Source: a virus | Reading direction: 5' to 3' (one strand) | Virus record (IMG/VR): IMGVR_UViG_3300045988_147113 | Length of the DNA: 58,419 nucleotides | Part shown: in pieces, positions 1 to 58,419 of the stretch | How positions within the stretch are numbered: position 1 is the stretch's first letter | How the letters are laid out: each line of letters begins with the position of its first letter | Translations under genes and position numbers: made by a program | The notes under the pieces: generated by a model | Databases searched by the model: none | The model's input: only the letters and a program-made list of their open reading frames with translations | What the model was told of the DNA's origin: nothing

Positions 1-119
1 ATTTTTTTTTTCACCGGAATAGGAAGTATGTCACAGAAATATTACACACAGAAAAATACTCTTAAAACCCCAAAAACGTTGAAATTCCAACGTTTTCAGG
101 CCCTAAAAGACGTTTTCAA
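1..119. repeat. Terminal direct repeat, copy 1 (identical to 58301..58419)
   Basis: The first 119 nt recur exactly as the last 119 nt, giving a unit length of 58300 bp. This is either the assembly overlap of a circular or permuted genome, or a true DTR. Confidence 0.9.
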
Positions 120-120
120 A

Positions 121-301
121 TGTGTAACGTTTGTGTGACAAAACCGATTTGTGTGTAACGTTTGTGTGACAAAACCGATTTTGGCGTTTTTACCGCATTA
201 AGGGCATTTTCGCTCGTGTCACACAAACGTTACACACAAATCGATTTTGTCACACAAACGTTACACATTTAGAACTGCTTTTGTCACACAAACGTTACAC
301 A
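121..301. repeat. Dyad-symmetric array of the 19-nt motif TGTGTAACGTTTGTGTGAC (iteron, operator or promoter-like)
   Basis: Forward copies at 121..149 and 152..180 (29-nt units, 31-bp period). Reverse-complement copies at 218..236, 249..267 and 283..301. The array lies in the only large intergenic region between the last and first genes. Confidence 0.85.
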
Positions 302-315
302 TTTAGAAGTGCTTT

Positions 316-924
316 TTAATACCATTCACTCCCTCTAAAACTGGCGTTTGAGGGGTCGTACCGCGTAAAAGACATCTTTCCGACGTTCACGCAAGTCATC
401 GCAAAACAGTCCGGACACCAGACCAAATGATACTGTTCGTCACCGCTACTCAACGGGAACCACTGCTTCGCCAAAGCCTTACGCTTCTTGAACCAGATAT
501 AATTCCTGGTGTTCTCCTCTCTGACATGGAACGCGATATCCTTCGATCGAACCGCAGAAGACATCATCAAACGACGATGCCCGCAAACACGACCATGTCT
601 ATCCATACGAGCAGGAAGCTCATCCATCGCACGACGAATCACTACTCCGCGTGATGGCGACACCGCAGAAAACCATCCATTGGTCTCGATCCATCCAGAT
701 CCATGTCTCTTACAGCGAGGACAATAGGCATTGATCTTTGTCTCGGTCATATCATATGATATTTCGGGATGTGCAAGATCCGTCTGCAACAGCAGAATAT
801 CACTCATGATGATCTCATGTCTCGGCAATAGATCATCGCATGACCCACGATGATTCACTAATCTCGTAATGGTGTTCTGTACATCGCTCATGGGGTTGAT
901 CAGTTCGAATTCGTTAATACGCAT
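316..924 (-). CDS. Hypothetical protein, possible Zn-ribbon
   Basis: 202-aa ORF with CPRC and CPDC pairs. It is the last gene of the unidirectional array. No family recognised. Confidence 0.6.
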   Translation of the reverse strand: MRINEFELINPMSDVQNTITRLVNHRGSCDDLLPRHEIIMSDILLLQTDLAHPEISYDMTETKINAYCPRCKRHGSGWIETNGWFSAVSPSRGVVIRRAMDELPARMDRHGRVCGHRRLMMSSAVRSKDIAFHVREENTRNYIWFKKRKALAKQWFPLSSGDEQYHLVWCPDCFAMTCVNVGKMSFTRYDPSNASFRGSEWY

Positions 925-950
925 GGTTCTCCAAGTAAATTGTTGTGATA

Positions 951-1259
951 TTAAATGTTTGTTCGATAATCGGTATTATATACTACAAACATGTATACAC
1001 GTTGCTGATGGCATGACGGGCATGTTACACGTCGACGTTCGGTATATAGGTCTAGATATTCATCATTGTTATCTAGAATCGGTCGATGCTTTATAGCATA
1101 TGATAGTCCAATTCCGTATGCAGCTGGGTCATGTCTACAGAAACTACCTCTATGCTCGATATATTCTCTAAGTTCTCGAATGTCGAACATATCCAAACGT
1201 AAATTTCGATGACCCATATGTATGCATATAATAGACTTATCATCTTCAGATTTATCCAT
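951..1259 (-). CDS. Hypothetical protein, tandem paralog A
   Basis: 102 aa. Shares H.G.RN...D.FDIREL...GSFC...P.GYGIG and a C-terminal CP.C with the adjacent ORF 1263..1601. Confidence 0.65.
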   Translation of the reverse strand: MDKSEDDKSIICIHMGHRNLRLDMFDIRELREYIEHRGSFCRHDPAAYGIGLSYAIKHRPILDNNDEYLDLYTERRRVTCPSCHQQRVYMFVVYNTDYRTNI

Positions 1260-1262
1260 GTC

Positions 1263-1601
1263 TCACTCCTTCGAATAATCAAACCGTGTTTCCTGGTACC
1301 ATGCAGAGGACGTATCATAGGCACTAAATACATACTCGCGATGCTTGCGGCAATCAGGGCATATCACCTGATGAGTCTCGCTATATATATCCAAAGTGTA
1401 TCCATCGGGTCTCAACATGACCTGATCCCGTTCAATATGAGTTATTTGTCCTATTCCGTATCCAGCAGGATTGTCTCCGCAGAAACTCCCCTTGCTTTCC
1501 GCCCATTCATGTAGTTCTCGAATATCGAACGGATCGTGTTGTATGTTTCGGTATCCCGTATGAACATACACGACAGCCATTCTCCCTTTCGGCATGATCA
1601 C
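1263..1601 (-). CDS. Hypothetical protein, tandem paralog B
   Basis: 112 aa. Collinear similarity to the 951..1259 product. Overlaps the helicase gene by 4 nt. Confidence 0.65.
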   Translation of the reverse strand: MIMPKGRMAVVYVHTGYRNIQHDPFDIRELHEWAESKGSFCGDNPAGYGIGQITHIERDQVMLRPDGYTLDIYSETHQVICPDCRKHREYVFSAYDTSSAWYQETRFDYSKE

Positions 1602-2845
1602 TCCTTTTGTCGCGCACTGCTCCTCAAGAACCCGGAAGTGTTGAAATCCTCCTTGTTCCGAAGCGCCCGGATGATTCCCAGATCCAAAGGCGCGAACGAT
1701 CGCATGATGTAATAGTTCAGGGTCTTGTACGACGTATCGAGTCTGTCGATCCTGCCGGCCGCCTGCTCAGCCTGTTTGTAGCTGTACGGCAGTGACCAAT
1801 ACAGGACCGTATTGCAGCTCGTGCAATTCCAGCCCTCGGATCCAGCCTGAAACTGCACCGCATACACCCAGGAATTCCCCTGAGGCAGATCATCGTGCTG
1901 ACCGCCATTGTACTGGTATACTGGCACGCCTGTGACCTCCTCAAGCTTCAGAATCTGTTCGAGCTCGGCACGCAGCGTGTAGAATATGATCACCTTGCGA
2001 TGATCACGTACCACATGTGCTGCGTATGACAGACGTGTGGGATCCGTATCGATCACCCTCCGCAGATAAAAGCACAGTTCCGTGGCGTTGAGGAACGGCT
2101 CCTCCGTCTCAGGATTCCACCGTGTCTTCATCGCCTTGCGAACCGTCTCCTTATCATATGCGCAGGTCAGCTGATGCACCACACGTTCGGTCTCTCGAGG
2201 CACCTCGCAGGTCACCAGCACTCGGTCACGACACCGGTTCAGATAATCCTCATCGATCCAGCGGTCTATTCTCGGATACTTCGTGTACCGGGAATATACT
2301 GCATGACGACGAAAAAACTCGGTTCGATTGCGGTAGAACCCGTCCGCGACGAATATCGGGCACCAATCGCTCCAGGTATCGGCCGGTGTCGCACTCAGCA
2401 TCACCCAGGGATTCCGTCTGGCGATCCGCACGAACGCCTTGCTCCAGGCTCCGGAACCAATGGCACGTTGCTCGTCGAATACGAACACAGCCGACATATC
2501 GACGTATTTCGTGATGTTATTCCACGAATCCACCGTGACATGAACCTTACCCATCTTCTTCGAATTCTCACCCTGATGCAGGGCATAGCGATAGAGTTCA
2601 TCATCCCATTCGTGGTTATCGCGTTTCTTGGCGGTTGTGATGATCACCAGATCCGGACTCCCCGGCATGATCTGAAACAGCTCGCCATTGGCGTTATGCG
2701 AGGTCCGCACCGTACAGCACTTGGTGACGTACCAATATAACGCCATGATGGACTTGCCGGCGCCAACTCCGGCCGCCAACACCTTGCCCGACCTCAGGGC
2801 CCGCACGCACTCGTGCTGAAACTGTCGTAAGTTGACACCAGGCAT
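1598..2845 (-). CDS. Superfamily-2 helicase (DEAD/SNF2-like)
   Basis: 415 aa with Walker A AGVGAGKS, VFVFDEQR (DExx), MLSATP (motif III) and QAAGRIDR (motif VI). Confidence 0.8.
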   Translation of the reverse strand: MPGVNLRQFQHECVRALRSGKVLAAGVGAGKSIMALYWYVTKCCTVRTSHNANGELFQIMPGSPDLVIITTAKKRDNHEWDDELYRYALHQGENSKKMGKVHVTVDSWNNITKYVDMSAVFVFDEQRAIGSGAWSKAFVRIARRNPWVMLSATPADTWSDWCPIFVADGFYRNRTEFFRRHAVYSRYTKYPRIDRWIDEDYLNRCRDRVLVTCEVPRETERVVHQLTCAYDKETVRKAMKTRWNPETEEPFLNATELCFYLRRVIDTDPTRLSYAAHVVRDHRKVIIFYTLRAELEQILKLEEVTGVPVYQYNGGQHDDLPQGNSWVYAVQFQAGSEGWNCTSCNTVLYWSLPYSYKQAEQAAGRIDRLDTSYKTLNYYIMRSFAPLDLGIIRALRNKEDFNTSGFLRSSARQKE

Positions 2846-2864
2846 AATGTCTCCTAATCATCTA

Positions 2865-3110
2865 TTAAACAAAGAACGGATCGGCATTCTCTTGAATATA
2901 ACTTGTTACGGCAATTGACTTCGAATCCATCAAACTCGTAACTTCATAAATTCTATTATCATCAGACAGATCGGTTACAACGAATGCAAAGAAGTTTCCT
3001 CGAATATATCCTCCAGTCTTTATAGACAGGTGGTAATCCTTTCGTCCCTCAAACAACTTCTTTTCATCAATATAACGACGAACTGCGTATTCAATCATTT
3101 GATAGTTCAT
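2865..3110 (-). CDS. Hypothetical protein
   Basis: ATG at 3110 is preceded by GGAG. The longer ORF-track start (3191) would run through a hairpin-rich spacer. Confidence 0.55.
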   Translation of the reverse strand: MNYQMIEYAVRRYIDEKKLFEGRKDYHLSIKTGGYIRGNFFAFVVTDLSDDNRIYEVTSLMDSKSIAVTSYIQENADPFFV

Positions 3111-3250
3111 TATTTGCTCCTTATACAATAAACCTAGTACTTTAACCGGACAAAATACTAGGTTTATCGCGTTTTTATGAGATGTGGCCACAGAAACCTC
3201 GCGAAACGCGATATATGTTTCCTGGCCACATGTTGAGATAGCTTTTTCGG

Positions 3251-3565
3251 TTATTTTGTCACAGTCGACATGCGTTCTCGCACCATGTCGCCGATGTAAT
3301 ACGCAACGGTCGAGCGTTTCAGTTTGAGAAACTCCTCTTCAGATTGGTTCCAGCTGACAATGGCATGCCGGTCATCCACATAGGATGCCGGCGCCTTGGC
3401 CGTTACCGCCGAAGCGCTCCAGATGAACATGCCGATGGATCGATCGAGGTTGAGACGGACTTTCTTCTTCCATCCCCAGAACCAGGTGTCCTCAACGGGA
3501 TCGTACTCGAATCCGAGGATCTTGAGCTTCCATCGCAAATATGGTCCTATGCTGATTGAGGTCAT
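3251..3565 (-). CDS. Hypothetical protein
   Basis: 104-aa ORF with a 4-nt overlap to the upstream ORF. Confidence 0.6.
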   Translation of the reverse strand: MTSISIGPYLRWKLKILGFEYDPVEDTWFWGWKKKVRLNLDRSIGMFIWSASAVTAKAPASYVDDRHAIVSWNQSEEEFLKLKRSTVAYYIGDMVRERMSTVTK

Positions 3566-3867
3566 GACTCCTCCACGCTCTCCGTAATCACATCATAGAT
3601 CTGTTGCAATCGTTCCGTCGTCTCCGCGCCCAAATGGATATCGGGACGCATGACATGGCTCAGACCAATGCAGACCATGGCCACGAAATGACCATCGGTC
3701 ACCAAGGCCAGACGAGCGGTGAGATGACCGATGTTCTTATGACGCCATTTCGAGAGATTCGGCTGATCGTCGATGTTGCCATCCCAGACGAATCCGAGTT
3801 CGCGAAGCTTGTCGATCCATTCGGCTTTCTCGAGAGCCTGATCATGGGTAAGATTATCCTGTGTCAT
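3562..3867 (-). CDS. Hypothetical protein
   Basis: 101-aa ORF, tightly packed in the operon. Confidence 0.6.
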   Translation of the reverse strand: MTQDNLTHDQALEKAEWIDKLRELGFVWDGNIDDQPNLSKWRHKNIGHLTARLALVTDGHFVAMVCIGLSHVMRPDIHLGAETTERLQQIYDVITESVEES

Positions 3868-3876
3868 GGTGTTCTC

Positions 3877-4083
3877 CTATTCCTGCCAGATCTCACGATT
3901 ATCCATCTCGCGATATTCTTCCCGTGAGATCGGGATATAGACTTGTCGCCGGCAACGCGAACACATTGCCAGACATTCGTACTGCATGGGACTGATTTTC
4001 CATGCATCGGTGATGATGATCGAGGCTCCAGCATGGCATGATAGCTGTCTATGAGCCTTGCCGAATACACTGGCCGGAGCCAT
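3877..4083 (-). CDS. Hypothetical small Cys-rich protein
   Basis: 68 aa with C..C/CSRC cysteines and an acidic tail. Preferred over the overlapping R/S-rich frame 3864..4088. Confidence 0.45.
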   Translation of the reverse strand: MAPASVFGKAHRQLSCHAGASIIITDAWKISPMQYECLAMCSRCRRQVYIPISREEYREMDNREIWQE

Positions 4084-4101
4084 GGCAAATATCCTTTCCC
4101 A

Positions 4102-4587
4102 TCATACGTCTTCGAAGTGGAAGCCGCATAATGTCTGTTGTTTCCTATATCCGTTCAGTATCTGCGAGATCTTGGTCTGGACTGTATGAGGATCCTTATC
4201 GGTGTAGCCATGCTTGATGAGATATTGCGACGTCTCCATGATGGTAGGAAACACCAGATTGAGCTCCACGATACGATTCGGACGATGACGTCCGTGACGC
4301 GCATCGCTGTCGGGATCGCTTTGTTCGCCAAGCCAGGCTATGACCGTACGGTTGCCGTTGAGAATCGCCTCGACGGCAAATAACAGGTCGGGATGCTTGA
4401 TACGGGCATATTCGCGCAGCCACACGTCGTAGTAGCGCGAATATGCCTCCCAGGTGCGCGGCGTGTCGGGATTGATGGACTCCAGCTGTCCCACGGTCTC
4501 GCGACGGATCTTCATCATCTTGCCGACTTGATGCTGCGTGAGTCCAAGCAGGCACCGTGCGCTGCGATATTCGTCAGGCGTTGGCAT
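4102..4587 (-). CDS. HTH (XRE-like) DNA-binding protein with a NUMOD/IENR-like C-terminal module
   Basis: The N-terminus (ARCLLGLTQHQVGKMMKIRRETVGQLE) is a typical XRE HTH. The C-terminus (F.T..E...YL......I...LNGYRK...GFHFE) resembles the DNA-binding tail of the HNH endonuclease at 9677..10144. Confidence 0.65.
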   Translation of the reverse strand: MPTPDEYRSARCLLGLTQHQVGKMMKIRRETVGQLESINPDTPRTWEAYSRYYDVWLREYARIKHPDLLFAVEAILNGNRTVIAWLGEQSDPDSDARHGRHRPNRIVELNLVFPTIMETSQYLIKHGYTDKDPHTVQTKISQILNGYRKQQTLCGFHFEDV

Positions 4588-5140
4588 GGGCCGGTTCCTT
4601 CGGATAGATCAGTCCAAGAGATCCGAGCTGGTCGAATTCTTGGATCACTTGCTTATCGAATTGCGACATATATGTGTCTTTGAGGATGTATCCTTTCAGA
4701 GCTCGTACGGTGAGGCCTCGTCCGATCGCCATATTGAATAGGTTGATGGTGAAGGTTCCATCACTATAGGATTGAGGATACGTCCATGCAAGATCGGCAT
4801 CCGATGCCTCTATAGGTAAATATCCTCGTCTGTTGACCTCATTGACGAACATATAGATCTTATCAGCATCGAGTTCCCACACATCATTTGGTGCGGTTTT
4901 GGGAAAATGATACATGCTGCATTCGACTCTGCGCTTTGTACCGCAGAACGGGCACCAGCTCGTGCATACATACATGCGGCCTTTGTTGGCAACGGCCATC
5001 GGCTTGGTCATAGCCAAAGGCGTATCGCATTGACATTCTCGCATCTTTTCGACAGCGAGAGACATGCCATTATATATCACGATCGGTGCGAACGATGTGC
5101 TGGACAGGGTTATGAACGGCGAAAAAGTCGTGTCGGACAT
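4574..5140 (-). CDS. Hypothetical protein
   Basis: 188-aa ORF with cysteine pairs (CQC, CPFC). Confidence 0.65.
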   Translation of the reverse strand: MSDTTFSPFITLSSTSFAPIVIYNGMSLAVEKMRECQCDTPLAMTKPMAVANKGRMYVCTSWCPFCGTKRRVECSMYHFPKTAPNDVWELDADKIYMFVNEVNRRGYLPIEASDADLAWTYPQSYSDGTFTINLFNMAIGRGLTVRALKGYILKDTYMSQFDKQVIQEFDQLGSLGLIYPKEPAHANA

Positions 5141-5164
5141 GATTACTCCTTGTGTATAGATATA

Positions 5165-5458
5165 TTAATCGTATTTGGTTTCCAATGCCATCGGACGTTC
5201 GGAATTCTCAACCGGACGTTCCTTCTGGCAAACATGCTCCAGGATCCATCGAATCTGTGATGGATCATTGAAATATGGCGCCAGCTCATACCAGAGAAAT
5301 ACATCGCCACTGCCGGTGATGAAGCTCACCCCATGCGGTCCAGCGGATTTGTATTCGAAGACGCTGTTGGCAAGTTCAGGCAAGACATATTCGAATATGT
5401 CTTTGGCGTGTTTGTCATAGACGTCCGAATCAGGCGTTTCAGGTTCATAATTCGCCAC
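5165..5458 (-). CDS. Hypothetical protein
   Basis: 97-aa acidic ORF. Confidence 0.6.
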   Translation of the reverse strand: MANYEPETPDSDVYDKHAKDIFEYVLPELANSVFEYKSAGPHGVSFITGSGDVFLWYELAPYFNDPSQIRWILEHVCQKERPVENSERPMALETKYD

Positions 5459-5657
5459 TGAAGTTCGCCCCCTTCGTCCACAGATACCATTGGTCGAATT
5501 CCACGGTGAATATCACATATTCGGTCGAGTCGTCGACTTCGTATTGATCGTCCTCGTAGAATTTTCTGGTCGCCTTGTTGATGACCAGTTTTAATGAGTG
5601 ATCATCGAAATCCTCAGCCGATTCGACGTTAGATACATCGTCGGGGAATATCAGCAT
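5445..5657 (-). CDS. Hypothetical small acidic protein (trimmed start)
   Basis: ATG at 5657 is preceded by GGGAG. The ORF-track start (5831) would overlap the upstream gene by 119 nt. Confidence 0.45.
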   Translation of the reverse strand: MLIFPDDVSNVESAEDFDDHSLKLVINKATRKFYEDDQYEVDDSTEYVIFTVEFDQWYLWTKGANFSGEL

Positions 5658-5712
5658 GAAGATCTCCCAGAGACGATCGAAGTTGCTCGGCAGATAGGAG
5701 ACATGACAAGCC

Positions 5713-6114
5713 CTAGCAATACTTTTCCGAGATGTCTCGGCCACCCATGCTGTTGCCACTGGCTCGCTGCGACTTGGCAGGTTCCGGGTGTTGCTTGCTA
5801 TCATGGAGTTCCTCCTGATCCTTGATGTCAATGAAACCGCTGGCGTTGCAATCGACGCACTCCATCCAGATATGGATTACCGGATTGCCATGAGCATCTT
5901 CGATTTCCTCCATACGATCCGCATCCAAATATACGATCGGATACTTATATGGTTCAATATAATCATCGGTTAGGACGACATGTTTTCCTTTCACGAGATC
6001 GACAAAGCCGTTGTAACGCTCTGCGATTTGATCAGACGCCTTGCAGACATTGGCATGTTGTCTCGATACCTGATCAACAAGCTTTTTGATATCAAGAGTG
6101 CCAAAATTAATCAT
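5713..6114 (-). CDS. Hypothetical protein
   Basis: ATG at 6114 with AAAGGTG 5 nt upstream. The track start at 6129 is a TTG codon. Confidence 0.6.
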   Translation of the reverse strand: MINFGTLDIKKLVDQVSRQHANVCKASDQIAERYNGFVDLVKGKHVVLTDDYIEPYKYPIVYLDADRMEEIEDAHGNPVIHIWMECVDCNASGFIDIKDQEELHDSKQHPEPAKSQRASGNSMGGRDISEKYC

Positions 6115-6124
6115 AATTACACCT

Positions 6125-6171
6125 TTCAAAAATAAAGGACAGGTACAGGCCGATGACGGCCCATACCTGTC
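6125..6171 (-). terminator. Rho-independent terminator
   Basis: The GACAGGTA...TACCTGTC stem (6138..6171) has an inner GGCCG/CGGCC stem. On the minus strand it is followed by CCTTTATTTTT. Confidence 0.7.
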
Positions 6172-6182
6172 GAAATGTCATG

Positions 6183-6305
6183 TCAGCGGTATCCGCCGGA
6201 CAATGTCTTGACGAACCACCAGAAGAAATATAATCCTCCGGTGAGGATGGAATAGATGCAGACCTTCAGGACGCCAGGTCTTGGGGTTCGATTATCGTAT
6301 GACAT
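6183..6305 (-). CDS. 40-aa hydrophobic mini-protein
   Basis: MSYDNRTPRPGVLKVCIYSILTGGLYFFWWFVKTLSGGYR. Its ATG overlaps the upstream stop (TGATG). A terminator follows. Confidence 0.45.
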   Translation of the reverse strand: MSYDNRTPRPGVLKVCIYSILTGGLYFFWWFVKTLSGGYR

Positions 6306-6832
6306 CAATCCTTCTCCACCTTGTGGAACGTCATGGTGTTCATGGCGGAATCCGGTTCGTCGAAGAATCGAGCTTCATAATCTGATTCCTGAACCGTCAC
6401 CAGCAGCTTCTGCAAATATGCAGTGGTGAACTGATCGTAATGGTTCAGATTGAAGCTTAGCCACGATTCAGTCACGGCGTCGGCGGACACCAGCGGATCG
6501 AGCATCTTGACGGAATCCTCATCCAGCTGGGCGTTGCCATGCGAATTCTTCATCCAGATCTCCGGAGGATTGTAAGACTTGAAGTTGATCTTCACCTGAA
6601 GTGTGTAGATGCCAGGCTCCGTTTCGTCACGGCCCTCATGGAACTTGACGTTCAGGCCAAGGTCCTGAAGCACCTTGGCGTCAGATTCCTCGAGAACGAT
6701 GTTGAAGTTGCGATTGCCGGCCGGATTGTACTTGCCTTCGCGGCCTGCGAAATTCGTCCAGATCAGACGAACGTTCTCGCATTCGATCTTGTTGACGTCA
6801 CCGTTCGGGCGCTTGATGATGTTGATAGGCAT
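6305..6832 (-). CDS. Putative ssDNA-binding protein (gp2.5/DUF2815-like)
   Basis: 175 aa. The N-terminal VRLIWTNFAGREGKYNPAGNRNFNIVL beta-rich region and the acidic C-terminal tail (FFDEPD) fit phage SSBs. It lies in the replication module. The call is tentative. Confidence 0.4.
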   Translation of the reverse strand: MPINIIKRPNGDVNKIECENVRLIWTNFAGREGKYNPAGNRNFNIVLEESDAKVLQDLGLNVKFHEGRDETEPGIYTLQVKINFKSYNPPEIWMKNSHGNAQLDEDSVKMLDPLVSADAVTESWLSFNLNHYDQFTTAYLQKLLVTVQESDYEARFFDEPDSAMNTMTFHKVEKD

Positions 6833-6857
6833 AATGATCTCCTTTTATTAAAATATA

Positions 6858-6887
6858 AAGCCAAAGCCGCATGTGCGACTCAGGCTT
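6858..6887 (-). terminator. Conserved terminator hairpin (AAGCCAAAGCCGCATGTGCGACTC.GGCTT family)
   Basis: A hairpin followed on the minus strand by TTATATTT. Same family as 18402, 21758 and 22808. Confidence 0.65.
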
Positions 6888-6891
6888 ATGA

Positions 6892-7107
6892 TTACTTCTC
6901 AGCGAAAGTGGTTTCGTTGATGTCTTGTTTCTTTGTTAGTTTGTTGACTGCTTTCTTCTCCTTATGATTATTCCAGTGGCGACCGATCCAGGCAAACCAA
7001 GTCATATCCTTATGCTTGATACGATCTTGAATGCCTGCTTCGATCCCCAGCACGACAATCGTGATGAGAATGAAATCAGCGATGGCTTGGCAAATATCAA
7101 CAGACAT
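6892..7107 (-). CDS. Small membrane protein
   Basis: 71 aa with a hydrophobic N-terminal segment. Preceded by an RBS and conserved upstream motif copy 1. Confidence 0.6.
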   Translation of the reverse strand: MSVDICQAIADFILITIVVLGIEAGIQDRIKHKDMTWFAWIGRHWNNHKEKKAVNKLTKKQDINETTFAEK

Positions 7108-7126
7108 GTTGACTCCTTTTCTTGAT

Positions 7127-7158
7127 AGTTCTCATTAAAGGACATGTCTGGTTCGCGA
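7127..7158 (-). promoter_or_regulatory. Conserved upstream motif, copy 1 (minus-strand consensus TCGCGAATGAAACATGTCCTTTAATGAGAACC)
   Basis: Minus strand reads TCGCGAACCAGACATGTCCTTTAATGAGAACT. Located upstream of gene 6892..7107. Confidence 0.6.
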
Positions 7159-7217
7159 AATATAGCCAAAAGACAAAGACCAAGCCGCATGTGCGACTCA
7201 GTCTTTTTTGTCAATTA

Positions 7218-7604
7218 CTAATTTGGATTAACGGTTTTCGTTTCGATTATGTGGCCTTTGCCATCATTCATCTTGACACAGAGATCGTCGATAAATAGTT
7301 TGGCATCCTTAACGATCGTTGATGCTATATTATTAAAATCGTCTATGATCTTCTGCCAACGTTCAACGATGAAATTGTTGTAGAACTTCTGTTTGACGGG
7401 ATCATGCAGATCATTATAAATGTCTGGATAAAGACCTTCAAACTCTTCGTTCCACGAATCAATTTGTTCGTTGAATCGTTTGGCTTGGAAAATATAGCCG
7501 AGCTTGTATAATATCAACAACATTTTGGTGTCAAATGAATCATTATCGATGATATCTCCAGTTTCGATGTCGATGATGACAGGCTTGACATAAATATCGG
7601 TCAT
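7218..7604 (-). CDS. Hypothetical protein
   Basis: 128-aa ORF preceded by motif copy 2. Confidence 0.65.
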   Translation of the reverse strand: MTDIYVKPVIIDIETGDIIDNDSFDTKMLLILYKLGYIFQAKRFNEQIDSWNEEFEGLYPDIYNDLHDPVKQKFYNNFIVERWQKIIDDFNNIASTIVKDAKLFIDDLCVKMNDGKGHIIETKTVNPN

Positions 7605-7626
7605 GATTAACTCCTTAATGTAGTAA

Positions 7627-7657
7627 TAGCTTCATTAAGGGCTATGTTTCTTCCGCG
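7627..7657 (-). promoter_or_regulatory. Conserved upstream motif, copy 2
   Basis: Minus strand reads CGCGGAAGAAACATAGCCCTTAATGAAGCTA. The anti-SD CCTTAATG (7633..7640 on the plus strand as CATTAAGG) pairs perfectly with 7613..7620. Confidence 0.6.
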
Positions 7658-7738
7658 TTAAAAATGATCATCCCACCACAATGGGAACCAAGCTGCGAAA
7701 ATCATAACCAATATGGCGCCTATGAGTAAATATAACAT
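7658..7738 (-). CDS. 26-aa hydrophobic mini-protein
   Basis: MLYLLIGAILVMIFAAWFPLWWDDHF. Its start overlaps the upstream stop as TGATG. Confidence 0.35.
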   Translation of the reverse strand: MLYLLIGAILVMIFAAWFPLWWDDHF

Positions 7739-7932
7739 CAGTTGCTCATCGCGAATTTGAGTAACGAGTTCACGCCCTGGTTACGGCCAAGCTGATACCC
7801 GATGGCGAAAATGCCAAGACCGGCCAATGCCAGATATGCCGGATGATCGAGCACGACATCCTTGAGCGTGGACTTGGATTGATCGATGACCTCGTTGGCG
7901 TCGAGGATCTGAGTGGTGTCATTATCGGACAT
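7738..7932 (-). CDS. Small membrane protein
   Basis: ATG at 7932 with a strong AAGGAG RBS. An alternative upstream start at 7998 is possible. It has a C-terminal TM segment (AYLALAGLGIFAIGY). Confidence 0.55.
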   Translation of the reverse strand: MSDNDTTQILDANEVIDQSKSTLKDVVLDHPAYLALAGLGIFAIGYQLGRNQGVNSLLKFAMSN

Positions 7933-7994
7933 GATTTTCTCCTTGTTTTTTACAATGGTTGGTTGCATTTCGAAATGGACTTTGAATGGAAGTT

Positions 7995-8219
7995 TCATTC
8001 GCAGTCCTCCGAGTCATCCTGGACGAGTCGTACGGTTTCGGCATATGTCACATCCGAAATCCTATCGATATCGCCGGACACCGATACCATTTTTCCGCAT
8101 CCGGTGCAGATGAGGATGCATTTGATCCGGTTTGCAGTAATATCGAAATCAAGAGCTTTGACCTCGGCATCGCAGTTGCAATGCATGAGATCGTCTACTT
8201 CTTCGGTGGTGAGCGGCAT
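7995..8219 (-). CDS. Small Zn-ribbon protein
   Basis: 74 aa with CNC and CTGC pairs. Confidence 0.55.
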   Translation of the reverse strand: MPLTTEEVDDLMHCNCDAEVKALDFDITANRIKCILICTGCGKMVSVSGDIDRISDVTYAETVRLVQDDSEDCE

Positions 8220-8284
8220 GATTACTCCTGTTCTTGGTATACTTTATCGAAAGTAATATTTTCAGACCTCAATTCAAATGAGGT

Positions 8285-8461
8285 CTGATTTTATTCATAA
8301 CTTCCTTCCACATTCAATCGGCACCATTGCCGGACGATCAAATGTCTGCATCATGGCGATATACAAATCGGAATGTCGAGGTATCGGTCGTTGCTTGGGA
8401 ATATAGGTCCATAGATTGACGCTGATCATCAGGACCAGCGCCCAAATTGCAACGATCATAG
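8285..8461 (-). CDS. 58-aa membrane protein (absent from the ORF track)
   Basis: MSITMIVAIWALVLMISVNLW..., with a GGAG RBS. Confidence 0.4.
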
Positions 8462-8470
8462 TAATTGACA

Positions 8471-8557
8471 TGATTGCTCCTTAGAATTTATGATTGTCTA
8501 CAAACCAGCTCATAAGTATAAGCAAGCCGAGTAAAATCATCAAACTTAAAATATCGC
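8471..8557 (-). CDS. 28-aa hydrophobic mini-protein
   Basis: MSVSDILSLMILLGLLILMSWFVDNHKF, with a GAAAGG RBS. Confidence 0.35.
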
Positions 8558-8591
8558 TTACACTCATGAGCTGACCTTTCTGATCCGTATG

Positions 8592-9680
8592 TTATCGAGT
8601 CAAGGAAGCAACCAGATCATTGCTTCCAGGATTCGGCGAAATATAGGGTTCGCCGTTTACCAGCCAGTCGAAATCGCCATACTGCGAAATATCATCTCGT
8701 GCCTCATCGGCGAGATGTTCGTAGTAGGTGTAATCGACTTCGTCTTGTTTGTGACTGTCTCGGAGAACGCTCGATTCCTTCCATCGATAGCCCTTGGTAC
8801 CGGACAGCGCGGCGTAACCGCCGTTGCCGTTGTCGCGAACCAACAGACCTCCACCGCAACCCGGTTGGACCGGACTGAAGGCGCTTACCTTTCCGACGAA
8901 ATCATAGCGATGCTCGTCCTCGGGCAGACCTTCGTTGAAGTCTAGGTAGATCGATGTCGTGGCGGATTTGGTTTCGCAAAGATCCTTGAAATCAATCGTT
9001 TCATGAGAGAACAGCGTCTTGAAGACATATGGTACGGCGAACTGTGCACCCGTTGCCGCCCAACCACCATGCGATGCGGCGTCGTGCCCGTCGTCGCCGT
9101 AACAATGATGGGCGATGTACGTCGCTTTGTTGACGATACACATCTTGTCGTAGATCGCTTCGAGTTCGAAATTGTACCCATATTTTTTACCAAAGTCCAT
9201 AACAAATTGCACGATATACTGGTCGGCATCAGCAATTTTAATGGAGTCGGTTTTTACATGTACAGATACATACCCGAGTTCCATGACTTTTTGCTTAAGC
9301 AAAAGCATAAACAAAGCACCACGTTTAGCGACCATGTTTTCAATATTTCGGTCGTTTGATCTATTTTCAACATCGTTGAATTTCGTTGGAAAATGAGCCG
9401 AAGTCAATCCATAAGTCGAATTGATGACGATCTTCAACGCTTGAGCTAACGACTTGGTGTTTTCGCCTTCTTTAAGAAGCGGAGCTAATGCGCCATCCAT
9501 GCATTTTCGGGCTTTTTCAATTTGACCATGTTTAATGAAAATACGAGCTTTCTTAATATCGCTATACTTTTTAGTATAAGGGCCGAAGAAGTTCATATTC
9601 TCAATGCTTGAAGGATGTAGAGATGACACATCCAACAACGCAACATTGCCAAACATTCCTCCGAGTTTCTGACCGCTCAT
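8592..9680 (-). CDS. Family B DNA polymerase, C-terminal (palm/thumb) fragment
   Basis: Motif A is LLDVSSLHPSS (DxxSLYPS-like), motif B is KIVINSTYG and motif C is VHVKTDSI. Its ATG overlaps the HNH gene stop (ATGA). Confidence 0.8.
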   Translation of the reverse strand: MSGQKLGGMFGNVALLDVSSLHPSSIENMNFFGPYTKKYSDIKKARIFIKHGQIEKARKCMDGALAPLLKEGENTKSLAQALKIVINSTYGLTSAHFPTKFNDVENRSNDRNIENMVAKRGALFMLLLKQKVMELGYVSVHVKTDSIKIADADQYIVQFVMDFGKKYGYNFELEAIYDKMCIVNKATYIAHHCYGDDGHDAASHGGWAATGAQFAVPYVFKTLFSHETIDFKDLCETKSATTSIYLDFNEGLPEDEHRYDFVGKVSAFSPVQPGCGGGLLVRDNGNGGYAALSGTKGYRWKESSVLRDSHKQDEVDYTYYEHLADEARDDISQYGDFDWLVNGEPYISPNPGSNDLVASLTR

Positions 9681-10144
9681 GATTTCTCCACTCGTCGAAT
9701 CGTGAATCCTTTATGTTTTTTGACTTTACCAAGTACAGCCTTCGAAATGTTCGATTTTGTACTATGTAAAGCTTTTGCGCATTCAATTTGGCTATCGAAT
9801 TGTTCTCCAGTTTCAATGATCTCAACCGGATAATGATGACCAGGATGAAGCCCTTCCAAATAAGCATGTTTTAGATTCCTAGAATGAGTAGTCCATTCTA
9901 GGTTATCAACAGCATTATTGGCTTTATCTCCGTCAATATGATTGACTTCGTTCCCCGAATGTTTCGGAATCCAAGTTTCAGCGACCAATCTATGAACGAA
10001 TCCGGCTGAAGTTTGTTGATATCCAGAATCATTAATAAATATTGGAAGCTCTCGGCAATGGCTTTGTCGACAACTCACAATTCGTCCTTTATTGGACACC
10101 AAAATTCTTTGATCTTTCAGCCATTGCCTCCAAAGTTCATCCAT
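9677..10144 (-). CDS. HNH homing endonuclease (NUMOD4-HNH-IENR/NUMOD-like) splitting the polB gene
   Basis: The NHIDGDKANNAVDNLEWTTHSRN HNH core is present. The N-terminal W...LVSNKGRIVS is NUMOD4-like. The gene fills the whole gap between the polymerase fragments. Confidence 0.8.
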   Translation of the reverse strand: MDELWRQWLKDQRILVSNKGRIVSCRQSHCRELPIFINDSGYQQTSAGFVHRLVAETWIPKHSGNEVNHIDGDKANNAVDNLEWTTHSRNLKHAYLEGLHPGHHYPVEIIETGEQFDSQIECAKALHSTKSNISKAVLGKVKKHKGFTIRRVEKS

Positions 10145-10147
10145 GAT

Positions 10148-13123
10148 TCACCTTGTACTTTCTAAGTTCATCCATGAGATTTTATTGGTATCCATTCCGA
10201 ACTCTTTATACATGGCTTCAAATTCCTTTCGTCGTTCTTCGCCAGGTTTTTCATAGGACTTGATCATGGTTGATTGATCGATTCCATTCCCATTTGGCAT
10301 TCCATAAACATGGACGTAGCCGCCCTCACTCGGATATTCTCCAAGATATTTGGACTTATGTTCACGATCGGCGAACTTATCAAAAGTATATCCGGGAAAC
10401 TCTTTATGAAGATCAGGCCATGGAAACTCGTCTTGTGGATGTTTGACATCACCAAACACGATTTGTGTGACATGTTGGTTCGTCGAATCATTCGGCGTGA
10501 GGCCGGACAGATTCGCCAGACCTTGACGGGCCACGAAATCCTCATGAAGATGGTTGAACACCGCTTCCGTCGCTCGGACATCATCCTCGCAATATGATTG
10601 CACCAGATCCCAAAGCTTCGGATCGACCGGCTTGTCCCACGGCATGCCGAGTTCGTGATGATCGATTCCAAGCTCGATCTCCCACTTCTTCAATGACTGC
10701 TTCTTTGCGGAGAAGTCGTAGATATCCGTATAGGAGATGTTGTAGGCATTCTGGAACATGGCGTTTCGACTGCGAGGTCCGCCAGCCACGATATCCTGAG
10801 ACAGGTTGTAGAGCTGTTGGTTGTCATAGCCGAGCCAACCCCACGCATACAGCATATGATTGTCGTATCGTCTGTTGTTGAATCCAACCAGCGCCTTGCC
10901 GCAGAGTTTGCGAACATCCTTCGGATCGGGATTGATCAAGGTCTTCACTGGATGATCCTTCTCATCACCTGCGTCTTTGAAGCAGATCATGAATAGGTTC
11001 GGGAACACCTCTACGTCGTAGAACGTCAGAATATCAGGCGTCCCAGTATGCTTTGGCGGTTCCAAGCTATCGGGTTCATCGGAACGAAGCTTCATATTCG
11101 CCACGACCTTCATGCAATAATCTCGATTATGCGTGGAGTTCATGGCAAAATTGAGAATATCCAGACGCATGTCTTCGACGTTATACTGGATGCCAGACTC
11201 GTACGCTTCGTCCAGCAGCTTACAGATGAAGTCGATCGATGGCTTGGTTCCCGGACAATATTCCTTTCTTAGATTCCCTTTGATGAGATTACGAAGATGC
11301 TGCTCATCTTTGATCGCTTTCTCATTGATCATGGTTTTATCTCCTTTGAGAGGAAGACCGCTGGAAATATGCGCGACTTCGAGATCGTTGCATGTGCTGA
11401 GTTTCCTTCGCAATGCAGACTTCCCTCGATACACCTTGCATTCCACGTTGATATCGATCAGAGGCTTCAGTCTCGTCACGTCACCATCGTAAATATAATG
11501 CAGGTGTACGCCCTTACCGGATTTGCTCAATTCCGCATACGTCGGCGGATACTTCGCGGCTTCGGCAAGATTGCGTTCCAGGCTCTTCTCGCCGTCATCG
11601 CCCTTGAGATCAAAGTCGATGACGATATGATTCTCAGGTACTCGTACCCAATGCAGTTTGGTGGTATCCACATCTTTCAATGTGCTGGTCACCTGATCCC
11701 AAGGCAACCGAGGTCCTCCGGTTGGATTATCGGCGGCGTATTGCGCCGGCCAATTCTGAGCCATGCGATCGAATGCCGAATCGGTCGAATCGAGTTCGAG
11801 TTTTCTCGCTTCGATCGGCTTCGGTTTCTCCACTTTCTCGAATTTATCCCAACGGATTCCCTCGAAACCGGTGTTACGAGTGGATTTGCGACCATTGACG
11901 ATGTTGTCAGTCGTCTTGTTGAAATATGATGACAATTCGAACAGGAAGTCATCACGTTTCATGCGCATGGTCACGTTGCCTTCATCACACCAAACCTTAT
12001 ATTGACGCCAAAGTTCGAGGCCATCGATATGATCGTTATCTTCGAATTGGTCGAGAACGCTTGACAAGAACGAATACATATCATTCGTTCTGGCCACCAT
12101 TTCGGTTGGCACGTAATTGCCATATGCGTTCGGACCCAATTCCTGATAGACCTCTCGGCAATGGTGGGCGATCGCACCGAGTTCGAACTTGATGCCGTCC
12201 ATGGCTTCGAAATATTCAGCATTGTTGAGTTTTCGTCCCGATGGATAGACGTCGATCAACCTTCGGATCAGACCAGATTTGGAGTCGGTGATCTTCACTG
12301 GTTTATTCGAGGCCATGAACAGCATTGTCTTGATCGGAATATCATACTGCTTGACGCCTTTCTCATTGACTTTGATGTATTCATGCGAAACAATGGTGTT
12401 CAACAATGAATTATCATCGATCTTTGAGAGGTCGCCGTCGCTTTGAATGGCCACAAGTGGCGCATTCTTGAACGCAGCAGTGGCGAACTGATATCCCTGA
12501 CCAAGTTCCTTGGCATTGAAGAACGAAACGTAGTTCCCGAACAGTTCCTGAATGATATTCAGAATCGTCGATTTACCGGTACCGGGAGCACCGGTAATGG
12601 CGAAGAATTTCTGAATGCGTTTCTGGTCCTTACCATCTACGATCAGACCTATGCCCCATTCGAGCTTTCGACGCTCGTCCGGGTCATAGATCGTTTCCAT
12701 CAGGCGATCATAGTTCGGCGTCGGACCCTCGATGAGATCATATGGCAATTTGAATGATGCGTAATCCTCTCGAGCAACGTCATCATTGTCAAATATAACC
12801 TTCTGATCCAGCATGATGCTGTTGTCATCGAGGTTCTTCAGTTGGGATAGATATCGGTTCCATTGTCCATTGGACATATTGTCCATGTATTCCGGAGTCA
12901 AGGTCTTGTCCGAATGCGTTGCGATATATTCGCTGATATCCCTATCAATGAGTTCGGAGAGGCGACCGACACTTCTGGACCACAGGTGCGTATCTGGATC
13001 ATATACGGCGTAGAACTGTCCACCCTTGACAATAAGATCCTTGAATCCACGGGCCCTAGGATTCGCAATGACCTTGGTTGCGGTTTTGGTGCTTTTGACT
13101 TCAGTCACTCGTATTTGGTCCAT
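10148..13123 (-). CDS. Fusion replicase: SF3 (D5-like) helicase + AEP primase + PolB 3'-5' exonuclease/N-terminal fragment
   Basis: - Walker A is GAPGTGKST (about 12569..12592).
- AEP motifs are IVIDFDL and SKSGKGVHLHYIY (about 11500..11620).
- Exonuclease motifs are ExoI FYDVEVF, ExoII GFNNRRYDNHML and ExoIII YCEDDVRA.
- GGYV is present just before the C-terminus.
- ATG at 13123 follows AAAGGAG. Confidence 0.75.
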   Translation of the reverse strand: MDQIRVTEVKSTKTATKVIANPRARGFKDLIVKGGQFYAVYDPDTHLWSRSVGRLSELIDRDISEYIATHSDKTLTPEYMDNMSNGQWNRYLSQLKNLDDNSIMLDQKVIFDNDDVAREDYASFKLPYDLIEGPTPNYDRLMETIYDPDERRKLEWGIGLIVDGKDQKRIQKFFAITGAPGTGKSTILNIIQELFGNYVSFFNAKELGQGYQFATAAFKNAPLVAIQSDGDLSKIDDNSLLNTIVSHEYIKVNEKGVKQYDIPIKTMLFMASNKPVKITDSKSGLIRRLIDVYPSGRKLNNAEYFEAMDGIKFELGAIAHHCREVYQELGPNAYGNYVPTEMVARTNDMYSFLSSVLDQFEDNDHIDGLELWRQYKVWCDEGNVTMRMKRDDFLFELSSYFNKTTDNIVNGRKSTRNTGFEGIRWDKFEKVEKPKPIEARKLELDSTDSAFDRMAQNWPAQYAADNPTGGPRLPWDQVTSTLKDVDTTKLHWVRVPENHIVIDFDLKGDDGEKSLERNLAEAAKYPPTYAELSKSGKGVHLHYIYDGDVTRLKPLIDINVECKVYRGKSALRRKLSTCNDLEVAHISSGLPLKGDKTMINEKAIKDEQHLRNLIKGNLRKEYCPGTKPSIDFICKLLDEAYESGIQYNVEDMRLDILNFAMNSTHNRDYCMKVVANMKLRSDEPDSLEPPKHTGTPDILTFYDVEVFPNLFMICFKDAGDEKDHPVKTLINPDPKDVRKLCGKALVGFNNRRYDNHMLYAWGWLGYDNQQLYNLSQDIVAGGPRSRNAMFQNAYNISYTDIYDFSAKKQSLKKWEIELGIDHHELGMPWDKPVDPKLWDLVQSYCEDDVRATEAVFNHLHEDFVARQGLANLSGLTPNDSTNQHVTQIVFGDVKHPQDEFPWPDLHKEFPGYTFDKFADREHKSKYLGEYPSEGGYVHVYGMPNGNGIDQSTMIKSYEKPGEERRKEFEAMYKEFGMDTNKISWMNLESTR

Positions 13124-13135
13124 ACCCACTCCTTT

Positions 13136-13696
13136 CTAGTCCCACTTATATGGAATATCGTGGTCGGAATTGCCGAACAATGTCCACTGATCGAACAGTT
13201 GCATCCGTCGAAGATCCTTGTCGCATCCCTTGATGACGAACAATCCACCATTGCTCCCATCGGTGTTATACTTCCGGTTCATGGTGCGTTCGACAAGCAG
13301 TCGTACCGGTTCGGATGCGTCTCCAACGGCATCGAAATATGAATCCGTGTAGGCTTGCAGATCCATATTTTTGATGAATAGATGCATCCAATCGGCACGA
13401 GACATCTTGAGTGCGAGATCGTTATCGACCCGTAGAATCACTGCGATGAGGAATTCCAGGAAGCTCGTCACTCCTCCCTGGAATTGCGCTTCGCATGGTG
13501 CATGATTGTAATATTCGTAATCGCCACGGAGTTCGAGAGCATCGCCTTCTCGATTGGCATCCATGGCGATACGATAGGTGTAACGGATCGTATCCATCAC
13601 ATGATAGAGTTTGGAATATCCATCATTATCAATACCGACCACATCTTCTAGAAGCCAATCGAAATATGGTTTCACATGTGGTTCGCTCTTAGGCAT
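13136..13696 (-). CDS. Hypothetical protein
   Basis: 186 aa from the ATG at 13696, which overlaps the upstream gene end by 8 nt. Confidence 0.6.
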   Translation of the reverse strand: MPKSEPHVKPYFDWLLEDVVGIDNDGYSKLYHVMDTIRYTYRIAMDANREGDALELRGDYEYYNHAPCEAQFQGGVTSFLEFLIAVILRVDNDLALKMSRADWMHLFIKNMDLQAYTDSYFDAVGDASEPVRLLVERTMNRKYNTDGSNGGLFVIKGCDKDLRRMQLFDQWTLFGNSDHDIPYKWD

Positions 13697-14558
13697 GTCG
13701 GTCCTCCTCATAGGCTTTCCTGGCCATATCTTCGAGAACACGGTGAGATGGCAAGGTGATCTTATCCGGATCGATGCCGAACACCGATTCCTGATATGAT
13801 TCTTCGTGACGTTCAATCACGTAGTCCGTCTCGAACGTGTCATTACGGCAAATCACAACATTCGGATCTTCCTGCCATCCATACTTACCGAATTGCATAA
13901 GTACGGCCATATCGATAAGATCATCCGGACGTTCGACGAGCACTCGTCCTTCGGCGAGTTTGTCGTCTCTGACATAGTAGTCAAGATACACCGTATCGAT
14001 GAAGTCCGGAGCGGTCTTGTGCTCATAGTCGTCGATCATATATGCGGTTCGGTTCGGATCGATGGAGTTCTTGAATCGATGCTCCTTCACTTCGGTGAGC
14101 AGTCCGAGAATGAGATTCTCATCACCTTCGCAAGCATCATATGATGCCTGTTCCTCATCGGTCAACGGCCCATCCCATCGAGGATTGCCGTCATGGATTT
14201 CGAATCGCGCGAAGATCTTGGTTTCGTCTTTGGTCAAGGTTTCAGCCTCCTCTATCTTGGGTTTGATTGCTTCGAGTTCTTTTTTGGCGTCGGCTATGTC
14301 GCTATCGTACATATCGAGACGATCGGACCGTTCTTGGAGATCCTTCTCGTATGCCGCTTTGCGTTCCTCGTAAGCGGCATCCATGGCATCGAGCTGACGT
14401 CCTTTGGATTGACGTTGCTCCTCGAGCTGATTGACTTCGTCCTCCAGCTGTCGAAGCGGTATATACTTTCGATATACACCGAAATATCCGATGACGGTCG
14501 TGACGGCGACACCGGCCAGAAATCCGATGCCGGCGAATATCAGATTCTCACGATTCAT
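13689..14558 (-). CDS. Membrane-anchored coiled-coil protein
   Basis: ATG at 14558 after AAAGGAG. It has an N-terminal TM segment (LIFAGIGFLAGVAVTTVIGYF) and then a charged coiled-coil region. Confidence 0.65.
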   Translation of the reverse strand: MNRENLIFAGIGFLAGVAVTTVIGYFGVYRKYIPLRQLEDEVNQLEEQRQSKGRQLDAMDAAYEERKAAYEKDLQERSDRLDMYDSDIADAKKELEAIKPKIEEAETLTKDETKIFARFEIHDGNPRWDGPLTDEEQASYDACEGDENLILGLLTEVKEHRFKNSIDPNRTAYMIDDYEHKTAPDFIDTVYLDYYVRDDKLAEGRVLVERPDDLIDMAVLMQFGKYGWQEDPNVVICRNDTFETDYVIERHEESYQESVFGIDPDKITLPSHRVLEDMARKAYEEDRHA

Positions 14559-14612
14559 GTTCGCTCCTTTCGAATAAAAAGGGAGCGCCACGATTCCAAT
14601 GACGCTCCCGTA

Positions 14613-15527
14613 TCAGATCTGATCGTAGACGATGCCGTCGCAGTTGAACTGAAGAAGAATCTCTTCCTTGCCATCCCATGGGCAATCCTTGACGTTATCC
14701 CACGGATCATCGCTGCAACCGAATACGCCGAAGTCGACAATCGAATCGTGATCAGGCGTATTGATCCAACCGAGCACAGCGCCTTCCTTGGTATCAGGAA
14801 GACCGAGCAGACGATAGACATCGTTCAAGAACAGATGCCCGGTGTAATCGAGCTTGTTCTGAGCACGATCCAATGCGGACTTCAACATCACGGTATTCAT
14901 ATCCGGTGATTCGTGATCCCAGATCTGAGAATCCGGTCCGAACCATTTATCGGTCGGACTCAGCGTCTGGACGTTCTGCTCCTTCTTGGTCTCGATGATC
15001 TTGCCTTTGTCGTCGGCGACTTCGACGGTGTCGATGTTCTGATAGAACTTCTTATCGACCTCTTCTCCATACTGGGCCACGACACGTTCGCGGTAATCAC
15101 TAAACTTGGCGCTTACAGCAGCGAATGCCGAAGCAACCGCCGTGTATCGAGTCTGGAGGATGTTGTGTGCCGACAGAATGCAGGCGATGCTCAAGCCGGT
15201 CAGAATAATGGTCGGAGCATAGAGCTTCGCGTAAGCCACGGTGGTGCGCATATAGATAATCTGCTTCGACGAAGCCGCTTCATTGACCGTGAAATCACCA
15301 TCATCGAGCTCGCCGTTGTCCACCATCTTTTCGAGGGTTTCGACGCGGCTCATCTCGGTTTCATGGTTCTTCTTCACGTCATCGATATGCATGGTCGACC
15401 GACATGCGGTGACTGTTGCGGCGACGCCAAGCACGATGCCCGAATATGTCAGGATTTCCGGGCCATGTTTCTTCAGAAAGAGACCGCTCTTAGCTGCGGT
15501 TTTGACCAATGTGCTTTTAATGGACAT
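14613..15527 (-). CDS. Membrane protein, paralog of 17611..18363
   Basis: 304 aa. The two proteins share an architecture: an N-terminal K..G.EILT..G..GV TM hairpin, a second TM segment and a C-terminal globular part with GW...D motifs. Confidence 0.65.
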   Translation of the reverse strand: MSIKSTLVKTAAKSGLFLKKHGPEILTYSGIVLGVAATVTACRSTMHIDDVKKNHETEMSRVETLEKMVDNGELDDGDFTVNEAASSKQIIYMRTTVAYAKLYAPTIILTGLSIACILSAHNILQTRYTAVASAFAAVSAKFSDYRERVVAQYGEEVDKKFYQNIDTVEVADDKGKIIETKKEQNVQTLSPTDKWFGPDSQIWDHESPDMNTVMLKSALDRAQNKLDYTGHLFLNDVYRLLGLPDTKEGAVLGWINTPDHDSIVDFGVFGCSDDPWDNVKDCPWDGKEEILLQFNCDGIVYDQI

Positions 15528-15536
15528 GTTTGCTCC

Positions 15537-15731
15537 TTATTTGTTTTTGTAGGCGAACTCGGTTTGCAGAGTCCACTTGTTGGTTGATTCCCAGCGAAAC
15601 ACATAATGCGCTCCACTGAATAATATGATCAATGCCGTATGGTTATCTATTCGGCGGTATTTCTGAACTCGCTCCGAGAGTTCCGGGAAAAGCTGTTGGA
15701 ATTTCACCATGGCAAGAAAACGATCCATCAT
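15537..15731 (-). CDS. Hypothetical protein
   Basis: 64-aa ORF with a 4-nt overlap to the upstream ORF. Confidence 0.5.
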   Translation of the reverse strand: MMDRFLAMVKFQQLFPELSERVQKYRRIDNHTALIILFSGAHYVFRWESTNKWTLQTEFAYKNK

Positions 15732-16015
15732 ATCTCCTCGATCGTGCCGAAATCATTATTCGGATCGGACGTATATAGATATTTCCGTCCATCCCTGGTT
15801 GTAATCACGGCCGTATTCGGCAATCGTCCCGGCCAATCAATAGTGATATCAATCGTCAAGTTCGCTATCTCTGGAAAATGTCGAAACAGGCGATGCAACC
15901 ATGATCTATTGATCAAGGATATCGTTCTGGCTCGATCGGACTCCCGAATATCGTCGACAGTCAACAGCATCTGATGATCGGTTTTATCGATGCCGTCTAT
16001 GATTGGATATGCCAT
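15728..16015 (-). CDS. Hypothetical protein
   Basis: 95-aa ORF. Confidence 0.55.
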   Translation of the reverse strand: MAYPIIDGIDKTDHQMLLTVDDIRESDRARTISLINRSWLHRLFRHFPEIANLTIDITIDWPGRLPNTAVITTRDGRKYLYTSDPNNDFGTIEEI

Positions 16016-16150
16016 TCTGATCGTTCCTCGCTTGCTCTTTGATTGCTCGCACTCGTTTGAGCACGATCGGTATTTGTTCGTCTGTCATTTTATCGACTTT
16101 ATAAGCCCATGACGGACTCGAATACCAGTTCCTCAGCTCGTCCCGGTCGC

Positions 16151-16789
16151 TCATTGCAGGTGCTCCGTAGGTGGAAGTTCCACAATATATCCGCCATAGA
16201 TCGATCGAACACGGCTACCACGAATGTCATGCCAGCCCCAGTTCTGATCGGTGTACTCAGCGGTGATTCCGGCAAATTCGTAGAAGTCCTTCACCCGAAC
16301 GACACCATATTGCTGAATATAATCGTTCATGGCCGTCAAGACGTTTTCAGCCGACGGCTTGTCAGGAAACACGACTTTGCTGAAATCGTGGCGTTCACGA
16401 ACTGTGCTGTCGATCACACGTCGATTGCTCGACATGGCGTTATAGTTCGTGTTCTGCGAATAGCTCGGGTTATCACGTCGAACCAATCGAGGACTGGTCG
16501 GGCGATAATCGGACGCGCTCATACCATACACCATTCGTTTCGTTCCGCCGATGACCATATCGACGAACGTATCCTTAAGCGCTGGCACTAGCACATCGGT
16601 CAGCATATACATCATGACGTCTTTCGGATCACCACCGAAGAAGCGCTTTACGCCTTTCTCGACCATGGTATCCTCTTTGAGTTTACCATGAGCGACTGCT
16701 GATTTCTTCGGCGCTTCTTTGGATTCCGGAAGACCCAAGTTCTGTCGAGAGACATCGACGACTAATGGCTTGCGATCGTCTTCAGCCAT
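16151..16789 (-). CDS. Hypothetical protein
   Basis: ATG at 16789 has AAAGGA 8 nt upstream. The track start at 16798 lacks RBS spacing. Confidence 0.6.
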   Translation of the reverse strand: MAEDDRKPLVVDVSRQNLGLPESKEAPKKSAVAHGKLKEDTMVEKGVKRFFGGDPKDVMMYMLTDVLVPALKDTFVDMVIGGTKRMVYGMSASDYRPTSPRLVRRDNPSYSQNTNYNAMSSNRRVIDSTVRERHDFSKVVFPDKPSAENVLTAMNDYIQQYGVVRVKDFYEFAGITAEYTDQNWGWHDIRGSRVRSIYGGYIVELPPTEHLQ

Positions 16790-16869
16790 GCTCTTCATCC
16801 TTTCGAAATAGACACGGAAAGGGCCTAGACATCGTCCAAACCCTTTCCTTGTTACTTAATATATGAGAA

Positions 16870-17328
16870 TCAGTTATTCTGCTGGTTCAGCTGAGCGAGA
16901 TACTGCGCCGCTTCCGGCGTGAGTGCAGCCTTAGCCGAGCCGTTGCTGATGGCATTCAGGCGATCGGACAAGGCCTTCGGCACCAGACCAGTGAAGAATC
17001 GCGTAGCGAACTGGTCATCGGACATCAGCTTGCCCAACAGACTGTCGTACGCTTCAGACTCCATGAAGATCTTGGTAGTTTCGGGATTCTTTACGAAATG
17101 CGCTTCGCCATCGACTTCGGTTCGCTTGCCATACGATGCCTTGATCAGATCGTCGATCAGATCGAACGTATCATCCGGAGACGCCTTTCCGGAAGTCACG
17201 GCTTCAAGCTTTTCCTGGATGCCGTCCTTCAGCAGTTGACGCATTTCGCGCATGGTGAGATGGAAATATGCATCCATGGTCTTGCTGCTGCCGTCGATGT
17301 CCTCGTAGGAAATGGTTTCCTTGATCAT
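16870..17328 (-). CDS. Hypothetical protein
   Basis: 152-aa ORF. Confidence 0.6.
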   Translation of the reverse strand: MIKETISYEDIDGSSKTMDAYFHLTMREMRQLLKDGIQEKLEAVTSGKASPDDTFDLIDDLIKASYGKRTEVDGEAHFVKNPETTKIFMESEAYDSLLGKLMSDDQFATRFFTGLVPKALSDRLNAISNGSAKAALTPEAAQYLAQLNQQNN

Positions 17329-17329
17329 G

Positions 17330-17590
17330 TTAGTTTTCCTCCTGTTGGTTGGACATAGCCACTTTTTGTTGGGCTATGAGTTGTTTGAGTTCCATATCCT
17401 GCTGAATCGCTTCGCGAATATCACGATCGCGTTGCGCCAGAATATGGTCCCCGGTTATACGGAATGCATACTTACCCGCAAGCTGAGTAAGCACGCCCGT
17501 ACAGATGGATTTGCCCAATCGGATGCCAAGAGGCTTCAGATATGGAGCGGCCGCTTTACCGGCTTGGGCGAGTAGGGAAATATAAGACAT
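17330..17590 (-). CDS. Hypothetical protein
   Basis: ATG at 17590 follows AAGGAG. Confidence 0.55.
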   Translation of the reverse strand: MSYISLLAQAGKAAAPYLKPLGIRLGKSICTGVLTQLAGKYAFRITGDHILAQRDRDIREAIQQDMELKQLIAQQKVAMSNQQEEN

Positions 17591-17610
17591 GATTTGCTCC
17601 TTGTTGATAC

Positions 17611-18363
17611 TCAAATAAGATTGCGATAGTCAGCCATCGGCGATTCGTGGAAATTCACCACAAGTGCCGGTTTCCCGTCAGGGGTCAGCGCGGTGCTGAA
17701 ACTCAGTTCGATTGGATGATCCGACGTCCAACCGAGATCATCGCCACAACCGATATAGGGCAGATCCAAGGCTTCATAGAAGTCATTTAACGATGCATAC
17801 ATTTCAGCATTCATCTTGTAATTGACGTCATTCTGGGCCTTGCGGATCTTCTCCAGTGTTGACGGGAAGAACCGTCCGCTGAACCCGTCCATGCACAGCA
17901 CATTGCCGTCGCCGATGACCACGGCCGAAGCGTCGTCTTTGGATTTTGCGATTTGATCCTTAGCTACGGCCGCTTCGATTTCCTTGGCTTTCTTTTCGCC
18001 GACGATCTCGTGCACTTTATCGCGATAGATGGTCGCTGCTTCCTGGGCCATGGTATATGCCGAGGAATATGCGATGATCTTATGTGTGGCGGTCTGATGG
18101 GCTCCGACGATCGCAGTAATCGTCGCACCGACAGTCAACGCGGTCGGAATATAACATGGAGCGATTCGTTTGACGAGCTCCTTCTTGTCACATGGCTTGC
18201 CATCGAGCTCCATGCGATACTCCAGCAGACGATCATTCGCCTGAATGGTATCTCGCGATGCCATGATGGCGGTTCCGATCACGCCCACCACTGCCGTGCC
18301 TGTGAGAATCGTATGGGAATTTCTTCCTAGAAATTTTCGTCCTTTGGTGATAATATCGTTCAC
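17611..18363 (-). CDS. Membrane protein, paralog of 14613..15527 (GTG start)
   Basis: GTG at 18363 follows AGAAAGG. The track ATG at 18447 would place the terminator hairpin 18402..18433 inside the gene. Confidence 0.55.
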   Translation of the reverse strand: MNDIITKGRKFLGRNSHTILTGTAVVGVIGTAIMASRDTIQANDRLLEYRMELDGKPCDKKELVKRIAPCYIPTALTVGATITAIVGAHQTATHKIIAYSSAYTMAQEAATIYRDKVHEIVGEKKAKEIEAAVAKDQIAKSKDDASAVVIGDGNVLCMDGFSGRFFPSTLEKIRKAQNDVNYKMNAEMYASLNDFYEALDLPYIGCGDDLGWTSDHPIELSFSTALTPDGKPALVVNFHESPMADYRNLI

Positions 18364-18401
18364 TATAATGGCCTTTCTTATGAACGATCGAAAAAAAATA
18401 T

Positions 18402-18433
18402 AAAGCCAAAGCCGCATGTGCGACTTGGGCTTT
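18402..18433 (-). terminator. Conserved terminator hairpin
   Basis: AAAGCCAAAGCCGCATGTGCGACTTGGGCTTT, followed on the minus strand by ATATTTTTTTT. Confidence 0.7.
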
Positions 18434-18443
18434 ATAGAACAAT

Positions 18444-18701
18444 TCACTCTTGCGAGGAATCTGTGGATTCAGCGTTGGACTTCGATTCATCGGATGAGGA
18501 ATAGTCCCAATCGTCGTCCTCGTCGTCAATATCTTCGGACTTTCCCAGGTGAATCAGCAGTGCGAGTCCTGCGGCGGCAGCGGCTCCAATGGTGATATCC
18601 CTGATACGGTCCTTGTGATCTTTGACGAACTGGACGATCTTGTTGGGCTTCTTCTCCTCGGTCTCGACGACTTCGGTGGTTTCCTTGTTCTGATCTTCCA
18701 T
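18444..18701 (-). CDS. Small acidic protein with one TM segment
   Basis: Starts MEDQNKETTEV at 18701. The TM segment is ITIGAAAAAGLALLI. Preceded by motif copy 3. Confidence 0.6.
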   Translation of the reverse strand: MEDQNKETTEVVETEEKKPNKIVQFVKDHKDRIRDITIGAAAAAGLALLIHLGKSEDIDDEDDDWDYSSSDESKSNAESTDSSQE

Positions 18702-18727
18702 GATTGTTCCTTTCATTAGGTTGTGTA

Positions 18728-18759
18728 TGGTTCTCATTAAGGGGGATGTATGGTTCGCG
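18728..18759 (-). promoter_or_regulatory. Conserved upstream motif, copy 3
   Basis: Minus strand reads CGCGAACCATACATCCCCCTTAATGAGAACCA. Confidence 0.55.
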
Positions 18760-18760
18760 T

Positions 18761-19147
18761 TTAACCGAGCCAGCTCTCTTCTAGTTCGCCGGAAGGATAA
18801 CGTCCTCGTTCGTCGTTATGACGAACGACCTTCATATAAGTGTTCTCGATCTCGGTCTGGGAAAATCCGAAAGCGAATGCGATATTTACCAGCGTCTGGT
18901 ATACGTCGCAGAACTCTTCGAGGGAATGCTGGCGAAGTGCTTCGTAATCGGCTTCCGGATCATTCTGTCCTTTCAGCTGGTCTTTGATCGCTTCCGTCAA
19001 TTCGGCCGCTTCTTCGAGTGTCTTGAGCGGAGCCTGTTTTCCTTCCGGAATCTGATTGCTATCAAAAGCCAATCCGACTGGAAAATGAACTTCCTGTTCT
19101 CCGGTATTCAAATATACGCCGTATTCTTTCGGGTTATCCCAACTCAT
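18761..19147 (-). CDS. Putative MazG-like nucleotide pyrophosphohydrolase
   Basis: 128 aa. SLEEFCDVYQTLVNIAFAFGFSQTEIENTYMKVVRHNDERG fits the MazG EExxD...helix...K..N..R pattern. The call is tentative. Confidence 0.4.
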   Translation of the reverse strand: MSWDNPKEYGVYLNTGEQEVHFPVGLAFDSNQIPEGKQAPLKTLEEAAELTEAIKDQLKGQNDPEADYEALRQHSLEEFCDVYQTLVNIAFAFGFSQTEIENTYMKVVRHNDERGRYPSGELEESWLG

Positions 19148-19314
19148 AATAAACCTCCAAGTTTCTTTTCGATTCGTGACTTCAGAAAACGGCTTTTGAA
19201 ATCGGCACGATTGTCGGGATTACTGAAATATAATGTCGCCATTCCAGCCAATGGAATAATGACTTTCGTGATCCACAGCCGTGCTTCACGATATAATTCG
19301 ATTTTATTTTTCAT
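19144..19314 (-). CDS. Small membrane protein
   Basis: 56 aa from the ATG at 19314 (AAGGAG RBS). The TM segment is VIIPLAGMATLYF. Confidence 0.5.
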   Translation of the reverse strand: MKNKIELYREARLWITKVIIPLAGMATLYFSNPDNRADFKSRFLKSRIEKKLGGLL

Positions 19315-19376
19315 GTTTTGCTCCTTAAAAGTTAAAGCCAAAGCCACATGTGTGAAATGCGGCCTTAGCCTTGAGG

Positions 19377-19562
19377 TCATTTGGTACTGTTTTGTTTCAT
19401 ATATTCAGCAATCATCGGATCTTCCTCCAGAGACTCTTTCTCTTGAGCTTTCTTTCCGATGTGGTAGAGAACGCCGATTCCGGCGATTCCCAATAGCATC
19501 GAAATAGCAAAGTAGATGAGGCTAGAGATGGTGTACTTTCCGAAGAAGGTGCTAAACTTCAT
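19377..19562 (-). CDS. Small membrane protein, paralog of 21511..21690
   Basis: 61 aa, MKFSTFFGKYTISSLIYFAISMLLGIAGIGVLYHIGKKA... The N-terminal two thirds are nearly identical to the paralog at DNA level. Confidence 0.65.
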   Translation of the reverse strand: MKFSTFFGKYTISSLIYFAISMLLGIAGIGVLYHIGKKAQEKESLEEDPMIAEYMKQNSTK

Positions 19563-19586
19563 GATAACTCCTTTATTGATGGTTAA

Positions 19587-19619
19587 TGGTTCTCATTAAA
19601 GGGTGTGTTTCATTTGCGA
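19587..19619 (-). promoter_or_regulatory. Conserved upstream motif, copy 4
   Basis: Minus strand reads TCGCAAATGAAACACACCCTTTAATGAGAACCA. Confidence 0.6.
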
Positions 19620-20081
19620 TTACATATATTCATATTCGGCATTCCCCAACGACCATCGTTCTGCTCCCCACACACGAAATATCCATCGAGTCATGCCGTT
19701 TTCGACAAAGAACAGCGATACACCTTGCGATGATCGTATAATGGCTTGTCTGAAATCGCAGTCGAGCAGCCATGGCGCTATCTGCTCGAGAAAACAAGTA
19801 AATTCATTCTTCGGAGTATGGATATCAAAATCCGCATCGACAATTGTCATATTCGTGGCGTTTCTCACCGCTTCGGTTTGGATGCAGACAGCGCCGTGGT
19901 CATCCACGTACACCCAGAATGATACGCCATTCGGTCGAACATACTGATACCAGCCGCTGATGGCGTTGTGTGGCACTTGATACGACCTATCCATGATCTT
20001 GGGAAAGAGTTCCGATGCCACCTTCTCATTGTGCAACTGCTCGCGTAAATTCGGTGGTTGATGCTTCAATGAAATTAACAT
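19620..20081 (-). CDS. Hypothetical protein
   Basis: 153-aa ORF. Confidence 0.6.
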   Translation of the reverse strand: MLISLKHQPPNLREQLHNEKVASELFPKIMDRSYQVPHNAISGWYQYVRPNGVSFWVYVDDHGAVCIQTEAVRNATNMTIVDADFDIHTPKNEFTCFLEQIAPWLLDCDFRQAIIRSSQGVSLFFVENGMTRWIFRVWGAERWSLGNAEYEYM

Positions 20082-20100
20082 GTTTTCTCCTTAGCTATAA

Positions 20101-20772
20101 TCAGAATTCCGGATCATGATCGAACACCGGTTGTGGTGCTCGTTCATAATTGATTTCTCCGCGATTGAACGCGTTCATATATCGAAGAATCCGATCGACT
20201 TCTTCGGTCACGGTTCGACTGGTATCATATCCCCCTTTCGAGAATTCCTCGAAATTGACCCATCGTTTGCCGTTGGACATCATGTCCATGACATCGGTAA
20301 GCCGTTCTTCGAGTACAGCGAACTGGGCGGCATCGTCGCGTTCCCTACGACTGATTTCCTCCGGATTGTCGCCTCGAAGAAGTAGTCGCTGATATCGAAT
20401 GTTGTCATCGATATGCAGATAGACTCCGAATCGATCGGTGATGCGGTCTTTGATGGTCAAATATCCAGTCGGATCAAGAATGGTCACGGTGTCGTCATCG
20501 GCATTGATATCCTGAAGATTCACGCCGTAACGCCACGTACTGAATATGGTCCGATATTCTCGAACGGCTACCAAATCCGGCAAAGCCGCATCGAATTCGG
20601 CATCGTCAACGAACCAGTAATCGACACCATCCTCTTCGTTATCGCGAGGAGGACGTGTGGTCACCGATACGACTCGCCGAAACCCTCGACGAGCAAGTTC
20701 TTCGGCAATGGACGTCTTACCCGAACCCTGCTTGCCAAGAAGGACAATATGATTGGTATAAGCACCGGTCAT
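20101..20772 (-). CDS. Guanylate kinase-like nucleoside monophosphate kinase
   Basis: P-loop GKQGSGKTS, then SVTTRPPRDNEEDGVDYWFVDDAEF, which matches the Gmk signature TTR.PR..E.DG.DY.FV. Confidence 0.7.
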   Translation of the reverse strand: MTGAYTNHIVLLGKQGSGKTSIAEELARRGFRRVVSVTTRPPRDNEEDGVDYWFVDDAEFDAALPDLVAVREYRTIFSTWRYGVNLQDINADDDTVTILDPTGYLTIKDRITDRFGVYLHIDDNIRYQRLLLRGDNPEEISRRERDDAAQFAVLEERLTDVMDMMSNGKRWVNFEEFSKGGYDTSRTVTEEVDRILRYMNAFNRGEINYERAPQPVFDHDPEF

Positions 20773-20773
20773 G

Positions 20774-21031
20774 TTACCACTTCCTTACCTGGAAATTGGC
20801 ATAGAATATATCGTTGATCGCGTCAAGTCCGTCCATGATCTGAACATCGTACTCATCCCAGGTTTCGATCGGAATATCAATGCGACGCTCATATAGTCTG
20901 CAAGGAATATCACGTCCAAGCATCCAGGCATAGAACATATTCAGAGCGATTTTTGGTCCTGAAATATGAGGCGATACCTTATTATGAAATTTGCGAGTGA
21001 ATTTAAGTCGTCCGACTGGTCTTCTCGCCAT
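20774..21031 (-). CDS. Hypothetical protein
   Basis: 85-aa ORF. Confidence 0.5.
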   Translation of the reverse strand: MARRPVGRLKFTRKFHNKVSPHISGPKIALNMFYAWMLGRDIPCRLYERRIDIPIETWDEYDVQIMDGLDAINDIFYANFQVRKW

Positions 21032-21086
21032 GTTTTTACTCCTAAAATAAAAAGCGAATGGCCAAGTGTCATTCGCCAGTAATGTG

Positions 21087-21353
21087 TCAGTCGTGGTAGG
21101 CTTGGTCCGACAATGCTTTCAGATAACGTCGTACGACGTCAAGCTGTAGACTTGCGGTTCCGAGCTTGTCCATGACGATGCACACAGCATGGCGTTTGCG
21201 TTCTTGGCCATTCGGCAGTTGATCATAATATCCTTCGTTGAGACGACGGATCACGAGATCAACATTGTCCTCTTCCTGTTCTTTGTCCCAAAGTTCCTTG
21301 ACGCGGTCCTTTGCGGTGCTGAACAGATTCTTGGATGTTGTCTTGATATCCAT
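21087..21353 (-). CDS. Hypothetical protein
   Basis: 88-aa ORF preceded by motif copy 5. Confidence 0.6.
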   Translation of the reverse strand: MDIKTTSKNLFSTAKDRVKELWDKEQEEDNVDLVIRRLNEGYYDQLPNGQERKRHAVCIVMDKLGTASLQLDVVRRYLKALSDQAYHD

Positions 21354-21374
21354 GTTTCTCCTTTTTGTGGATTA

Positions 21375-21406
21375 TTCGGTCATTAAAGGCCATGGATGAA
21401 TCGCGG
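21375..21406 (-). promoter_or_regulatory. Conserved upstream motif, copy 5
   Basis: Minus strand reads CCGCGATTCATCCATGGCCTTTAATGACCGAA. Confidence 0.55.
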
Positions 21407-21510
21407 CACCATGGAAACGAATGCAGCGATGACAATAAACATAATATGCTCTTGACATCGAAAAAAGCCAAAGCCGCATGTGTGAAATGCGGCCTTAGCC
21501 TTGGATGTCA

Positions 21511-21690
21511 TTAGTCATTATTTAGATTCATGTCATCAGCAGTGATCGGATTCTCCTCGTCATCCTTCTCTTCAGCTTTCTTTCCGATGTGGTAGAGAAC
21601 GCCGATTCCGGCGATTCCCAATAGCATCGAAAATGCAGTGTAGATAAGGGTGCAGATGGTGTACTTTCCGAAGAAGGTGCTAAACTTCAT
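21511..21690 (-). CDS. Small membrane protein, paralog of 19377..19562 (absent from the ORF track)
   Basis: 59 aa, MKFSTFFGKYTICTLIYTAFSMLLGIAGIGVLYHIGKKAEEKDDEENPITADDMNLNND. It has the same RBS and leader as the paralog. Confidence 0.6.
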   Translation of the reverse strand: MKFSTFFGKYTICTLIYTAFSMLLGIAGIGVLYHIGKKAEEKDDEENPITADDMNLNND

Positions 21691-21714
21691 GATAACTCCT
21701 TTATTGATGGTTAA

Positions 21715-21747
21715 TGGTTCTCATTAAAGGGTGTGTTTCATTCGCGA
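21715..21747 (-). promoter_or_regulatory. Conserved upstream motif, copy 6
   Basis: Minus strand reads TCGCGAATGAAACACACCCTTTAATGAGAACCA. Confidence 0.6.
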
Positions 21748-21757
21748 CTGCAAATAT

Positions 21758-21789
21758 AAAGCCAAAGCCGCATGTGCGACTCTGGCTTT
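21758..21789 (-). terminator. Conserved terminator hairpin
   Basis: AAAGCCAAAGCCGCATGTGCGACTCTGGCTTT, followed on the minus strand by ATATTT. Confidence 0.7.
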
Positions 21790-21813
21790 TGACGTAATCC
21801 TATAGATCACATG

Positions 21814-22209
21814 TCAGATCTTCGGTTTGGGCAGAAACCCGAGGCTTCTCGAACTGATGGTGTGATTTGTTTCGAATCCCAGCAGGATGACGATTCCAGC
21901 GAGCGAGACCCCGGCTTTCACGACGGTTTCGATGAGGCTCTTCCGATGGTCATTATAGTCGTTCTTGACGGCGACCAGCGACTTCAGCGATTCCAGATTG
22001 TGGTTCGTCATTTCATCATGACGCTCCACAACCGAACTCGTGACGTTGCCGTCGCCATCAAGAGTGTCTCTTGTGACTTCGGAAGTCCTTGTCAAATCGT
22101 CGCTCAAATCGGATTCGTTCTCCGGATTCATCTCCTCTTTGAGACGATCCAAATATGCATCGATCTGTTCATCGAACTTCTGATTAATGCTCTTCGATTG
22201 ATTGGACAT
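21814..22209 (-). CDS. Hypothetical protein with a C-terminal TM segment
   Basis: 131 aa with an acidic N-terminal part and the TM segment VKAGVSLAGIVILLGF. Confidence 0.6.
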   Translation of the reverse strand: MSNQSKSINQKFDEQIDAYLDRLKEEMNPENESDLSDDLTRTSEVTRDTLDGDGNVTSSVVERHDEMTNHNLESLKSLVAVKNDYNDHRKSLIETVVKAGVSLAGIVILLGFETNHTISSRSLGFLPKPKI

Positions 22210-22227
22210 GTTTGCTCCTTTCGGTTA

Positions 22228-22259
22228 TGTTGTCATTAAAGGCGATGATTCATGCGCGA
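22228..22259 (-). promoter_or_regulatory. Conserved upstream motif, copy 7
   Basis: Minus strand reads TCGCGCATGAATCATCGCCTTTAATGACAACA. Confidence 0.55.
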
Positions 22260-22381
22260 AAAAAAATATAAACGCCATGTCCTGTCTCAGTGGTGGTACG
22301 TGACGTTACAGCTATACTCAACATATCGGATAAATGAGAAGCCGTGTGATTAACGGCTTGTCATTATTAGGATTGATCAAG

Positions 22382-22486
22382 CTAGAACAATCCGCAGACG
22401 ATGAGGACAATCGCAATAACGAATATAGCGATAATGGCGATTGCGCCCCAGACGACGGTCTTGAAAATAGTCTTGATGAGGTCCAT
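22382..22486 (-). CDS. 34-aa hydrophobic mini-protein
   Basis: MDLIKTIFKTVVWGAIAIIAIFVIAIVLIVCGLF, with an AAGGAG RBS and motif copy 8 upstream. Confidence 0.45.
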   Translation of the reverse strand: MDLIKTIFKTVVWGAIAIIAIFVIAIVLIVCGLF

Positions 22487-22508
22487 AATAACTCCTTTGG
22501 TTGATATA

Positions 22509-22542
22509 TAGCTTCTCATTAAGGACCATGATTAATTCGCGA
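22509..22542 (-). promoter_or_regulatory. Conserved upstream motif, copy 8
   Basis: Minus strand reads TCGCGAATTAATCATGGTCCTTAATGAGAAGCTA. Confidence 0.55.
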
Positions 22543-22653
22543 ATACATCATCAAGCTCCTTGCCCAAAAATATAAACCATACGCATCATCGGACAAGAAG
22601 CAAAGCAGATGGCTTTGCTTCTATTGATCATTCCTGATTAGAGGAAATGGTGT

Positions 22654-22740
22654 TCAGTGTTCTTGCGTCAAAGCGACCGCATAGTACTCTCCAGCGAGAG
22701 CAGCGATTGCGATGGCAATGGCGGAAATTCCAGCGAACAT
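22654..22740 (-). CDS. 28-aa hydrophobic mini-protein
   Basis: MFAGISAIAIAIAALAGEYYAVALTQEH, with an AAAGGAG RBS and motif copy 9 upstream. Confidence 0.4.
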   Translation of the reverse strand: MFAGISAIAIAIAALAGEYYAVALTQEH

Positions 22741-22763
22741 AGTTTTCTCCTTTAATGATGGTA

Positions 22764-22796
22764 TGGTTCTCATTAAAGGACATGTTTCATTCGCGA
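22764..22796 (-). promoter_or_regulatory. Conserved upstream motif, copy 9
   Basis: Minus strand reads TCGCGAATGAAACATGTCCTTTAATGAGAACCA. A perfect 10-bp stem forms between 22749..22758 and 22770..22779 and includes the SD. Confidence 0.6.
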
Positions 22797-22807
22797 CTGC
22801 AAATATA

Positions 22808-22837
22808 AAGCCAAAGCCGCATGTGCGACTCTGGCTT
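22808..22837 (-). terminator. Conserved terminator hairpin
   Basis: AAGCCAAAGCCGCATGTGCGACTCTGGCTT, followed on the minus strand by TATATTT. Confidence 0.7.
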
Positions 22838-22842
22838 GATGA

Positions 22843-23097
22843 TCATTCATCAATATACATTTTTTCAGCGATCTTTTTTGCGATTTGATCTCGACGTCCG
22901 TGTCCCCACGTAGTGATGGTTATACACAAGGTTGGATGATCGTAAAATGGATACGTTACTATGGCATGGTTATAGCTCTTTACGTATGGTAAAGAGCCGA
23001 CCACGTTAAGAATCGTGTTCACTTGATCTTGGTCCTTGCAATAGCCATCGGCAGTGAAAGACTCGGTTCGGTTCAAAATCTTGTCGATGATAAGCAT
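22843..23097 (-). CDS. Hypothetical protein
   Basis: 84 aa from the ATG at 23097 (AAAGGAG RBS). Confidence 0.55.
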   Translation of the reverse strand: MLIIDKILNRTESFTADGYCKDQDQVNTILNVVGSLPYVKSYNHAIVTYPFYDHPTLCITITTWGHGRRDQIAKKIAEKMYIDE

Positions 23098-23120
23098 GAT
23101 TACTCCTTTGATATTGTTGA

Positions 23121-23153
23121 ATTTCTTCAATAAAGGACATGTATCATGCGCGA
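23121..23153 (-). promoter_or_regulatory. Conserved upstream motif, copy 10
   Basis: Minus strand reads TCGCGCATGATACATGTCCTTTATTGAAGAAAT. Confidence 0.5.
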
Positions 23154-23161
23154 AAAAAAAT

Positions 23162-23193
23162 AAAGAGCAAGCCGCACATGCGGCTTGCTCTTT
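23162..23193 (-). terminator. Terminator hairpin
   Basis: AAAGAGCAAGCCGCACATGCGGCTTGCTCTTT is a perfect palindromic stem with a T-run on the minus strand. Confidence 0.7.
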
Positions 23194-23403
23194 TCAGACG
23201 AGAGTGATGGTCTTCAGATAATCTGCGAATGCACTCATGTCTTCCAGGTTGGTACTGACCATGATCACCCGAAGCTTCTTTGTCTTGGTCGTAAGAATAC
23301 CGCTCTCCGTTTCCGGATCGCAGTGGTTCTTGATCCACTGAACAAGCTTCAGGCAGGTGTGCTGGCTGTACTGTTGGCTGACATAAGTAAACGTATCGTT
23401 CAT
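23194..23403 (-). CDS. Hypothetical protein
   Basis: 69 aa from the ATG at 23403 (AAGGAG RBS). Confidence 0.55.
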   Translation of the reverse strand: MNDTFTYVSQQYSQHTCLKLVQWIKNHCDPETESGILTTKTKKLRVIMVSTNLEDMSAFADYLKTITLV

Positions 23404-23424
23404 GATTGCTCCTTTATGATAGAT

Positions 23425-23457
23425 TCTCTTGTCATTAAAGGCCATGTACGATTCGCG
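23425..23457 (-). promoter_or_regulatory. Conserved upstream motif, copy 11
   Basis: Minus strand reads CGCGAATCGTACATGGCCTTTAATGACAAGAGA. Confidence 0.55.
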
Positions 23458-23469
23458 TCGAGACAAAAT

Positions 23470-23502
23470 ATAAGAGCCCATGCGCGCGGCATAGGCTCTT
23501 AT
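23470..23502 (-). terminator. Terminator hairpin (ATAAGAGCCCATGCG....GCATAGGCTCTTAT family)
   Basis: Near-identical to the hairpin at 23847..23879. Confidence 0.65.
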
Positions 23503-23508
23503 ATGATA

Positions 23509-23805
23509 TCATTCGGCATCGCTCTCGGTGGTGTCGTCCGGATCGGTCGAAGTGTTCCACTGATCCTTGGCACGCTTCAGCAGCTCATTGATGCCCCAGC
23601 TCAGTGCCATGCAGATACCGGAAACCGTGGACAGACCGGCCGTGGCGGCGTCCATGCCGTGGACGTGACCGAGCTGCGTGCAGACACCGGCGATCACGAT
23701 CAGCAGCACACTGAGTGCAGGCAGATATCGACGCGCGGCCTTGACGAGGCCGTCGTAACCTGAATCGGTGAGAAATGACGTATTCTGATTGGCGTGTTCG
23801 GCCAT
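23509..23805 (-). CDS. Putative holin (two TM segments, charged C-terminus)
   Basis: 98 aa. The TM segments are LPALSVLLIVIAGVCTQLG and LSTVSGICMALSWGI, and the tail is acidic. It lies downstream of the tail-fibre genes. Confidence 0.5.
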   Translation of the reverse strand: MAEHANQNTSFLTDSGYDGLVKAARRYLPALSVLLIVIAGVCTQLGHVHGMDAATAGLSTVSGICMALSWGINELLKRAKDQWNTSTDPDDTTESDAE

Positions 23806-23846
23806 AATATATGGTCCTTTCTTCTATGGTTTGCGTGAGAAAAAAC

Positions 23847-23879
23847 ATAAGAGCCCATGCGTGGCGCATAGGCTCTTAT
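23847..23879 (-). terminator. Terminator hairpin
   Basis: ATAAGAGCCCATGCGTGGCGCATAGGCTCTTAT. Confidence 0.65.
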
Positions 23880-23882
23880 ACT

Positions 23883-24176
23883 TTATTCTGAAATTAATGC
23901 CTCCATGATGGCTTTAAATTTCCTGTGTGGAGTCATGAGGTATTTCAATGTCTTAACGATGGATCTACTAATAAACCGAAGGGTATACTTCTGCTCGAAT
24001 ATCATGCATCTTACCAGTCCGCGTTTTTCGACGACTACGCATGGCATGCAAATATCGCTGTCGTACGCGACACAGGTGAGCGCCAAATATCCAAGATATG
24101 TTATACCCCTGATTATGCATATATCGTTCTTGAATTGTACTTCATAGTTGCCACAAGGGTTCTTGCTGTTTTTCAT
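23883..24176 (-). CDS. Hypothetical Cys-rich protein
   Basis: 97 aa from the ATG at 24176. Confidence 0.5.
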   Translation of the reverse strand: MKNSKNPCGNYEVQFKNDICIIRGITYLGYLALTCVAYDSDICMPCVVVEKRGLVRCMIFEQKYTLRFISRSIVKTLKYLMTPHRKFKAIMEALISE

Positions 24177-24188
24177 AATGGCTCCTTT

Positions 24189-24214
24189 CATAAAGGGCCA
24201 TGTATGTCACGCGA
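24189..24214 (-). promoter_or_regulatory. Conserved upstream motif, copy 12 (degenerate)
   Basis: Minus strand reads TCGCGTGACATACATGGCCCTTTATG. Confidence 0.45.
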
Positions 24215-24218
24215 CGTC

Positions 24219-24545
24219 TTAATGATCCATAGTACTATGAATCGACGAAATCGATTTGAACGGAAGGTCCGATATGTCATCGATCATTTTCTTCGCCAGA
24301 CCGTTTGATCCGGACTCCAGATACGGGTTGCCAAGATACTTCATGAAGTCGTCGTATTCCTCATGAGCAATCCATCCGCGGTCAATGAATTTCTGGCCCT
24401 CCTCTATAATTTGGTAATGTGCCATACCACGGGTCATAAGAAGTCCGGTATCTTTTTGTTTTGCTTTATACAAGATCAACGTCCACAATCCGCCGGATGC
24501 AAATACCGATCCAGCAATTGTGGTCAACATTTCGATCCAATGCAT
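24219..24545 (-). CDS. Membrane protein, holin-like or lysis-associated
   Basis: 108 aa with an N-terminal TM segment (LTTIAGSVFASGGLWTLILY). It lies immediately downstream of the fibre-tip cassettes. Confidence 0.45.
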   Translation of the reverse strand: MHWIEMLTTIAGSVFASGGLWTLILYKAKQKDTGLLMTRGMAHYQIIEEGQKFIDRGWIAHEEYDDFMKYLGNPYLESGSNGLAKKMIDDISDLPFKSISSIHSTMDH

Positions 24546-24567
24546 TGATATGATCCTTTCTATATAA

Positions 24568-25235
24568 TATATCGGAGGCTCCTGGGAGGCGTATGCTCCC
24601 GGAAGGACGCTGGTGGGTGTGGATGAGAAACATCCACTTAACAGTACTGGCGGAAGCGAGACACATAGTCATAATCCAGGCACTCTTAGTGCACAGGTCT
24701 CGCTTGACGGACAGAACACCGTCGTACGACGTGTCAGGATCCCTGACTTTGTCGGCGATGTTCGACATATTGGCGATATCTATGGCGGTTCATTCAACGC
24801 AACCTGGGGAGCTGCCATCGTCGGACATTCTGACCCCGCGAGCTCGATGGAACCGTATGTCGCCGTTTGTTATTGGCGTAGAATCGCTTAAGCAACACGG
24901 CACCAATAGCATACTGAAATGTAAGGCGGTTCGATTGGCAAAATACCAGCAACCTTGGTTCCGACATGCGTTGATTGGTACTTCCAGTTAATTGGAGCGC
25001 GCATGTCGGCCGATAAACCAGTTCTTACGCTGGCTGATGCATGATAACCACGATTCCATTCAACTTGGATGTTTCCATTTCCATCAATGTGCAGCGCCGT
25101 TGCTAGATCGGTATCTTTTCCGACATCAACGGTTTTCGCACCGCCCTGCTTGTTGAGGGTGAAGTCAGTATCCGTTGCGGACACACCCACCAGCGTCCTT
25201 CCGGGAGCATACGCCTCCCAGGAGCCTCCGATATA
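24568..25235. mobile_element. Invertible DNA segment 1 (intragenic inverton in a tail-fibre tip gene)
   Basis: A perfect 54-bp inverted repeat: 24568..24621 is the reverse complement of 25182..25235. The repeat flanks 560 bp that hold two convergent alternative 3' gene ends. Confidence 0.8.
24622..24891 (+). other. Silent alternative C-terminal cassette for gene 24888..25349
   Basis: It has no own start or RBS. The frame continues the IR-encoded YIGGSWEAYAPGRTLVGV into DEKHPLNSTGGSETHSHNPG...SSMEPYVAVCYWRRIA, a tail-collar-like ending. Confidence 0.75.
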
Positions 25236-25349
25236 GGACGCCGGCGAAGTGTTGGTGGATGTCGCCAGAATCGTGCCGACCGGCCAAAACGTATTACGAA
25301 TCTTCGCAATAAGATGTTGTACGCCTGCCTGATCCAAATATGCAACCAT
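24888..25349 (-). CDS. Tail-fibre tip / receptor-binding protein C (tail-collar-like), current orientation
   Basis: 153 aa from MVAYLDQAGVQHL (ATG at 25349). It ends PPYISVCYWCRVA. The N-terminus is paralogous to gene 25692..26137. Confidence 0.7.
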   Translation of the reverse strand: MVAYLDQAGVQHLIAKIRNTFWPVGTILATSTNTSPASYIGGSWEAYAPGRTLVGVSATDTDFTLNKQGGAKTVDVGKDTDLATALHIDGNGNIQVEWNRGYHASASVRTGLSADMRAPINWKYQSTHVGTKVAGILPIEPPYISVCYWCRVA

Positions 25350-25374
25350 TGTAGGTCTTGCCTTTCCGTGAGGA

Positions 25375-25946
25375 GTCGGCAAAACCGGCGGAGAGAAGAC
25401 GCATAAACATACGTACGGCATTGTGTTCGGTACTAGTTATGGAATGTGTGTATTGACAGACGATCGACCTTCACCACATATTGGTCTCATCGATTATTCT
25501 CTGACCGTTGGCAATCGTATTCGGCGACACGGCATTCCAACTATCAGTACAATCACGAACAGCTTTGCGGATACGGTCTATGGATCATTTGGTGAAAATA
25601 AACAGCTGGCACTTCGAATGAATGAAGCACACACCACGACAAACTCATCAATGGAGCCATATATCGCCGTCTATGTTTGGAGGCGCACCGCTTAAGCCGT
25701 CCTTCGCCAAATATAAACCGCGATATATGGCTGCAAGTTGTTATGCGGTTTGTCGTTTCCGATAGCAATCGTAACTGCGCCAATCCAGTGGGAATCAGCC
25801 CCAGGGGTTGCTAATGTAGCTAAGCGAACACCGTAATCGTGGTCAACGTCCCTAAACAAAGCAGCGCTCGTTCCTGGAGCATGCGAATGTTTTGCTAATT
25901 CATCAATAGTTAGTTTATGCGTCTTCTCTCCGCCGGTTTTGCCGAC
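25375..25946. mobile_element. Invertible DNA segment 2 (intragenic inverton in the second tail-fibre tip gene)
   Basis: A perfect 34-bp inverted repeat: 25375..25408 is the reverse complement of 25913..25946. The repeat encodes VGKTGGEKTHK in frame on both arms and flanks 504 bp with two convergent 3' ends. Confidence 0.8.
25409..25695 (+). other. Silent alternative C-terminal cassette for gene 25692..26137
   Basis: The frame opens after the TGA at 25369..25371 and reads GVGKTGGEKTHK-HTYGIVFGTSYG...SSMEPYIAVYVWRRTA. No RBS or start context. Confidence 0.75.
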
Positions 25947-26137
25947 GGTGAAGTCTGTATCGGTGTCCGATGCAGAGACCATTACTCGTCCCTGCGCATA
26001 GCGTTCCCAGGTGCCACCGAATAAACTCGCCGGGGACGTGCTGTCAGTGCTGAAATAGAGAGATCCAACGGGCTGGATCCGGTCAAGAACCTTCCTGACT
26101 AGATACCGAGCCCCCCCTCGTCAAGATAAGCTACCAT
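25692..26137 (-). CDS. Tail-fibre tip / receptor-binding protein B (tail-collar-like), interrupted by a frameshift at a G7 run
   Basis: The ATG at 26137 follows AGGAGG. It reads MVAYLDEGG and then stops at 26099..26101. The -1 frame continues ARYLVRKVLDRIQPVGSLYF...GGEKTHKLTIDELAKHSHAPG...NLQPYIAVYIWRRTA and is collinear with gene C. Confidence 0.65.
26111..26117 (-). other. Homopolymeric G7 (C7 on the plus strand) slippery or phase-variable tract
   Basis: It reads G GGG GGG in the zero frame. An eighth G, or a -1 slip, restores the full-length fibre-tip ORF. Confidence 0.8.
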
Positions 26138-26161
26138 GATATCATACCTCCTAAAACATCA

Positions 26162-26833
26162 TCAAATTCTGAAGAAACCGTCGATTGTGTTGTTAGAAAT
26201 CGAGCCGATCGCATCGAGTTTCGCTTTATCGCCTTTAGACATCAAACCGTCTTTTGACGGTGTTGCGAGACCGATGGCTCCGGTGACGTTGCTCGAGAGA
26301 CCGTCGAGTTTCTTCTTGTCTGCTGCCGACATAAGGCCATTAACCGACTGAGTGGCTACGGAGTATGTCGTGTTGTTGTCCGGAGGGACAGCCCATGTAC
26401 CGTCGCTTCTCAGATAGCGGTTGTTCTCACCTGTTGCCGGAGCAGGAACAAGGCCAGCCTTTCCAGCTGCCGATGTCGTTGCCCCTCCCATGTTTCCGTA
26501 AGTCGTATCCTGCGTGGTGAACGTCGATGCCGTGCCGTTGCCTTTGGTCACCGTGACCGTGCGGCCGGATGCGGTGACGGACTTCACATACGTCGAGGCG
26601 ATGTTCTGACCGACGGAATCGTTGGTGGCGGCATTGGCGTTGGCGACGGCTGACGTGATATCGCTGCCCGGATGCTTGTGGCTTTTAGGAGCGAATATGC
26701 CGGTGAGAACGCTCTTCAACACGGACCACAACACGATTCGAGTGCCTGCGGTGCCCTGCGTCGAGTCGATGATGAAACAGTCGGAATCAGCCGGTGCTCC
26801 GGTGATCTTGGTATAACTGTTGATTCGCGCCAT
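26162..26833 (-). CDS. Tail fibre protein
   Basis: 223 aa. It carries the typical fibre motifs LRSDGTWAVP, NGLMSAADKKKLDGL and DGLMSKGDKAKLDAI. Confidence 0.7.
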   Translation of the reverse strand: MARINSYTKITGAPADSDCFIIDSTQGTAGTRIVLWSVLKSVLTGIFAPKSHKHPGSDITSAVANANAATNDSVGQNIASTYVKSVTASGRTVTVTKGNGTASTFTTQDTTYGNMGGATTSAAGKAGLVPAPATGENNRYLRSDGTWAVPPDNNTTYSVATQSVNGLMSAADKKKLDGLSSNVTGAIGLATPSKDGLMSKGDKAKLDAIGSISNNTIDGFFRI

Positions 26834-26845
26834 GACAGCCTCCTA

Positions 26846-27754
26846 TCAGGATTCGACCCACTGGGTCACTCCGGAAGCACCGGGCTCCCAGACATTGCCG
26901 GACACCGTTGAAGCCCATCGCTTGCCATTATGACGCACCACGGCACCTTCGGCATAGGCGTTGTTCGCATCGGTCGGCTGAGTCCACTCGGAGACGGCGT
27001 CACTCTTCAATGTCCAACCGTCGACTCCGGGTTCGTGCATGTTGTAGTCCTCATTGGAGGACCACTGCTGATCATCATGCATGACGACGGCCGCTGAATC
27101 ATACGCGTTCTCCGCGCTGTTCGGCTGAATCCATCGTGCGACCCCATCGACCGGCTTCGTCAGATCCATCCACTTGTCGGTAGCCGCATCAGGAACCGTG
27201 TTGGCCGAGACATCACCATGGGCCTGATACAGGCTCTGCTGATAACGGACGATGTCGTTTGCAATGTATGTCTTCGACGCGTCCCAGTTCGGGAGAATCG
27301 CTGCGACCTGCATCAGTTCGTCCGTGGATAGAGACGGAGCGATTTTCTGCACAATGAGACGAATCGCCGACTTTTCAGCGGCCGCAACAGCCGCACTGGC
27401 CTGGGCGTCTGCCTTCTCCTTGGCGATCTTATCGAGTTCTTCAGCGGTATACGGGATGTATCGCTGGATCTCCTCCTGTTCATCCCAGGCTTCCTTGGCT
27501 TCAACGCCTGGGACATCAATGATGGTCTTTACATCCTTGCCGAAGACGATCTTATGACCGTCCTCATCGAGAACCGGAGTGCCATCCGGACCAGTCTCAT
27601 AGTATTCTTTAAGCACCTCGACATGGGATACTTCCTCGACGCCTTCAACAGCGTCGTGATGGACGGTAATGGTCTCGTCAACGAGCTTGCCGGCGTTTAG
27701 ATCAATGTCTTCCAGCTTGAGTTCGTTCCCGTGTGCATCGAGAATTCTTGTCAT
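26846..27754 (-). CDS. Tail protein with three CBM5/12-like carbohydrate-binding repeats
   Basis: The C-terminal repeats are Y.A.D.V.Y....Y......P....W, YDSAAVVMHDDQQW...EPGVDGW and YAEGAVVRHNGKRW...EPGASGVTQW. Confidence 0.55.
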   Translation of the reverse strand: MTRILDAHGNELKLEDIDLNAGKLVDETITVHHDAVEGVEEVSHVEVLKEYYETGPDGTPVLDEDGHKIVFGKDVKTIIDVPGVEAKEAWDEQEEIQRYIPYTAEELDKIAKEKADAQASAAVAAAEKSAIRLIVQKIAPSLSTDELMQVAAILPNWDASKTYIANDIVRYQQSLYQAHGDVSANTVPDAATDKWMDLTKPVDGVARWIQPNSAENAYDSAAVVMHDDQQWSSNEDYNMHEPGVDGWTLKSDAVSEWTQPTDANNAYAEGAVVRHNGKRWASTVSGNVWEPGASGVTQWVES

Positions 27755-27764
27755 TTTGACTCCT

Positions 27765-28391
27765 TTATTTGATGGCGAACATGCTATCGATCGTGGAATT
27801 TGAAATTGGACTCAGCACTTTCGGATCCAGCGTTGATTTGTGAATGAAATCCTGGAATTGCGATTCCCATTGCTTGATCAGGTTCGCCGAATCGAACGTA
27901 TTATTCACCAGTTCAGCGAATGGGGTGTCGCGTCCGATCTGATTCGTGATGTTCGATTGAGAGATTGCGGTGGCGCCGTTATTGACGCGAATGTCGGCGA
28001 GAACATACTCACAAACCGTCGATGTGTTTTCGAGCTGCGGTCGTGACGGCGAACCGGACGCCTGTCCTTGTTTGATGTAGATTCGATTCCATCGGACCGA
28101 CGTCGACTTGTCGACGCGGAGCACCACTGCATCGATGCGAGGCATGGACGGTGATGCGCCGCCCAATGTCAGACGTTCGTCGGCGGTGACCACGGTCCAT
28201 GTATGATTGAACCATGCTCGGCCGGTGCCGACCGTCACCACCATGCCGCCGACGGCGGTCACGACCATGCCTTTGCCCCATGTACGGAAGACGCCATCGT
28301 TGATGACACCGTCGAACATGGAGCCGAAAGCATCGGCGTCATATGTTCGGTCGTGATTGACCGAATTGAAGAATCCTGAAGTATATGTCAT
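27765..28391 (-). CDS. Tail / baseplate structural protein (BppU-like N-terminus)
   Basis: 209 aa from the ATG at 28391, starting MTYTSGFFNSVNHDRTYDADAFGSMFDGVINDGVF. It ends ISNSTIDSMFAIK, like the fibre gene 26162..26833. Confidence 0.55.
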   Translation of the reverse strand: MTYTSGFFNSVNHDRTYDADAFGSMFDGVINDGVFRTWGKGMVVTAVGGMVVTVGTGRAWFNHTWTVVTADERLTLGGASPSMPRIDAVVLRVDKSTSVRWNRIYIKQGQASGSPSRPQLENTSTVCEYVLADIRVNNGATAISQSNITNQIGRDTPFAELVNNTFDSANLIKQWESQFQDFIHKSTLDPKVLSPISNSTIDSMFAIK

Positions 28392-28407
28392 TGAGATCTC
28401 CTTTTGA

Positions 28408-29661
28408 TCAGATGAATCCCTCATTGATGGTACTGCCGTAATTATCCAGCACGTAATTGCCGTACGAATCCTCAAGTGCATCGATGCCTTCGGTGGAAAA
28501 CGGCGTGAACGTCGGGTATTCACGGTAACCGTTATCGTCCTCATTACGAACGTACTCGGTGATACGTGCGGTCTTGTTGACACCGTAGGTGTTATCGAAC
28601 TGGATGATGTCGCCGATATCATAGTCGCGATGATACCGAACCGAGCCAAGTAAAGCGATTTCGGCATCGAACGAGTCGTTGGATTTCTGCGCTTTCAATT
28701 CGTCTCGGCCGTACTTTTCCAATTCAGGATATATGTCGTGGTCGGGACGAGGATGGTTATCAGCATCATTCAACTTAACGTCGGAATCCGTATAGAACGT
28801 TTCCCGGATGTCCCAACCAGAACGACCGGAGTTGTTCGGCACGTATTTGATCAGACGACGGGTCACGTTATCCTTGGTCTCCTCTGTCGAGGCGACATAT
28901 GCCGAATTGAAGAATTCGGTATCATCTTCAGTGGTATCTGAAGAGATAAGATTGTCGAATCTCGGCGAAAAGACCATATAGGGGTTCTTGATCTGTTCAT
29001 ATGAACGATCGGCACCTTCGAGAACCGAAAACGACAGATAGGACGATTGCCAATGATCATCGGACTTCAGATCGAGAGAGAACCCCAAGTCATAAGTATC
29101 GCATATCGTCTTGATGGCATCATAGACGTAATCGCCATCGAATTCGAAGGTTTTCCTGTACTTCGGATCCAGTGGTTGTGAATTATCGGTTGCTATTTTG
29201 AAGTTCGGAATCTTTCGTGCAGGTTCCGAAGGTTTGATGATGTTTTCGTTCAATATCGTCTTGATGATCTCTCGAGGATCGACAGATTCATACTTGACTT
29301 TCTTCGGAATCACACGTCGAAGCAGCAACGATTCAAGCGAACGGCCGGAGATAACCAATTGATCGCCATCTTCGATGTCCGTACTTAGTTCGGTTTTCTC
29401 AATGATCATGACGTCATTACGAGTCTCGATCTTTCGACCATTTTTATCAAGTACAGGAGGTTCGATCAGCCATAGATAAAAGCCTCGAGGAAACATGTTG
29501 ATATTTGCCATAGAAGCTGGGAGGTAGAGTTCGAAGTCGCCATACCCAGAATATCGTTCAGTCCAAATGAGTGAACTGAACGTATCACATAAGCTGACGA
29601 CTTCGAAACTCTTATCGAGCACGAACAGCTGCATGGAACGTTTGTTTAACTGTTCAGCCAT
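28408..29661 (-). CDS. Tail-associated protein (ReqiPepy6 Gp37-like / Tal-like)
   Basis: 417 aa. The N-terminus is LFVLDKSFEVVSLCDTFSSLIWTERYSGYGDFELYLP. It lies directly after Dit. Confidence 0.6.
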   Translation of the reverse strand: MAEQLNKRSMQLFVLDKSFEVVSLCDTFSSLIWTERYSGYGDFELYLPASMANINMFPRGFYLWLIEPPVLDKNGRKIETRNDVMIIEKTELSTDIEDGDQLVISGRSLESLLLRRVIPKKVKYESVDPREIIKTILNENIIKPSEPARKIPNFKIATDNSQPLDPKYRKTFEFDGDYVYDAIKTICDTYDLGFSLDLKSDDHWQSSYLSFSVLEGADRSYEQIKNPYMVFSPRFDNLISSDTTEDDTEFFNSAYVASTEETKDNVTRRLIKYVPNNSGRSGWDIRETFYTDSDVKLNDADNHPRPDHDIYPELEKYGRDELKAQKSNDSFDAEIALLGSVRYHRDYDIGDIIQFDNTYGVNKTARITEYVRNEDDNGYREYPTFTPFSTEGIDALEDSYGNYVLDNYGSTINEGFI

Positions 29662-29667
29662 ATAACG

Positions 29668-30597
29668 TCACACTCCTGTATACAACGTTTCGTTCTCGAT
29701 TGACATCCTGATATTATCAACACCCGAATCAGCGGAATACACGATGGTGTTCGCACCTTTATGCAACGTGATGAATCTCACATCTCGATTGATGGCGTTG
29801 AGAATGTTATACGAGATACCGTCTCGTATAATTTCAACTGATTTCTGCTTTGGAATGGTACAAATAACCAATTCGTCGCCGGATTTGATACCATCGGGGA
29901 TGATCTGTCGGACCTTATCCGTAAAGACGTCGATCTCCTGACCGGCCTCTTCATTGTAGATGCGAATATTATTCGCCGGGCCATCAAATGACATACGGAT
30001 GATCACGCCGACTTCGGATTCGCCATCATAGACGATGTTTTTCGAATGCATATTCTGAATGGCACCAAACCACAATGGTTTAGGTTCATTCACCGGATTA
30101 TTTGCCCAGTTGAATGGGAATTCGAATACCGGTTCGACATTGGAAAAAGAGGTGACCCTATTCAACTCGTTGTCGATCCTGAACCATGGGTCAGGACATT
30201 TGATGACGATGGATGACGACTCTTTTTCGGAAAATAACGAAACGTCATTCGATTCGACGATGCCGGTCGTAAGAACCGAACGAGTGTCGGCATGAAACAC
30301 CAAGGTGACTTCCTCTTTTTCGGGAAAATACTTGTATGTTCCATGCCGAAGGTCCTCAATGTTCTTACCCGATTCCGGATAATACGCGAGGTTGATGGTA
30401 ATCTCGCGTTCGTCCTTACGGGCACCATTGAAGATCACACCATCGGTGGTGACGGTATTGCTGGTTTGAAGCACGGCATCGACCGGTCCGAGACCGTCAA
30501 TGGCGACGACGTTATAGCCAGTCGCCATTGGGTTTCGGATGGGGAGATCGAGCGTGTCGCCACGAGCATTCGTAACAGTCATAGACTGAAACATCAT
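29668..30597 (-). CDS. Distal tail protein (Dit, siphovirus tail component)
   Basis: 309 aa, immediately downstream of the TMP with a 4-nt overlap. The N-terminus is typical of Dit. Confidence 0.65.
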   Translation of the reverse strand: MMFQSMTVTNARGDTLDLPIRNPMATGYNVVAIDGLGPVDAVLQTSNTVTTDGVIFNGARKDEREITINLAYYPESGKNIEDLRHGTYKYFPEKEEVTLVFHADTRSVLTTGIVESNDVSLFSEKESSSIVIKCPDPWFRIDNELNRVTSFSNVEPVFEFPFNWANNPVNEPKPLWFGAIQNMHSKNIVYDGESEVGVIIRMSFDGPANNIRIYNEEAGQEIDVFTDKVRQIIPDGIKSGDELVICTIPKQKSVEIIRDGISYNILNAINRDVRFITLHKGANTIVYSADSGVDNIRMSIENETLYTGV

Positions 30598-33500
30598 CGA
30601 CCTCCATTTCGATTCATTTGCTCGAATTGACGGAACTGCGTACGGGTCTGCTTGTAGATATCATAACGACTGAGCGCCTTCGGAGAAGTGTTGTTCTGCG
30701 TGAAGTCGTAGTTGTTGATGATCTGCTGAGGGGTCTTCTCAACACTTTCGGCAGCACGACCGGCATCCCTCTGGCGAGGCATCGCAGTGATCTTGTCGAT
30801 CATCTTGGACGAATATCCGATGCCAACTGTGTCGGACAGCATGGAATTCAGATATGCGGCTTGACCCTCGACGACCGATAGATCCATCACCGGAGTGATG
30901 GTCGGATTGACATCGAATTCCGGAATATCGAGCTTGCCGATGTTGCTCAACGAGGAATCGACAACGTCGATGCCGCTCGTCATCATGGTCTTTGCGGCTC
31001 GAACAACTCCACCGACATTGTCGGCGATGCCGTTCTCCAAGCCCTTGTCGAACCACATACCGACCTTGGCCATGACACGTGACGGCGATTTGATCTTGCC
31101 TGCTTCCTTAGCTGCCTCAACAGCATTCGACACGGCATCTGCTGCGGCCTGGCTGACAACACCGGAATTGCGTGAGATACCCACGGCCAAACCGACTGCC
31201 AGATAGGAACCGGCACTCTCGAAGCTTCCCCGATATGCACGAGCACCGTTGACAGCGGCACTCAGCGCGTTATTGAAGATGCCCGAAAGATTGCCGATAC
31301 CAGAACGCATGCCGCTGCCCAGACTGTTCGCCAAACTACGTCCCTCTTGCGAGAAACGACCGTTGTACGAGGAAATCGCCTGAGCGACCAGGTTGAGACC
31401 GGTACGAGTGGCTCCGATTATCGGCGTGAACGATGCCTGCCAGATCGAAGCGAAACCGCTCAACCAAGTGGCGAGAGCATTCAATGCCGAACGGATCTGG
31501 TTTGCTCCAGAATTCGCAGCACTTGCAGCGGCACTCATCTGAGACGAGAGATTACCGCTCAGATTGATACCACTGAAAGCGGAATTCAGGGCATTCACGG
31601 ATCCGGTCAAGGTCGTTGTGCCAGTGCTCAACGCCGTGTTCAACTCGGACAGACCAGTGCTAATGGAACTATTGGCATTTTGAATGGCCCTGACCAGAGA
31701 CATGAACGATGTCGCGGCGAGCGTGGACACGGCTTGCTGGAACGCCGTGACTCCGCCATACTCGGCAGGCATTCCGCCCATGACCTTGGACAACGAACCA
31801 ACGGCACTGACGCTGGCCGAAATATTCGAGAAGTCCAGTCCAGCTACATGGGATGTGTAGTTCGACAATCCGACACCAAGCTGAGTAGCAGCCGTGATGA
31901 ATCCGACCGATGTACCTTCCATCTTCATGCCGCCAAGACCGTTGACGACATTGATTAACGAACGCAATGGAGCGAACGTCGGTGTGATGGCATCCGGAGC
32001 CACCTCGGAAACGGCGTTGTAGTATCCAGCCAGACCGTTGCCGAGCTGTGTTGCAGCAGCCTTTATGGGACCGAAATCGCCGACCTGACTGAAGTCGCTC
32101 TTCAGAATCTCGGTCAACGACTTAACTGCCGGAACAGTGTTCTGAATGGCTCCGACGTTGACATCATCACCGGATACGGCTTTGCCATATCCGGCAAGTG
32201 CCTCGCCGAGACCCTTCAGGCCTTCAGTGAGCGTGCCCCAGTTCTTACCACCGACAATCTTCTGCCACCAACCGTCATCAGAAGGAACGTTCTGAAGTAC
32301 GTTGTTCAGCGTCTTAACGGCTGGAACCGTCTTCTGAATGGCTTCAATATTGACGCCGTCTCCGGAGATGGCTTTGCCATATCCAGCAAGCGCCTTACCC
32401 ATTCCAGTGAGTCCGGTGGACAGCGTGCTCCAGTCCTTGCCACCGGCGATCTTCTGCCACCAGCCGTCATCGGAAGGAACAGCATTCAGCACACCGTTCA
32501 ATCCGTTGAGTGCTTCGATAGAAGCACTTATCGGTCCGGGCTGAAGTCCAGTCACGGTAATACCGTACATCTTCAACGCCATGCCCATTTGGACGAGGCC
32601 GTTGGATAAGGTGCTCCAGTCCTTACTACCGGCAATCCTCTGCCAAAGCCCATCGTCGGCAGGAAGCGCATTCAGCACTTGTGTCAATGCTTGAGCAGCC
32701 ATGGCAGACGACACGATGGATGCTGAATCCAAATCAGCAACCACTGCGGAGTAGTCTTTTAATGCTTGGCCAAGCGGTACCAGCTTGGTTCCGAAATTCT
32801 CAATACCATCGCCACCGGTTATGAAACTGGTGATGGCATCGAGAAGATTCGAAGCCGTGAGCTTGAGCACCACATTAGCCAAAGTATCAACTGCCGTTGC
32901 GACAGAGCCATCGATCTCTTTGGCTCCGGCAATGAATGGCTTCAGATTGGTCATGAAGTTGGACAAACCGGTAGCCAATGCCGGCAGCGAACTTCCAATC
33001 GCTCCCATGATGGCACCGGTAATAGCACCGGCAATGGATCCGATGAATCCGCCAAGTGCGGCTCCGATCTTCGCCATGAACGCAGCGCCTTCAGACACTA
33101 ACCAGTCGACGCCGGGTATCTGCTTAATGGCACCAGCGGCAACGACGATGGCAGAGAGACCGGCGATGAAGGTCGCCAAAGCGGTGACGCCACTCATAGC
33201 GGCACCGACGTTGATCAGGCTCATGATCGCTGCCGTTGCGGATATGGCCAGAATGGTTCCGGACAACGACGCTGCGATGGTGCCAACGCTGTCGATGTTC
33301 ATGGCGGACATCAGTCCGAAGACCAATGCCAACTCGGTCAGGATTGCAGCCATTGCCGAGCCGACAGCCAGAACACCGAGGACGTTCTTCTTCGCGGTCT
33401 CCATGATCTTGAATGCGCCGGTCATGGCGATCAAGGCCGTGGATAGCGATACCGCCGATGCCACGGTGTTGACTGGATTCAGCAGATTCATGAGCGCGAA

Positions 33501-36500
33501 GACACCGGTAAGGGCTGTCATGAGCCCGATCATGGTGCCGCCAACCATCAGTGCTCCAATGACATCTTTCTTCATCTTTGCCAACGCCTTGAATATCAAG
33601 GCCATGACTCCAACGGAAAGAAGTAGCGAAGTAAGCACCGATGGATCGAGATTGCGTATCGAATCAGCGATGGCAGTGAATATGGCGGTCATGATATTGC
33701 CAAGAGCTGCTGTAATCTCCGGAGCATGACCGGCCACGGCGTTAAGCGCTGCAACCAGAATGGTTACAAGACTGTCGGTGATGGTGTCAGCGTGTGCGGC
33801 AACCACCTGCAATATCTTATCGATCATTGCTACGACGGTTTCGGCGACTGCCGGAACTTGCTGGACAAGCCACGCCATAAGATCCCTGAGAATCGATGAC
33901 AACGCGTCAAGAATCTGAGGCAAAGCAGCCACGATCACCTGAAGAACGCCGATCAACGCGGTCACCAAAGACTTCGCCAATGCCGGAATGAACTGAATCA
34001 GAGCGTCGAGCGCCGTCGCCAGAATGCCACCGGCAGCGGACCCGGTGGCTGCGAGAGCGGTGAGGCCAGCTCCGGCAAGTGCCATGCCGGCGCCGATGGC
34101 GAGGCAGGCGAGACCGAACACGCCCATGGCTTTGGCGACTGCCATAAGCTCTGCGGCCATCGGGCCGAGAACCGTGCCTGCGAATCCGAGTCCGAGAAGA
34201 GCCCCATAGAATCCAGTCAACCCAGTAATGAGCTGCTTAAGATCCATCGATCCCATAAGACGGATGGCGACGGCAAGGACCGTGATTCCAGCGGCGAATG
34301 CCATCATCCCTGCGGCTTGACCAGCCATGTTGTTGGGCATGAGATTCATGGCCGCAACCATACCCGCTAAAGCCAAACCGAAACCGCTGAGACCCTTGGC
34401 CAGACTATTCAGATCCATTCCGCCAAGGACCTTGATCGGAATGGTCAATGCAACAGCCGCCGTGGCAAATGACAATATAGCGGCTGAAGCCATCAGCATT
34501 CCGGCAAATTGGCCATTGAACTTGCTGAATAGTGCCATGGCTCCGGCGAAGGCGCCGAGGGTGATGACCAAAGCGCCGACGCCTTTGGCGAGGTCATCAA
34601 GATCCATGCCGCCGAGCACCTTGATCGGGACCGCAAGAAGCACCATGGCGGTCGCGAATGCCATGATGGCCGCTGCGGACTTCCCATAACTGCCGCCTAT
34701 ACCTTGGATATAACCGAGTCCGGCCATCGCGCCGGCGAGGACGCCCAAGCCAATCGCTATCGAACCGAGACCCTTAGCAAGATCATCAAGGTCCATAGTG
34801 CCAAGGATCTTGACCGCGGCGGCAAGAGGAATCAGAGCCGTCGCCATCAAGAGAATATTCTTGCCGACACCGGAATAATCAGCACCGAATTTCGCACCGG
34901 CGCCAAGACCGCCCATGGCTGTGGTCAGAAGAACGATGCCCAGTGCGACGGCATTCATGGAACGCGCAAGGTCATCGGGTTTGACGCTCGCAATCATGAG
35001 AATAGCTCCGGCGAGCACGGCCAAGGAGGAAGCCATCAATATGAATCCAGTGCCCAACTTAATCATGTTGGTGCCGACGGCATTCAGTCGTTCTGGCTTG
35101 GCCGTTCCCATCAAAGCGATTGATCCGCCGAGAGCGACGATCGCAGTGGCCATCGAACCAAATATCACTGCGATTTGCGCTGGATCCATGTCCTTGAGCA
35201 TATAGGCGGCTTCAGCCATAAGCTTCATGGAAGCGCCAAGCGCCACCATGGCCAAAGCGACCTTATTCAACGCATCGAAATCAAAGACCAGTTTTCCGGC
35301 TTTGTTGGTTACTTCTGCCAAAGCAGCAAGTCCAGTCATCATGCCGGTCATGACGGCAATGATGGCGGTCATGGCGCCAAGCGCCGGCATGATCTTTTCG
35401 GTCCTAATGGTCGACAATTGTGTTAAGGCGTCAGCAAGCAAGTTGATCGATGCGGCAATAGCGGCGATCGAAACGATCTTGAACGACTTGGCGAAATCCT
35501 TAAATGAATTACCGATATCATCGAGAGTCTTCTTCAGAGCGCCTTTGAAGGTCGACTTCTCAAGATCATCGCCAACTTCATTGAGTCCCTTGATGAACTT
35601 TCTAAGACCGACGAGAACGCCAGTCAATAAACCACCATTGATCAACGACAGAATCTGATCGAGGGTGATCTTACCGTTAAGATCGCCGAAGAATCGCTGA
35701 ATAGCTTCTCCGATTTCCCGAACACGATCGCCAATCCAATCAAATACCGGTTGAAGCGATTGCACTGCCGAAGCGATCTTATCCGAAACCTTCTGAGCGA
35801 TATCAGGAACGGTTCCGAATTTATCTTGGAATGCCTGTTGGAATTCGATACCGTATCGATCGACTTCTTTAGTCCAATCGGCCAAGGCGTTGCTGATAAT
35901 ACCGAGAATATCGGGGAATCCAGAAGAGCCCTTCTTTAAGCCATCAAACATGCCATCGAATACACCACTGATGGATTTGCCAATGGTTTCGACGACGGTT
36001 CCAAGCGACGAGAATGCAGATTCCCAGAATTTAATAAGATTGGTAACAACCTGAGATTGTCGAACGTATGCAGCAAATGCTCTGGCACCATCAATAACCG
36101 ATGAAGCGATATTAATGAATGCTCCAGAGATTTTTCCAGCAAAGCCAAGCAATACACCGAAGCCCTTGGCTACCAAACCAACAGCACCGAGAAGTGCCTT
36201 AAATGCTGTCGCCACAACCTTGGTAGTTGTTCCAATGACATTCAGCAACTGAGGCGAAGGCTTCAGCCCTTCGGTGAACTTGCGGAAAGCTTCAGTAAGT
36301 GCATAAATGGTATCACCACTCATGCTAGGCATGACTTCGTCCCAAGCCTTGCCCACCGCCTGAATGATCGTCTTCAGGGAATTCCAAACATTAGCTAGGC
36401 CCTGAATGACATTCTCTCGACCGGACATCCGCTGCATTTTGTTGGCGAAATCATCAGCGGAAATACTGCCATTTTGAAGACCTGCATTGAGTGCGTTTAG

Positions 36501-38288
36501 TTGGTTGATCTGCGCATTAGTGATGCCGAGATTCTGTTTCTTCGCATCGTCATAGCCGTTAACCTCTTGGGTCAAGCGGTTAACGCTATCTTTCAGAATA
36601 TTAGCGTTGACCCATCCTTTTCGCAACGACTTCTCAAATGAGCCGTATTCCTGAATGGCAGCACTTGCTCCGGCACCGGCTGCGTCTCCGGTCTCCTTTA
36701 ATATGTCATTAAATCGCTGGGTATCGACAATTCCTTGATTCACCAGCTGCTTGTATCCGGACGAGAACCCGGAAGACAGTAACTGGTTTCGAGCCTGCGA
36801 TTGGGCGTTGATGATGTTATTGATCTCGTCGGAAACACCGGTCCACAGATCCTTGGCTTCTTCGAAATCACCAAACAGGATTTGCATCGACTGAGCCCAA
36901 CCCGAACCGACTGCTTCCTTGGCGGTATCAATAAGCTGCGAGAATGTCTTGACCTTGGTCGCGGCATCCTGAGCGGTCTGGGCGAGCTGGACAAGCTGAC
37001 GAGCTTCTTCCTCGGTGTAGCCCTTGGAGACGAGCGACTGAACGGCCTTCTCGACATCAGTGATGTCCATGGCTAGGATGTTCAGCGACTGGGTCAGAAC
37101 ATCCGAAGTCAGCCAACCCTTCTGAAGTGAATCACGGAATGAACCCTCAGCAGCGATATACTTCTTAGCACCAGTTCCGAGTTTCTCAGAAGTCTGAACC
37201 AACAGATCCTGGAATACCTGACCACCCATACCGGCGTTGACAACAGAGTTCCAATCCATCAGCTTCACGGTTCCAGTAGCCAGAGCCTGGGATAGCTGAT
37301 ACATAGCGGTCGAGGCCTGAGCAGAACTTGAACCAGAAATGGCCGCGAGGTTGGCGATACCCTTGATCGAGTTCACCGAAGTTTGCAGATCAACACCGGC
37401 AGCTGTGAACGTACCGATGTTCCTGGTCATTTCAGTGAAATTATAAATAGTCTTATCAGCGTAGGTATTAAGCTGATTCAGAGCGGTATTGACCTGAGTG
37501 AGATTGGTTCCCTCCTTCTGGGTGTTGGCAAGAATGGTCTGAACCGAGTTCAGCTGAGTCTCATACTCTTCGAAACCGCTACGAATGCCATTGGTCAGAT
37601 TACTGGCAAGTTGCATGCCATACGTAGCAGCTTTGGCCGCAAGATTGCCCATGGCAACAACGCCGATGGCCTCAAGGGCCTTGAAATGCGGTTGAACCGC
37701 ATCAAGCTGCTCGCCGATAGGTGTGGCCTTGAAGGTATTCACACCGTCCATCAAGGAATCCCTCATGGAAGAGATTCCCATTTTGACGTTTTCAACGCCC
37801 TTCTGAATCGGGCCCAAATCGACACGATTGGCCGCATCATTGATACCATCAATCGCGTCAACGGTTTGTTGAATACCGACAGTATTGGTGCCGATCTTTC
37901 CGATTGCAGAGTTTGCTTCAGCGGCAGACTGCTGCACCTGATCGGACATCTTGTTCGCAGCGGATGCGACACCGGTTAAATTGACGTTATCGGAAGCGGC
38001 GCCAATCTGTTGAACACTCTTCTGAGCGCTCGAACCCATCTCAGCAAAGTTGTCAGCCGCTTTTGACGTGGCTTTGCTGACATCCCTTTGCATATCAGAT
38101 GCGGACTTGGAGACACTATCAAACTTGACTTTCTTGGCAGCTTTATCGAGCTCTTCAAACGACTTGGTGTCGCTGAAATTGAACGCTTTCTTGAGCTGCT
38201 CCAAAGCCTTGGTAACACGAGATACGCCTTGCTGCAAGGACGAATCGTCCATGGACAGCTTGACCACACGTTCGTCGATGTTAGCCAT
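30594..38288 (-). CDS. Tail tape-measure protein (2564 aa)
   Basis: A giant Ala/Gly/Leu-rich ORF with hydrophobic tandem repeats. It lies between the chaperone-like genes and Dit. Confidence 0.85.
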   Translation of the reverse strand: MANIDERVVKLSMDDSSLQQGVSRVTKALEQLKKAFNFSDTKSFEELDKAAKKVKFDSVSKSASDMQRDVSKATSKAADNFAEMGSSAQKSVQQIGAASDNVNLTGVASAANKMSDQVQQSAAEANSAIGKIGTNTVGIQQTVDAIDGINDAANRVDLGPIQKGVENVKMGISSMRDSLMDGVNTFKATPIGEQLDAVQPHFKALEAIGVVAMGNLAAKAATYGMQLASNLTNGIRSGFEEYETQLNSVQTILANTQKEGTNLTQVNTALNQLNTYADKTIYNFTEMTRNIGTFTAAGVDLQTSVNSIKGIANLAAISGSSSAQASTAMYQLSQALATGTVKLMDWNSVVNAGMGGQVFQDLLVQTSEKLGTGAKKYIAAEGSFRDSLQKGWLTSDVLTQSLNILAMDITDVEKAVQSLVSKGYTEEEARQLVQLAQTAQDAATKVKTFSQLIDTAKEAVGSGWAQSMQILFGDFEEAKDLWTGVSDEINNIINAQSQARNQLLSSGFSSGYKQLVNQGIVDTQRFNDILKETGDAAGAGASAAIQEYGSFEKSLRKGWVNANILKDSVNRLTQEVNGYDDAKKQNLGITNAQINQLNALNAGLQNGSISADDFANKMQRMSGRENVIQGLANVWNSLKTIIQAVGKAWDEVMPSMSGDTIYALTEAFRKFTEGLKPSPQLLNVIGTTTKVVATAFKALLGAVGLVAKGFGVLLGFAGKISGAFINIASSVIDGARAFAAYVRQSQVVTNLIKFWESAFSSLGTVVETIGKSISGVFDGMFDGLKKGSSGFPDILGIISNALADWTKEVDRYGIEFQQAFQDKFGTVPDIAQKVSDKIASAVQSLQPVFDWIGDRVREIGEAIQRFFGDLNGKITLDQILSLINGGLLTGVLVGLRKFIKGLNEVGDDLEKSTFKGALKKTLDDIGNSFKDFAKSFKIVSIAAIAASINLLADALTQLSTIRTEKIMPALGAMTAIIAVMTGMMTGLAALAEVTNKAGKLVFDFDALNKVALAMVALGASMKLMAEAAYMLKDMDPAQIAVIFGSMATAIVALGGSIALMGTAKPERLNAVGTNMIKLGTGFILMASSLAVLAGAILMIASVKPDDLARSMNAVALGIVLLTTAMGGLGAGAKFGADYSGVGKNILLMATALIPLAAAVKILGTMDLDDLAKGLGSIAIGLGVLAGAMAGLGYIQGIGGSYGKSAAAIMAFATAMVLLAVPIKVLGGMDLDDLAKGVGALVITLGAFAGAMALFSKFNGQFAGMLMASAAILSFATAAVALTIPIKVLGGMDLNSLAKGLSGFGLALAGMVAAMNLMPNNMAGQAAGMMAFAAGITVLAVAIRLMGSMDLKQLITGLTGFYGALLGLGFAGTVLGPMAAELMAVAKAMGVFGLACLAIGAGMALAGAGLTALAATGSAAGGILATALDALIQFIPALAKSLVTALIGVLQVIVAALPQILDALSSILRDLMAWLVQQVPAVAETVVAMIDKILQVVAAHADTITDSLVTILVAALNAVAGHAPEITAALGNIMTAIFTAIADSIRNLDPSVLTSLLLSVGVMALIFKALAKMKKDVIGALMVGGTMIGLMTALTGVFALMNLLNPVNTVASAVSLSTALIAMTGAFKIMETAKKNVLGVLAVGSAMAAILTELALVFGLMSAMNIDSVGTIAASLSGTILAISATAAIMSLINVGAAMSGVTALATFIAGLSAIVVAAGAIKQIPGVDWLVSEGAAFMAKIGAALGGFIGSIAGAITGAIMGAIGSSLPALATGLSNFMTNLKPFIAGAKEIDGSVATAVDTLANVVLKLTASNLLDAITSFITGGDGIENFGTKLVPLGQALKDYSAVVADLDSASIVSSAMAAQALTQVLNALPADDGLWQRIAGSKDWSTLSNGLVQMGMALKMYGITVTGLQPGPISASIEALNGLNGVLNAVPSDDGWWQKIAGGKDWSTLSTGLTGMGKALAGYGKAISGDGVNIEAIQKTVPAVKTLNNVLQNVPSDDGWWQKIVGGKNWGTLTEGLKGLGEALAGYGKAVSGDDVNVGAIQNTVPAVKSLTEILKSDFSQVGDFGPIKAAATQLGNGLAGYYNAVSEVAPDAITPTFAPLRSLINVVNGLGGMKMEGTSVGFITAATQLGVGLSNYTSHVAGLDFSNISASVSAVGSLSKVMGGMPAEYGGVTAFQQAVSTLAATSFMSLVRAIQNANSSISTGLSELNTALSTGTTTLTGSVNALNSAFSGINLSGNLSSQMSAAASAANSGANQIRSALNALATWLSGFASIWQASFTPIIGATRTGLNLVAQAISSYNGRFSQEGRSLANSLGSGMRSGIGNLSGIFNNALSAAVNGARAYRGSFESAGSYLAVGLAVGISRNSGVVSQAAADAVSNAVEAAKEAGKIKSPSRVMAKVGMWFDKGLENGIADNVGGVVRAAKTMMTSGIDVVDSSLSNIGKLDIPEFDVNPTITPVMDLSVVEGQAAYLNSMLSDTVGIGYSSKMIDKITAMPRQRDAGRAAESVEKTPQQIINNYDFTQNNTSPKALSRYDIYKQTRTQFRQFEQMNRNGGR

Positions 38289-38664
38289 TAGTCACCGCCC
38301 TCCAGGCCTCATCGGCCAATTGATCAAATGTTTTTGCAAGCGCCGGGTTGATGTAATCGCGTCCAGCGACGTATCCACCAGTTCCGGTGCCGTGTCCATA
38401 CTGGAGAATAATGGCGATGTTCACGCCATCGTTGACATTGGAATTGGTAAAAATAATTTCGGATCGATGTTTCGACCTATGAACCTCATATCCCCAGGAA
38501 GCGGCTGTCGCGCCGCTATCAACAGGTGTGGCGTTGGACAAAGCATCAACGCCTCGACGTCCGATTCGATCCAGTACTTTGAGATACCGTTGCTCTTTGA
38601 TGCTAGTGATAAAACGATCAAGGCCACTGAAGTCGCCGTTAACCTCAACCCTGATACCCGTCAT
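38281..38664 (-). CDS. HK97 gp10-like head-tail/tail-completion protein
   Basis: 127 aa. ALSNATPVDSGATAASWGYEV matches the gp10-family P.DTG.L..S motif. Its position directly before the TMP is unusual. Confidence 0.45.
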   Translation of the reverse strand: MTGIRVEVNGDFSGLDRFITSIKEQRYLKVLDRIGRRGVDALSNATPVDSGATAASWGYEVHRSKHRSEIIFTNSNVNDGVNIAIILQYGHGTGTGGYVAGRDYINPALAKTFDQLADEAWRAVTNG

Positions 38665-38666
38665 GA

Positions 38667-39224
38667 CTAACCTCTCGTGTTAAAACGTTTACGATTCTCC
38701 GCAAGGATGCGAGCACGTTCGGCTCTGTTGTCTTTGGCACTCATACGATTGTGTTTATCGCCCTTCGAATTTTCCACATCGATAAGACGTATCAATGTCA
38801 GCAAACGATTGATATGCCAATATTGAGCGCTCCAATCAATGCCTCGAGCAGTCATCGCGGCATAAATGGTCTCGGAAGACGTGAACGAATTGACATGGGT
38901 TTTCGTTTCGCGTCGATCTTTGATCACCGTCGCGGTATGAGGATCGGCAATGTACTCCTGAATGGCCTGCCTATCGGCATCGGTCAAGCGAAAATATAAA
39001 GAAAGGGCATGTTCAGAATCCTGGTCCATGCACCAAATGTAATAATTGCTCTCCTCTTCAGTCTTGGATACCTTGGAGAAGAACGGCTTCTTAAATTTTG
39101 ATTCCCATTTTGAGATTGCGACAAGATTATGCTCGAGCCTAAGGGTTACGGCAGGAGCGGCTGCAACAAATGTTCCAGTGTTCTCGTCATAACCCTCAAC
39201 CTCTGGAAGAGTGAGCTCGAGCAT
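38667..39224 (-). CDS. Putative tail assembly chaperone
   Basis: 185 aa, upstream of the TMP. The call rests on position only; no clear motif. Confidence 0.35.
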   Translation of the reverse strand: MLELTLPEVEGYDENTGTFVAAAPAVTLRLEHNLVAISKWESKFKKPFFSKVSKTEEESNYYIWCMDQDSEHALSLYFRLTDADRQAIQEYIADPHTATVIKDRRETKTHVNSFTSSETIYAAMTARGIDWSAQYWHINRLLTLIRLIDVENSKGDKHNRMSAKDNRAERARILAENRKRFNTRG

Positions 39225-39233
39225 AATTATTCC

Positions 39234-40355
39234 TTACCTAACGCGAAGAACCTGACCAGGATAGATAAGATCAGGATTCGCCAAACCATTCAGATCACGA
39301 ATGTGCTGCCAGCTGGTGCCGTATCGAGCGGCGATGGCCGACAGAGTATCTCCAGGCTGAACCGTGTGGTATTCGGCAATCGACTGTGGTGATCCTCCGG
39401 AAATATTCAGCACTTCACCTGGATAAATCAAGTCGGGATTGCCGGAATGGAATCCGCTGATCTGAGACTGATCCACACCAAGTTTTGCGGCGATCGTCGA
39501 CAGTGTATCGTTGGGCCGAACCGTATATGTCCGACCCGGGGATACGGGAGCAGCGAGCTTCTGATTCACCAACGCCTGAACGGCAGCATAACGACCGCCG
39601 AGCTTCTGCTTGCGAGCATCACCGTCACCGAATTCGCCGCGAATCACGGCATTGGCGAGATCGTCATCGGAACGTCCGGCAAGCGGATCGGCAGGCTGCG
39701 AAGGAGAAACATTCGAAGCGTTTCCGCCGCCAGTCACATACTTGTCGAACGTGGCGCCATCGCCGTAGAACTTGTTCAGATCCAGATTTCCGCCATAGCC
39801 AGGAAGGCGACCGGTGGAAGAATACTGGCGAATGACGCAAGCGTAAGCACCTTCGTTCCACGGAGTGTCCTGATATCCGGTAGGATTCATATTCGCATAC
39901 TGCGCGATCCACAGCCCACAGTTCTGACGATTGGCGACAGCGGCGACCTGAGCATAATAAGATGCCGACGAGTAAATGAGCGGAGGAATTCCCGTACGAG
40001 CCTTCACCTGAGCGACAACTTGTTCAAGATACCCCTCATTGCCCCAAGCGGAATTCTCTTGAGATTCCCAATCGATACAGAACAGACCTTTGCCAACCCA
40101 ATTGGCACAATTGTCGACGAAGAAATTGGCTTCGGCGATGGCGTTGCCACCGGAGACGTAATGATAGACGCCGAAACGCTTTCCGGACTGACGTGCCTGC
40201 TCAACTTGTCGAGCGCAGTCAGGAGAAACATATCCAGTCCCCTGAGTGGCCTTTGCGATGACGAAATCGGCGGGAACAGCGGTAAGATCGATGTAGGCCT
40301 GCCAATTCGAGATATCGATACCATTGAGAAACATGATATCTCTTTTGAGAGACAT
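39234..40355 (-). CDS. Endolysin: GH25 muramidase + Cpl-7-like domain + two LysM domains
   Basis: The N-terminus (GIDISNWQ...[12 protein letters not shown]...GVYHY) is GH25. The middle ([37 protein letters not shown]) is Cpl-7-like. The C-terminus has 2x Y.V..GDTLS.IA...G LysM repeats. Confidence 0.85.
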
Positions 40356-40505
40356 GATAGCTCCTTTCCGTTATAATGGTCAGGCCCTCTGAAAGATGAT
40401 GGCCAAGAGAACGTATAGCATCAATTGTGGCTAATGTTGTTATCTTCCAGAGAGTCTGACCACCATAAAGGTGGCCAGGAAGAATTACTTCCTATTTTGA
40501 ACGAC

Positions 40506-41252
40506 TCAGGACAGGGCGAGTGCGTTCGGTTCGTCGAGATCGAGAGCGGACATTTCGGAGGACGCAGCTGCTGATGCAGCTGCGTCGGTCTTGAACATGG
40601 CAATCACTTCGGCAATCGTAGGCAGAGTCGGACTAGTGGAGCCCGCACCACGTCCGTACAGCTTGTCTTCGAGTGCCTTGAGCTTGTTCGCATCGACCTT
40701 GGTGGAGTCGATGGTAACCTGAGCGGTTGAAGTCACGCCATCGACACCGACTTCGACCGGATCGGTGCTGATCTCCCAGCTCAGGGTCTGTGCCTCAGGA
40801 GAATCATTGACGGTCGCATATTCGCGATCGGACGGGGCTGCGGTGGCACCATAGATCAGGTGCAGCTTGTAGCCATAGTTGATGCCAGCGGTGTCGTTGC
40901 CGACCTTGGTACGATACGAGAAACCGAACTTGCGACGAGCCTGCTGACCAACGGTAACGCCCTTAACCGGAGTGGCCTGACCATCACACGGAGCGAACTC
41001 CGGCGGATAAGTGAAGGCCTCGATGGTGGCGCCGAATTCCTCAGCGGAAGTCAGAGTCAGGTACTTGATGTTATCGGCGTACTGAGCGGACGCTTCAGCG
41101 CCGGAAGGCGATTCGGTGACGCCAGTCAGACCGTTCCAAGCGACACCGGCATCGTAGCCGCTGCCGTCCTCCTTCATGACGAACAGAACGCCACGATCGA
41201 CGCCAGTCTCATACGTACGTTCACCGGTCTTATCCCAAACAAGAGCTGCCAT
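40506..41252 (-). CDS. Major tail protein
   Basis: 248 aa with a strong RBS. The N-terminus (AALVWDKTGERTYETGVDRGVLF) is typical of phi13/TP901-type major tail proteins. Hairpins lie downstream. Confidence 0.6.
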   Translation of the reverse strand: MAALVWDKTGERTYETGVDRGVLFVMKEDGSGYDAGVAWNGLTGVTESPSGAEASAQYADNIKYLTLTSAEEFGATIEAFTYPPEFAPCDGQATPVKGVTVGQQARRKFGFSYRTKVGNDTAGINYGYKLHLIYGATAAPSDREYATVNDSPEAQTLSWEISTDPVEVGVDGVTSTAQVTIDSTKVDANKLKALEDKLYGRGAGSTSPTLPTIAEVIAMFKTDAAASAAASSEMSALDLDEPNALALS

Positions 41253-41264
41253 GGGATACTCCTT

Positions 41265-41618
41265 TCAGAAATAAATGACAAATGAGTCGTGATGCAGATT
41301 TTCAGTGACGTAATGCCTGTCGAAAAGGCATTTCGGAAGCATCGCGACTCGATCTGGTATGGATGAATCGGGATCTTTTTCGATGACAGTCACCTGGTAA
41401 CGCTTCTCATAGATATATGGCGCGTCATCAGCGAACTGTGTATCGGCACTCGTCCGTTCATAAACGATTGCAGGATATTCGATTCTTGATGGAGCCTGAA
41501 AATAAACATGCCCCGAGAAATTCGGTGTTACATTGCGAACATCATCGGGAAGTGCCTCATAAGCTTCACTCATGAGATTCTCAAGTATCCGTTGTAGTTC
41601 CTCACGGGGTCTGCTCAT
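41265..41618 (-). CDS. Head-tail / tail-completion protein (hypothetical)
   Basis: 117 aa from the ATG at 41618. The call rests on position only. Confidence 0.4.
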   Translation of the reverse strand: MSRPREELQRILENLMSEAYEALPDDVRNVTPNFSGHVYFQAPSRIEYPAIVYERTSADTQFADDAPYIYEKRYQVTVIEKDPDSSIPDRVAMLPKCLFDRHYVTENLHHDSFVIYF

Positions 41619-41925
41619 GATACTCACTTCCCAGTTGCAATATAACACGTGGACGCTGGATCTGAACGGACGTGATTTTCCACAATCCGCCCATCCAACG
41701 CACATAACGCAACGCTTGCAGATGATTGTTGAAATACGGGTCCAAGATGATCGATATCGACTGATCCAGTCGCATCGGTTCATTCACCTCGGACCCGGTA
41801 TCCCAACGAACGGTATTGCGAACGACAGTGCCTGTATACTGTCGTTCGACAATTTCATCTCGATATACACCGGGAGCCGTCTTCACCTGTTCCGCGAATC
41901 CTACTGCTCCAGCGAATCGGGCCAT
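41602..41925 (-). CDS. Head-tail joining (head closure) protein
   Basis: 107 aa. Size, position and sequence pattern resemble SPP1 gp16/HK97-type head-tail adaptors. Confidence 0.45.
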   Translation of the reverse strand: MARFAGAVGFAEQVKTAPGVYRDEIVERQYTGTVVRNTVRWDTGSEVNEPMRLDQSISIILDPYFNNHLQALRYVRWMGGLWKITSVQIQRPRVILQLGSEYHEQTP

Positions 41926-41939
41926 TGATCACCTTTATA

Positions 41940-42509
41940 TCAAGCGGACAGTCCCGGAAGCACTGCCTTACCGAACTTGCGAGCCTTGCCATCGGCGGTC
42001 AATTCAACCACGGAGATGACCTGACCCTTGGTCCCGACAATCTTCTGTCCTGCGGAGAGCGCAGTCCATTCGGAAGTCGTCACCGTCTGATCATACATGA
42101 TCGTCGGAGCGCCGTTCGCTTCGGTCACACGATAATACAGAGCATTGCCGGTTTCAAGATCGGGGTTCACCGTCACCAAATATTCACCGGACATCGGCGT
42201 GACGCCGACCGTCAATTCGCCAAGCGTCGGAGCGGTCACCGTGATCTGGGCCTCACCGGTCACTTTGCTGCCGTCCTGAGCGGAAGCCACGATATGGGCA
42301 AAACCAGCGGTCTTTCCAGTCACCACACCGGATTCCGACACGGAAGCTACAGAGTCCTCCTTGGAAGACCACTTGACATTTTGATTGGTTGCATCAGTGG
42401 GAGTGATCGTCGCCTTGAGCTGTGTAGTGCCTCCGACCGCGATCGACTGCGTGGAAGGAGCGACCGTGATGGCGGTCACCTTCTTGTCAGTCGATTCAGG
42501 AGGCGTCAC
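41940..42509 (-). CDS. Big_2 Ig-like domain protein (probable capsid decoration)
   Basis: ITVAPSTQSIAVGGTTQLKATITPTDATNQNVKWSSKEDSVASVSESGVVTGKTAG is a canonical Big_2 domain. The gene overlaps the capsid gene end by 4 nt. Confidence 0.7.
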   Translation of the reverse strand: MTPPESTDKKVTAITVAPSTQSIAVGGTTQLKATITPTDATNQNVKWSSKEDSVASVSESGVVTGKTAGFAHIVASAQDGSKVTGEAQITVTAPTLGELTVGVTPMSGEYLVTVNPDLETGNALYYRVTEANGAPTIMYDQTVTTSEWTALSAGQKIVGTKGQVISVVELTADGKARKFGKAVLPGLSA

Positions 42510-44440
42510 TCTTTTGGGGCTGCCTCGATCACGATCGCGGACTTCGGCTTGGTCAAAGCGGCCGACATACGAGTCTCAATCAGATACTTGTACTGGTTGT
42601 AATCAATGTCGAAGTCGTTGAACGACGTCACATCGCCGCCACGATCGGTGCCGACGGTAATATCGCGAGGATCGATGATGATAGCCTGAAGAATATTATT
42701 GTTCTTCAGCTTGAAGTTCTCAAGCAGCGGAACCTCAACGATCTTCTGGACACCGAGCTCGAAGGCCAGAGCGGCGTCGGAATCGTACAGACGACGACCC
42801 ATCTGATCACGCTGCACAGCGAAGCTGGCGTGCAGGGTCGGGGAAACATATGCAGTCAAGACGCCCGAACCCATGTAACCGACCTTGGACTGACGAATGC
42901 GGTCAACCAGAGCGGTCTGGGTTTCATCGGCCTTGCCCACGGAATGCATGACGTACAGATCGTCGTCGGAAACGACCGGACGGATGCATTCGGTGTTGAT
43001 GTGATCCTCGGCGGAAACATCACGGCCGTCGCCGATAAGGATTGCACGGGCGACTTCCTCATCGAGCTGAATACGCATCTCACGCATCAGGAAGTTCACC
43101 ACGGAGAACTCGGTGATGTCAAGCACATCATCACGGTCCACCTTCTGCTTCTTGTAGATGGTAGTCGGCGTGGTCTGACGCTTGTACGCCGTAATCATTT
43201 CATCGAACTTGCGATGATTGTTGTTACGATCAAGCGTGTAACCCTTAGCACGAGCCTCATCCGGAGTCAGATCCACATATGCGGACTTGATGCGAGTCCA
43301 CGGAACCTTGTGGACGCCATTCAGAAGGCCGGCGACCCACTCGGTGTCGCGCTTGTACAGATCAGGCTCAGTGCGCTCGGCACGGGCATCCGGGAAGAAC
43401 ACGTTGATGTTCTTGATGCCGTAATCCTGGGCGTGCTGAAGCACGAACTTCTGGAGAGAGCCGGACGGATCGCGCTGAGCAGCTCGGAAGAAGTTCTCCT
43501 GAGCATGGGTGAAATCAGTAGCGCCCTTCACACCTTCAGAATGCATAAAGCTCTGATAATCATCAGAATGCTCAAAAGACGTAGCGCCTTCGGTAGCATT
43601 GTGTTCGAAGATATTCATTTCATCTCCTTCATCCGCCGACTGTTCGACGGTTTGCTGTTTATTGGATTGTTCGCCCTCGGTCTTGGCCGATGTGGTCTTA
43701 CCCTCATTCAGAGCCATACCGACAAGGCCTTCGACAAGCGCCTTCTGCTTATCGTTCAGACTGTCGTAGACCTTCTGAGGATCCTCGTCATCCGATTCAG
43801 AATCGGAATTGTCAGAATCAGTTTCTTTGGATTTTGCGGTTTGTTTGGCAGAACCGTCGGAAACTGGTTCATCCTCTTTCTCGTGCTTCTCCGCATTTGC
43901 ATCTGCGTGAAGCACTTCATTCAGAGAATCTTCAGAGAATACCTCCGAAGGATCTCCAGACTCGTCACCTTGTTCGATCTCGCACAGGAAATTAGCGCTG
44001 ATCGAGGATGGATCCTCAAACGAGTCACCGTCATCAGAATGACGAATCACATTATCAATAGTCGCCTCTGGGTTAGCCCCAGCAAAGACCAACGACACTT
44101 CACGGATCTTACCATGAAGCACATCGGCTCCTTCCTGGACTACCTTATTGGCGGCAATGGACAGCGACATCATATCGCCGTGTTGAATGATGCCACGAGC
44201 AGCCTTACCGGCATCGGTATCGTTCAAATAGCCATATGCATAGACGCCGTCATCACGGTTTTCCAGCAACGCCTTACCGATCACTGAAAGCGGACTGGTA
44301 TGATCATGCTGGAACACCAGAGGAACCACGGTGCCATCCTGATCGGCAAACGCGTTTTTACGAATGACTCGGCCATCGGAGCAAAGAACATCGTTCTTTG
44401 TAGCGTAGCCACTGAAATCACTCTTAAAGCCATCAGCCAT
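42506..44440 (-). CDS. Fused prohead protease (HK97/S78-like) - major capsid protein (HK97 fold)
   Basis: ATG at 44440 follows AAAGGAG. The N-terminal about 140 aa look protease-like (VPLVFQHDH...GKIREVSLVFAGANP). An acidic linker follows. The C-terminal about 380 aa look capsid-like (...RIQLDEEVARAILIGDGR...). Confidence 0.6.
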   Translation of the reverse strand: MADGFKSDFSGYATKNDVLCSDGRVIRKNAFADQDGTVVPLVFQHDHTSPLSVIGKALLENRDDGVYAYGYLNDTDAGKAARGIIQHGDMMSLSIAANKVVQEGADVLHGKIREVSLVFAGANPEATIDNVIRHSDDGDSFEDPSSISANFLCEIEQGDESGDPSEVFSEDSLNEVLHADANAEKHEKEDEPVSDGSAKQTAKSKETDSDNSDSESDDEDPQKVYDSLNDKQKALVEGLVGMALNEGKTTSAKTEGEQSNKQQTVEQSADEGDEMNIFEHNATEGATSFEHSDDYQSFMHSEGVKGATDFTHAQENFFRAAQRDPSGSLQKFVLQHAQDYGIKNINVFFPDARAERTEPDLYKRDTEWVAGLLNGVHKVPWTRIKSAYVDLTPDEARAKGYTLDRNNNHRKFDEMITAYKRQTTPTTIYKKQKVDRDDVLDITEFSVVNFLMREMRIQLDEEVARAILIGDGRDVSAEDHINTECIRPVVSDDDLYVMHSVGKADETQTALVDRIRQSKVGYMGSGVLTAYVSPTLHASFAVQRDQMGRRLYDSDAALAFELGVQKIVEVPLLENFKLKNNNILQAIIIDPRDITVGTDRGGDVTSFNDFDIDYNQYKYLIETRMSAALTKPKSAIVIEAAPKE

Positions 44441-44467
44441 ATGGATCACTCCTTTCTCGAATTAATG

Positions 44468-44977
44468 TTATTTCTTCGTTCTAGACTTTTTCTTCGTCTG
44501 AACAGCTTTGGTCATCGAAGCATCGGAATAGAGTTTATTGATTTCACTATCCAGAGTCTTCGAATAATCAGAACGAGTCTTCTGCGCAAACTCGATATAC
44601 TTCTTCTGAAAATCGGCTTTAGCTCGAGCATTGTCTTCGCGCAATCCTGCGATCTTGCGTTGAATCTGCTTACCGAGCGTCTTCTTTTTTTCAGGAGTGA
44701 GTTGTTTCATCTGCAATTGCAACTGACGAATCTGATTAGACATTTCCACTGAAGCTGAATAAATCTTTTGATTCCGATTACTCTGTTCCTTCTTGAGAAC
44801 CGAGTGACGTTCCTCTCGGATTCGTTTGGTAATATAAGCTTTCGCTTGCTTACCTTCGTCATTCAACGTCTTGCCTTGAGTATCATATCCTTTAAGTTGT
44901 CTAGTCTTCATGTAATATTCATGAGCTTTGACTGGATCATAATACTTTGATGCATAGTGTTCAAACGATTCGGTCAT
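44468..44977 (-). CDS. Coiled-coil basic protein (scaffold-like or minor head protein)
   Basis: 169 aa, K/Q/E-rich, between the portal and capsid genes. Confidence 0.45.
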   Translation of the reverse strand: MTESFEHYASKYYDPVKAHEYYMKTRQLKGYDTQGKTLNDEGKQAKAYITKRIREERHSVLKKEQSNRNQKIYSASVEMSNQIRQLQLQMKQLTPEKKKTLGKQIQRKIAGLREDNARAKADFQKKYIEFAQKTRSDYSKTLDSEINKLYSDASMTKAVQTKKKSRTKK

Positions 44978-46302
44978 TTTAGTTCTTTTTCAAGGTCTGC
45001 AAGATCGGCATCATTCTTATCGAACGCTGCTGTTTCCGCATCGTATCGTTCCTGGGTCATTGGTTCTTCGTCAGAGCCTTCGGACTGACCTTCATCGGTA
45101 AGACCGGACATATCTGATCCGGAATCAGCCTTGTTGAGATTCTTGTTACGAAGTTCATCGGCAGCAGGATCGTCGACTCGAGACATGCCGAGAACGGAAC
45201 GGAATTCGTTCGAGGTCATGATCTCGTTTCTGGTGAACTTATCAGCGAGTTCAGCAATCTGATCGACCGGAGCCAGCTTGAACGGATCTCGGAAGAATTT
45301 AATGGTCTGTCCTTGAGATCGAGCGGTCTTCGTGAGGAACTTGGCGTTCATTGCATCACAGATCGACGAGATGATTGGTTCAATCGTGCGATTGTGATAG
45401 TTCAGCATTTCCTCAGCAGTAGCGGTGCCATTAGCAATGGCTTCCGATACACCCAATTGACCGTACAGTATGGTTGTCAGGTATTTGATATGTTCGAGAA
45501 GATTGTTCTCAACAGATCGATTCAACTGGGTAATACGTTCAGTACCATCGGTATAGGCAATACCATACTTCGAACCAGTGAGCTGCTTTTCAATTTCGGA
45601 ACGACGACGTTCGGCTTCCTTACGGCGAGCATCAGACTTAATCGTATATGGAAGCTGAAGAATCAAATCCAATTTTCCAGAACTGGATTGATCATCAATC
45701 GCATCCGAAAGATTAAGTTTCCGAATCAATCGCTGAAGCGTCGAATTCGGTTCATTCATGACCGAGTATAGCGGGTTCTCGACGATTGCCACCCAGGTCT
45801 TGGGAAGAACAAGTTCTTCTCGTTGACCTGAAATATCGTTATATACCGATACTCGAACATGCTGCGGCATCCAAGCAATAATCCTGCCGACCCTCAGTTC
45901 ATAAATGTCGTATGAACCGGATGAGTTCGGATTATCAGATGTCTTTACCGGAACAGCAGCTGCGACTCCATCATCGAACATGGTGGTTGTCAAATCATGA
46001 ATGAACTGACGACCGGTTTGATCGATATTAGCCGCAACATTGAGGCAATCATCCAAAGGATCCTTGATTTCCTCAATGTATTGGCCTTGAGCATCCAATC
46101 GGCAATGTCGAATTGTCAGTGTCGACACGTCGAGAGCAACCCTATTATACAACGCCGAAACAATAGACCGTTCGTTTCCACCGGTGAAATAAGGCCGATC
46201 GGGATTCAACGAATATGATTGTCCAACGTTTGGAATATACTTTCCTGGAGGAGTCGAAAAAGCATTCCAGAATTTGCTGATTCTTGTTAATGCGGTAGCC
46301 AT
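44974..46302 (-). CDS. Portal protein
   Basis: 442 aa between the TerL and capsid genes. Acidic C-terminus. Confidence 0.6.
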   Translation of the reverse strand: MATALTRISKFWNAFSTPPGKYIPNVGQSYSLNPDRPYFTGGNERSIVSALYNRVALDVSTLTIRHCRLDAQGQYIEEIKDPLDDCLNVAANIDQTGRQFIHDLTTTMFDDGVAAAVPVKTSDNPNSSGSYDIYELRVGRIIAWMPQHVRVSVYNDISGQREELVLPKTWVAIVENPLYSVMNEPNSTLQRLIRKLNLSDAIDDQSSSGKLDLILQLPYTIKSDARRKEAERRRSEIEKQLTGSKYGIAYTDGTERITQLNRSVENNLLEHIKYLTTILYGQLGVSEAIANGTATAEEMLNYHNRTIEPIISSICDAMNAKFLTKTARSQGQTIKFFRDPFKLAPVDQIAELADKFTRNEIMTSNEFRSVLGMSRVDDPAADELRNKNLNKADSGSDMSGLTDEGQSEGSDEEPMTQERYDAETAAFDKNDADLADLEKELK

Positions 46303-46303
46303 G

Positions 46304-46603
46304 TCAGTTCATCACCTTCTTTCGAACGGCTTTAGCAACGAACTGGTTGTTCGACGGCTTCTTTCGAACTGCCTTAGCCGCAGGCATATTTGAAACCCAT
46401 GATTCTGGAATTAATTTCTCCAATCCCAGAGCCTTGGCGCGTTGCTTGATCCACGCTTTGGCTTTCTCAGGGTCTTTGGAGCGACCATACGAACTAATGG
46501 CATTCTTCAAATCTTTTTCGTTACGAATTGGAAAGCTTCCATCAGGAAGAGCCTCCCCTTCCTGCGAAAGTTTTTTGCGAAGAGCAGCCTTAAATTCAGC
46601 CAT
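46304..46603 (-). CDS. Hypothetical basic protein
   Basis: 99-aa ORF between TerL and the portal gene. Confidence 0.5.
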   Translation of the reverse strand: MAEFKAALRKKLSQEGEALPDGSFPIRNEKDLKNAISSYGRSKDPEKAKAWIKQRAKALGLEKLIPESWVSNMPAAKAVRKKPSNNQFVAKAVRKKVMN

Positions 46604-46614
46604 GATTCACCTCC

Positions 46615-48381
46615 TTACTCGAATGCATCTCGATTGTTCTTGAATGCTATAAAAGCATCCATCATTGCGGCAACGGCATCGATCTTATCTTCGCGACGAG
46701 CCTTGTATAGCTTTCGATTACCGTTGGTATCTTCCAATGTCATACAATTTGCCATGGTGAATGACATCAATGATTCATCAAACAGCAAACGACGATCTTC
46801 AGCGAGTTTCTTCAATTCACCAAGCGGAACGGATTCCGTCTTGGCTCCTTGAATAACTTTCTCAATAGCGAAAGCACCGTTGTCTTGAGTCCATCGTTCA
46901 ACGAATCGTTTGGCATTGTACGGATCATAACCGAATGCGCGAACATCATACTGGCAATCAATGATGTGTTGATCGAGATCATCGTACACCAGATCCATGT
47001 CAAGAGTGGTCCCCTCCATGATATGCAAAGAACCTTCTCGAATGAATTCCTCATACTTCTGACGAGCGGCTGTAGGAAGTTTTGTCAAGGTATACTCAGA
47101 AATATAATTTCGAGTCTTGATTCCGAACACTTCACCACGCAGCGGGAACATGAAGGTGAACGAACAGAAATCATCGCCTTGTGAAAGATCGGCACCGAGT
47201 GCGCATGGTAATCCCCAGAAGTCCTTCTTGGTGTGTGGCTTTGTTTCCTCATACGTAAAGAAGTAGGTGTAGCCTTCCATAGGGATACCGAAACGTTTAG
47301 CCAAAATATCATTACGATTGGCCGGTGCTTTCTCAGCACGTTCGACATCGTTCTGTAGCGTTTCATACGTTACGGTGATGCCAATGTTCGGATTTGATTT
47401 CATCCAAGTTGAAGGATCGGCGACCTCTTTGACATCATCCTGTCGATAGTAAAATATCGAGGTGTGAAAGTCCTGATACTCGCCTTTCAGAATACTCATA
47501 AGCTCAAGCTTGATGGTATCACCGACCGAATTACGGACGGTGCCTTCAGACGACGTCGCCACGATCAGCCAATCGGAACCGCCTCTATCGGATTGTTCTT
47601 TAGAAGCGCCTTGGGCCAATGCACCGACGACATCTTCGCGAGTATCGCCAGAAAGCCACTCGTCAACAGTAGCGATCTTAGGTCGAGCGCCCTGAAGTTT
47701 ATCGATGGACATCGGACGAACTTCGACAAGACTGTTCGTCGGAAAATATTGAATACCAGCCTTTGTCGATGCCAGCATAACCTGATTGCCAGTGACACCG
47801 CCACTTCGTCCTGGGAGTTTTCCCTGTGTCATCATCTTGATCGCCGGTCCTGGAGCTCGCTGAATAGCGGTGCGAATCGGCGACATAATCTCATCGGCAA
47901 GCTTCATGGTCGGTGCCACGACAATTCCGGTGGTGGTATTCGGATCGCACAGTAGCATGTATGCCTGCAAGCATGTCGCATACAATGACTTGGCATTACC
48001 ACGGGAAACGATCAAATACTGTCGATTGATCAAACGCTTTTTGATGCGTTTGTTGACGTAATGGCCTCCAGGACGATCAGCATTCGGAATATAGACTGAT
48101 CGGTCCACAAAATAATACCATCCGAAGATCTGCTCGCCCCATAGCTTGAACGAATCAAGCAAATGAAGTGGAGAGCCATCGGTCAACACAAGTTCGTGCT
48201 CGCAGAAATTCACCCAATGCTCGACAGCGGTATCATCATAGTAAATGCCAGGATTTGCGATCATGGCATCTATACGATTCATCTCCATCGAAATTTCACG
48301 ACATACCGGGATTTCACCCGATATCACTTTCTGACGAAACTTACCATAGTATCGCGGAGTCGCAGTGTTTGACAGTGTCAT
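46615..48381 (-). CDS. terL: Terminase large subunit
   Basis: 588 aa. It has a Walker A-like VSRGNAKS and a C-terminal nuclease region with FGYDPYNAKRF, typical of Terminase_1-type TerL. Confidence 0.8.
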   Translation of the reverse strand: MTLSNTATPRYYGKFRQKVISGEIPVCREISMEMNRIDAMIANPGIYYDDTAVEHWVNFCEHELVLTDGSPLHLLDSFKLWGEQIFGWYYFVDRSVYIPNADRPGGHYVNKRIKKRLINRQYLIVSRGNAKSLYATCLQAYMLLCDPNTTTGIVVAPTMKLADEIMSPIRTAIQRAPGPAIKMMTQGKLPGRSGGVTGNQVMLASTKAGIQYFPTNSLVEVRPMSIDKLQGARPKIATVDEWLSGDTREDVVGALAQGASKEQSDRGGSDWLIVATSSEGTVRNSVGDTIKLELMSILKGEYQDFHTSIFYYRQDDVKEVADPSTWMKSNPNIGITVTYETLQNDVERAEKAPANRNDILAKRFGIPMEGYTYFFTYEETKPHTKKDFWGLPCALGADLSQGDDFCSFTFMFPLRGEVFGIKTRNYISEYTLTKLPTAARQKYEEFIREGSLHIMEGTTLDMDLVYDDLDQHIIDCQYDVRAFGYDPYNAKRFVERWTQDNGAFAIEKVIQGAKTESVPLGELKKLAEDRRLLFDESLMSFTMANCMTLEDTNGNRKLYKARREDKIDAVAAMMDAFIAFKNNRDAFE

Positions 48382-48384
48382 ACG

Positions 48385-48927
48385 CTACTTCTTTTTCTTT
48401 TTCGGCTTCGCATGTCGTGGAGTAGAAGGCGCGATCTTGCTTTCAGCATATCCTTTGAGAGCCGTCTTAAGATAATCTTTGGCGATTTCTTTGCCTGCAT
48501 CGATGGCCATGGATTTTCCGGTATCCAACATGAAATGAATGAATTTCTGGCCTTTGGATCGTGATGCCTCTTTCTGCTGAGCCGTCAATCGGTTATAATT
48601 GGCTATGGCATTGGTTCGATTCACCCAATCGTTAATCTCTTGAGTGGACATATCCTGAACCTTCATGCGAGAAAGACGCTGGTATTTCTCATGGTCGGAT
48701 TCTTTGCGAACTGCCTTGGAACTTTCAGATGAATCTTTCCTAGGCGCCTGAGATCCTTCAGTTGAGTCCTTACCGGAATTCTTGTCGGAATCGCCTTCCC
48801 AATCTTTCTTGCCGCGAGCGGCTTGAAGTTCTTTGGTCGAACGTCGACGTCCCCATTTCATACCGAGGATGCCGAAATGTTCAAAACATTGCTCGACTGG
48901 ATCAATGGCTTCAATGTCGTTATCCAT
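48385..48927 (-). CDS. Hypothetical protein (GILGMKWGRRR motif)
   Basis: ATG at 48927 follows GAAGGAG. It has a low-complexity Ser/Lys-rich centre. Confidence 0.5.
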   Translation of the reverse strand: MDNDIEAIDPVEQCFEHFGILGMKWGRRRSTKELQAARGKKDWEGDSDKNSGKDSTEGSQAPRKDSSESSKAVRKESDHEKYQRLSRMKVQDMSTQEINDWVNRTNAIANYNRLTAQQKEASRSKGQKFIHFMLDTGKSMAIDAGKEIAKDYLKTALKGYAESKIAPSTPRHAKPKKKKK

Positions 48928-49279
48928 CAAATGCTCCTTCCGCGTTGACATTCAATCGCCATTCAAGCTCTTGAATCTGTTTTTCCATAGATTGCACGAG
49001 GAATGAATTGGACGGAGGATCAAACAGCAATCGTGTCTTGAGATAGATATAGGTTTTAATTCCATTGAGTTGTGATACGTCACTGGTAAGATTATGCCAA
49101 ACCTCGCTCTCGGAAGTGATCTGAAATCCGTCCGAAGGTCCGATTCCTATCTGATGCAAAGTCATCAATGCCGAATTGATATCAATGATAATTTCCGGAT
49201 CAAAACCATTAAACGTTTCATCGATGCCGAGCATCTGCTTGATGGTGTTCAGGATCGAAGACTGCAATAGCGTACCCAT
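48920..49279 (-). CDS. Hypothetical protein
   Basis: 119-aa ORF. Confidence 0.55.
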   Translation of the reverse strand: MGTLLQSSILNTIKQMLGIDETFNGFDPEIIIDINSALMTLHQIGIGPSDGFQITSESEVWHNLTSDVSQLNGIKTYIYLKTRLLFDPPSNSFLVQSMEKQIQELEWRLNVNAEGAFDG

Positions 49280-49285
49280 TGATCC

Positions 49286-49858
49286 TCATTTCACTCTGAC
49301 GGTAACATCTTGTTCGAGATGTTCGTCATTGACATCATAACTAAAATACAACGTGTATACGTTGTTGGCGATCATCGGTTGGATCTTTGCTTTCAACACC
49401 GTATAATCGCTTCGAATCGCTTGCACTTCGCAATCGCCCGAAGCCTCAATAGTATCACCATTCGTGAGAGACCACAGTGCATTGGTGACCTCAAACGGAT
49501 GATGATCGGTACTGTTGATGGCGATGGATACCCTACGATCTTCTCCGCATAAAAACGTTTCCGATTCAAGCATACGATGACTCCTTCCGGCATCGGCGAA
49601 CGGCAGGCCGTCTCGCATCAAACGTATGACATACGGATACAAGACAAGCCGGCACTTGGTTTTAGCGTTGCCGATATACTGGATTTTCACGAATCCATCG
49701 AAATGGCCTCTGGCTCCTCGATCGTTCTCGGCCCACAACTCCATATGCAGCAGATTCGGGGACCAATCGCAATACCCATACCAGTAATCCGGCTTGTCTT
49801 TTAGGGGTCGCAACGGTATTTCGACACCGTCGACTTCTCCCCATACCCGTATGATCAT
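49286..49858 (-). CDS. Hypothetical protein
   Basis: 190-aa ORF. Confidence 0.55.
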   Translation of the reverse strand: MIIRVWGEVDGVEIPLRPLKDKPDYWYGYCDWSPNLLHMELWAENDRGARGHFDGFVKIQYIGNAKTKCRLVLYPYVIRLMRDGLPFADAGRSHRMLESETFLCGEDRRVSIAINSTDHHPFEVTNALWSLTNGDTIEASGDCEVQAIRSDYTVLKAKIQPMIANNVYTLYFSYDVNDEHLEQDVTVRVK

Positions 49859-49870
49859 GATGTGATCCTA

Positions 49871-50833
49871 TCAGACGTTGGCGACGGGGTCGGTCACCTT
49901 GAAGGTGAAGACGATTTGACCGCCGGCATCGACGGTGGTAGCGGACGCCTTGATATCGGTAATCACCGGCTTGGTGGTATCGATCGTGACGTTGCGCACA
50001 ACCTGCGTGGTCTTGCCGAGCGAATCGGTGGCGATGATCGTGATCGTGTGACGACCATCAGTGGCGAGAGTGATCGCCTTGCTGAACGACCCATTGGCAC
50101 CGAGAGTGACGGGTTCAGCAGTACCGCTGTCGACCTTGATAACGACCTTGGAGATGGTGACGCCAGCGACCGCTGTAGTAGCAGCGCCTGCAACGGTGAT
50201 GGTCTTGGAGTTGGTAAGCAGATTGTCCGCCGGAGAGGTGATGTTAAGGGCCGGAGCCGCGGTCGAAATGGTGAAGTTCGACGTAAGGACAGTGCCAGCA
50301 TTGCCATCGTTATCGGCGAATTCGAAAGTGACCTTATTGGCGCCATCGGAAAGGTTCTTCGCCGTGTACTTGACAAGGGTCTTGCCAGCATCGGCGCCGG
50401 AACCGGCTTCAATAGTGTAACCATCGGCTTCGCCAGCCTTCAACGGAATGACGGTGTTATTCACCTTCAGCTTGAAGCTGGCGTTGTTCAAACCGGATCC
50501 GCCATTATCAGACACAGCGATGACCACGTTCTGAGTGTCGGTACCGAGCACAGAACCATTAGACGGGGTACGAATCTGACCCTCAGGCTTGGTCTTCTCG
50601 AGAACGCGAATCTTCAGTTGGGCGCCATACGTGGGATCATTGGAATTAACAGTCGCAGAGTTTCCAGCCTGATCTTGAGCAAAGACTTCGGCCTTGTATA
50701 CATGATCGGGCTGACCATACGAAGACGTGGCAGGTGCCGTCGCAGTGGCTGTCCACAACTGAGTATCAACATTATAAGTCGCCACAAGTTCCTGACCGTT
50801 GAACCGTACGACTGCTTTCTTGATATTGGACAT
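49871..50833 (-). CDS. Ig-like repeat protein
   Basis: 320 aa of Thr/Val/Ala-rich beta-strand repeats (...TITIIATDSLGKTTQVVRNVTIDTTKPVITDIKASATTVDAGGQIVFTFKVTD). Confidence 0.6.
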   Translation of the reverse strand: MSNIKKAVVRFNGQELVATYNVDTQLWTATATAPATSSYGQPDHVYKAEVFAQDQAGNSATVNSNDPTYGAQLKIRVLEKTKPEGQIRTPSNGSVLGTDTQNVVIAVSDNGGSGLNNASFKLKVNNTVIPLKAGEADGYTIEAGSGADAGKTLVKYTAKNLSDGANKVTFEFADNDGNAGTVLTSNFTISTAAPALNITSPADNLLTNSKTITVAGAATTAVAGVTISKVVIKVDSGTAEPVTLGANGSFSKAITLATDGRHTITIIATDSLGKTTQVVRNVTIDTTKPVITDIKASATTVDAGGQIVFTFKVTDPVANV

Positions 50834-50844
50834 TTTTTTTCTTT

Positions 50845-51006
50845 CTAGTAAATCGGTAAACCGAAATTGATCTTCGAACCATGGTCATCATAAATGTTGA
50901 CGTAGTTCGAATCCTTAAGACCATCATCGACGATCTTAAAACTGAATATGATCTGTTGCCCTGATTCCACGGTGTGGGGTGAGGATTCGACATCTATGAT
51001 TTCCAT
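50845..51006 (-). CDS. 53-aa Ig-like fragment protein (absent from the ORF track)
   Basis: MEIIDVESSPHTVESGQQIIFSFKIVDDGLKDSNYVNIYDDHGSKINFGLPIY resembles the C-terminal repeat of the downstream 320-aa protein. Confidence 0.4.
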   Translation of the reverse strand: MEIIDVESSPHTVESGQQIIFSFKIVDDGLKDSNYVNIYDDHGSKINFGLPIY

Positions 51007-51021
51007 TGATAGACGCCTATC

Positions 51022-51249
51022 CTATGCGTGTGGCAATATTTGGCAACTTTCAGCAACGATACGATCGCCATCTTTTGTATCGAGACAGATCCAAGAAATG
51101 TCGCCGGTTTTAACCGTTCGCACTTCCTGTTGCTGATCCCTGATGACAATCATGAAACTGCACACGATGCCTAGAAGAATCGCTGAGATCAATGCCGACA
51201 TTATCGCCGAAACAAATGCTATGATCTCAAATGTGGTATGTTTGTTCAT
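51022..51249 (-). CDS. Small membrane protein
   Basis: ATG at 51249 follows GGAGGTG. The TM segment is IIAFVSAIMSALISAILLGIVCSFMIVI. Confidence 0.55.
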   Translation of the reverse strand: MNKHTTFEIIAFVSAIMSALISAILLGIVCSFMIVIRDQQQEVRTVKTGDISWICLDTKDGDRIVAESCQILPHA

Positions 51250-51251
51250 GT

Positions 51252-51668
51252 TCACCTCCATGGTATCATATCGTTCGGAAAACGTTCATTCATGATCCGA
51301 AGTTGGCCTTTGTCGCCGTAGTGAATGGCATTATGGGTTGCCAGAGAACACGAGATAAGAAACTCTGGATCAAGCATGTTGCGATCTGCATGTTCGATCT
51401 GATCGGGAGTCAATGGATTCATGTGATGAATCATGATCTTTCCTGGTATCGGGAAATCCCGATGACCTAGATCAAAGCCATTGTCTCGAGCGATGACATA
51501 ATCTCGAACATCATACCATTCTTTCGAATGATAGAATCTCTGATTCATCCATCGTTCGTTACCGAATGTCGGACGAGCGACTGTTCCATTCAGAGCCAGA
51601 TACTCGAAACGTTCTTCATACGATTCGATACACATGAGTTCTGAATAAGTTCGAACAATGCCATTCAT
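51252..51668 (-). CDS. HNH endonuclease (packaging-associated type)
   Basis: 138 aa with IHHMNP...HNAIH HNH motifs. It lies in the packaging module. Confidence 0.7.
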   Translation of the reverse strand: MNGIVRTYSELMCIESYEERFEYLALNGTVARPTFGNERWMNQRFYHSKEWYDVRDYVIARDNGFDLGHRDFPIPGKIMIHHMNPLTPDQIEHADRNMLDPEFLISCSLATHNAIHYGDKGQLRIMNERFPNDMIPWR

Positions 51669-52222
51669 GATCGAGCCTCGGTGACACCTATCTGGTTCTG
51701 GTAGTGGGAACCAAGTTCGACCGAACCATACATCCGATCAACTGTGGTATTGAGACGAATAAAGCACAACTGACCGATGAGCATTCCAGGCTTTAATAGA
51801 ATCGGGAATTGATTCTCGTTTTTGATTTCCAAGGTTATGGTTCCTTGAAAACCAGGATCGATGAACCCAGCCGTGACATGTGTCATCAGACCGATACGTC
51901 CCAACGACGATTTTCCTTCGAAATGACACGCCAGGTAATCTGGGATCGATACTGATTCGACGGTCGATCCGAGAACGAATTCGCCAGGGCGAAGAATATA
52001 TTCCATGTTGGCGACGTTGAGGGTATCCATCGATACGCCACGTAATTCTTTCGATAAACCGTTAATCAGATGCATCGCTGAATCGTTAGTCTTCACGAAT
52101 CGCTTGATTCGCGAATCGAGTCGAACATCATAACTGCACGGCTGCAATTGATCTTCATCGAATGGATCGATCAAACCGCGAATTGTGGCAAGGCCTCGAA
52201 TGGTTCTATCCGATAAAATCAT
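51665..52222 (-). CDS. dcd: dCTP deaminase (Dcd/dUTPase superfamily)
   Basis: MILSDRTI..., QPCSYDVRL and GKSSLGRIGLMTHVTAGFIDPGFQGTITLEIKN...GMLIGQLCF match Dcd signatures. Confidence 0.8.
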   Translation of the reverse strand: MILSDRTIRGLATIRGLIDPFDEDQLQPCSYDVRLDSRIKRFVKTNDSAMHLINGLSKELRGVSMDTLNVANMEYILRPGEFVLGSTVESVSIPDYLACHFEGKSSLGRIGLMTHVTAGFIDPGFQGTITLEIKNENQFPILLKPGMLIGQLCFIRLNTTVDRMYGSVELGSHYQNQIGVTEARS

Positions 52223-52560
52223 TCTTCCACCTCTTCTTCGCCGGATGGCATGATGTAGCCCTGCATGGCTTTGACTGCTTCTTGGAAAAGCTTGGTTTGA
52301 TCTTCAAAGCTATTGATGGCGTGGGTCTGCGCTTCGATCTTGCGATTCTCATACCGCATCTTCTCCATCTCGAGTTGGTTTCGAGATGAAGCTTGCTTCA
52401 AAAAGTGCACTGTCTCTGCCGAGGAAGCGGTCCCCTCTCTTAAACGACGTTCAACAAGATCCATAGCTAGTGCTTCGAGCTGTTGCTCACGTCCTTCCGG
52501 AGTTCTTTCTGGAATAAGTGGAGGGGAGATGGGTTCCTCGACCCGTTTACGACGAGCCAT
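52219..52560 (-). CDS. Small coiled-coil protein, possible terminase small subunit
   Basis: 113 aa from MARRKRVEEP (AAGGAG RBS). It is the first gene after the 650-bp non-coding block. No HTH recognised. Confidence 0.3.
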   Translation of the reverse strand: MARRKRVEEPISPPLIPERTPEGREQQLEALAMDLVERRLREGTASSAETVHFLKQASSRNQLEMEKMRYENRKIEAQTHAINSFEDQTKLFQEAVKAMQGYIMPSGEEEVEE

Positions 52561-52984
52561 ATGGACATCATCTCCTTTTGTTAGCGGATTCTCAACGCTA
52601 TCGCAGAGTTTTCTAGGGGTATTGGGGAGAATCATGCTCGATCCAAGGGAGTATTTCCACCGTTTCGCAGCGGTACATGTATCGGAAACTAATTCGGAGA
52701 GCACCCAACACCCCCGGAGAACCCTACGAGAGCTAAAAAGCAATTCCAAAATATCCCCCGCGGGGTATTTTCGAGTTGCCGGGCGATGCTATAGGGGGTG
52801 TGTTTTTCACGACCCCTCCCCCCGGTATCTCAAAAGAGATCCTAGGGTTGGGCATCTCAATAATTTTGAATTCGAACGAATCTAAATTCAAAATTATTCT
52901 TTGATATGAATTATAAACCATCCATAGATGGTTGCAGTCGAATGAAAGTTAATTCATTCGCATTTAATTGATTTCGATTTGCAA

Positions 52985-53212
52985 CGACAACGAATGATAA
53001 CAATCAGCATCGATGAACGATGTGATTCATATAGGCAAATGCTATTCGTTGCTCATATGAATCACATCATTCATCATTGTTGCTGTTGTTATTCATGCAT
53101 GTCGACAACGAATGATAACAATCAGCATCGATGAACGATGTGATTCATATAGGCAAATGCTATTCGTTGCTCATATGAATCACATCATTCATCATTGTTG
53201 CTGTTGTTATTC
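52985..53212. repeat. Two perfect 110-bp tandem repeats, each a long imperfect hairpin
   Basis: 52985..53094 is identical to 53103..53212 (118-bp period, ATGCATGT spacer). Within each unit, GATGAACGATGTGATTCATAT pairs with ATATGAATCACATCATTCATC. Confidence 0.9.
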
Positions 53213-53512
53213 GTTTGATGCAGCAGACGGAACTTCGCGCCATGAAGGACGCTTAGCTAATGTGTACACACCCAAAGGATCATGAGCAAAGAGATCTCGA
53301 ATCATTCGAGCATACTCGATGGCTTGATCCTCATCAGACATGTTGTCATAACCCATGAACATTTGGTTGACTAAACCACATGTATCATAGCCCATGGCAA
53401 TGTCTAGATTCATCCACCCTTCGAAATCAACGAATGGATTGATAGGGTTGTCCACTGTGGTTACCAATACATCATGTCTAAGGCATGCTTGCTCTAGCGG
53501 TGATAATGTCAT
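53207..53512 (-). CDS. Hypothetical protein
   Basis: 101-aa ORF downstream of the RNAP-like gene. Confidence 0.55.
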   Translation of the reverse strand: MTLSPLEQACLRHDVLVTTVDNPINPFVDFEGWMNLDIAMGYDTCGLVNQMFMGYDNMSDEDQAIEYARMIRDLFAHDPLGVYTLAKRPSWREVPSAASNE

Positions 53513-53518
53513 ACTTCA

Positions 53519-56320
53519 TCACTTCCCAAGATTCTCAGACAATGTTGAAGTCGAAATACCCAAAGCATCTGCGACTTCTGCATTGGTATAGCCAGCATTC
53601 ATGAGCGATTTCGCTCTAGCAATAGCCCAAGAAGGAAGCTTTTCTTTCTTTCTCGGAGTAGCTAGTTCTCGAACTCGATCAGGATCGGCGTATTGCAGTA
53701 TCTCACGAAGACGATTTGCTGAGATGGCCCTTGCTTGAATTGCCTCCCAGTCTCGATCCGTAAGATCCACCCTCTTGGATTGAATACCAACAATAGCTCT
53801 AGCTCGTTTGAGTTCCTTTTGTCCAGCTTTCTTCAGATCTTCCTTATCATAGTCAGGATGATCCTCTTTGATGGCACGAAGTCTCTCATTGGCTATGACC
53901 TGAGCCTTTCGTTCCAGGGGCTGGTTCTTCTTGGCTTCGTTGAGCTGGGCTACCATCTTCTTAACTTCGGGGGCGTATTGTTTTCTAGCCTGGGGGTCCA
54001 CTTTGAAAGGCTCTGCCTGGAGGTAGGCCTTTCGAGATTGGTTACCCAAATCTTTCATGCCGTTAGAGTAACGGGCATAAATAGATTCCATCAAAGTCCC
54101 AGAAGAAAGTTCCCTAGCATCCTTGGCCTCGGCGAGTTTCGTAGACTTCGTAATATTGGGGACTGTTTCATAACGAACAACCTCACCCTTCGAATTACGA
54201 ACCGCTCGATGATGAGATTCACCGGTAAGTTCATAACGTTTCTCACCAGTCTCAGGATCAATCGGGCCGCCATTCTTCATGGATCGGGGCTTGCGCTCCG
54301 GAAGACGAACTACACCCTTAGCCCTTGAAACAAGAGTAGAAGCGCCACCACTTTGGAACTTTTCCTTGAGGGCCTTAATGTTATTATCCGTCTCGGATTG
54401 TTTCCAATCAAGCTTATGCTTTTCGGAATCAATCACCACCATGGAATGACGAACCGCACGAACCAATTCATCAGGACGAGCGCCTTGGATTGTCATATCG
54501 GTAATCAAATTGGATACGATACCCATCTGACGCTGCTTCATCTCAGGAGAAATCAAACGCTTGTCATTGGGCTTGATGTCCTTTGGCAAGGCGTATGATT
54601 CCTTGGGATCAAATCCTTGAAGCCCCTTCAATGGAGCAGCGTTCTTGATCTGACCGCTTTTATTTGGAATTACCTGTACGGTATCTCCATCAAAATCGGC
54701 ACCCGATAGACGTTCGGCGACCTTGGAATTAATACCCACTGCATCCTTGGCATTGCCGATATATTTGAGACCTTCCTTGTTGCGATTGTTCACCACAAGT
54801 TCAGGCATCTCAAATCGACCAGCGTGCGGGTATCGAACCAGCATCACCTTCTCGCCATTTCGGTAGTTCGGAGCATAAATCTCACGATCGCTCAACGAAT
54901 TGATCGGAAGGATCACATGAGACTTCTGACGGGGAACAGCGGCAGCCTTCAAAGAAACGGCAGCAGAATCGCATTCGTCGGCAAACTCTTGAAGAAGCTT
55001 TTGCTTGACGACTGGATTGGTCAACGATTTGATTTCTTTAAGATTCAATCGAGAACGATCCAGAGCAATGCCAAGTTGCTGAGAAGCAAACGAAGGTTCC
55101 TGCTTGGAAAGCATCTGAGATGGTAGATTCTTAGACCAACCATCCCAATCACCTTCGGTATTCAAAATATTCAAAGACGATTGTTTTCTCTTACCGGTTT
55201 TTGGATCCACATAAGTAGGTTGCAAACGAACGGCTGCCTTGAATGGGTTCTCCGTATCGATGACTTCTGTTCCGTTGGCAGACTTGATAGTCTGCATCTT
55301 CTTCAGAACATCCATCTTCGGAGTGCCCTTGTGTTTGTTGGTACAGAAAGCCACATCAACACCAGGTGGGAACGACCGAGGATCACCAACGAGTGCCATG
55401 CCTTTGAGGTAGTGGGTACCGTCAACGGCAATTCGAACCTGAGCGTAACGTTTACCATCCGGCAACTGAAGATCAGGAGCCTTGGGATTGATCAGCATCA
55501 CACCGTCTCGTTCGACGCCTTTGAAACCAGCAAACTTGTCTTCAGCATAAACGATCTTAACTCGCTTACTGTCGATTGAGACTGGAGGCTTCAGTGCTCC
55601 GGAAAATCCTGCTGGAATGTCATCGAGGTTCTTCGCCAAAGAAGCAATACGCTCACGATGAGCGTACAGACCTTCCGGGCCTGAAACCTTGACACCGGGA
55701 GCGGTCAACAGCTTGAGGGTCGTCTTCTGGCCAGGACCAGTGCCGAGCTGATTCTCATACATGTAGTGGACTTCGTAACCATTATCGACCGCCATCTGCA
55801 CTGCGACCTTGAGCTTATCGGCAGAAGTTCCCAGATATAATTCTGAGGATTTACCGATATCAAGACCACCGTTCTTCGGAACCGAAGCCATAAGCTTTTC
55901 TGAGATGTCGGTAGCGATGTCCTTACGAACTTCACGACCATCTTTGAGCCAGCCACGGACTGTCGATTCAGAACGTCCAAGCTCTTTGCCGATGGCTGTG
56001 GCACCCCAACCTTGCTTCTGAAGATTCAGCGCTCGGTTGCGAGTATAGTTCTCGGCTTCATTCCATGCCATGGAATATCGTGCTCGGTATTCGGTTGTAG
56101 TCATGCCAAGCGCTCGTGCGATCTCTGTTGAATTGCTGATCCCTTGCTCTTTGAGCCGAGCCACTTGACCCAGCAAGCCATTGGCTCTGGTCAAGGAATC
56201 CTCATCGCCAGAACCCCATTTGTACCGTCCGGAATGCGGAGTGGCTCCTTGATGTGGGATACCGTAATGCTCGAAGTCATACAACGACTCGTCATCACCG
56301 GAATATGACTCTTCAGCCAT
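53519..56320 (-). CDS. Putative single-subunit two-barrel (YonO-like) DNA-dependent RNA polymerase with terminal HTH modules
   Basis: 933 aa.
- VMLVRYPHAGRFEM...GINSKVAERLSGADFDGDTVQVI (ADFDGD at 54683..54700) mirrors the beta-prime DPBB motifs R.P.lH and NADFDGD.
- The upstream DKFAGFKGV resembles the beta DPBB motif GDKmAGRHGnKGV.
- HTH-like segments lie at both termini. Confidence 0.6.
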   Translation of the reverse strand: MAEESYSGDDESLYDFEHYGIPHQGATPHSGRYKWGSGDEDSLTRANGLLGQVARLKEQGISNSTEIARALGMTTTEYRARYSMAWNEAENYTRNRALNLQKQGWGATAIGKELGRSESTVRGWLKDGREVRKDIATDISEKLMASVPKNGGLDIGKSSELYLGTSADKLKVAVQMAVDNGYEVHYMYENQLGTGPGQKTTLKLLTAPGVKVSGPEGLYAHRERIASLAKNLDDIPAGFSGALKPPVSIDSKRVKIVYAEDKFAGFKGVERDGVMLINPKAPDLQLPDGKRYAQVRIAVDGTHYLKGMALVGDPRSFPPGVDVAFCTNKHKGTPKMDVLKKMQTIKSANGTEVIDTENPFKAAVRLQPTYVDPKTGKRKQSSLNILNTEGDWDGWSKNLPSQMLSKQEPSFASQQLGIALDRSRLNLKEIKSLTNPVVKQKLLQEFADECDSAAVSLKAAAVPRQKSHVILPINSLSDREIYAPNYRNGEKVMLVRYPHAGRFEMPELVVNNRNKEGLKYIGNAKDAVGINSKVAERLSGADFDGDTVQVIPNKSGQIKNAAPLKGLQGFDPKESYALPKDIKPNDKRLISPEMKQRQMGIVSNLITDMTIQGARPDELVRAVRHSMVVIDSEKHKLDWKQSETDNNIKALKEKFQSGGASTLVSRAKGVVRLPERKPRSMKNGGPIDPETGEKRYELTGESHHRAVRNSKGEVVRYETVPNITKSTKLAEAKDARELSSGTLMESIYARYSNGMKDLGNQSRKAYLQAEPFKVDPQARKQYAPEVKKMVAQLNEAKKNQPLERKAQVIANERLRAIKEDHPDYDKEDLKKAGQKELKRARAIVGIQSKRVDLTDRDWEAIQARAISANRLREILQYADPDRVRELATPRKKEKLPSWAIARAKSLMNAGYTNAEVADALGISTSTLSENLGK

Positions 56321-56333
56321 AATCCGCTCCTTT

Positions 56334-56927
56334 CTAGAAGATCAATTTATTAGCTTTCGCTTCGGCGCGAAGTTCACGAATCATCTTATCATCATGAACG
56401 ATAAGATTCATAACATCCTTGATGGTTTCCGGATCAGTAAACTCTTCAATGCGAACTTCATCATTCTGATAGAGTCGGCATTCAAAATTGATATCATCTG
56501 GTTTGATGTTGTACTCGAGACAGAACAGAGCGCAATACACATGCAGCTGTCCGAACTCGAGCACATCCTTCTGACCGGTCTTGAGATCAAATACTCGAAG
56601 AAGTTTCTTCTTGGGATCGAATCCGATAAGATCGGCAGTCCCGAAACAATACTCGCTGTAATAGAGCACCACTTCCGGACTCATGTTGTATCCGAGACCA
56701 TCATTGATGAACTCGTTGATGGTCTCATGGTTGCGCGGCATCTTCCGACCCATCCTATTCGCAAACTCGGCGAAGGCGTGAAGCTGTGTGCCACGTTCTT
56801 TCATGAGATTGGAATAGAAGATATCCTTGAAGTGCTCATCGTCGTAGTTGAGCCAGACATGATGACTGGCACTCAAATATGCATGCTTACCTTGAAGGTC
56901 AGTGTGCTGATTGAACGTGAATGTCAT
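56334..56927 (-). CDS. PD-(D/E)XK nuclease (RecB/Cas4-like exonuclease fold)
   Basis: 197 aa from the ATG at 56927. GTADLIGFDPKKKLLRVFDLKTGQ fits the D...(D/E).K motif. Confidence 0.5.
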   Translation of the reverse strand: MTFTFNQHTDLQGKHAYLSASHHVWLNYDDEHFKDIFYSNLMKERGTQLHAFAEFANRMGRKMPRNHETINEFINDGLGYNMSPEVVLYYSEYCFGTADLIGFDPKKKLLRVFDLKTGQKDVLEFGQLHVYCALFCLEYNIKPDDINFECRLYQNDEVRIEEFTDPETIKDVMNLIVHDDKMIRELRAEAKANKLIF

Positions 56928-56958
56928 GATGACCCCTAAAATGAAAAGCCGTGATTCC

Positions 56959-57258
56959 CTAGGCTTTGGATAGATATCGCTTGACTTGGTCCACCACATC
57001 GTCTTCATTCGAAGGATCGACAAACGAAGCAAAACCGCCATCGTCGTTGATCTTCTGAACGAAGTGATCCTGATTTGGTCGATGGGATGCGGTGGCTGAG
57101 CGTTTGACTTCCAGCGAAGCAAATCGGCCATGTGCGAGGATCAAGAGATCCGGGATGCCTTGCACTTGGTTCGCATCGGCTTTCATGACAATGGATCCTG
57201 GAATCTCGGTCCTCAATCGCTTGACCAGTTTACGCTGGAAGTCTCGCTCTAAAACCAT
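56959..57258 (-). CDS. VRR-NUC domain nuclease
   Basis: 99 aa. GIPDLLILAHGRFASLEVKR is the VRR-NUC PD...(E)VK core. Confidence 0.65.
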   Translation of the reverse strand: MVLERDFQRKLVKRLRTEIPGSIVMKADANQVQGIPDLLILAHGRFASLEVKRSATASHRPNQDHFVQKINDDGGFASFVDPSNEDDVVDQVKRYLSKA

Positions 57259-57368
57259 GAAAAAACCTCCAACCGTAAAATACGGGAGATACCTGTAGTT
57301 ATATGTATATTCTATCCATTATGGGAAATGTACGAGACGATGTTTGTGCACAAATGTGCACAAATGAT

Positions 57369-57734
57369 CTAGATGTATTCAGCAACGAAGTTATCCGACC
57401 ATATGCCCCTTCCACACAACAGATCTCGCAACGAAGAAAGACTAAAGCCTTTCTTGATGCTTGCTTCGTAAATGTTCGGAAATACTTCCGAAGTGCCATA
57501 TCGAAGCGTGGTGATCTTAATCGGATGATCCTGGTACTTCCGAACTGGATGTAACGGTACCACATGCATCCATCCGATCTTGATGATCTCATCGCCGTTA
57601 TGCTCGACGAGTTCGCACTTGGCGTCCTCCAGCTGCATTCCGGCATAGTAACTATAGTCGTCGATGTCCTGGCAGATATGATCGTCTTCCATGACTCGCA
57701 TGGACTGTTCGAATATTGGTTCGCGAAAACGCAT
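57369..57734 (-). CDS. Hypothetical early protein
   Basis: 121 aa from the ATG at 57734 (AGGAGG RBS). Confidence 0.55.
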   Translation of the reverse strand: MRFREPIFEQSMRVMEDDHICQDIDDYSYYAGMQLEDAKCELVEHNGDEIIKIGWMHVVPLHPVRKYQDHPIKITTLRYGTSEVFPNIYEASIKKGFSLSSLRDLLCGRGIWSDNFVAEYI

Positions 57735-57742
57735 GGTTCCTC

Positions 57743-58207
57743 CTAATACACTCGATGGGCATCGGTAATGTACACATGTACAAGATGCCGGCACTTCACG
57801 CAATAGACGATATGCAACAACAAGCGAACACCATTCAAATCGATTTGACTCGGAGCATCATCTCGAATAACTGGTGCGGTCACTTCCCAGCTCTCTCGGT
57901 TATGGTTGCAATTAATCCCCTCTGTCGACATTTGCTGTGCGATCTGTCGAATGGCGTCGGCATCGACGTGAGGGATCTTATCGAGCGGCACCATGAGTTT
58001 GGTTCGCTTGCGACATCCAGAACAATAACACGCCAGGACGAAATCGTTCATGGAAAAATTACGGCGTTCCTGAGGTGTGAGTTCATCTGGATCGATCTTC
58101 GGGATACTGATGCATACCGGAGTCCCTGGTTGACATCTACACCCAATCATGTCGTGGGCGATTTCGTAAATGGTTTCTCGATTACCATCGAGGATGAAAT
58201 AAGTCAT
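57743..58207 (-). CDS. Hypothetical Cys-rich early protein
   Basis: 154 aa from the ATG at 58207 (AAAGGAA RBS). It has several CxxC pairs. It is the first gene after the repeat array. Confidence 0.55.
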   Translation of the reverse strand: MTYFILDGNRETIYEIAHDMIGCRCQPGTPVCISIPKIDPDELTPQERRNFSMNDFVLACYCSGCRKRTKLMVPLDKIPHVDADAIRQIAQQMSTEGINCNHNRESWEVTAPVIRDDAPSQIDLNGVRLLLHIVYCVKCRHLVHVYITDAHRVY

Positions 58208-58241
58208 GACGGTTCCTTTCTGCAAAAAAGTGGTTTTCAAA

Positions 58242-58261
58242 TGTGTAACGTTTGTGTGACA
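58242..58261. repeat. Third forward copy of the TGTGTAACGTTTGTGTGAC motif
   Basis: Shares GTTTTCAAATGTGTAACGTTTGTGTGACA with the copy at 113..140. It sits about 35 nt upstream of the first early gene start (58207). On the circular map this makes 3 forward and 3 reverse copies. Confidence 0.85.
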
Positions 58262-58300
58262 TAGGTTATACTTTATATCTTTTCATATTATAATGATTAT

Positions 58301-58419
58301 ATTTTTTTTTTCACCGGAATAGGAAGTATGTCACAGAAATATTACACACAGAAAAATACTCTTAAAACCCCAAAAACGTTGAAATTCCAACGTTTTCAGG
58401 CCCTAAAAGACGTTTTCAA
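58301..58419. repeat. Terminal direct repeat, copy 2
   Basis: Exact copy of 1..119. Confidence 0.9.

What the first reader, a model, noticed from the sequence alone, without database searches (positions are those of the whole stretch)
24568..25235. Inverton 1: 54-bp perfect inverted repeats flank two convergent, swappable tail-fibre tip C-termini
The sequence 24568..24621 is the exact reverse complement of 25182..25235.

- **Codon alignment.** The repeat is codon-aligned on both arms and encodes YIGGSWEAYAPGRTLVGV in each direction. The ORF track confirms this independently: the peptide MLPEGRWWV appears in both the plus ORF 24593..24991 and the minus ORF 25103..25345.
- **What lies between the arms.** Two open frames converge. 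The minus-strand 3' end is currently fused to the expressed gene 24888..25349 (97 variable aa, ending PPYISVCYWCRVA). The plus-strand cassette 24622..24891 has no start codon or RBS; its frame opens right after a TAA at 24565..24567. It continues the repeat-encoded peptide in frame into a different 89-aa tail ending MEPYVAVCYWRRIA.
- **Consequence.** Inverting 24622..25181 would exchange the receptor-binding tip without disturbing the constant N-terminus. This is the logic of the Mu G and P1 C segments, but here in a phage with a Gram-positive-type lysin and with unusually long, perfect crossover repeats.
Basis: seen in the sequence. Interest (0 to 1): 0.9.

Follow-up and report, generated by a model that had tools for sequence, protein, structure and literature searches.

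The report
Invertible tail-tip gene switch in phage
A gut phage carries a 560-bp DNA segment that flips between two perfect 54-bp inverted repeats, giving its tail-tip protein a different end, and the phage encodes no enzyme of its own to do the flipping.

Summary
Window 24568-24621 is the perfect reverse complement of 25182-25235. Both arms are codon-aligned, and two intact convergent C-terminal cassettes lie between them.

The inversion is real. A public contig (L141) is 99.0-99.6% identical in its flanks. It carries this segment, and the neighbouring 34-bp-repeat segment (25375-25946), in the opposite orientation, with identical arms. Its tip gene reads constant part + the window's silent tail.

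About 45 related contigs, mostly from human-gut samples, share the double architecture. Nearly every cassette type occurs both fused and silent, and always as an open frame.

All four possible products match the C-terminal domain of T4 baseplate protein gp10.

The window is a complete circular 58.3-kb genome of a virulent-type actinophage, probably infecting Bifidobacterium. It has no serine or tyrosine recombinase. The arms lack crossover motifs of the Mu Gin/Salmonella Hin (gix/hix) or bifidophage Rin (rix) types.

Substitutions appear in both arms together along their whole length. This points to homology-driven exchange, or else to a host invertase acting in trans.

The upstream paralog also carries a poly-G run that varies between 5 and 9 bases and puts the gene in or out of frame.

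Verdict: a new variant of a known kind, with Mu G-segment logic but no cis invertase.

The parts
24568..24621 (+). Left arm of inverton 1 (IR1-L). It reads YIGGSWEAYAPGRTLVGV on the + strand and is preceded by an in-frame TAA at 24565-24567.
   Evidence: The arm is identical in L141.
24622..24891 (+). Silent cassette P1: an 89-aa alternative C-terminus (DEKHPLNSTGGSETHSHNPGTLSAQVSL...MEPYVAVCYWRRIA) plus stop. It has no constant part and no ribosome-binding site.
   Evidence: It is fused to the constant part in L141, L109, L104 and L118, and in protein clusters P0001-P0014. The fused product matches PF21939 at 2.2e-13.
24888..25181 (-). Currently expressed cassette M1: 97-aa C-terminus (SATDTDFTLNKQGGAKTVDVGKDTDL...PPYISVCYWCRVA) plus stop. 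Its stop overlaps the P1 stop inside GCTTAAGC.
   Evidence: PF21939 at 1.4e-15 over profile positions 3-139 of 139. It is the silent copy in L141.
25182..25235 (-). Right arm of inverton 1 (IR1-R), inside tip gene A.
25236..25349 (-). Constant N-terminal part of tip gene A (MVAYLDQAGVQHLIAKIRNTFWPVGTILATSTNTSPAS), ATG at 25349.
   Evidence: It is 88-100% identical across relatives.
25375..25408 (+). Left arm of inverton 2 (IR2-L, 34 nt). It reads VGKTGGEKTHK, and its frame opens after TGA 25369-25371.
25409..25695 (+). Silent cassette P2 of gene B (HTYGIVFGTSYGM...MEPYIAVYVWRRTA).
25692..25912 (-). Cassette M2, currently joined to gene B (LTIDELAKHSHAPGTS...LQPYIAVYIWRRTA).
25913..25946 (-). 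Right arm of inverton 2 (IR2-R), inside tip gene B.
25947..26137 (-). Constant N-terminal part of tip gene B, a paralog of gene A. ATG at 26137 behind an AGGAGG site. As assembled, the frame is broken by the G7 run.
26111..26117 (-). Poly-G run (G7) in codons 7-9 of gene B. It is out of frame in the window. Relatives have G5, G6, G7, G8 or G9.

Best explanation
**What it is.** Window 24568-25235 is a working DNA inversion switch inside the last tail gene of a virulent siphovirus.

**How it works**
- The gene has a fixed 5' part (25349-25236).
- It then has a 54-bp stretch that is repeated, inverted and perfectly identical, 560 bp downstream.
- Between the two copies lie two convergent promoterless 3' ends.
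- Recombination within the arms flips the 560 bp. The same N-terminus then carries either the M1 or the P1 C-terminal half of a T4 gp10-C-type domain. By position and fold family this is the host-contacting tip.
- An independent second switch (25375-25946) does the same for the upstream paralog. That paralog is also turned on or off by a poly-G run.

**Shown**
- The anatomy.
- Intact cassettes in both states.
- Precise inversion between near-identical genomes.
- Absence of any recognisable recombinase gene in the complete genome.

**Inferred**
- Strand exchange is homology-dependent rather than done by a dedicated site-specific invertase. Candidates are host RecA-type recombination, or template switching during phage replication, perhaps helped by the phage's Cas4-like exonuclease and ssDNA-binding protein.
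- Gene conversion between the arms keeps them identical.
- The switch changes host range.
For: **Inversion**
- L141 versus the window: flanks are colinear at 99.0-99.6%. Inverton 1 (668 nt, 94.3%) and inverton 2 (573 nt, 96.5%) are reversed, and the arms are identical.
- Inverton 1 is also reversed end to end between L005 and L112 (571 nt, 86%).
- Inverton 2 is reversed between L011 and L015 (98.6-98.8%, flanks 96-97%), and in many other pairs.
- The two invertons flip independently. L113 has inverton 1 as in the window and inverton 2 reversed.

**Conserved architecture.** Perfect arms sit at the same gene positions: 18 loci for IR1 and 33 loci for IR2.

**Function of the cassettes**
- All cassettes are open and in frame, and end in PY[VI].V.[YI]W.R.A.
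- Nearly each type is seen both fused and silent.
- All four products match PF21939 and T4 gp10 residues 446-602.

**No recombinase**
- The window is a closed circle, with a 119-nt end overlap.
- Pfam and PHROGs scans covered about 43 ORFs: every minus-strand ORF of at least 150 aa outside the core structural genes (tape measure, capsid, portal, terminase, Big_2), which were left unscanned, plus two plus-strand ORFs. No recombinase family was found.
- No serine-recombinase motif appears in any frame.
- There is no gix-like core, rix site or CAGGGTTA in the arms.

**Homology-driven exchange**
- At interior arm positions, 22 (IR1) and 23 (IR2) non-consensus states are shared by both arms. Only 3 and 2 are found in one arm alone.
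- These include the outermost (IR1 position 4, IR2 position 3) and inner positions (IR1 39, 42, 48), with three different alleles at position 42.
- The inner end of the identity varies: 26-68 nt for IR1 and 25-36 nt for IR2.
Against: - No reads were available, so coexistence of both orientations within one phage population, and the flipping rate, are not shown.
- Two assemblies of the very same strain run through inverton 1 in the window's orientation.
- The exact silent-M1 ORF expected for the flipped form of this strain is not on record.
- The 34-nt core of IR1 and the 27-nt core of IR2 are more conserved across phages than the neighbouring synonymous sites. A protein recognition site would also produce this.
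- The outer end of each arm is fixed in all phages.
- 25-54 bp is short for RecA-type recombination.
- Unknown-function proteins could hide a novel recombinase.
- Receptor binding by these proteins is not demonstrated.
Confidence: 0.6

Rival explanations
1. The same switch, but flipped by a site-specific invertase supplied in trans by the host or by a co-resident prophage. The invertase would recognise a conserved core inside each arm.
For: - The arm cores are nearly invariant across phages whose flanks vary at synonymous sites, and the outer arm boundary is fixed.
- There is a precedent: a ~500-bp inverted locus without a flanking recombinase in tRNA-Met Bifidobacterium prophages, proposed to use an invertase in trans (PMC6109161).
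- Global invertases such as Bacteroides Mpi exist, as cited in the same paper.
Against: - IR1 and IR2 share no convincing common motif.
- The arms carry no gix/hix-like dyad, no rix (TTCCCTAACCC) and no CAGGGTTA.
- Concerted changes at both the outermost and the inner arm positions cannot arise from exchange at one fixed crossover point.
- A virulent phage would depend on every host strain carrying the enzyme.
Confidence: 0.3
2. Not a programmed switch. The arms are conserved junctions at which cassettes are swapped between co-infecting phages. Inversions are rare evolutionary accidents, so each phage population is fixed in one state.
For: - Cassettes are mosaic and shared between phages, and even between gene A and gene B.
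- The inverted segments of L141 are more diverged (94-96%) than its flanks (99%).
- Some relatives have a single cassette and one arm (L001, L102).
- No within-sample evidence was obtainable.
Against: - Orientation differs between genomes that are 96-99% identical, and it shows no phylogenetic pattern.
- Silent cassettes stay intact in all lineages. This requires them to be expressed regularly.
- Several independent assemblies break exactly at the arms. Contig 145772 does so at both ends. L107, L120 and L140 do so at the inner end of IR2-L. This is expected when both orientations are present.
Confidence: 0.08
3. Assembly artefact, such as a mis-joined or chimeric contig at a repeat.
For: Inverted repeats are ambiguous in assembly graphs, and several contigs end at the arms.
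Against: - The same architecture occurs in about 45 independent contigs from different samples and assemblers (SPAdes NODE, MEGAHIT k119/k127/k141, IMG).
- All have in-frame cassettes.
Confidence: 0.01

Closest known systems
Invertible tail-fibre segments with a serine invertase: Mu G/Gin, P1 C/Cin, e14 P/Pin, p15B Min
   Same: - A constant 5' gene part is joined by inversion to one of two convergent variable 3' parts.
- The arms lie inside the coding sequence.
- The expected outcome is a change of host range.
   Different: - There is no invertase gene next to the segment or anywhere in the genome.
- There is no gix/cix-type crossover site.
- The segment is only 560 bp and holds no chaperone gene.
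- The phage is a virulent-type actinophage, not a temperate enterobacterial phage.
- Two independent switches sit side by side on paralogous genes.
Rin shufflon of Bifidobacterium prophages (Mavrich et al. 2018, PMC6109161)
   Same: - Probably the same host genus.
- The C-terminus of a tail receptor-binding protein is varied by inversion.
   Different: - Rin has several tandem cassettes separated by 11-bp rix sites and an adjacent tyrosine invertase.
- Here there are two cassettes per gene, 34-54-bp perfect arms, no rix and no recombinase.
Recombinase-less ~500-bp inverted locus in tRNA-Met bifidoprophages 689b-1 / Bb423phi2 (same paper)
   Same: - The segment is about 500 bp and holds a small ORF plus the 3' end of the neighbouring structural gene.
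- It is inverted between relatives.
- No recombinase flanks it.
   Different: - That locus inverts at an 8-bp sequence (CAGGGTTA), lies in temperate phages, and its genes are of unknown function.
- Here the arms are 34-68 bp and co-evolve, the genes are of the gp10-C type, and the phage has no integrase.
Gene-altering programmed inversions / intragenic invertons in bacteria (Milman et al. 2023, PMC9881135)
   Same: - Inverted repeats lie within a coding sequence.
- There is a gene / silent-fragment size asymmetry.
- The targets include tail fibre and tail collar proteins.
   Different: Those surveys covered bacterial chromosomes and prophages, usually with a nearby recombinase. This case is a free virulent-type phage genome.
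~30-kb invertible region with 400-700-bp repeats in Anabaena cyanophages (bioRxiv 10.64898/2026.02.14.705889)
   Same: - Both isomers occur among close relatives without phylogenetic pattern.
[quoted passage not shown]
   Different: That region is tens of kilobases, its repeats are ten times longer, and it does not recode a gene.
Poly-G tracts in receptor-binding protein genes of Campylobacter Fletchervirus phages (as cited in PMC12633550)
   Same: A G run near the start of a tail gene varies in length and shifts the frame. This applies to gene B only.
   Different: The phage and host groups are different. Here the tract is combined with an inversion switch in the same gene.

Membership tests
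Gin/Cin/Pin/Min/Hin serine-invertase inversion systems | A serine invertase gene adjacent to the invertible segment | tested here: not met
   - Pfam and PHROGs scans of about 43 ORFs found none.
- No [YA]xRxS[TS]xxQ motif occurs in any frame.
- The genome is complete.
Gin/Cin/Pin/Min/Hin serine-invertase inversion systems | 26-bp crossover sites with the AAACC-NN-GGTTT dyad core inside the arms (consensus recalled from memory) | tested here: not met
   Allowing 2 mismatches, no match falls in any of the four arms, and the genome-wide count equals chance.
Gin/Cin/Pin/Min/Hin serine-invertase inversion systems | Constant N-terminal tail-fibre part joined to alternative C-terminal parts by inversion | tested here: met
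Gin/Cin/Pin/Min/Hin serine-invertase inversion systems | Fis-dependent recombinational enhancer | not testable with these tools
   There is no invertase gene in which to look for one. Testing needs biochemistry.
Shufflons (Rci of R64; Rin of bifidoprophages) | An adjacent tyrosine recombinase lacking an arm-binding domain | tested here: not met
   No PF00589 hit and no integrase PHROG on any scanned ORF.
Shufflons (Rci of R64; Rin of bifidoprophages) | Three or more cassettes separated by short (11-19 bp) repeats in both orientations; rix = TTCCCTAACCC | tested here: not met
   There are two cassettes per switch. No rix is found with up to 1 mismatch.
Recombinase-less inverted locus of tRNA-Met bifidoprophages | A ~500-bp segment with the 3' end of a structural gene plus a small opposed ORF, inverted between relatives, with no flanking recombinase | tested here: met
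.
Recombinase-less inverted locus of tRNA-Met bifidoprophages | Inversion at the 8-bp sequence CAGGGTTA | tested here: not met
   The single copy in the window lies at 5105, far from the arms, and equals the chance count.
Gene-altering (intragenic) programmed inversions | Inverted repeats inside a coding sequence, a silent partial copy opposed to the expressed 3' end, and both orientations observed | tested here: met
   Both orientations are seen between genomes that are 96-99% identical. Coexistence within one population was not testable because no reads were available.
T4 gp10 C-terminal domain family (PF21939) | A full-length match to the domain profile above Pfam's cut-off | tested here: met
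   - A-M1 58.8 bits, B-M2 94.9 bits.
- A-P1 51.8 bits, B-P2 71.3 bits. The cut-off is 27.
- PDB profile hit 5hx2_G residues 446-602, E = 1e-13.
Diversity-generating retroelements | A reverse transcriptase and a template/variable direct repeat pair | tested here: not met
   No RT family was found among the scanned ORFs. The repeats are inverted and identical, not adenine-mutated direct repeats.

The most novel reading that the evidence does not exclude
A virulent phage, probably of Bifidobacterium (for which, to my knowledge (not checked here), no virulent phage has been cultured), performs programmed host-range switching with no dedicated recombinase.

- Short perfect coding inverted repeats (25-68 bp), kept identical by gene conversion, are flipped by general homology-dependent recombination or by replication template switching.
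- Two independent switches plus a poly-G contingency tract give at least 2 x 2 x on/off tail-tip combinations from 1.6 kb of DNA.
Probability: 0.4. Interest if true: 0.8.

Novelty: new variant of a known kind. Interest (0 to 1): 0.66.

Why it matters
- **What is established.** Tail-fibre inversion switches have been textbook material since Mu and P1. They are known almost only from temperate enterobacterial phages that carry their own invertase.
- **What is new.** The same logic appears here in a whole clade of abundant human-gut phages of a Gram-positive host. It is duplicated, it is combined with a homopolymer switch, and it has no enzyme gene.
- **If the flipping is homology-driven.** Any phage could evolve such a switch simply by an inverted duplication of a gene end. 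Searches for invertons that require a nearby recombinase would then miss them.
- **Practical consequences.**
  - Host-range prediction and assembly of gut phages are affected, because contigs break at the arms.
  - The ten or more cassette types per gene offer a natural library of exchangeable tip domains.

Tried and rejected
- **Structure prediction.** AlphaFold2 models of both forms (window gene A, and P0001 as the P1-fused form) used a 53-sequence alignment. The models were poor: mean pLDDT 53 and 51, with the variable halves below 50. No fold comparison was made, and the 'compare the tips' test stays open.
- **Exact look-up of the flipped products.** Looking up the silent M1 ORF expected in the flipped form of this exact strain found nothing.
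- **Scan of 185,579 bacterial and archaeal genomes.** It gave only distant hits in Bacillota MAGs. There was no prophage copy, no inverton and no host clue.
- **More distant relatives.** The viral loci L027-L081 and Bifidobacterium phage BitterVaud1 have the tip genes but no inverted repeats. The switch is therefore clade-specific.
- **Promoter and terminator scan.** Nothing above the shuffle expectation that explains the silencing.
- **A motif shared by IR1 and IR2.** Only TCGG-N5-CC and AAGRACG-like fragments are shared, which is within chance (by eye).
- **A phage single-strand annealing protein.** None was recognised. Only a Cas4-like exonuclease (56334-57131) and an ssDNA-binding protein (6305-6832) were found.
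- **Rejected outright.** A diversity-generating retroelement and an assembly artefact (see the rival explanations and the membership test).

Full report
**1. The observation**

- Window 24568-24621 is the exact reverse complement of 25182-25235: 54 nt, 100%, 560 nt apart.
- Across the whole window the only perfect inverted repeats of at least 24 nt that enclose a segment are this pair and a 34-nt pair at 25375-25408 / 25913-25946.
- Translation shows both 54-nt arms read YIGGSWEAYAPGRTLVGV.
- On the minus strand the arm is part of a 153-aa gene ('gene A', 25349->24888).
- On the plus strand the frame opens right after a TAA. It runs through the arm into an 89-aa tail that ends with the same C-terminal motif (…EPYVAVCYWRRIA).
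- The two tails meet stop-to-stop inside GCTTAAGC.
The only addition is an in-frame GTG inside the arm, which makes gene callers report a 92-aa ORF there.

**2. The surroundings**

- All genes of the window are on the minus strand.
- The first and last 119 nt of the window are identical. It is therefore a closed circular assembly of a 58.3-kb genome.
- The tail module runs as follows:
  - Tape measure (30594-38288).
  - Dit (29668-30597).
  - A Sipho_Gp37 protein (28408-29661).
  - Two fibre-like proteins, one with CBM_5_12 (26846-27754).
  - A 223-aa protein (26162-26833).
  - Two small paralogous genes, B and A.
- Gene B starts at ATG 26137 behind AGGAGG and reads MVAYLDEGG. It then meets a G7 run (26111-26117) that puts it out of frame.
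- With eight G it reads on as a clear paralog of gene A through the 34-nt arm (VGKTGGEKTHK) to the stop at 25692.
- The 34-nt pair encloses a second pair of convergent tails. The locus is thus two adjacent two-cassette switches.
- All four possible products match Pfam PF21939 (T4 gp10 C-terminal domain) end to end:
  - A-M1 58.8 bits and B-M2 94.9 bits.
  - A-P1 51.8 bits and B-P2 71.3 bits.
- A profile of them hits T4 gp10 residues 446-602 in the PDB at E = 1e-13.

**3. Relatives**

- No close cultured phage exists.
- The 933-aa RNA-polymerase-like protein is most similar to Bifidobacterium phage BitterVaud1 (50.7%), then to Streptomyces, Arthrobacter and Gordonia phages.
- The tip protein is also nearest to BitterVaud1 (38%).
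- The lysin (GH25 + CW_7 + LysM) is nearest, among phages with a named host, to B. asteroides phages (41%).
- The large terminase is 68% identical to those of Streptomyces and Rhodococcus phages.
- I read this as a virulent-type actinophage of the human gut, probably of Bifidobacterium. This is an inference.
- IMG/VR, ENA and other public assemblies hold about 45 related contigs of 30-62 kb, almost all human gut.
- Most carry perfect inverted repeats at the same two gene positions. IR1-type arms are 26-68 nt (18 loci). IR2-type arms are 25-36 nt (33 loci).
- More distant relatives, BitterVaud1, and the few hits in bacterial genomes have the tip genes but no such repeats.

**4. Is it really invertible?**

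- I searched the protein collection with the hypothetical flipped product, constant part + P1 tail. It returned real 145-aa proteins at 94%, 92%, 90%… identity over their full length. It also returned many 92-aa proteins that are the silent ORF of the window's own state.
- The contig of the best hit (L141, ERZ28636380 scaffold_324, 56.7 kb) compares with the window as follows:

| L141 | Window | Identity | Orientation |
|---|---|---|---|
| 1-2436 | 28349-25913 | 99.3% | colinear |
| 2403-2975 | 25375-25946 | 96.5% | reversed (inverton 2) |
| 2942-3168 | 25408-25182 | 99.6% | colinear |
| 3115-3782 | 24568-25235 | 94.3% | reversed (inverton 1) |
| 3729-6438 | 24621-21913 | 99.0% | colinear |

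- The arms in L141 have exactly the window's sequences. Gene A there is constant part + P1, and the M1-type tail is the intact silent copy.
- Other precise reversals:
  - Inverton 1: L005 vs L112 (571/571 nt, 86%), and L109 vs L025.
  - Inverton 2: L011 vs L015 (98.6-98.8%, with flanks at 96-97%), L006/L102, L021/L114, L018/L021, and the window vs L113.
- L113 has inverton 1 as in the window but inverton 2 reversed. The two switches therefore act independently.
- Several independent assemblies end exactly at the arms:
  - IMG contig 145772 begins at IR1-R and ends at IR1-L, and lacks the 560 bp.
  - L107 and L120 end in IR1.
  - L140, the same strain as the window at 99.94%, starts exactly at the inner end of IR2-L.
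- Such breaks are what assemblers do when both orientations are present. This is suggestive only.

**5. Are the silent copies functional?**

- In every locus, every cassette, fused or silent, is an open frame continuous with its arm. Each ends in PY[VI].V.[YI]W.R.A. The exceptions are a few obviously deleted forms (L026, L001 gene B).
- There are at least six tail types for gene A and about ten for gene B.
- Nearly every type is found fused in some phages and silent in others. The P1 type is silent in the window, L025 and L113, and fused in L104, L109 and L118.
- Types also move between gene A and gene B.

**6. Mechanism**

- Scans covered about 43 ORFs: every minus-strand ORF of at least 150 aa outside the core structural genes (tape measure, capsid, portal, terminase, Big_2), which were left unscanned, plus two plus-strand ORFs. 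None is a serine or tyrosine recombinase, transposase or reverse transcriptase by Pfam or PHROGs.
- No serine-recombinase catalytic motif occurs in any frame.
- The arms carry no gix/hix-like dyad core, no Rin rix site and no CAGGGTTA.
- IR1 and IR2 share no convincing motif.
- The arms evolve in concert. Counting interior positions, 22 (IR1) and 23 (IR2) departures from the clade consensus are present in both arms of a phage. Only 3 and 2 are present in one arm alone.
- The concerted sites include the outermost positions (IR1 position 4; IR2 position 3) and inner ones (IR1 39, 42, 48). Three different alleles at position 42 are each present in both arms. Many of these changes are synonymous.
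- Exchange at one fixed crossover point cannot copy a change from one arm to the other on both sides of that point. Gene conversion through heteroduplex over the whole arm can.
- By contrast, the equally conserved C-terminal peptide motif of the two convergent tails is only about 79% complementary at the DNA level (I3). Protein constraint alone therefore does not explain the perfect arms.
- The inner end of the identity varies with the cassettes present.
- I conclude, as an inference, that the arms undergo homology-dependent exchange, and that this is the most likely way the segment flips. Candidates are host RecA-type recombination, or template switching during phage replication. The phage has a Cas4-like exonuclease (phrog_3953, 56334-57131) and an ssDNA-binding protein (PF24083, 6305-6832).
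- The main rival is a host invertase acting in trans. It is favoured by the near-invariant arm cores and the fixed outer boundaries.
- Mavrich et al. proposed the same for a recombinase-less ~500-bp inverted locus in Bifidobacterium prophages (PMC6109161).

**7. What is not shown**

- Without reads I cannot show both orientations in one population, nor a rate.
- Two assemblies of the window's own strain pass through inverton 1 in the window's orientation.
- The flipped-state silent ORF of this exact strain is not on record.
- Structure models of both forms were too poor to compare.
- Receptor binding is inferred from the gp10/gp12-type fold family and from the position at the end of the tail module.

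**8. Comparison and novelty**

- The logic is that of Mu G, P1 C and p15B Min, and of gene-altering programmed inversions in bacteria (PMC9881135).
- Membership in the serine-invertase systems and in the shufflons (Rci, Rin) fails on their defining features: the enzyme gene and the site.
- The nearest described thing is the unnamed recombinase-less inverted locus of tRNA-Met bifidoprophages. That locus has an 8-bp site and lies in temperate phages.
- Recombinase-free isomerisation has recently been discussed for a 30-kb region of cyanophages with 400-700-bp repeats.
- A 2026 methods paper reports candidate viral invertons in general.
- I found no description of this clade or of this double switch in six literature searches.
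- I rate it a new variant of a known kind.

**9. The poly-G run**

- Among about 40 relatives the run in gene B has these states:

| Run | Frame |
|---|---|
| G8 | in frame |
| G5 | in frame |
| Interrupted 8-nt versions | in frame |
| G7 | out of frame (includes the window) |
| G6 | out of frame |
| G9 | out of frame |

- L011 (G8) and L015 (G6) are 96-98% identical.
- This looks like slipped-strand on/off variation. It has been described for receptor-binding genes of Campylobacter Fletchervirus phages, as cited in PMC12633550.

Noticed in passing
window 25375-25946: A second, independent inverton lies next to the first. It has 34-nt perfect arms enclosing two convergent C-terminal cassettes of the upstream paralog (gene B). 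It is reversed relative to the window in L141, L113 and others. Two assemblies of the same strain break at its left arm.
   Followed up: yes
window 26111-26117 (minus strand G7): A poly-G run in codons 7-9 of gene B puts the gene out of frame in the window. Relatives show G5/G8 (in frame) and G6/G7/G9 (out of frame). Some carry interrupted, fixed in-frame versions. This looks like slipped-strand on/off phase variation, or a mixed population.
   Followed up: partly
window 24886-24893 and 25690-25697: In both invertons the two convergent cassettes abut with overlapping stop codons inside the palindrome GCTTAAGC. Each inverton is therefore a quasi-palindrome, perhaps born from an inverted duplication of the gene's 3' end.
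   Followed up: no
window 8592-13129: The primase-polymerase gene (phrog_4210) is split. Its N-part is 10148-13129 (profile positions 6-949). Its C-part is 8592-9680 (profile positions 953-1291). A free-standing HNH endonuclease gene (9677-10144) sits between the two parts.
   Followed up: no
window 53519-56320: A 933-aa protein with several HTH domains matches phrog_4291 ('RNA-dependent RNA polymerase', 1062 bits) and weakly PF05183. Homologs in Streptomyces, Arthrobacter, Gordonia and Curtobacterium phages are annotated only as HTH proteins and lie next to a Cas4-like exonuclease, as here (56334-57131). It may be a phage two-barrel RNA polymerase.
   Followed up: partly
window 22229-23471; also 6857, 7175, 18402, 21758, 22807, 23170: Five copies of a ~44-nt direct repeat (…TCATTAAAGG.CATG…TTCGCGA…) lie ahead of small membrane-protein genes. 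A recurring GC-rich hairpin (AAAGCCAAAGCCGCATGTGCGACT) is scattered through the early and middle regions. These are likely repeated promoter and terminator units.
   Followed up: no
window 1-320 and 53005-53200: A dense nest of inverted repeats of TGTGTAACGTTTGTGTGACAAAA lies just inside the point where the circular assembly was opened. A duplicated 78-nt unit with internal hairpins lies at 53005-53200. These are possible operator or origin elements.
   Followed up: no
window 1-119 and 58301-58419: The first and last 119 nt are identical. This is a circular assembly overlap, so the window is a complete 58.3-kb genome.
   Followed up: yes
L141 2367-2843 (equivalent to window cassette P2, near 25660): In the flipped relative, the P2-type cassette joined to gene B has a frameshift near its 3' end (…TTKKLINGAIYRR… instead of …TTKNSSMEPYIAVY…). 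Gene B is thus doubly broken there. This could be decay or another slippery homopolymer.
   Followed up: no
L001 9665-9978; L026 4169-4438: Reduced forms of inverton 2 hold a single cassette between 26-nt arms. In L001 the cassette points away from gene B, which then stops right after the arm. This resembles an on/off rather than an either/or switch.
   Followed up: partly

What the first reader, a model, noticed from the sequence alone, without database searches (positions are those of the whole stretch)
25375..25946. Inverton 2: a second, independent invertible cassette pair in the adjacent paralogous fibre-tip gene
The sequence 25375..25408 is the exact reverse complement of 25913..25946 (34 bp). 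It encodes VGKTGGEKTHK in frame on both arms.

- **Minus strand.** This arm continues into 73 aa (LTIDELAKHSHAPG...NLQPYIAVYIWRRTA), the current 3' end of gene 25692..26137.
- **Plus strand.** This arm continues into a promoterless 95-aa alternative (HTYGIVFGTSYG...SSMEPYIAVYVWRRTA).
- **Differences from inverton 1.** The crossover point sits at a different position in the protein than in inverton 1. The left arm lies in the 5' leader of the downstream gene 24888..25349.

Two tandem invertons would give four tip combinations from about 1.4 kb of DNA.
Basis: seen in the sequence. Interest (0 to 1): 0.88.

Follow-up and report, generated by a model that had tools for sequence, protein, structure and literature searches.

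The report
Flippable tail-protein cassette without a recombinase
A 572-bp DNA segment in a gut phage flips between two exact 34-bp inverted repeats and swaps the outer half of a small baseplate or receptor-binding protein; this is a classic phage trick, but the complete genome encodes no recognisable recombinase to do it.

Summary
Positions 25375-25408 and 25913-25946 are exact 34-nt inverted repeats, with 0 expected by chance.

The inverton reading is strongly supported by other assemblies:
- A 98.7%-identical genome (L004) carries this segment, and separately inverton 1, inverted with breakpoints inside the repeats.
- Five recurrent cassette pairs occur in both orientations across about 49 related gut-phage loci.
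- L023 and L132 differ by a flip of inverton 2 alone.
- Silent cassettes are intact in about 36 of 37 loci.
- Silent cassettes are under the same purifying selection as expressed ones (dN/dS 0.2-0.5).
- Both fusions give full-length Pfam Gp10_C domains, and the alternative 170-aa fusion exists as a real protein at 96% identity.

One correction is needed. In this window gene 2 is out of frame at a G7 tract (26111-26117), while most relatives have an in-frame G8. This looks like a second, ON/OFF phase-variable layer.

The window is a complete 58.3-kb genome, and I found no serine or tyrosine recombinase in it. The two repeat pairs share no motif, lack dyad symmetry and evolve in concert. The phage encodes an exonuclease and a single-strand annealing protein. 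I favour homology-driven flipping (about 45%) over a host invertase acting in trans (about 30%).

Verdict: a new variant of a known kind.

The parts
25375..25408 (.). IR2 left arm (34 nt). It sits in the leader of gene 1 and reads VGKTGGEKTHK on the + strand into the silent cassette.
   Evidence: The outer boundary GTCGGCAAA(A/G)CCGGCGG is fixed in 38 related loci.
25913..25946 (.). IR2 right arm (34 nt), inside gene 2. It joins the constant N-terminal part to the expressed cassette.
   Evidence: The inversion breakpoints in L004 lie within this arm.
25409..25912 (.). Invertible segment 2 (504 nt). It holds two convergent C-terminal cassettes placed tail to tail.
   Evidence: Inverted in L004. 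Homologous segments are inverted between L013/L017 and L020/L023 and between L023/L132.
25692..25912 (-). Currently joined cassette (type G): 73 aa, LTIDELAKHSH...NLQPYIAVYIWRRTA, plus stop.
   Evidence: Constant part + this cassette scores 94.9 bits against Gp10_C.
25409..25695 (+). Silent cassette (type A): 95 aa, HTYGIVFGTSYG...MEPYIAVYVWRRTA, plus stop. No start signal of its own; TGA at 25369-25371 closes the frame upstream of the arm.
   Evidence: The fusion exists as P0001 (170 aa, 96% identity) and is encoded in L004. dN/dS of silent copies is 0.30.
25652..25735 (.). Tail-to-tail junction of the two cassettes. It is an imperfect 42-nt palindrome that folds as a long RNA hairpin in either orientation.
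   Evidence: I3, 79% complementary.: -44.1 kcal/mol, z = -5.65.
25947..26137 (-). Constant N-terminal part of gene 2, from the ATG at 26137 (MVAYLDEGG...DTDTDFT). An AGGAGG ribosome-binding site lies 9 nt upstream (26147-26152).
   Evidence: It aligns with T4 gp10 residues 446-500.
26111..26117 (-). Poly-G tract in codons 7-9 of gene 2. It has 7 G here (out of frame); 8 G is in frame.
   Evidence: Among related loci: G8 in 22, G7 in 6, G6 in 6, G9 in 1. All 8 interrupted tracts are in frame.
24888..25349 (-). Gene 1, a paralogous Gp10_C protein. Its 3' half lies in inverton 1.
   Evidence: 58.8 bits; alternative fusion 51.8 bits.
24568..25235 (.). Inverton 1. Its 54-nt exact arms are 24568-24621 and 25182-25235. 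The silent cassette reads from the left arm on the + strand to the stop at 24891.
   Evidence: Inverted in L004. Contigs L001/L003 and L140 end exactly at its arms.
6305..6832 (-). Predicted single-strand annealing protein. It is a candidate catalyst of homology-driven flipping; this role is inferred, not shown.
   Evidence: phrog_4787, E = 6.6e-34. Pfam Phage_ssDNA_bind, 1.3e-30.
56334..57131 (-). Predicted exonuclease, the possible partner of the annealing protein (inferred).
   Evidence: phrog_3953, E = 2.5e-60.

Best explanation
What it is. This is a real, recurrently reversing DNA inversion switch. Gene 2 (ATG at 26137, minus strand) encodes a roughly 150-170-aa protein made of one T4-gp10-C-terminal-type domain. 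Codons 1-64 are fixed. Codons 65-75 are the right repeat arm. The rest is supplied by whichever of two convergent cassettes in segment 25409-25912 faces the arm.

How it switches. Recombination between the two identical 34-bp arms turns the segment round. The 73-aa LTIDELAKHSH cassette is then replaced by the 95-aa HTYGIVFG cassette. Both products are complete domains with the same N-terminal core and the same C-terminal strand (PYIAVY.WRRTA) but a different middle, which is presumably the ligand-facing part. The neighbouring paralogue has its own inverton with unrelated 54-bp arms, and the two flip separately. A hypermutable G tract near the start of gene 2 adds an ON/OFF layer; this window is in the OFF state (G7).

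Shown versus inferred.
- Shown: the anatomy, the opposite orientations in near-identical genomes, independence from inverton 1, and selection on silent cassettes.
- Inferred: the role in host recognition, and the catalyst.

The catalyst. My preferred mechanism (about 45%) is recombination that depends on arm identity rather than on a dedicated invertase. It would be carried out by the phage's own exonuclease and single-strand annealing protein pair, or by host RecA. Gene conversion would keep the arms identical.
For: - Exact repeat, not chance.
- L004, 98.7% identical in the flanks, has both segments inverted with breakpoints inside the arms, and the 227 bp between them is collinear at 100%.
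- Five recurrent cassette pairs are found in both orientations among about 49 loci from independent gut metagenomes. L023 and L132 differ by a flip of inverton 2 only.
- All four constant + cassette fusions hit Gp10_C end to end. The alternative fusion is a catalogued 170-aa protein.
- Silent cassettes are intact in about 36 of 37 loci. Silent-silent dN/dS is 0.22-0.47 against 0.24-0.56 for expressed-expressed.
- Contigs end exactly at the inverton-1 arms, and one ends 30 nt into an inverton-2 arm (L137). This suggests mixed orientations within samples.
- For the catalyst:
  - The window is a complete genome with a 119-bp terminal overlap.
  - No serine or tyrosine recombinase was found by phmmer (with positive controls), by Pfam or by PHROGs.
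  - IR1 and IR2 share no motif beyond chance and have no dyad symmetry.
  - Arm variants co-vary perfectly. At IR2 position 10, A is found in both arms of 27 genomes and G in both arms of 11, with 0 genomes mixed. IR1 positions 4, 21 and 42 behave likewise, and position 39 nearly so (1 mixed genome). Such co-variation requires gene conversion.
  - The phage encodes an annealing protein and an exonuclease.
Against: - No read-level data were available, so switching within one population is inferred from contig breaks and cross-sample comparisons, not observed.
- In this window gene 2 is frame-shifted (G7), so neither cassette would be translated from the annotated ATG without a length change or slippage.
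- Against the homology-driven catalyst:
  - Some relatives keep only 17-18 nt of perfect identity, which is short for RecA.
  - Mu's Gin-dependent G segment also has perfect 34-bp repeats (my knowledge), so perfect arms do not exclude a site-specific enzyme.
  - About 20 of the small ORFs have no assignable function.
  - The annotations of the annealing protein and exonuclease are family names, not tested activities.
- The receptor-binding role is unproven. AlphaFold models were poor (pLDDT 45-54).
Confidence: 0.8

Rival explanations
1. The switch is real but is catalysed by one or more site-specific invertases supplied in trans by the bacterial host. These would act on core sites inside the 18-27-nt conserved part of the arms.
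For: - No recombinase is encoded in the complete phage genome.
- The outer boundary and first 17-18 nt of IR2 are conserved in all 38 genomes.
- The conserved part is about 26-27 nt long, the size of classical crossover sites, and the left half carries CAAAACC, as in hix/gix half-sites (my reading).
- Mavrich et al. 2018 (PMC6109161) proposed a trans-acting invertase for a roughly 500-bp recombinase-less inversion in Bifidobacterium prophages. The closest cultured relative of this phage infects Bifidobacterium.
Against: - IR1 and IR2 share no motif above chance, and neither has dyad symmetry. Two different host enzymes, or a very tolerant one, would be needed.
- Perfect co-variation of arm variants spread over 38 nt of IR1 is not produced by serine or tyrosine strand exchange, which makes only 2-8 bp of heteroduplex (established mechanism).
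- A virulent phage would depend on a host enzyme during a short infection.
- The host, and therefore its invertases, is unidentified.
Confidence: 0.3
2. The switch is catalysed by an unrecognised phage-encoded recombinase among the ORFs of unknown function.
For: - Many ORFs have no Pfam or PHROG function, for example 316..924, 4574..5140, 5445..6129, 7218..7604, 19620..20081, 49286..49858 and 57369..58240.
- The architecture is confined to one clade of about 58-kb phages, as expected if a clade-specific gene were responsible.
Against: - None of these ORFs shows catalytic motifs or profile similarity to any recombinase, transposase or nuclease family.
- No gene of unknown function is adjacent to the invertons apart from small membrane-type proteins.
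- The problem of two unrelated repeats applies here as well.
Confidence: 0.1
3. This is not a programmed switch. The opposite orientations are rare evolutionary rearrangements, or products of recombination between co-infecting relatives, fixed in different lineages.
For: - All orientation differences seen here are between assemblies from different samples.
- The locus also shows non-programmed events: a deletion fusing the two segments in L084, loss of cassettes in L002 and L005 and a frame-shifted silent cassette in L004.
Against: - Two precise inversions separate genomes that are 98.7% identical.
- Orientation is scattered across the clade for five cassette pairs.
- Silent cassettes are intact and under purifying selection equal to expressed ones, which requires frequent expression.
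- Exact arms are maintained in 38 genomes.
- Assemblies break exactly at the arms.
Confidence: 0.07
4. The repeat is an assembly artefact, that is, a chimera of two strains joined at a shared 34-mer.
For: The window is a metagenome-type assembly. Related assemblies do break at these repeats.
Against: - The same architecture, at the same codon, is present in dozens of independent assemblies from ENA, Logan, JGI and IMG/VR, in both orientations and with different cassette pairs.
- Both cassettes complete the same protein domain.
Confidence: 0.01

Closest known systems
G segment of phage Mu (Gin), C segment of P1 (Cin), and the Min multiple-inversion region of p15B
   Same: - An invertible segment bounded by short exact inverted repeats (34 bp in Mu, my knowledge).
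- A constant 5' part of a tail gene lies outside the segment.
- Alternative 3' parts inside the segment are joined by inversion, presumably changing host range.
   Different: - No serine invertase gene is adjacent or anywhere in the complete genome.
- The segment is only 504 bp and carries no assembly-chaperone genes.
- The target is a single-domain Gp10_C protein, not a long fibre.
- Two separate invertons with unrelated repeats sit in tandem.
- The arms lack the dyad half-site structure.
Rin shufflon, and the second recombinase-less inversion, of Bifidobacterium prophages (Mavrich et al. 2018, PMC6109161)
   Same: - Actinobacteriophage setting. The closest isolate to this phage infects Bifidobacterium.
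- Variation of the C-terminal part of a tail protein.
- The second system is a roughly 500-bp inversion of a small gene plus the 3' end of its neighbour, with no flanking recombinase, for which an invertase in trans was proposed.
   Different: - Rin has its own tyrosine recombinase and 11-bp rix sites TTCCCTAACCC, which are absent here.
- The second system inverts at an 8-bp CAGGGTTA, which is not used here, and it lies in temperate prophages.
- Here the arms are 18-68 bp exact, the phage has no integrase, and there are two invertons plus a poly-G tract.
Gene-altering programmed inversions and intragenic invertons in bacteria (Milman et al. 2023, PMC9881135; Chanin et al., bioRxiv 10.1101/2023.03.11.532203)
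   Same: - Inverted repeats lie within a coding sequence and a promoterless partial copy.
- Inversion recodes the protein.
- Phage tail and tail-collar domains are known targets.
   Different: Those surveys scanned bacterial genomes, tail-fibre targets lying in prophages. Here the element sits in a free, apparently virulent phage genome without one.
Hypermutable poly-G tracts in Campylobacter phage receptor-binding genes (Sorensen et al. 2021, cited in PMC12823448)
   Same: A G tract in a tail gene varies in length between otherwise similar genomes and switches the reading frame.
   Different: Here it is combined in the same gene with a cassette inversion. The phage lineage and host are different. 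Length variation is seen only between assemblies, not yet within a stock.
Recombinase-independent genome isomerisation between long inverted repeats (cyanophages A-1(L)/N-1 group, bioRxiv 10.64898/2026.02.14.705889; herpesvirus segments, chloroplast inverted repeats - the last two from my knowledge)
   Same: Both orientations coexist without a dedicated recombinase being identified, and the repeats evolve in concert.
   Different: - Those repeats are 400-700 bp or longer and flip about 30 kb with no recoding.
- Here the repeats are 18-68 bp, lie inside genes and swap protein modules.

Membership tests
Serine-invertase tail-fibre inversion systems (Gin/Cin/Pin/Min) | An invertible segment bounded by inverted repeats, with a constant 5' gene part outside and alternative 3' parts inside | tested here: met
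Serine-invertase tail-fibre inversion systems (Gin/Cin/Pin/Min) | A small serine recombinase gene next to the segment | tested here: not met
   No hit to Hin, Gin or gamma-delta resolvase seeds in the six-frame translation (the seeds found recombinases in other loci). No Resolvase domain in Pfam or PHROG scans. The genome is complete.
Serine-invertase tail-fibre inversion systems (Gin/Cin/Pin/Min) | 26-bp crossover sites made of two imperfect inverted 12-bp half-sites around a 2-bp core | tested here: not met
   The 26-nt core of IR2 matches its own reverse complement at only 10 of 26 positions, and IR1 at 10 of 54. Only one half of IR2 carries a CAAAACC-like element.
Serine-invertase tail-fibre inversion systems (Gin/Cin/Pin/Min) | A Fis-dependent recombinational enhancer in cis | not testable with these tools
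   There is no model for such enhancers, and the host is unknown.
Rin shufflon (Bifidobacterium prophages) | A tyrosine invertase (rin) flanking the variable cassettes | tested here: not met
   No XerD- or FimB-like ORF. No Phage_integrase domain.
Rin shufflon (Bifidobacterium prophages) | 11-bp rix sites TTCCCTAACCC upstream of each cassette | tested here: not met
   0 matches with up to 1 mismatch.
Gene-altering programmed inversion (sense of Milman et al. 2023) | Inverted repeats shared by a full gene and a promoterless partial copy on the opposite strand | tested here: met
   A TGA closes the silent frame upstream of the arm.
Gene-altering programmed inversion (sense of Milman et al. 2023) | Both orientations coexisting within one population | tested here: inconclusive
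   Both orientations are seen between near-identical genomes from different samples. Within a sample the only evidence is indirect: contigs ending at arms. No reads were available.
Pfam PF21939 Gp10_C (T4 baseplate gp10 C-terminal domain) | A profile match above the curated cut-off over the whole domain | tested here: met
   Scores of 94.9 and 71.3 bits for the two gene-2 forms, and 58.8 and 51.8 bits for the two gene-1 forms (cut-off 27), over profile positions 2-139 of 139. T4 gp10 structure 2FKK at E = 5.5e-5.
Contingency locus (homopolymer phase variation) | Homopolymer length varies among close relatives and toggles the frame, while interrupted tracts stay in frame | tested here: met
   G8 in 22 loci, G7 in 6, G6 in 6, G9 in 1. 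All 8 interrupted tracts are in frame. Variation within a population was not tested.

The most novel reading that the evidence does not exclude
A clade of apparently virulent human-gut actinophage-like viruses diversifies two baseplate receptor-binding proteins by invertase-free flip-flop. Short (18-68 bp) exact intragenic inverted repeats, kept identical by gene conversion, are recombined by the phage's own exonuclease and annealing-protein module. A population-wide pool of at least 10 cassette types is dealt out two per gene, and a poly-G frameshift switch sits on top.
Probability: 0.35. Interest if true: 0.8.

Novelty: new variant of a known kind. Interest (0 to 1): 0.6.

Why it matters
Inversion switches of phage tail genes are textbook cases, but they are known as invertase-dependent systems, mostly in temperate phages and plasmids of Proteobacteria.

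This example differs in several ways:
- It is very compact (about 0.57 kb) and lies inside a single protein domain.
- It is duplicated in tandem and combined with a homopolymer switch.
- It is carried by a complete phage genome with no recognisable recombinase.
- It is conserved across dozens of human-gut assemblies, which share a pool of cassettes.

If homology alone drives the flipping, short intragenic inverted repeats in virulent phages would be a general and easily overlooked route to host-range bet-hedging. Searches that require a nearby invertase would miss them. If a host invertase drives the flipping, host range would be set by the previous host's enzymes.

There is also a practical consequence. 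These loci break metagenomic assemblies, and they cause gene callers to report truncated or frame-shifted tail genes.

Tried and rejected
- Annotated phages. A DNA search of the region against annotated phage records gave only a 60-nt hit.
- Structure. AlphaFold2 models of both protein forms were too poor to use (pLDDT 45.5 and 53.7, low throughout the variable part), so no fold search was run.
- Host. The genome-collection scan returned only distant relatives (47% identity or less) in MAGs labelled Bacilli, Erysipelotrichaceae and Clostridia. None had invertons, and the only recombinases were prophage-type large serine recombinases unrelated to this clade. Nearest isolates point instead to Actinobacteria and Bifidobacterium. 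The host stays unresolved.
- Known sites. The Rin rix and CAGGGTTA sites were looked for and are absent or irrelevant.
- Shared core. A common core motif between IR1 and IR2 was looked for, and nothing was found beyond chance.
- Rejected readings.
  - Diversity-generating retroelement: I saw no reverse transcriptase or template repeat.
  - Simple paralogue duplication: the arms are exact while the conserved cassette tails are only 74-79% identical.
  - Assembly chimera: see the rival explanations.
- Promoters. The consensus scan found no more promoter-like sites than shuffles in 23.8-27 kb. This is consistent with the silent cassette being promoterless but is not proof.
Full report
**1. The observation**

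Positions 25375-25408 (GTCGGCAAAACCGGCGGAGAGAAGACGCATAAAC) are the exact reverse complement of 25913-25946, with 504 nt between them. Allowing 3 mismatches, these are the only two copies in the 58,419-nt window, and none is expected by chance.

Both arms read VGKTGGEKTHK in frame:
- On the minus strand the reading continues for 73 aa to a stop at 25692.
- On the plus strand it continues for 95 aa to a stop at 25695.
- A TGA at 25369-25371 closes the plus-strand frame just upstream of the arm, so the plus-strand cassette has no start of its own.

A second exact pair, 54 nt at 24568-24621 and 25182-25235, bounds the neighbouring segment.

The interval 25692..26137 is 446 nt. The ATG at 26137, which has AGGAGG 9 nt upstream, is out of frame with the rest of the gene. 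The reason is that the G run in codons 7-9 (C run 26111-26117 on the + strand) has 7 G, and 8 G restores the frame.

**2. The proteins**

All genes of the window lie on the minus strand in a siphovirus-type tail module:
- a 2,564-aa tape measure;
- Dit;
- a Sipho_Gp37-type protein;
- a protein with a carbohydrate-binding module;
- a 223-aa fibre-like protein;
- the two small genes;
- small membrane proteins.

Gene 1 and gene 2 are paralogues. All four constant + cassette combinations match Pfam PF21939 (Gp10_C, the C-terminal domain of T4 baseplate protein gp10) from end to end. The scores are 94.9 and 71.3 bits for gene 2 and 58.8 and 51.8 bits for gene 1, against a cut-off of 27.

Against solved structures, only the N-terminal core (residues 14-64) and the last strand (NLQPYIAVYIWRR) align with T4 gp10 (2FKK, E = 5.5e-5). 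The middle is variable. The repeat arm sits just after the conserved core. Inversion therefore keeps the core and exchanges the variable middle plus the conserved last strand.

A receptor-binding role is inferred from this family and from the position in the tail module. It is not shown. AlphaFold models of the monomers were too poor to help.

**3. Does the segment flip?**

I searched the 5.8-billion-protein collection with the fusion predicted after inversion. It returned a 170-aa protein 96% identical over its full length (P0001, on a 58,010-nt contig) and dozens more at 78-86%.

The contig carrying P0001 (L004, ENA ERZ28599101) compares with the window as follows:

| L004 positions | Window positions | Orientation | Identity |
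|---|---|---|---|
| flanks | flanks | collinear | 98.7% |
| 4193-4764 | 25375-25946 | opposite | 97% |
| 4731-4957 | 25408-25182 | collinear | 100% |
| 4904-5572 | 24568-25235 | opposite | 95.5% |

The alignment blocks overlap by exactly the 34-nt and 54-nt arms, so both breakpoints lie inside the repeats. Two separate inversions separate two nearly identical genomes.

**4. The wider clade**

Protein-guided and pattern searches of IMG/VR, JGI/ENA metagenomes and Logan gave about 49 related loci from human-gut samples.
- The architecture is conserved. In 38 loci a repeat pair starts at the same codon, with the outer boundary GTCGGCAAA(A/G)CCGGCGG and 17-36 nt of perfect identity. In 14 of them inverton 1 is also complete, with 38-68 nt of identity.
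- More distant Gp10_C genes in other phages and prophages have no such repeats.
- The cultured relative Bifidobacterium phage BitterVaud1 has the two tandem genes but only a 44-nt, 70% vestige of a convergent cassette.

Typing the cassettes gave at least 10 families. Two of them (types E and H) occur in either inverton.

Five recurrent cassette pairs at inverton 2 occur in both orientations in different assemblies:

| Cassette pair | One orientation | Other orientation |
|---|---|---|
| {A,G} | window, L006, L133 | L004, L021, L114, L130 |
| {A,F} | 3 loci | 3 loci |
| {A,C} | 3 loci | 3 loci |
| {C,I} | 2 loci | 1 locus |
| {E,H} | 2 loci | 1 locus |

L023 and L132 carry the same four cassette types. 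They differ by inversion of inverton 2 alone: 593 nt are inverted while inverton 1 is collinear.

**5. Is it a switch or a fossil?**

- Silent cassettes are intact in about 36 of 37 loci.
- For cassette types A, C, F and G, dN/dS between two copies that are both silent is 0.22-0.47. This is the same as between two expressed copies, 0.24-0.56. A cassette can only be under such selection if it is regularly expressed, so orientation must change often relative to sequence divergence.
- Near-complete genomes L001/L003 and L140 end exactly at the two arms of inverton 1. L134 ends inside an IR1 arm, and L137 ends 30 nt into an IR2 arm. This is what assemblers do when both orientations are present in one sample. 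It is indirect evidence, because I could not examine reads.
- The locus also decays:
  - L002/L026 has a single cassette in the non-joined orientation, which leaves gene 2 truncated.
  - L005 has lost one cassette.
  - L004 has a frame-shifted silent cassette in inverton 1.
  - L084 has a deletion joining the two segments.

**6. What catalyses the inversion?**

The window's first and last 119 nt are identical, so it is a complete circularly assembled genome of 58,300 bp.

I found no serine or tyrosine recombinase by three routes:
- phmmer with Hin, Gin, resolvase, XerD and FimB seeds against all six frames. The same seeds did find recombinases in unrelated loci.
- Pfam scans of about 40 ORFs.
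- PHROG scans of about 40 ORFs.

No relative carries a recombinase within 4 kb of the invertons.

Further observations bear on the mechanism:
- The two repeat pairs share nothing beyond chance. The best 12-nt window matches at 9 of 12 positions, which 163 of 500 shuffles equal, and the longest shared exact run is 5 nt. Neither repeat has the dyad symmetry of a recombinase core site.
- The arms evolve in concert.
  - At IR2 position 10, A is found in both arms of 27 genomes and G in both arms of 11, with no genome mixed.
  - At IR1 positions 4, 21 and 42, variants are always the same in both arms; position 39 co-varies except in 1 mixed genome.
  - Reciprocal exchange at a fixed 2-8-bp core cannot copy a variant from one arm to the other. 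Gene conversion through longer heteroduplex can (established mechanism of the enzyme families).
- The phage encodes a predicted single-strand annealing protein (6305..6832, phrog_4787, 6.6e-34) and an exonuclease (56334..57131, phrog_3953, 2.5e-60). This is the kind of pair that recombines short homologies, by my knowledge of Red/RecET-type systems.

I therefore rank the possible catalysts as follows:

| Catalyst | Probability |
|---|---|
| Homology-driven flipping | about 45% |
| Host invertase in trans | about 30% |
| Unrecognised phage enzyme | about 10% |

The host-invertase option is the one Mavrich et al. proposed for a recombinase-less inversion of about 500 bp in Bifidobacterium prophages.

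Caveats:
- Arms of 17-18 nt in a few genomes are short for homologous recombination.
- Perfect 34-bp repeats also occur in Gin-dependent Mu.
- Occasional gene conversion could coexist with a site-specific enzyme.

**7. The poly-G layer**

Among 43 related loci the tract in codons 7-9 of gene 2 is distributed as follows:

| Tract | Loci | Frame |
|---|---|---|
| G8 | 22 | in frame |
| G7 | 6 (including this window) | out of frame |
| G6 | 6 | out of frame |
| G9 | 1 | out of frame |
| interrupted by a substitution | 8 | all in frame |

Downstream of the tract the gene is otherwise intact in the out-of-frame genomes, apart from cassette truncations in L026 and L120. This is the signature of a hypermutable contingency tract, as described for Campylobacter phages (cited).

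Homopolymer miscalls cannot be excluded without reads. Ribosomal or transcriptional slippage cannot be excluded either; a -1 slip on G7 would give exactly the G8 protein.

**8. Comparison and verdict**

Functionally this works like the Mu G, P1 C, p15B Min and Rin systems: a constant 5' part, alternative 3' parts, and a flip between inverted repeats. It is not a member of any of those families, because their defining recombinases and site types were tested and not found. It fits the general class of gene-altering programmed inversions.

The new points are:
- the intradomain position and small size;
- two independent tandem invertons with unrelated repeats;
- a shared cassette pool across a gut-phage clade;
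- the added poly-G switch;
- the absence of any recognisable recombinase from a complete, integrase-less genome.

I rate it a new variant of a known kind, with interest 0.6.

Noticed in passing
window 26111-26117 (C run on +; G run in codons 7-9 of gene 2): The homopolymer length differs among relatives: G8 in 22 loci, G7 in 6 (including this window), G6 in 6, G9 in 1. All 8 interrupted tracts are in frame. This is probably an ON/OFF phase-variable tract. In this window gene 2 is OFF as assembled.
   Followed up: yes
window 24568-25235 (inverton 1): The 54-nt exact arms bound a segment that is inverted in L004. Near-complete genomes L001/L003 and L140 end exactly at its arms. Its cassette types E and H also occur in inverton 2 of other genomes, so cassettes move between the two loci.
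   Followed up: partly
window 25652-25735: The two convergent cassettes end in similar sequences, which creates a 42-nt imperfect palindrome. It folds as a strong RNA hairpin (-44 kcal/mol, z = -5.65) just after the stop codon in either orientation. It could attenuate or stabilise the transcript that continues into gene 1.
   Followed up: partly
window 53519-56320 (-): A 933-aa protein with a GADFDGD motif, several helix-turn-helix domains and a full-length match to phrog_4291 ('RNA-dependent RNA polymerase' type; weak Pfam RdRP hit). It is probably a phage single-subunit two-barrel RNA polymerase. It is conserved in Bifidobacterium, Streptomyces, Arthrobacter and Gordonia phages, where it is annotated only as an HTH protein.
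   Followed up: partly
window 8592-13129 (-): The DNA polymerase and primase region appears split. A 155-aa HNH-type ORF (9677..10144) lies between a 993-aa ORF and a 362-aa ORF that looks like the polymerase C-terminal part. This may be a homing endonuclease insertion. It is read from the sequence only.
   Followed up: no
window 22229-23471, and 6857, 7175, 18402, 21758, 22807, 23170: Five copies of a 44-nt intergenic element are spaced about 250-360 nt apart before small minus-strand ORFs. A recurrent GC-rich hairpin (AAAGCCAAAGCCGCATGTGCGACT type) occurs at six or more intergenic sites. These are possibly phage-specific promoters and terminators.
   Followed up: no
window 100-320 and 53005-53200: Clusters of direct and inverted copies of TGTGTAACGTTTGTGTGACAAAACCGA lie near the assembly ends, and a duplicated 78-nt palindromic unit lies at 53.0-53.2 kb. 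Both are iteron-like and may be origin or packaging regions.
   Followed up: no
window 1-119 and 58301-58419: An exact 119-bp terminal direct repeat, the overlap of a circular assembly. The unique genome is therefore 58,300 bp and complete.
   Followed up: yes
L084 2693-3430; L002 9665-9978 (same contig as L026); L005: Decay products of the locus. L084 has a deletion joining the interior of inverton 2 to the interior of inverton 1, which removes the constant part of gene 1. L002 has an inverton 2 with a single cassette in the non-joined orientation, so gene 2 ends 'GEKTHTL*'. L005 has the one-cassette form in the joined orientation.
   Followed up: partly
L138 3391-3496 (Bifidobacterium phage BitterVaud1, MT006236.1 at about 27.8 kb): The closest cultured relative has the two tandem Gp10_C genes but no exact repeats. 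Just after the second gene lies a 44-nt, 70% inverted copy of its own 3' end, which looks like the vestige of a lost convergent cassette.
   Followed up: partly

What the first reader, a model, noticed from the sequence alone, without database searches (positions are those of the whole stretch)
26099..26137. G7 homopolymer interrupts the fibre-tip gene 9 codons after its start: phase variation, -1 frameshifting or a homopolymer error
ATG 26137 (AGGAGG RBS) reads MVAYLDEGG through a run of seven G (26111..26117 on the minus strand). It then hits TAG at 26099..26101. The -1 frame continues without stops as ARYLVRKVLDRIQPVGSLYFSTDSTSPASLFGGTWERYAQGR...

This continuation aligns residue for residue with the intact paralog (MVAYLDQAGVQHLIAKIRNTFWPVGTILATSTNTSPASYIGGSWEAYAPGR). 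In the zero frame the tract is G GGG GGG, a formal X XXY YYZ slippery heptamer. An eighth G would also restore the frame.

On top of the inversion switch, this would add an ON/OFF or low-level expression layer to one of the two tip genes.
Basis: seen in the sequence. Interest (0 to 1): 0.65.

Follow-up and report, generated by a model that had tools for sequence, protein, structure and literature searches.

The report
Poly-G on/off switch in phage tail-tip gene
A run of seven G's really does break the reading frame of one of two tail-fibre tip genes of this uncultured gut phage, and related phages carry 5 to 9 G's at the same spot, so it most likely works as a slippage-prone on/off switch that is currently off, a mechanism already known from Campylobacter phages.

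Summary
On the minus strand, ATG 26137 with an AGGAGG ribosome-binding site reads MVAYLDEGG into a G7 run (26111-26117) and stops at TAG 26099-26101. One more G would give a 148-aa protein that matches Pfam Gp10_C end to end (E 1e-26).

The G7 is not a one-off consensus error. Four other independent assemblies of the same strain (99.98-100% identical flanks) also carry G7.

Across 44 distinct relatives the uninterrupted tract is G5 (1), G6 (8), G7 (8), G8 (16) or G9 (2), so 18 of 35 are out of frame. All 9 interrupted tracts are in frame.

On/off state shows no phylogenetic signal, with at least 13 switches. The downstream reading frame stays intact in 15 of 18 off alleles.

Off alleles occur only where the paralogous tip gene B is intact (14/14). 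All 8 genomes that lost B have gene A in frame.

This fits a hypermutable poly-G contingency locus (slipped-strand mispairing) on top of two intragenic inversion switches. Conserved programmed -1 frameshifting is not supported.

It is a new member of a known kind (Campylobacter phage poly-G tracts; T-even contingency loci).

The parts
26147..26152 (-). AGGAGG ribosome-binding site of tip gene A, 9 nt upstream of the ATG
   Evidence: Read directly; conserved in all relatives.
26135..26137 (-). ATG start codon of tip gene A
   Evidence: the same start is used in in-frame relatives.
26111..26117 (-). Poly-G tract (G7) at codons 7-9, the proposed slipped-strand switch. G7 is out of frame (off); G8 or G5 would be in frame.
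   Evidence: Relatives carry G5-G9. The same strain has G7 in four other assemblies and G9 in one 2x contig.
26099..26101 (-). TAG that ends the 0-frame 12-aa peptide MVAYLDEGGLGI
25692..26111 (-). Body of tip gene A in the shifted frame (139 codons plus TAA). It holds the Gp10_C domain: a constant N-terminal part, the inverted-repeat arm, and cassette A1.
   Evidence: Pfam PF21939 E 1.1e-26 and phrog_24267 E 1.5e-37. T4 gp10 C-terminal domain 2fkk, E 5.5e-5.
26067..26113 (-). Predicted hairpin abutting the tract. The outer helix uses the last three G's; the inner helix starts 6 nt after the tract.
   Evidence: consensus -27.2 kcal/mol, z -1.7, and 0 of 24 pairs with compensatory changes. Its significance is unproven.
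25913..25946 (.). Inverted-repeat arm of inverton A inside gene A (encodes VGKTGGEKTHK)
   Evidence: 34 nt, 100% complementary to 25375-25408.
25375..25408 (.). Second inverted-repeat arm of inverton A
   Evidence: The segment is flipped in the same strain (L166) and between L019 and L020.
25409..25695 (+). Alternative C-terminal cassette A2. It reads in frame through the repeat arm and ends ...EPYIAVYVWRRTA*.
24888..25349 (-). Paralogous tip gene B (153 aa, Gp10_C), intact and without a G tract (GCA GGC at the equivalent codons)
   Evidence: B is intact in all 14 relatives with gene A off whose B status is known.
25182..25235 (.). Inverted-repeat arm of inverton B inside gene B (encodes YIGGSWEAYAPGRTLVGV)
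   Evidence: 54 nt, 100% complementary to 24568-24621.
24568..24891 (+). Second arm of inverton B plus alternative cassette B2 (ends ...EPYVAVCYWRRIA*)
26162..26833 (-). Upstream fibre or shaft protein (223 aa) to which the tips presumably attach
   Evidence: The gene order Dit, Sipho_Gp37..., fibre, tip A, tip B comes. The attachment itself is an inference.

Best explanation
The G run is a hypermutable poly-G tract, a contingency locus, placed at codons 7-9 of tail-fibre tip gene A of an uncultured human-gut siphovirus of about 58.3 kb.

Proposed mechanism:
1. Slipped-strand mispairing during DNA replication adds or removes G's.
2. G8 (or G5) puts the Gp10_C tip protein in frame. G6, G7 and G9 stop translation after 12-17 codons.
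3. In this window, and in this strain generally, the tract is G7, so tip A is off.
4. The phage then relies on the intact paralog B.
5. Each tip gene also carries its own intragenic inverton that swaps the C-terminal, presumably receptor-binding, half. The population can therefore present {A1, A2, none} x {B1, B2}.

Shown:
- the anatomy;
- that the DNA-level G7 is reproducible;
- tract-length polymorphism that toggles the frame across relatives;
- the dependence of off alleles on an intact B;
- that inverton A flips.

Inferred:
- that switching is frequent and reversible within a population;
- that the tips bind receptors;
- that off/on changes host range.
For: 1. G7 is real at the DNA level. 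L166, L167, L168 and L170/L173 come from different samples and assemblers, have 99.98-100% identical flanks, and all carry G7. L169, the same strain at 2x coverage, carries G9.
2. The census covers 44 distinct sequences. Uninterrupted tracts are G5 x1, G6 x8, G7 x8, G8 x16 and G9 x2, so 18 of 35 are out of frame. The 9 interrupted tracts are all 8 nt long and in frame (Fisher p=0.006). Contigs at about 62-64x coverage give G6 and G9.
3. There are at least 13 on/off changes on a tree of the flanks, indistinguishable from random placement (permutation mean 14.0). L019 (G8) and L020 (G6) differ at 1 of 575 flank positions.
4. The off alleles are not decaying. None of 43 constant regions contains a stop codon. 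pN/pS is 0.58 for off-off pairs against 0.49 for on-on pairs. 15 of 18 off alleles keep a full-length reading frame.
5. Frame matters. B is deleted or absent, with different junctions, in 8 distinct genomes, and all of them have A in frame (3 through interrupted, 'locked' tracts). All 14 off genomes with known B status keep B intact (Fisher two-sided p=0.011).
6. GGG is the rarest Gly codon at 5.1%, yet the tract is kept.
7. A second clade (L023-L044) shows G8, G6 and interrupted tracts at the same codons.
8. There is precedent. Hypermutable poly-G tracts have been reported in Campylobacter phages (Sorensen 2021, Cell Rep 35:109214). That paper could not be opened here, so only its title was seen, in the reference lists of PMC12823448 and PMC10877375. 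That the tracts lie in receptor-binding-protein genes is from my own memory. Contingency loci in T2/T4 are described in PMC12633550.
Against: - Heterogeneity within one population, the switching rate and true reversibility are therefore not shown.
- The same strain is G7 in five assemblies, so at consensus level the off state is stable across samples rather than visibly flickering.
- The relatives differ by 2-6%, so the changes could have accumulated slowly.
- The only other long homopolymers covered by the fetched loci are intergenic. They also vary and give no clean coding control.
- The receptor-binding role of the tips rests on domain homology and cassette architecture, not on an experiment.
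Confidence: 0.7

Rival explanations
1. Plain loss of function at a mutational hotspot. Gene A is redundant with B and is simply being lost in this lineage. The tract varies because homopolymers mutate easily, not because switching is used. The G7 allele is an early pseudogene.
For: - The same strain is G7 in five assemblies.
- Off alleles occur only where B can substitute.
- Two G6 genomes (L017/L087, L005/L094) have a single cassette lying in the disconnected orientation, and L112 has a second frameshift.
- G6 alleles, two steps from G8, are as common as G7 alleles.
Against: - On/off state is scattered over the tree with at least 13 changes.
- There are no stop codons in any constant region, and pN/pS in off lineages equals that in on lineages.
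- Both cassettes stay intact in the window.
- A tract built from the rarest Gly codon is retained in 35 of 44 relatives and in a second clade, although a synonymous change would stabilise it.
Confidence: 0.15
2. Recoding. The G7 allele is expressed through -1 ribosomal slippage on G GGG GGG, possibly helped by the adjacent hairpin, or through transcriptional slippage, for example by the phage's YonO-like RNA polymerase. Tract length would then set a low or high level rather than off or on.
For: - There is a formal X XXY YYZ heptamer.
- A predicted hairpin has its inner helix starting 6 nt after the tract.
- Low-level compensatory frameshifting on a G run is documented for herpesvirus thymidine kinase (PMC5009743).
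- The phage encodes a phrog_4291 polymerase.
Against: - The need to shift is not conserved. 26 of 44 relatives are single-frame, and G6 and G9 would need a +1/-2 shift.
- All 8 genomes without B have A in frame, 3 of them with the tract interrupted. This is unexpected if out-of-frame alleles were adequately expressed.
- GGN A-site codons are among the poorer -1 shifters in E. coli (PMC4066793).
- The hairpin shows no compensatory changes, a covariation term of only -0.23 and z -1.7.
- The 0-frame product is a 12-aa peptide.
Confidence: 0.08
3. Consensus or assembly error. The true sequence is G8 and the gene is intact.
For: Homopolymers are the classic site of indel errors, and raw reads could not be inspected.
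Against: - Five independent assemblies of the strain from different samples and pipelines give G7.
- G8 is assembled without trouble in 16 relatives.
- G6 and G9 appear in contigs with 62-64x coverage.
- Errors would not correlate with the presence of paralog B.
Confidence: 0.03

Closest known systems
Hypermutable poly-G tracts in Campylobacter phages (Sorensen et al. 2021, Cell Rep 35:109214). The paper could not be opened here; only its title was seen, in the reference lists of PMC12823448 and PMC10877375. That the tracts lie in receptor-binding-protein genes is from my own memory.
   Same: A poly-G run lies inside the coding sequence of a phage host-recognition gene. Its length changes toggle the reading frame, giving phenotypically mixed phage populations.
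   Different: - This is a different phage lineage: an uncultured human-gut siphovirus with a Gram-positive-type endolysin, not a Campylobacter myovirus.
- There is a single tract at codons 7-9 of a small, separate Gp10_C tip gene.
- It is combined with two intragenic invertons and a tract-free paralog as backup.
- Switching is inferred here from comparative genomics, not measured.
Phage contingency loci in T2/T4 and other phages (Gomez, Barrick and Waters 2025, PMC12633550)
   Same: Simple-sequence repeats of 6 nt or more in phage genes give reversible frameshifts by polymerase slippage, used as bet-hedging.
   Different: Those cases are mostly poly-A runs in genes such as agt and rIIA, and were shown experimentally. 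Here it is a poly-G run in a tail-tip gene, and the evidence is natural variation among metagenomic genomes.
Invertible tail-fibre segments (Mu G segment, P1 C segment) and gene-altering programmed inversions (PMC9881135)
   Same: Inverted repeats inside the gene swap alternative C-terminal fibre cassettes. Both orientations of inverton A are seen in nature.
   Different: - No Gin/Cin-type or tyrosine recombinase was found in the phage.
- There are two separate invertons in two tandem paralogs.
- This is the context of the finding, not the G tract itself.
Indel in the G run of herpesvirus thymidine kinase with low-level compensatory frameshifting (reviewed in PMC5009743)
   Same: A G7/G8 run in which a 1-nt indel breaks the frame, with rare ribosomal slippage on the G run restoring a little product.
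   Different: That is a eukaryotic virus and ribosome, selected by a drug. Here the pattern of in-frame alleles in genomes without B argues that out-of-frame alleles are functionally off.
Programmed -1 frameshift of phage tail assembly chaperones (G/GT type)
   Same: A slippery heptamer in a tail-module gene of a siphovirus.
   Different: The G/GT shift is conserved in all relatives and yields two functional products. Here most relatives need no shift, and the 0-frame product is a 12-aa peptide.

Membership tests
Simple-sequence-repeat contingency locus (slipped-strand phase variation) | Uninterrupted homopolymer of about 7 nt or more inside a reading frame, typically near the 5' end | tested here: met
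   G7 lies at codons 7-9 and is the only G/C run of 7 or more in the genome.
Simple-sequence-repeat contingency locus (slipped-strand phase variation) | Tract length differs among close relatives in steps that toggle the reading frame, while the rest of the gene stays intact | tested here: met
   Tracts run from G5 to G9 and 18 of 35 uninterrupted alleles are out of frame. 15 of 18 off alleles keep a full reading frame, and no constant region contains a stop.
Simple-sequence-repeat contingency locus (slipped-strand phase variation) | Recurrent, reversible switching (on to off to on) | tested here: inconclusive
   At least 13 on/off changes with no phylogenetic signal imply recurrence. The direction of change and true reversion are not shown, and recombination could mimic them.
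Simple-sequence-repeat contingency locus (slipped-strand phase variation) | Length heterogeneity within one clonal population, far above the background indel rate | not testable with these tools
Simple-sequence-repeat contingency locus (slipped-strand phase variation) | Phenotypic consequence of the switch | tested here: inconclusive
   The evidence is indirect: off alleles occur only with B intact (14/14), and all 8 genomes without B are in frame (p=0.011). No adsorption or host-range data exist.
Programmed -1 ribosomal frameshift site | X XXY YYZ slippery heptamer in the 0 frame | tested here: met
   G GGG GGG. GGN A-site codons are relatively poor shifters (PMC4066793).
Programmed -1 ribosomal frameshift site | Two-frame architecture conserved among relatives | tested here: not met
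   26 of 44 relatives encode the protein in one frame. G6 and G9 alleles need a different shift.
Programmed -1 ribosomal frameshift site | Downstream stimulatory structure supported by covariation | tested here: inconclusive
   A hairpin is predicted with compatible spacing, but 0 of 24 pairs show compensatory change, z is -1.7, and the sequence is constrained by coding.
Gp10_C (PF21939) tail-fibre or baseplate tip domain | Full-length match to the family profile above the gathering score | tested here: met
   The frame-joined gene A scores E 1.1e-26 (94.9 bits against a cutoff of 27) over profile positions 2-139 of 139. Gene B scores E 1.4e-15. T4 gp10 structures 2fkk and 5hx2 are hit by sequence. 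The AlphaFold model was too poor to test the fold.
Gene-altering programmed inversion (Mu G-segment type) | Inverted repeats inside the gene flanking alternative in-frame cassettes | tested here: met
   The arms are 34 nt and 54 nt and perfectly complementary. Cassettes A2 and B2 read in frame through the arms.
Gene-altering programmed inversion (Mu G-segment type) | Both orientations occur in nature | tested here: met
   Inverton A is flipped in L166 relative to the window, with 100% identical flanks, and between L019 and L020. Contigs break at the inverton.
Gene-altering programmed inversion (Mu G-segment type) | Linked site-specific invertase (Gin/Cin/Hin serine or tyrosine recombinase) | tested here: not met
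   None was found in about 50 reading frames scanned with Pfam and PHROGs. Small reading frames were not all scanned.

The most novel reading that the evidence does not exclude
Tract length may act as a rheostat rather than a binary switch. G7 alleles would be decoded at a low level by -1 slippage on G GGG GGG. The hairpin that abuts the tract could assist this, or the phage's own YonO-like RNA polymerase could stutter on the run. 'Off' virions would then still carry a few A tips. Together with two invertons that have no recombinase, and with paralog B, this would give a graded, multi-state host-range device in a Gram-positive gut phage.
Probability: 0.1. Interest if true: 0.7.

Novelty: new member of a known kind. 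Interest (0 to 1): 0.55.

Why it matters
Host range of gut phages is hard to predict. This clade appears to stack three cheap diversity generators on one recognition module: a poly-G on/off tract, two cassette-swapping invertons, and a backup paralog. If confirmed, it would have several consequences.

- It would extend phage contingency loci from Campylobacter and T-even phages to uncultured phages of the human gut.
- It shows that frameshifted tail genes in metagenomic phage genomes should not be auto-'corrected' or dismissed as pseudogenes.
- It gives a natural experiment on tip redundancy: A is always in frame when B is lost.

Tried and rejected
- **Raw reads:** The decisive 7-versus-8 G read count was therefore impossible.
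- **Cultured relatives:** megablast of the locus against cultured phages gave no match. The large terminase subunit (TerL) gave only about 70% matches to unannotated faecal contigs and Streptomyces phages, so no host could be assigned.
- **Isolate prophages:** the GTDB genome scan with the tip protein gave only relatives at 47% identity or less, in metagenome-assembled genomes of Bacilli and Clostridia, none with a G tract. No isolate prophage was available for comparison.
- **Control homopolymers:** the only other long runs covered by the loci (A8 at 22259 and 23153) are intergenic and also vary. They cannot calibrate the error or mutation rate in coding sequence.
- **Same-strain on allele:** an exact-sequence look-up of the repaired (G8) and G5 versions of this strain's protein found neither in the collection.
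- **Structure:** the AlphaFold2 model of an in-frame allele with 38 homologues reached only pLDDT 46.8. No fold search was run on it.
- **Recombinase for the invertons:** none was found.
- **Alternative start codon:** the shifted frame has no start codon after the tract until Met 53, which would truncate the domain. An alternative start was therefore rejected.
- **Promoter and terminator scan around the locus:** nothing above background.

Full report
**What is in the window**

The window is a complete, circularly assembled phage genome: its ends overlap by 119 nt. Genes run mostly on the minus strand.
- It is a siphovirus. It encodes TerL, a portal, a prohead protease/capsid protein, a major tail protein, a 2564-aa tape measure, Dit and a Sipho_Gp37-type protein.
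- Its endolysin combines GH25, CW_7 and LysM, which points to a Gram-positive host.
- Close relatives are 55-60 kb contigs from human-gut metagenomes.
- No cultured relative and no host could be identified.

**The observation**

- AGGAGG (26152-26147) precedes ATG 26137.
- The 0 frame reads MVAYLDEGGLGI and stops at TAG 26101-26099.
- The G7 run occupies 26117-26111.
- The frame entered by re-reading or adding one G is open for 139 codons, to TAA 25694-25692.
- The joined 148-aa protein matches Pfam Gp10_C (PF21939) over the whole profile (E 1.1e-26), PHROG tail families, and T4 gp10 by sequence.
- It aligns with paralog B (24888-25349) from residue 1.
- The shifted frame has no usable start codon before Met 53, so the G7 allele cannot make a complete domain by ordinary translation.

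**Is it more than chance?**

A G7 somewhere in 58 kb is expected by chance: shuffles give 2.5. Three things stand out, however.
- This is the only G/C run of 7 or more in the genome.
- It is made of the rarest Gly codon (GGG, 5.1% of 802 Gly codons). None of 50 Gly-Gly pairs in 20 genes is GGG-GGG.
- Paralog B has GCA GGC at the equivalent position.

**Context: two invertons**

Each tip gene contains its own inversion switch.
- Inverton A has 34-nt perfect arms at 25913-25946 and 25375-25408.
- Inverton B has 54-nt perfect arms at 25182-25235 and 24568-24621.
- Between each pair of arms lie two tail-to-tail C-terminal cassettes. The silent ones (A2 and B2) read in frame through the arm and end in the family's ...PY(I/V)AV.(Y/V)WRR.A motif.
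- Inverton A is flipped in another assembly of the same strain with otherwise 100% identical sequence (L166). It is also flipped between L019 and L020.
- Several assemblies break exactly at the inverton, as expected for populations of mixed orientation.
- No recombinase was detected in the phage.

**Is the G7 an error?**

Raw reads could not be examined. Exact-protein look-ups nevertheless found the same strain in other samples.
- L166 (SAMN00990327), L170/L173 (SAMN00769057), L167/L174 (ERZ783633, 33x coverage) and L168 (SRR1166589) have 99.98-100% identical flanks and all carry G7.
- A 2x contig of the strain (L169) carries G9.
- A one-off consensus error is therefore very unlikely.

**Census in relatives**

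A pattern scan of IMG/VR and of metagenome contigs gave 44 distinct sequences, including the window.
- Uninterrupted tracts: G5 x1, G6 x8, G7 x8, G8 x16, G9 x2. That makes 18 of 35 out of frame.
- Nine sequences have the tract interrupted by a substitution (GGAGGGGG, GAGGGGGG, GGGGGGAG, GGGGGGGA, GGCGGGGG). All nine are 8 nt long and in frame (Fisher p=0.006).
- Out-of-frame lengths also occur in contigs with 62-64x coverage.
- A second, more distant clade (MVSYLDQGGVQHL...) shows G8, G6 and interrupted in-frame tracts at the same codons. Its G6 genome has an intact downstream frame and a second tip paralog.
- Distant homologues in metagenome-assembled genomes have no tract.

**Dynamics**

- On a neighbour-joining tree of 575 flanking nucleotides, on/off state needs at least 13 changes. 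This is no fewer than random placement (mean 14.0; 37% of permutations reach the observed value or lower). Tract alleles need at least 24 changes.
- L019 (G8) and L020 (G6) differ at 1 of 575 flank positions.
- No constant region (64 codons, 43 sequences) has a stop codon.
- pN/pS is 0.58 for off-off pairs and 0.49 for on-on pairs.
- 15 of 18 off alleles keep a full-length frame. Two G6 genomes have a single cassette lying in the disconnected orientation, and one short contig has a second frameshift.

**Does frame matter?**

- Paralog B is truncated at its repeat arm or absent in 8 distinct genomes. The junctions differ, so these are independent deletions.
- All 8 have gene A in frame, three of them through interrupted ('locked') tracts.
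- All 14 off genomes with known B status have B intact (Fisher two-sided p=0.011).
- This argues three things: out-of-frame alleles are functionally off, at least one tip is needed, and the variation is not sequencing noise.

**Frameshifting**

- G GGG GGG is a formal slippery heptamer.
- A hairpin is predicted that abuts the tract, with its inner helix 6 nt downstream.
- Against this: the requirement to shift is not conserved, G6 and G9 alleles need another shift, and the hairpin has no compensatory changes (0 of 24 pairs, z -1.7). In addition, GGN A-site codons shift poorly in E. coli (PMC4066793), and the genomes without B avoid out-of-frame tracts.
- Low-level leakiness, as in herpesvirus thymidine kinase (PMC5009743), cannot be excluded.

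**Verdict**

The finding is real. It is best explained as a poly-G contingency locus that is off in this strain, layered on twin invertons and backed up by paralog B.

The kind is known: poly-G tracts in Campylobacter phages (Sorensen 2021, seen here only as a title in the reference lists of PMC12823448 and PMC10877375) and contingency loci in T2/T4 (PMC12633550). This is a new member, in an uncultured gut siphovirus clade, with an unusual combination of layers.

The missing piece is read-level or experimental proof of switching within a population.

Noticed in passing
window 24568-25946: Two separate intragenic invertons (34-nt and 54-nt perfect arms) sit in two tandem tip paralogs, yet no serine or tyrosine recombinase was detectable anywhere in the phage. 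The phage does encode an exonuclease (56334-57131) and an ssDNA-binding protein (6305-6832). Inversion may therefore depend on homologous recombination or on a host enzyme.
   Followed up: partly
L086/L018, L091/L015, L113, L116, L001, L022, L122, L127 (region after tip gene A): Paralog B has been deleted independently several times, with different junctions at or near its repeat arm. Every such genome has tip A in frame.
   Followed up: yes
L023, L030-L038, L044 (about position 4938): A more distant phage clade has a homologous tip gene (MVSYLDQGGVQHL...) with G8, G6 (out of frame) or interrupted tracts at the same codons, plus an inverton and a second paralog.
   Followed up: partly
window 53519-56320 (-): A 933-aa protein matches phrog_4291 (annotated 'RNA-dependent RNA polymerase', E=0) along its whole length, with helix-turn-helix (HTH) domains at both ends. 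From my own knowledge this resembles the single-subunit, YonO-like phage RNA polymerases.
   Followed up: no
window 8592-13129 (-): The DNA polymerase appears to be split. The 362-aa reading frame matches only the C-terminal part (953-1291 of 1304) of phrog_4210 'DNA polymerase'. An HNH endonuclease gene (9677-10144) lies between it and a 993-aa D5/DUF5906-type protein, which suggests a homing-endonuclease insertion.
   Followed up: no
window 22259-22266 and 23153-23160: Two intergenic A8 runs (T8 on the coding strand) are hypervariable in relatives, at 6-24 nt and 4-8 nt. They could simply be neutral, or they could tune promoter or ribosome-binding-site spacing.
   Followed up: partly
L142 positions 958 and 2957: In a phage-like contig binned with a Bacilli metagenome-assembled genome, a G10 run fills the spacer of a perfect TTGACA-(19 nt)-TATAAT promoter, and this is duplicated 2 kb apart. 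It looks like a phase-variable promoter of the spacer-length type.
   Followed up: no
window 122-300 and 58243: The 19-mer GTGTAACGTTTGTGTGACA occurs three times on the + strand and three times on the - strand, clustered at the junction of the circular genome. It may mark an origin, iterons or phage-polymerase promoters.
   Followed up: no
window 14613-15527 and 17611-18447 (-): Two paralogous DUF6353 proteins (E 1e-54 and 2e-61) flank a tail-assembly-chaperone-like gene (16870-17328) outside the main tail module.
   Followed up: no
window 39234-40355 (-): The endolysin (GH25 + CW_7 + 2 LysM) is embedded between the tape-measure/chaperone region and the major tail protein gene, rather than in a lysis cassette at the end of the structural module.
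   Followed up: no
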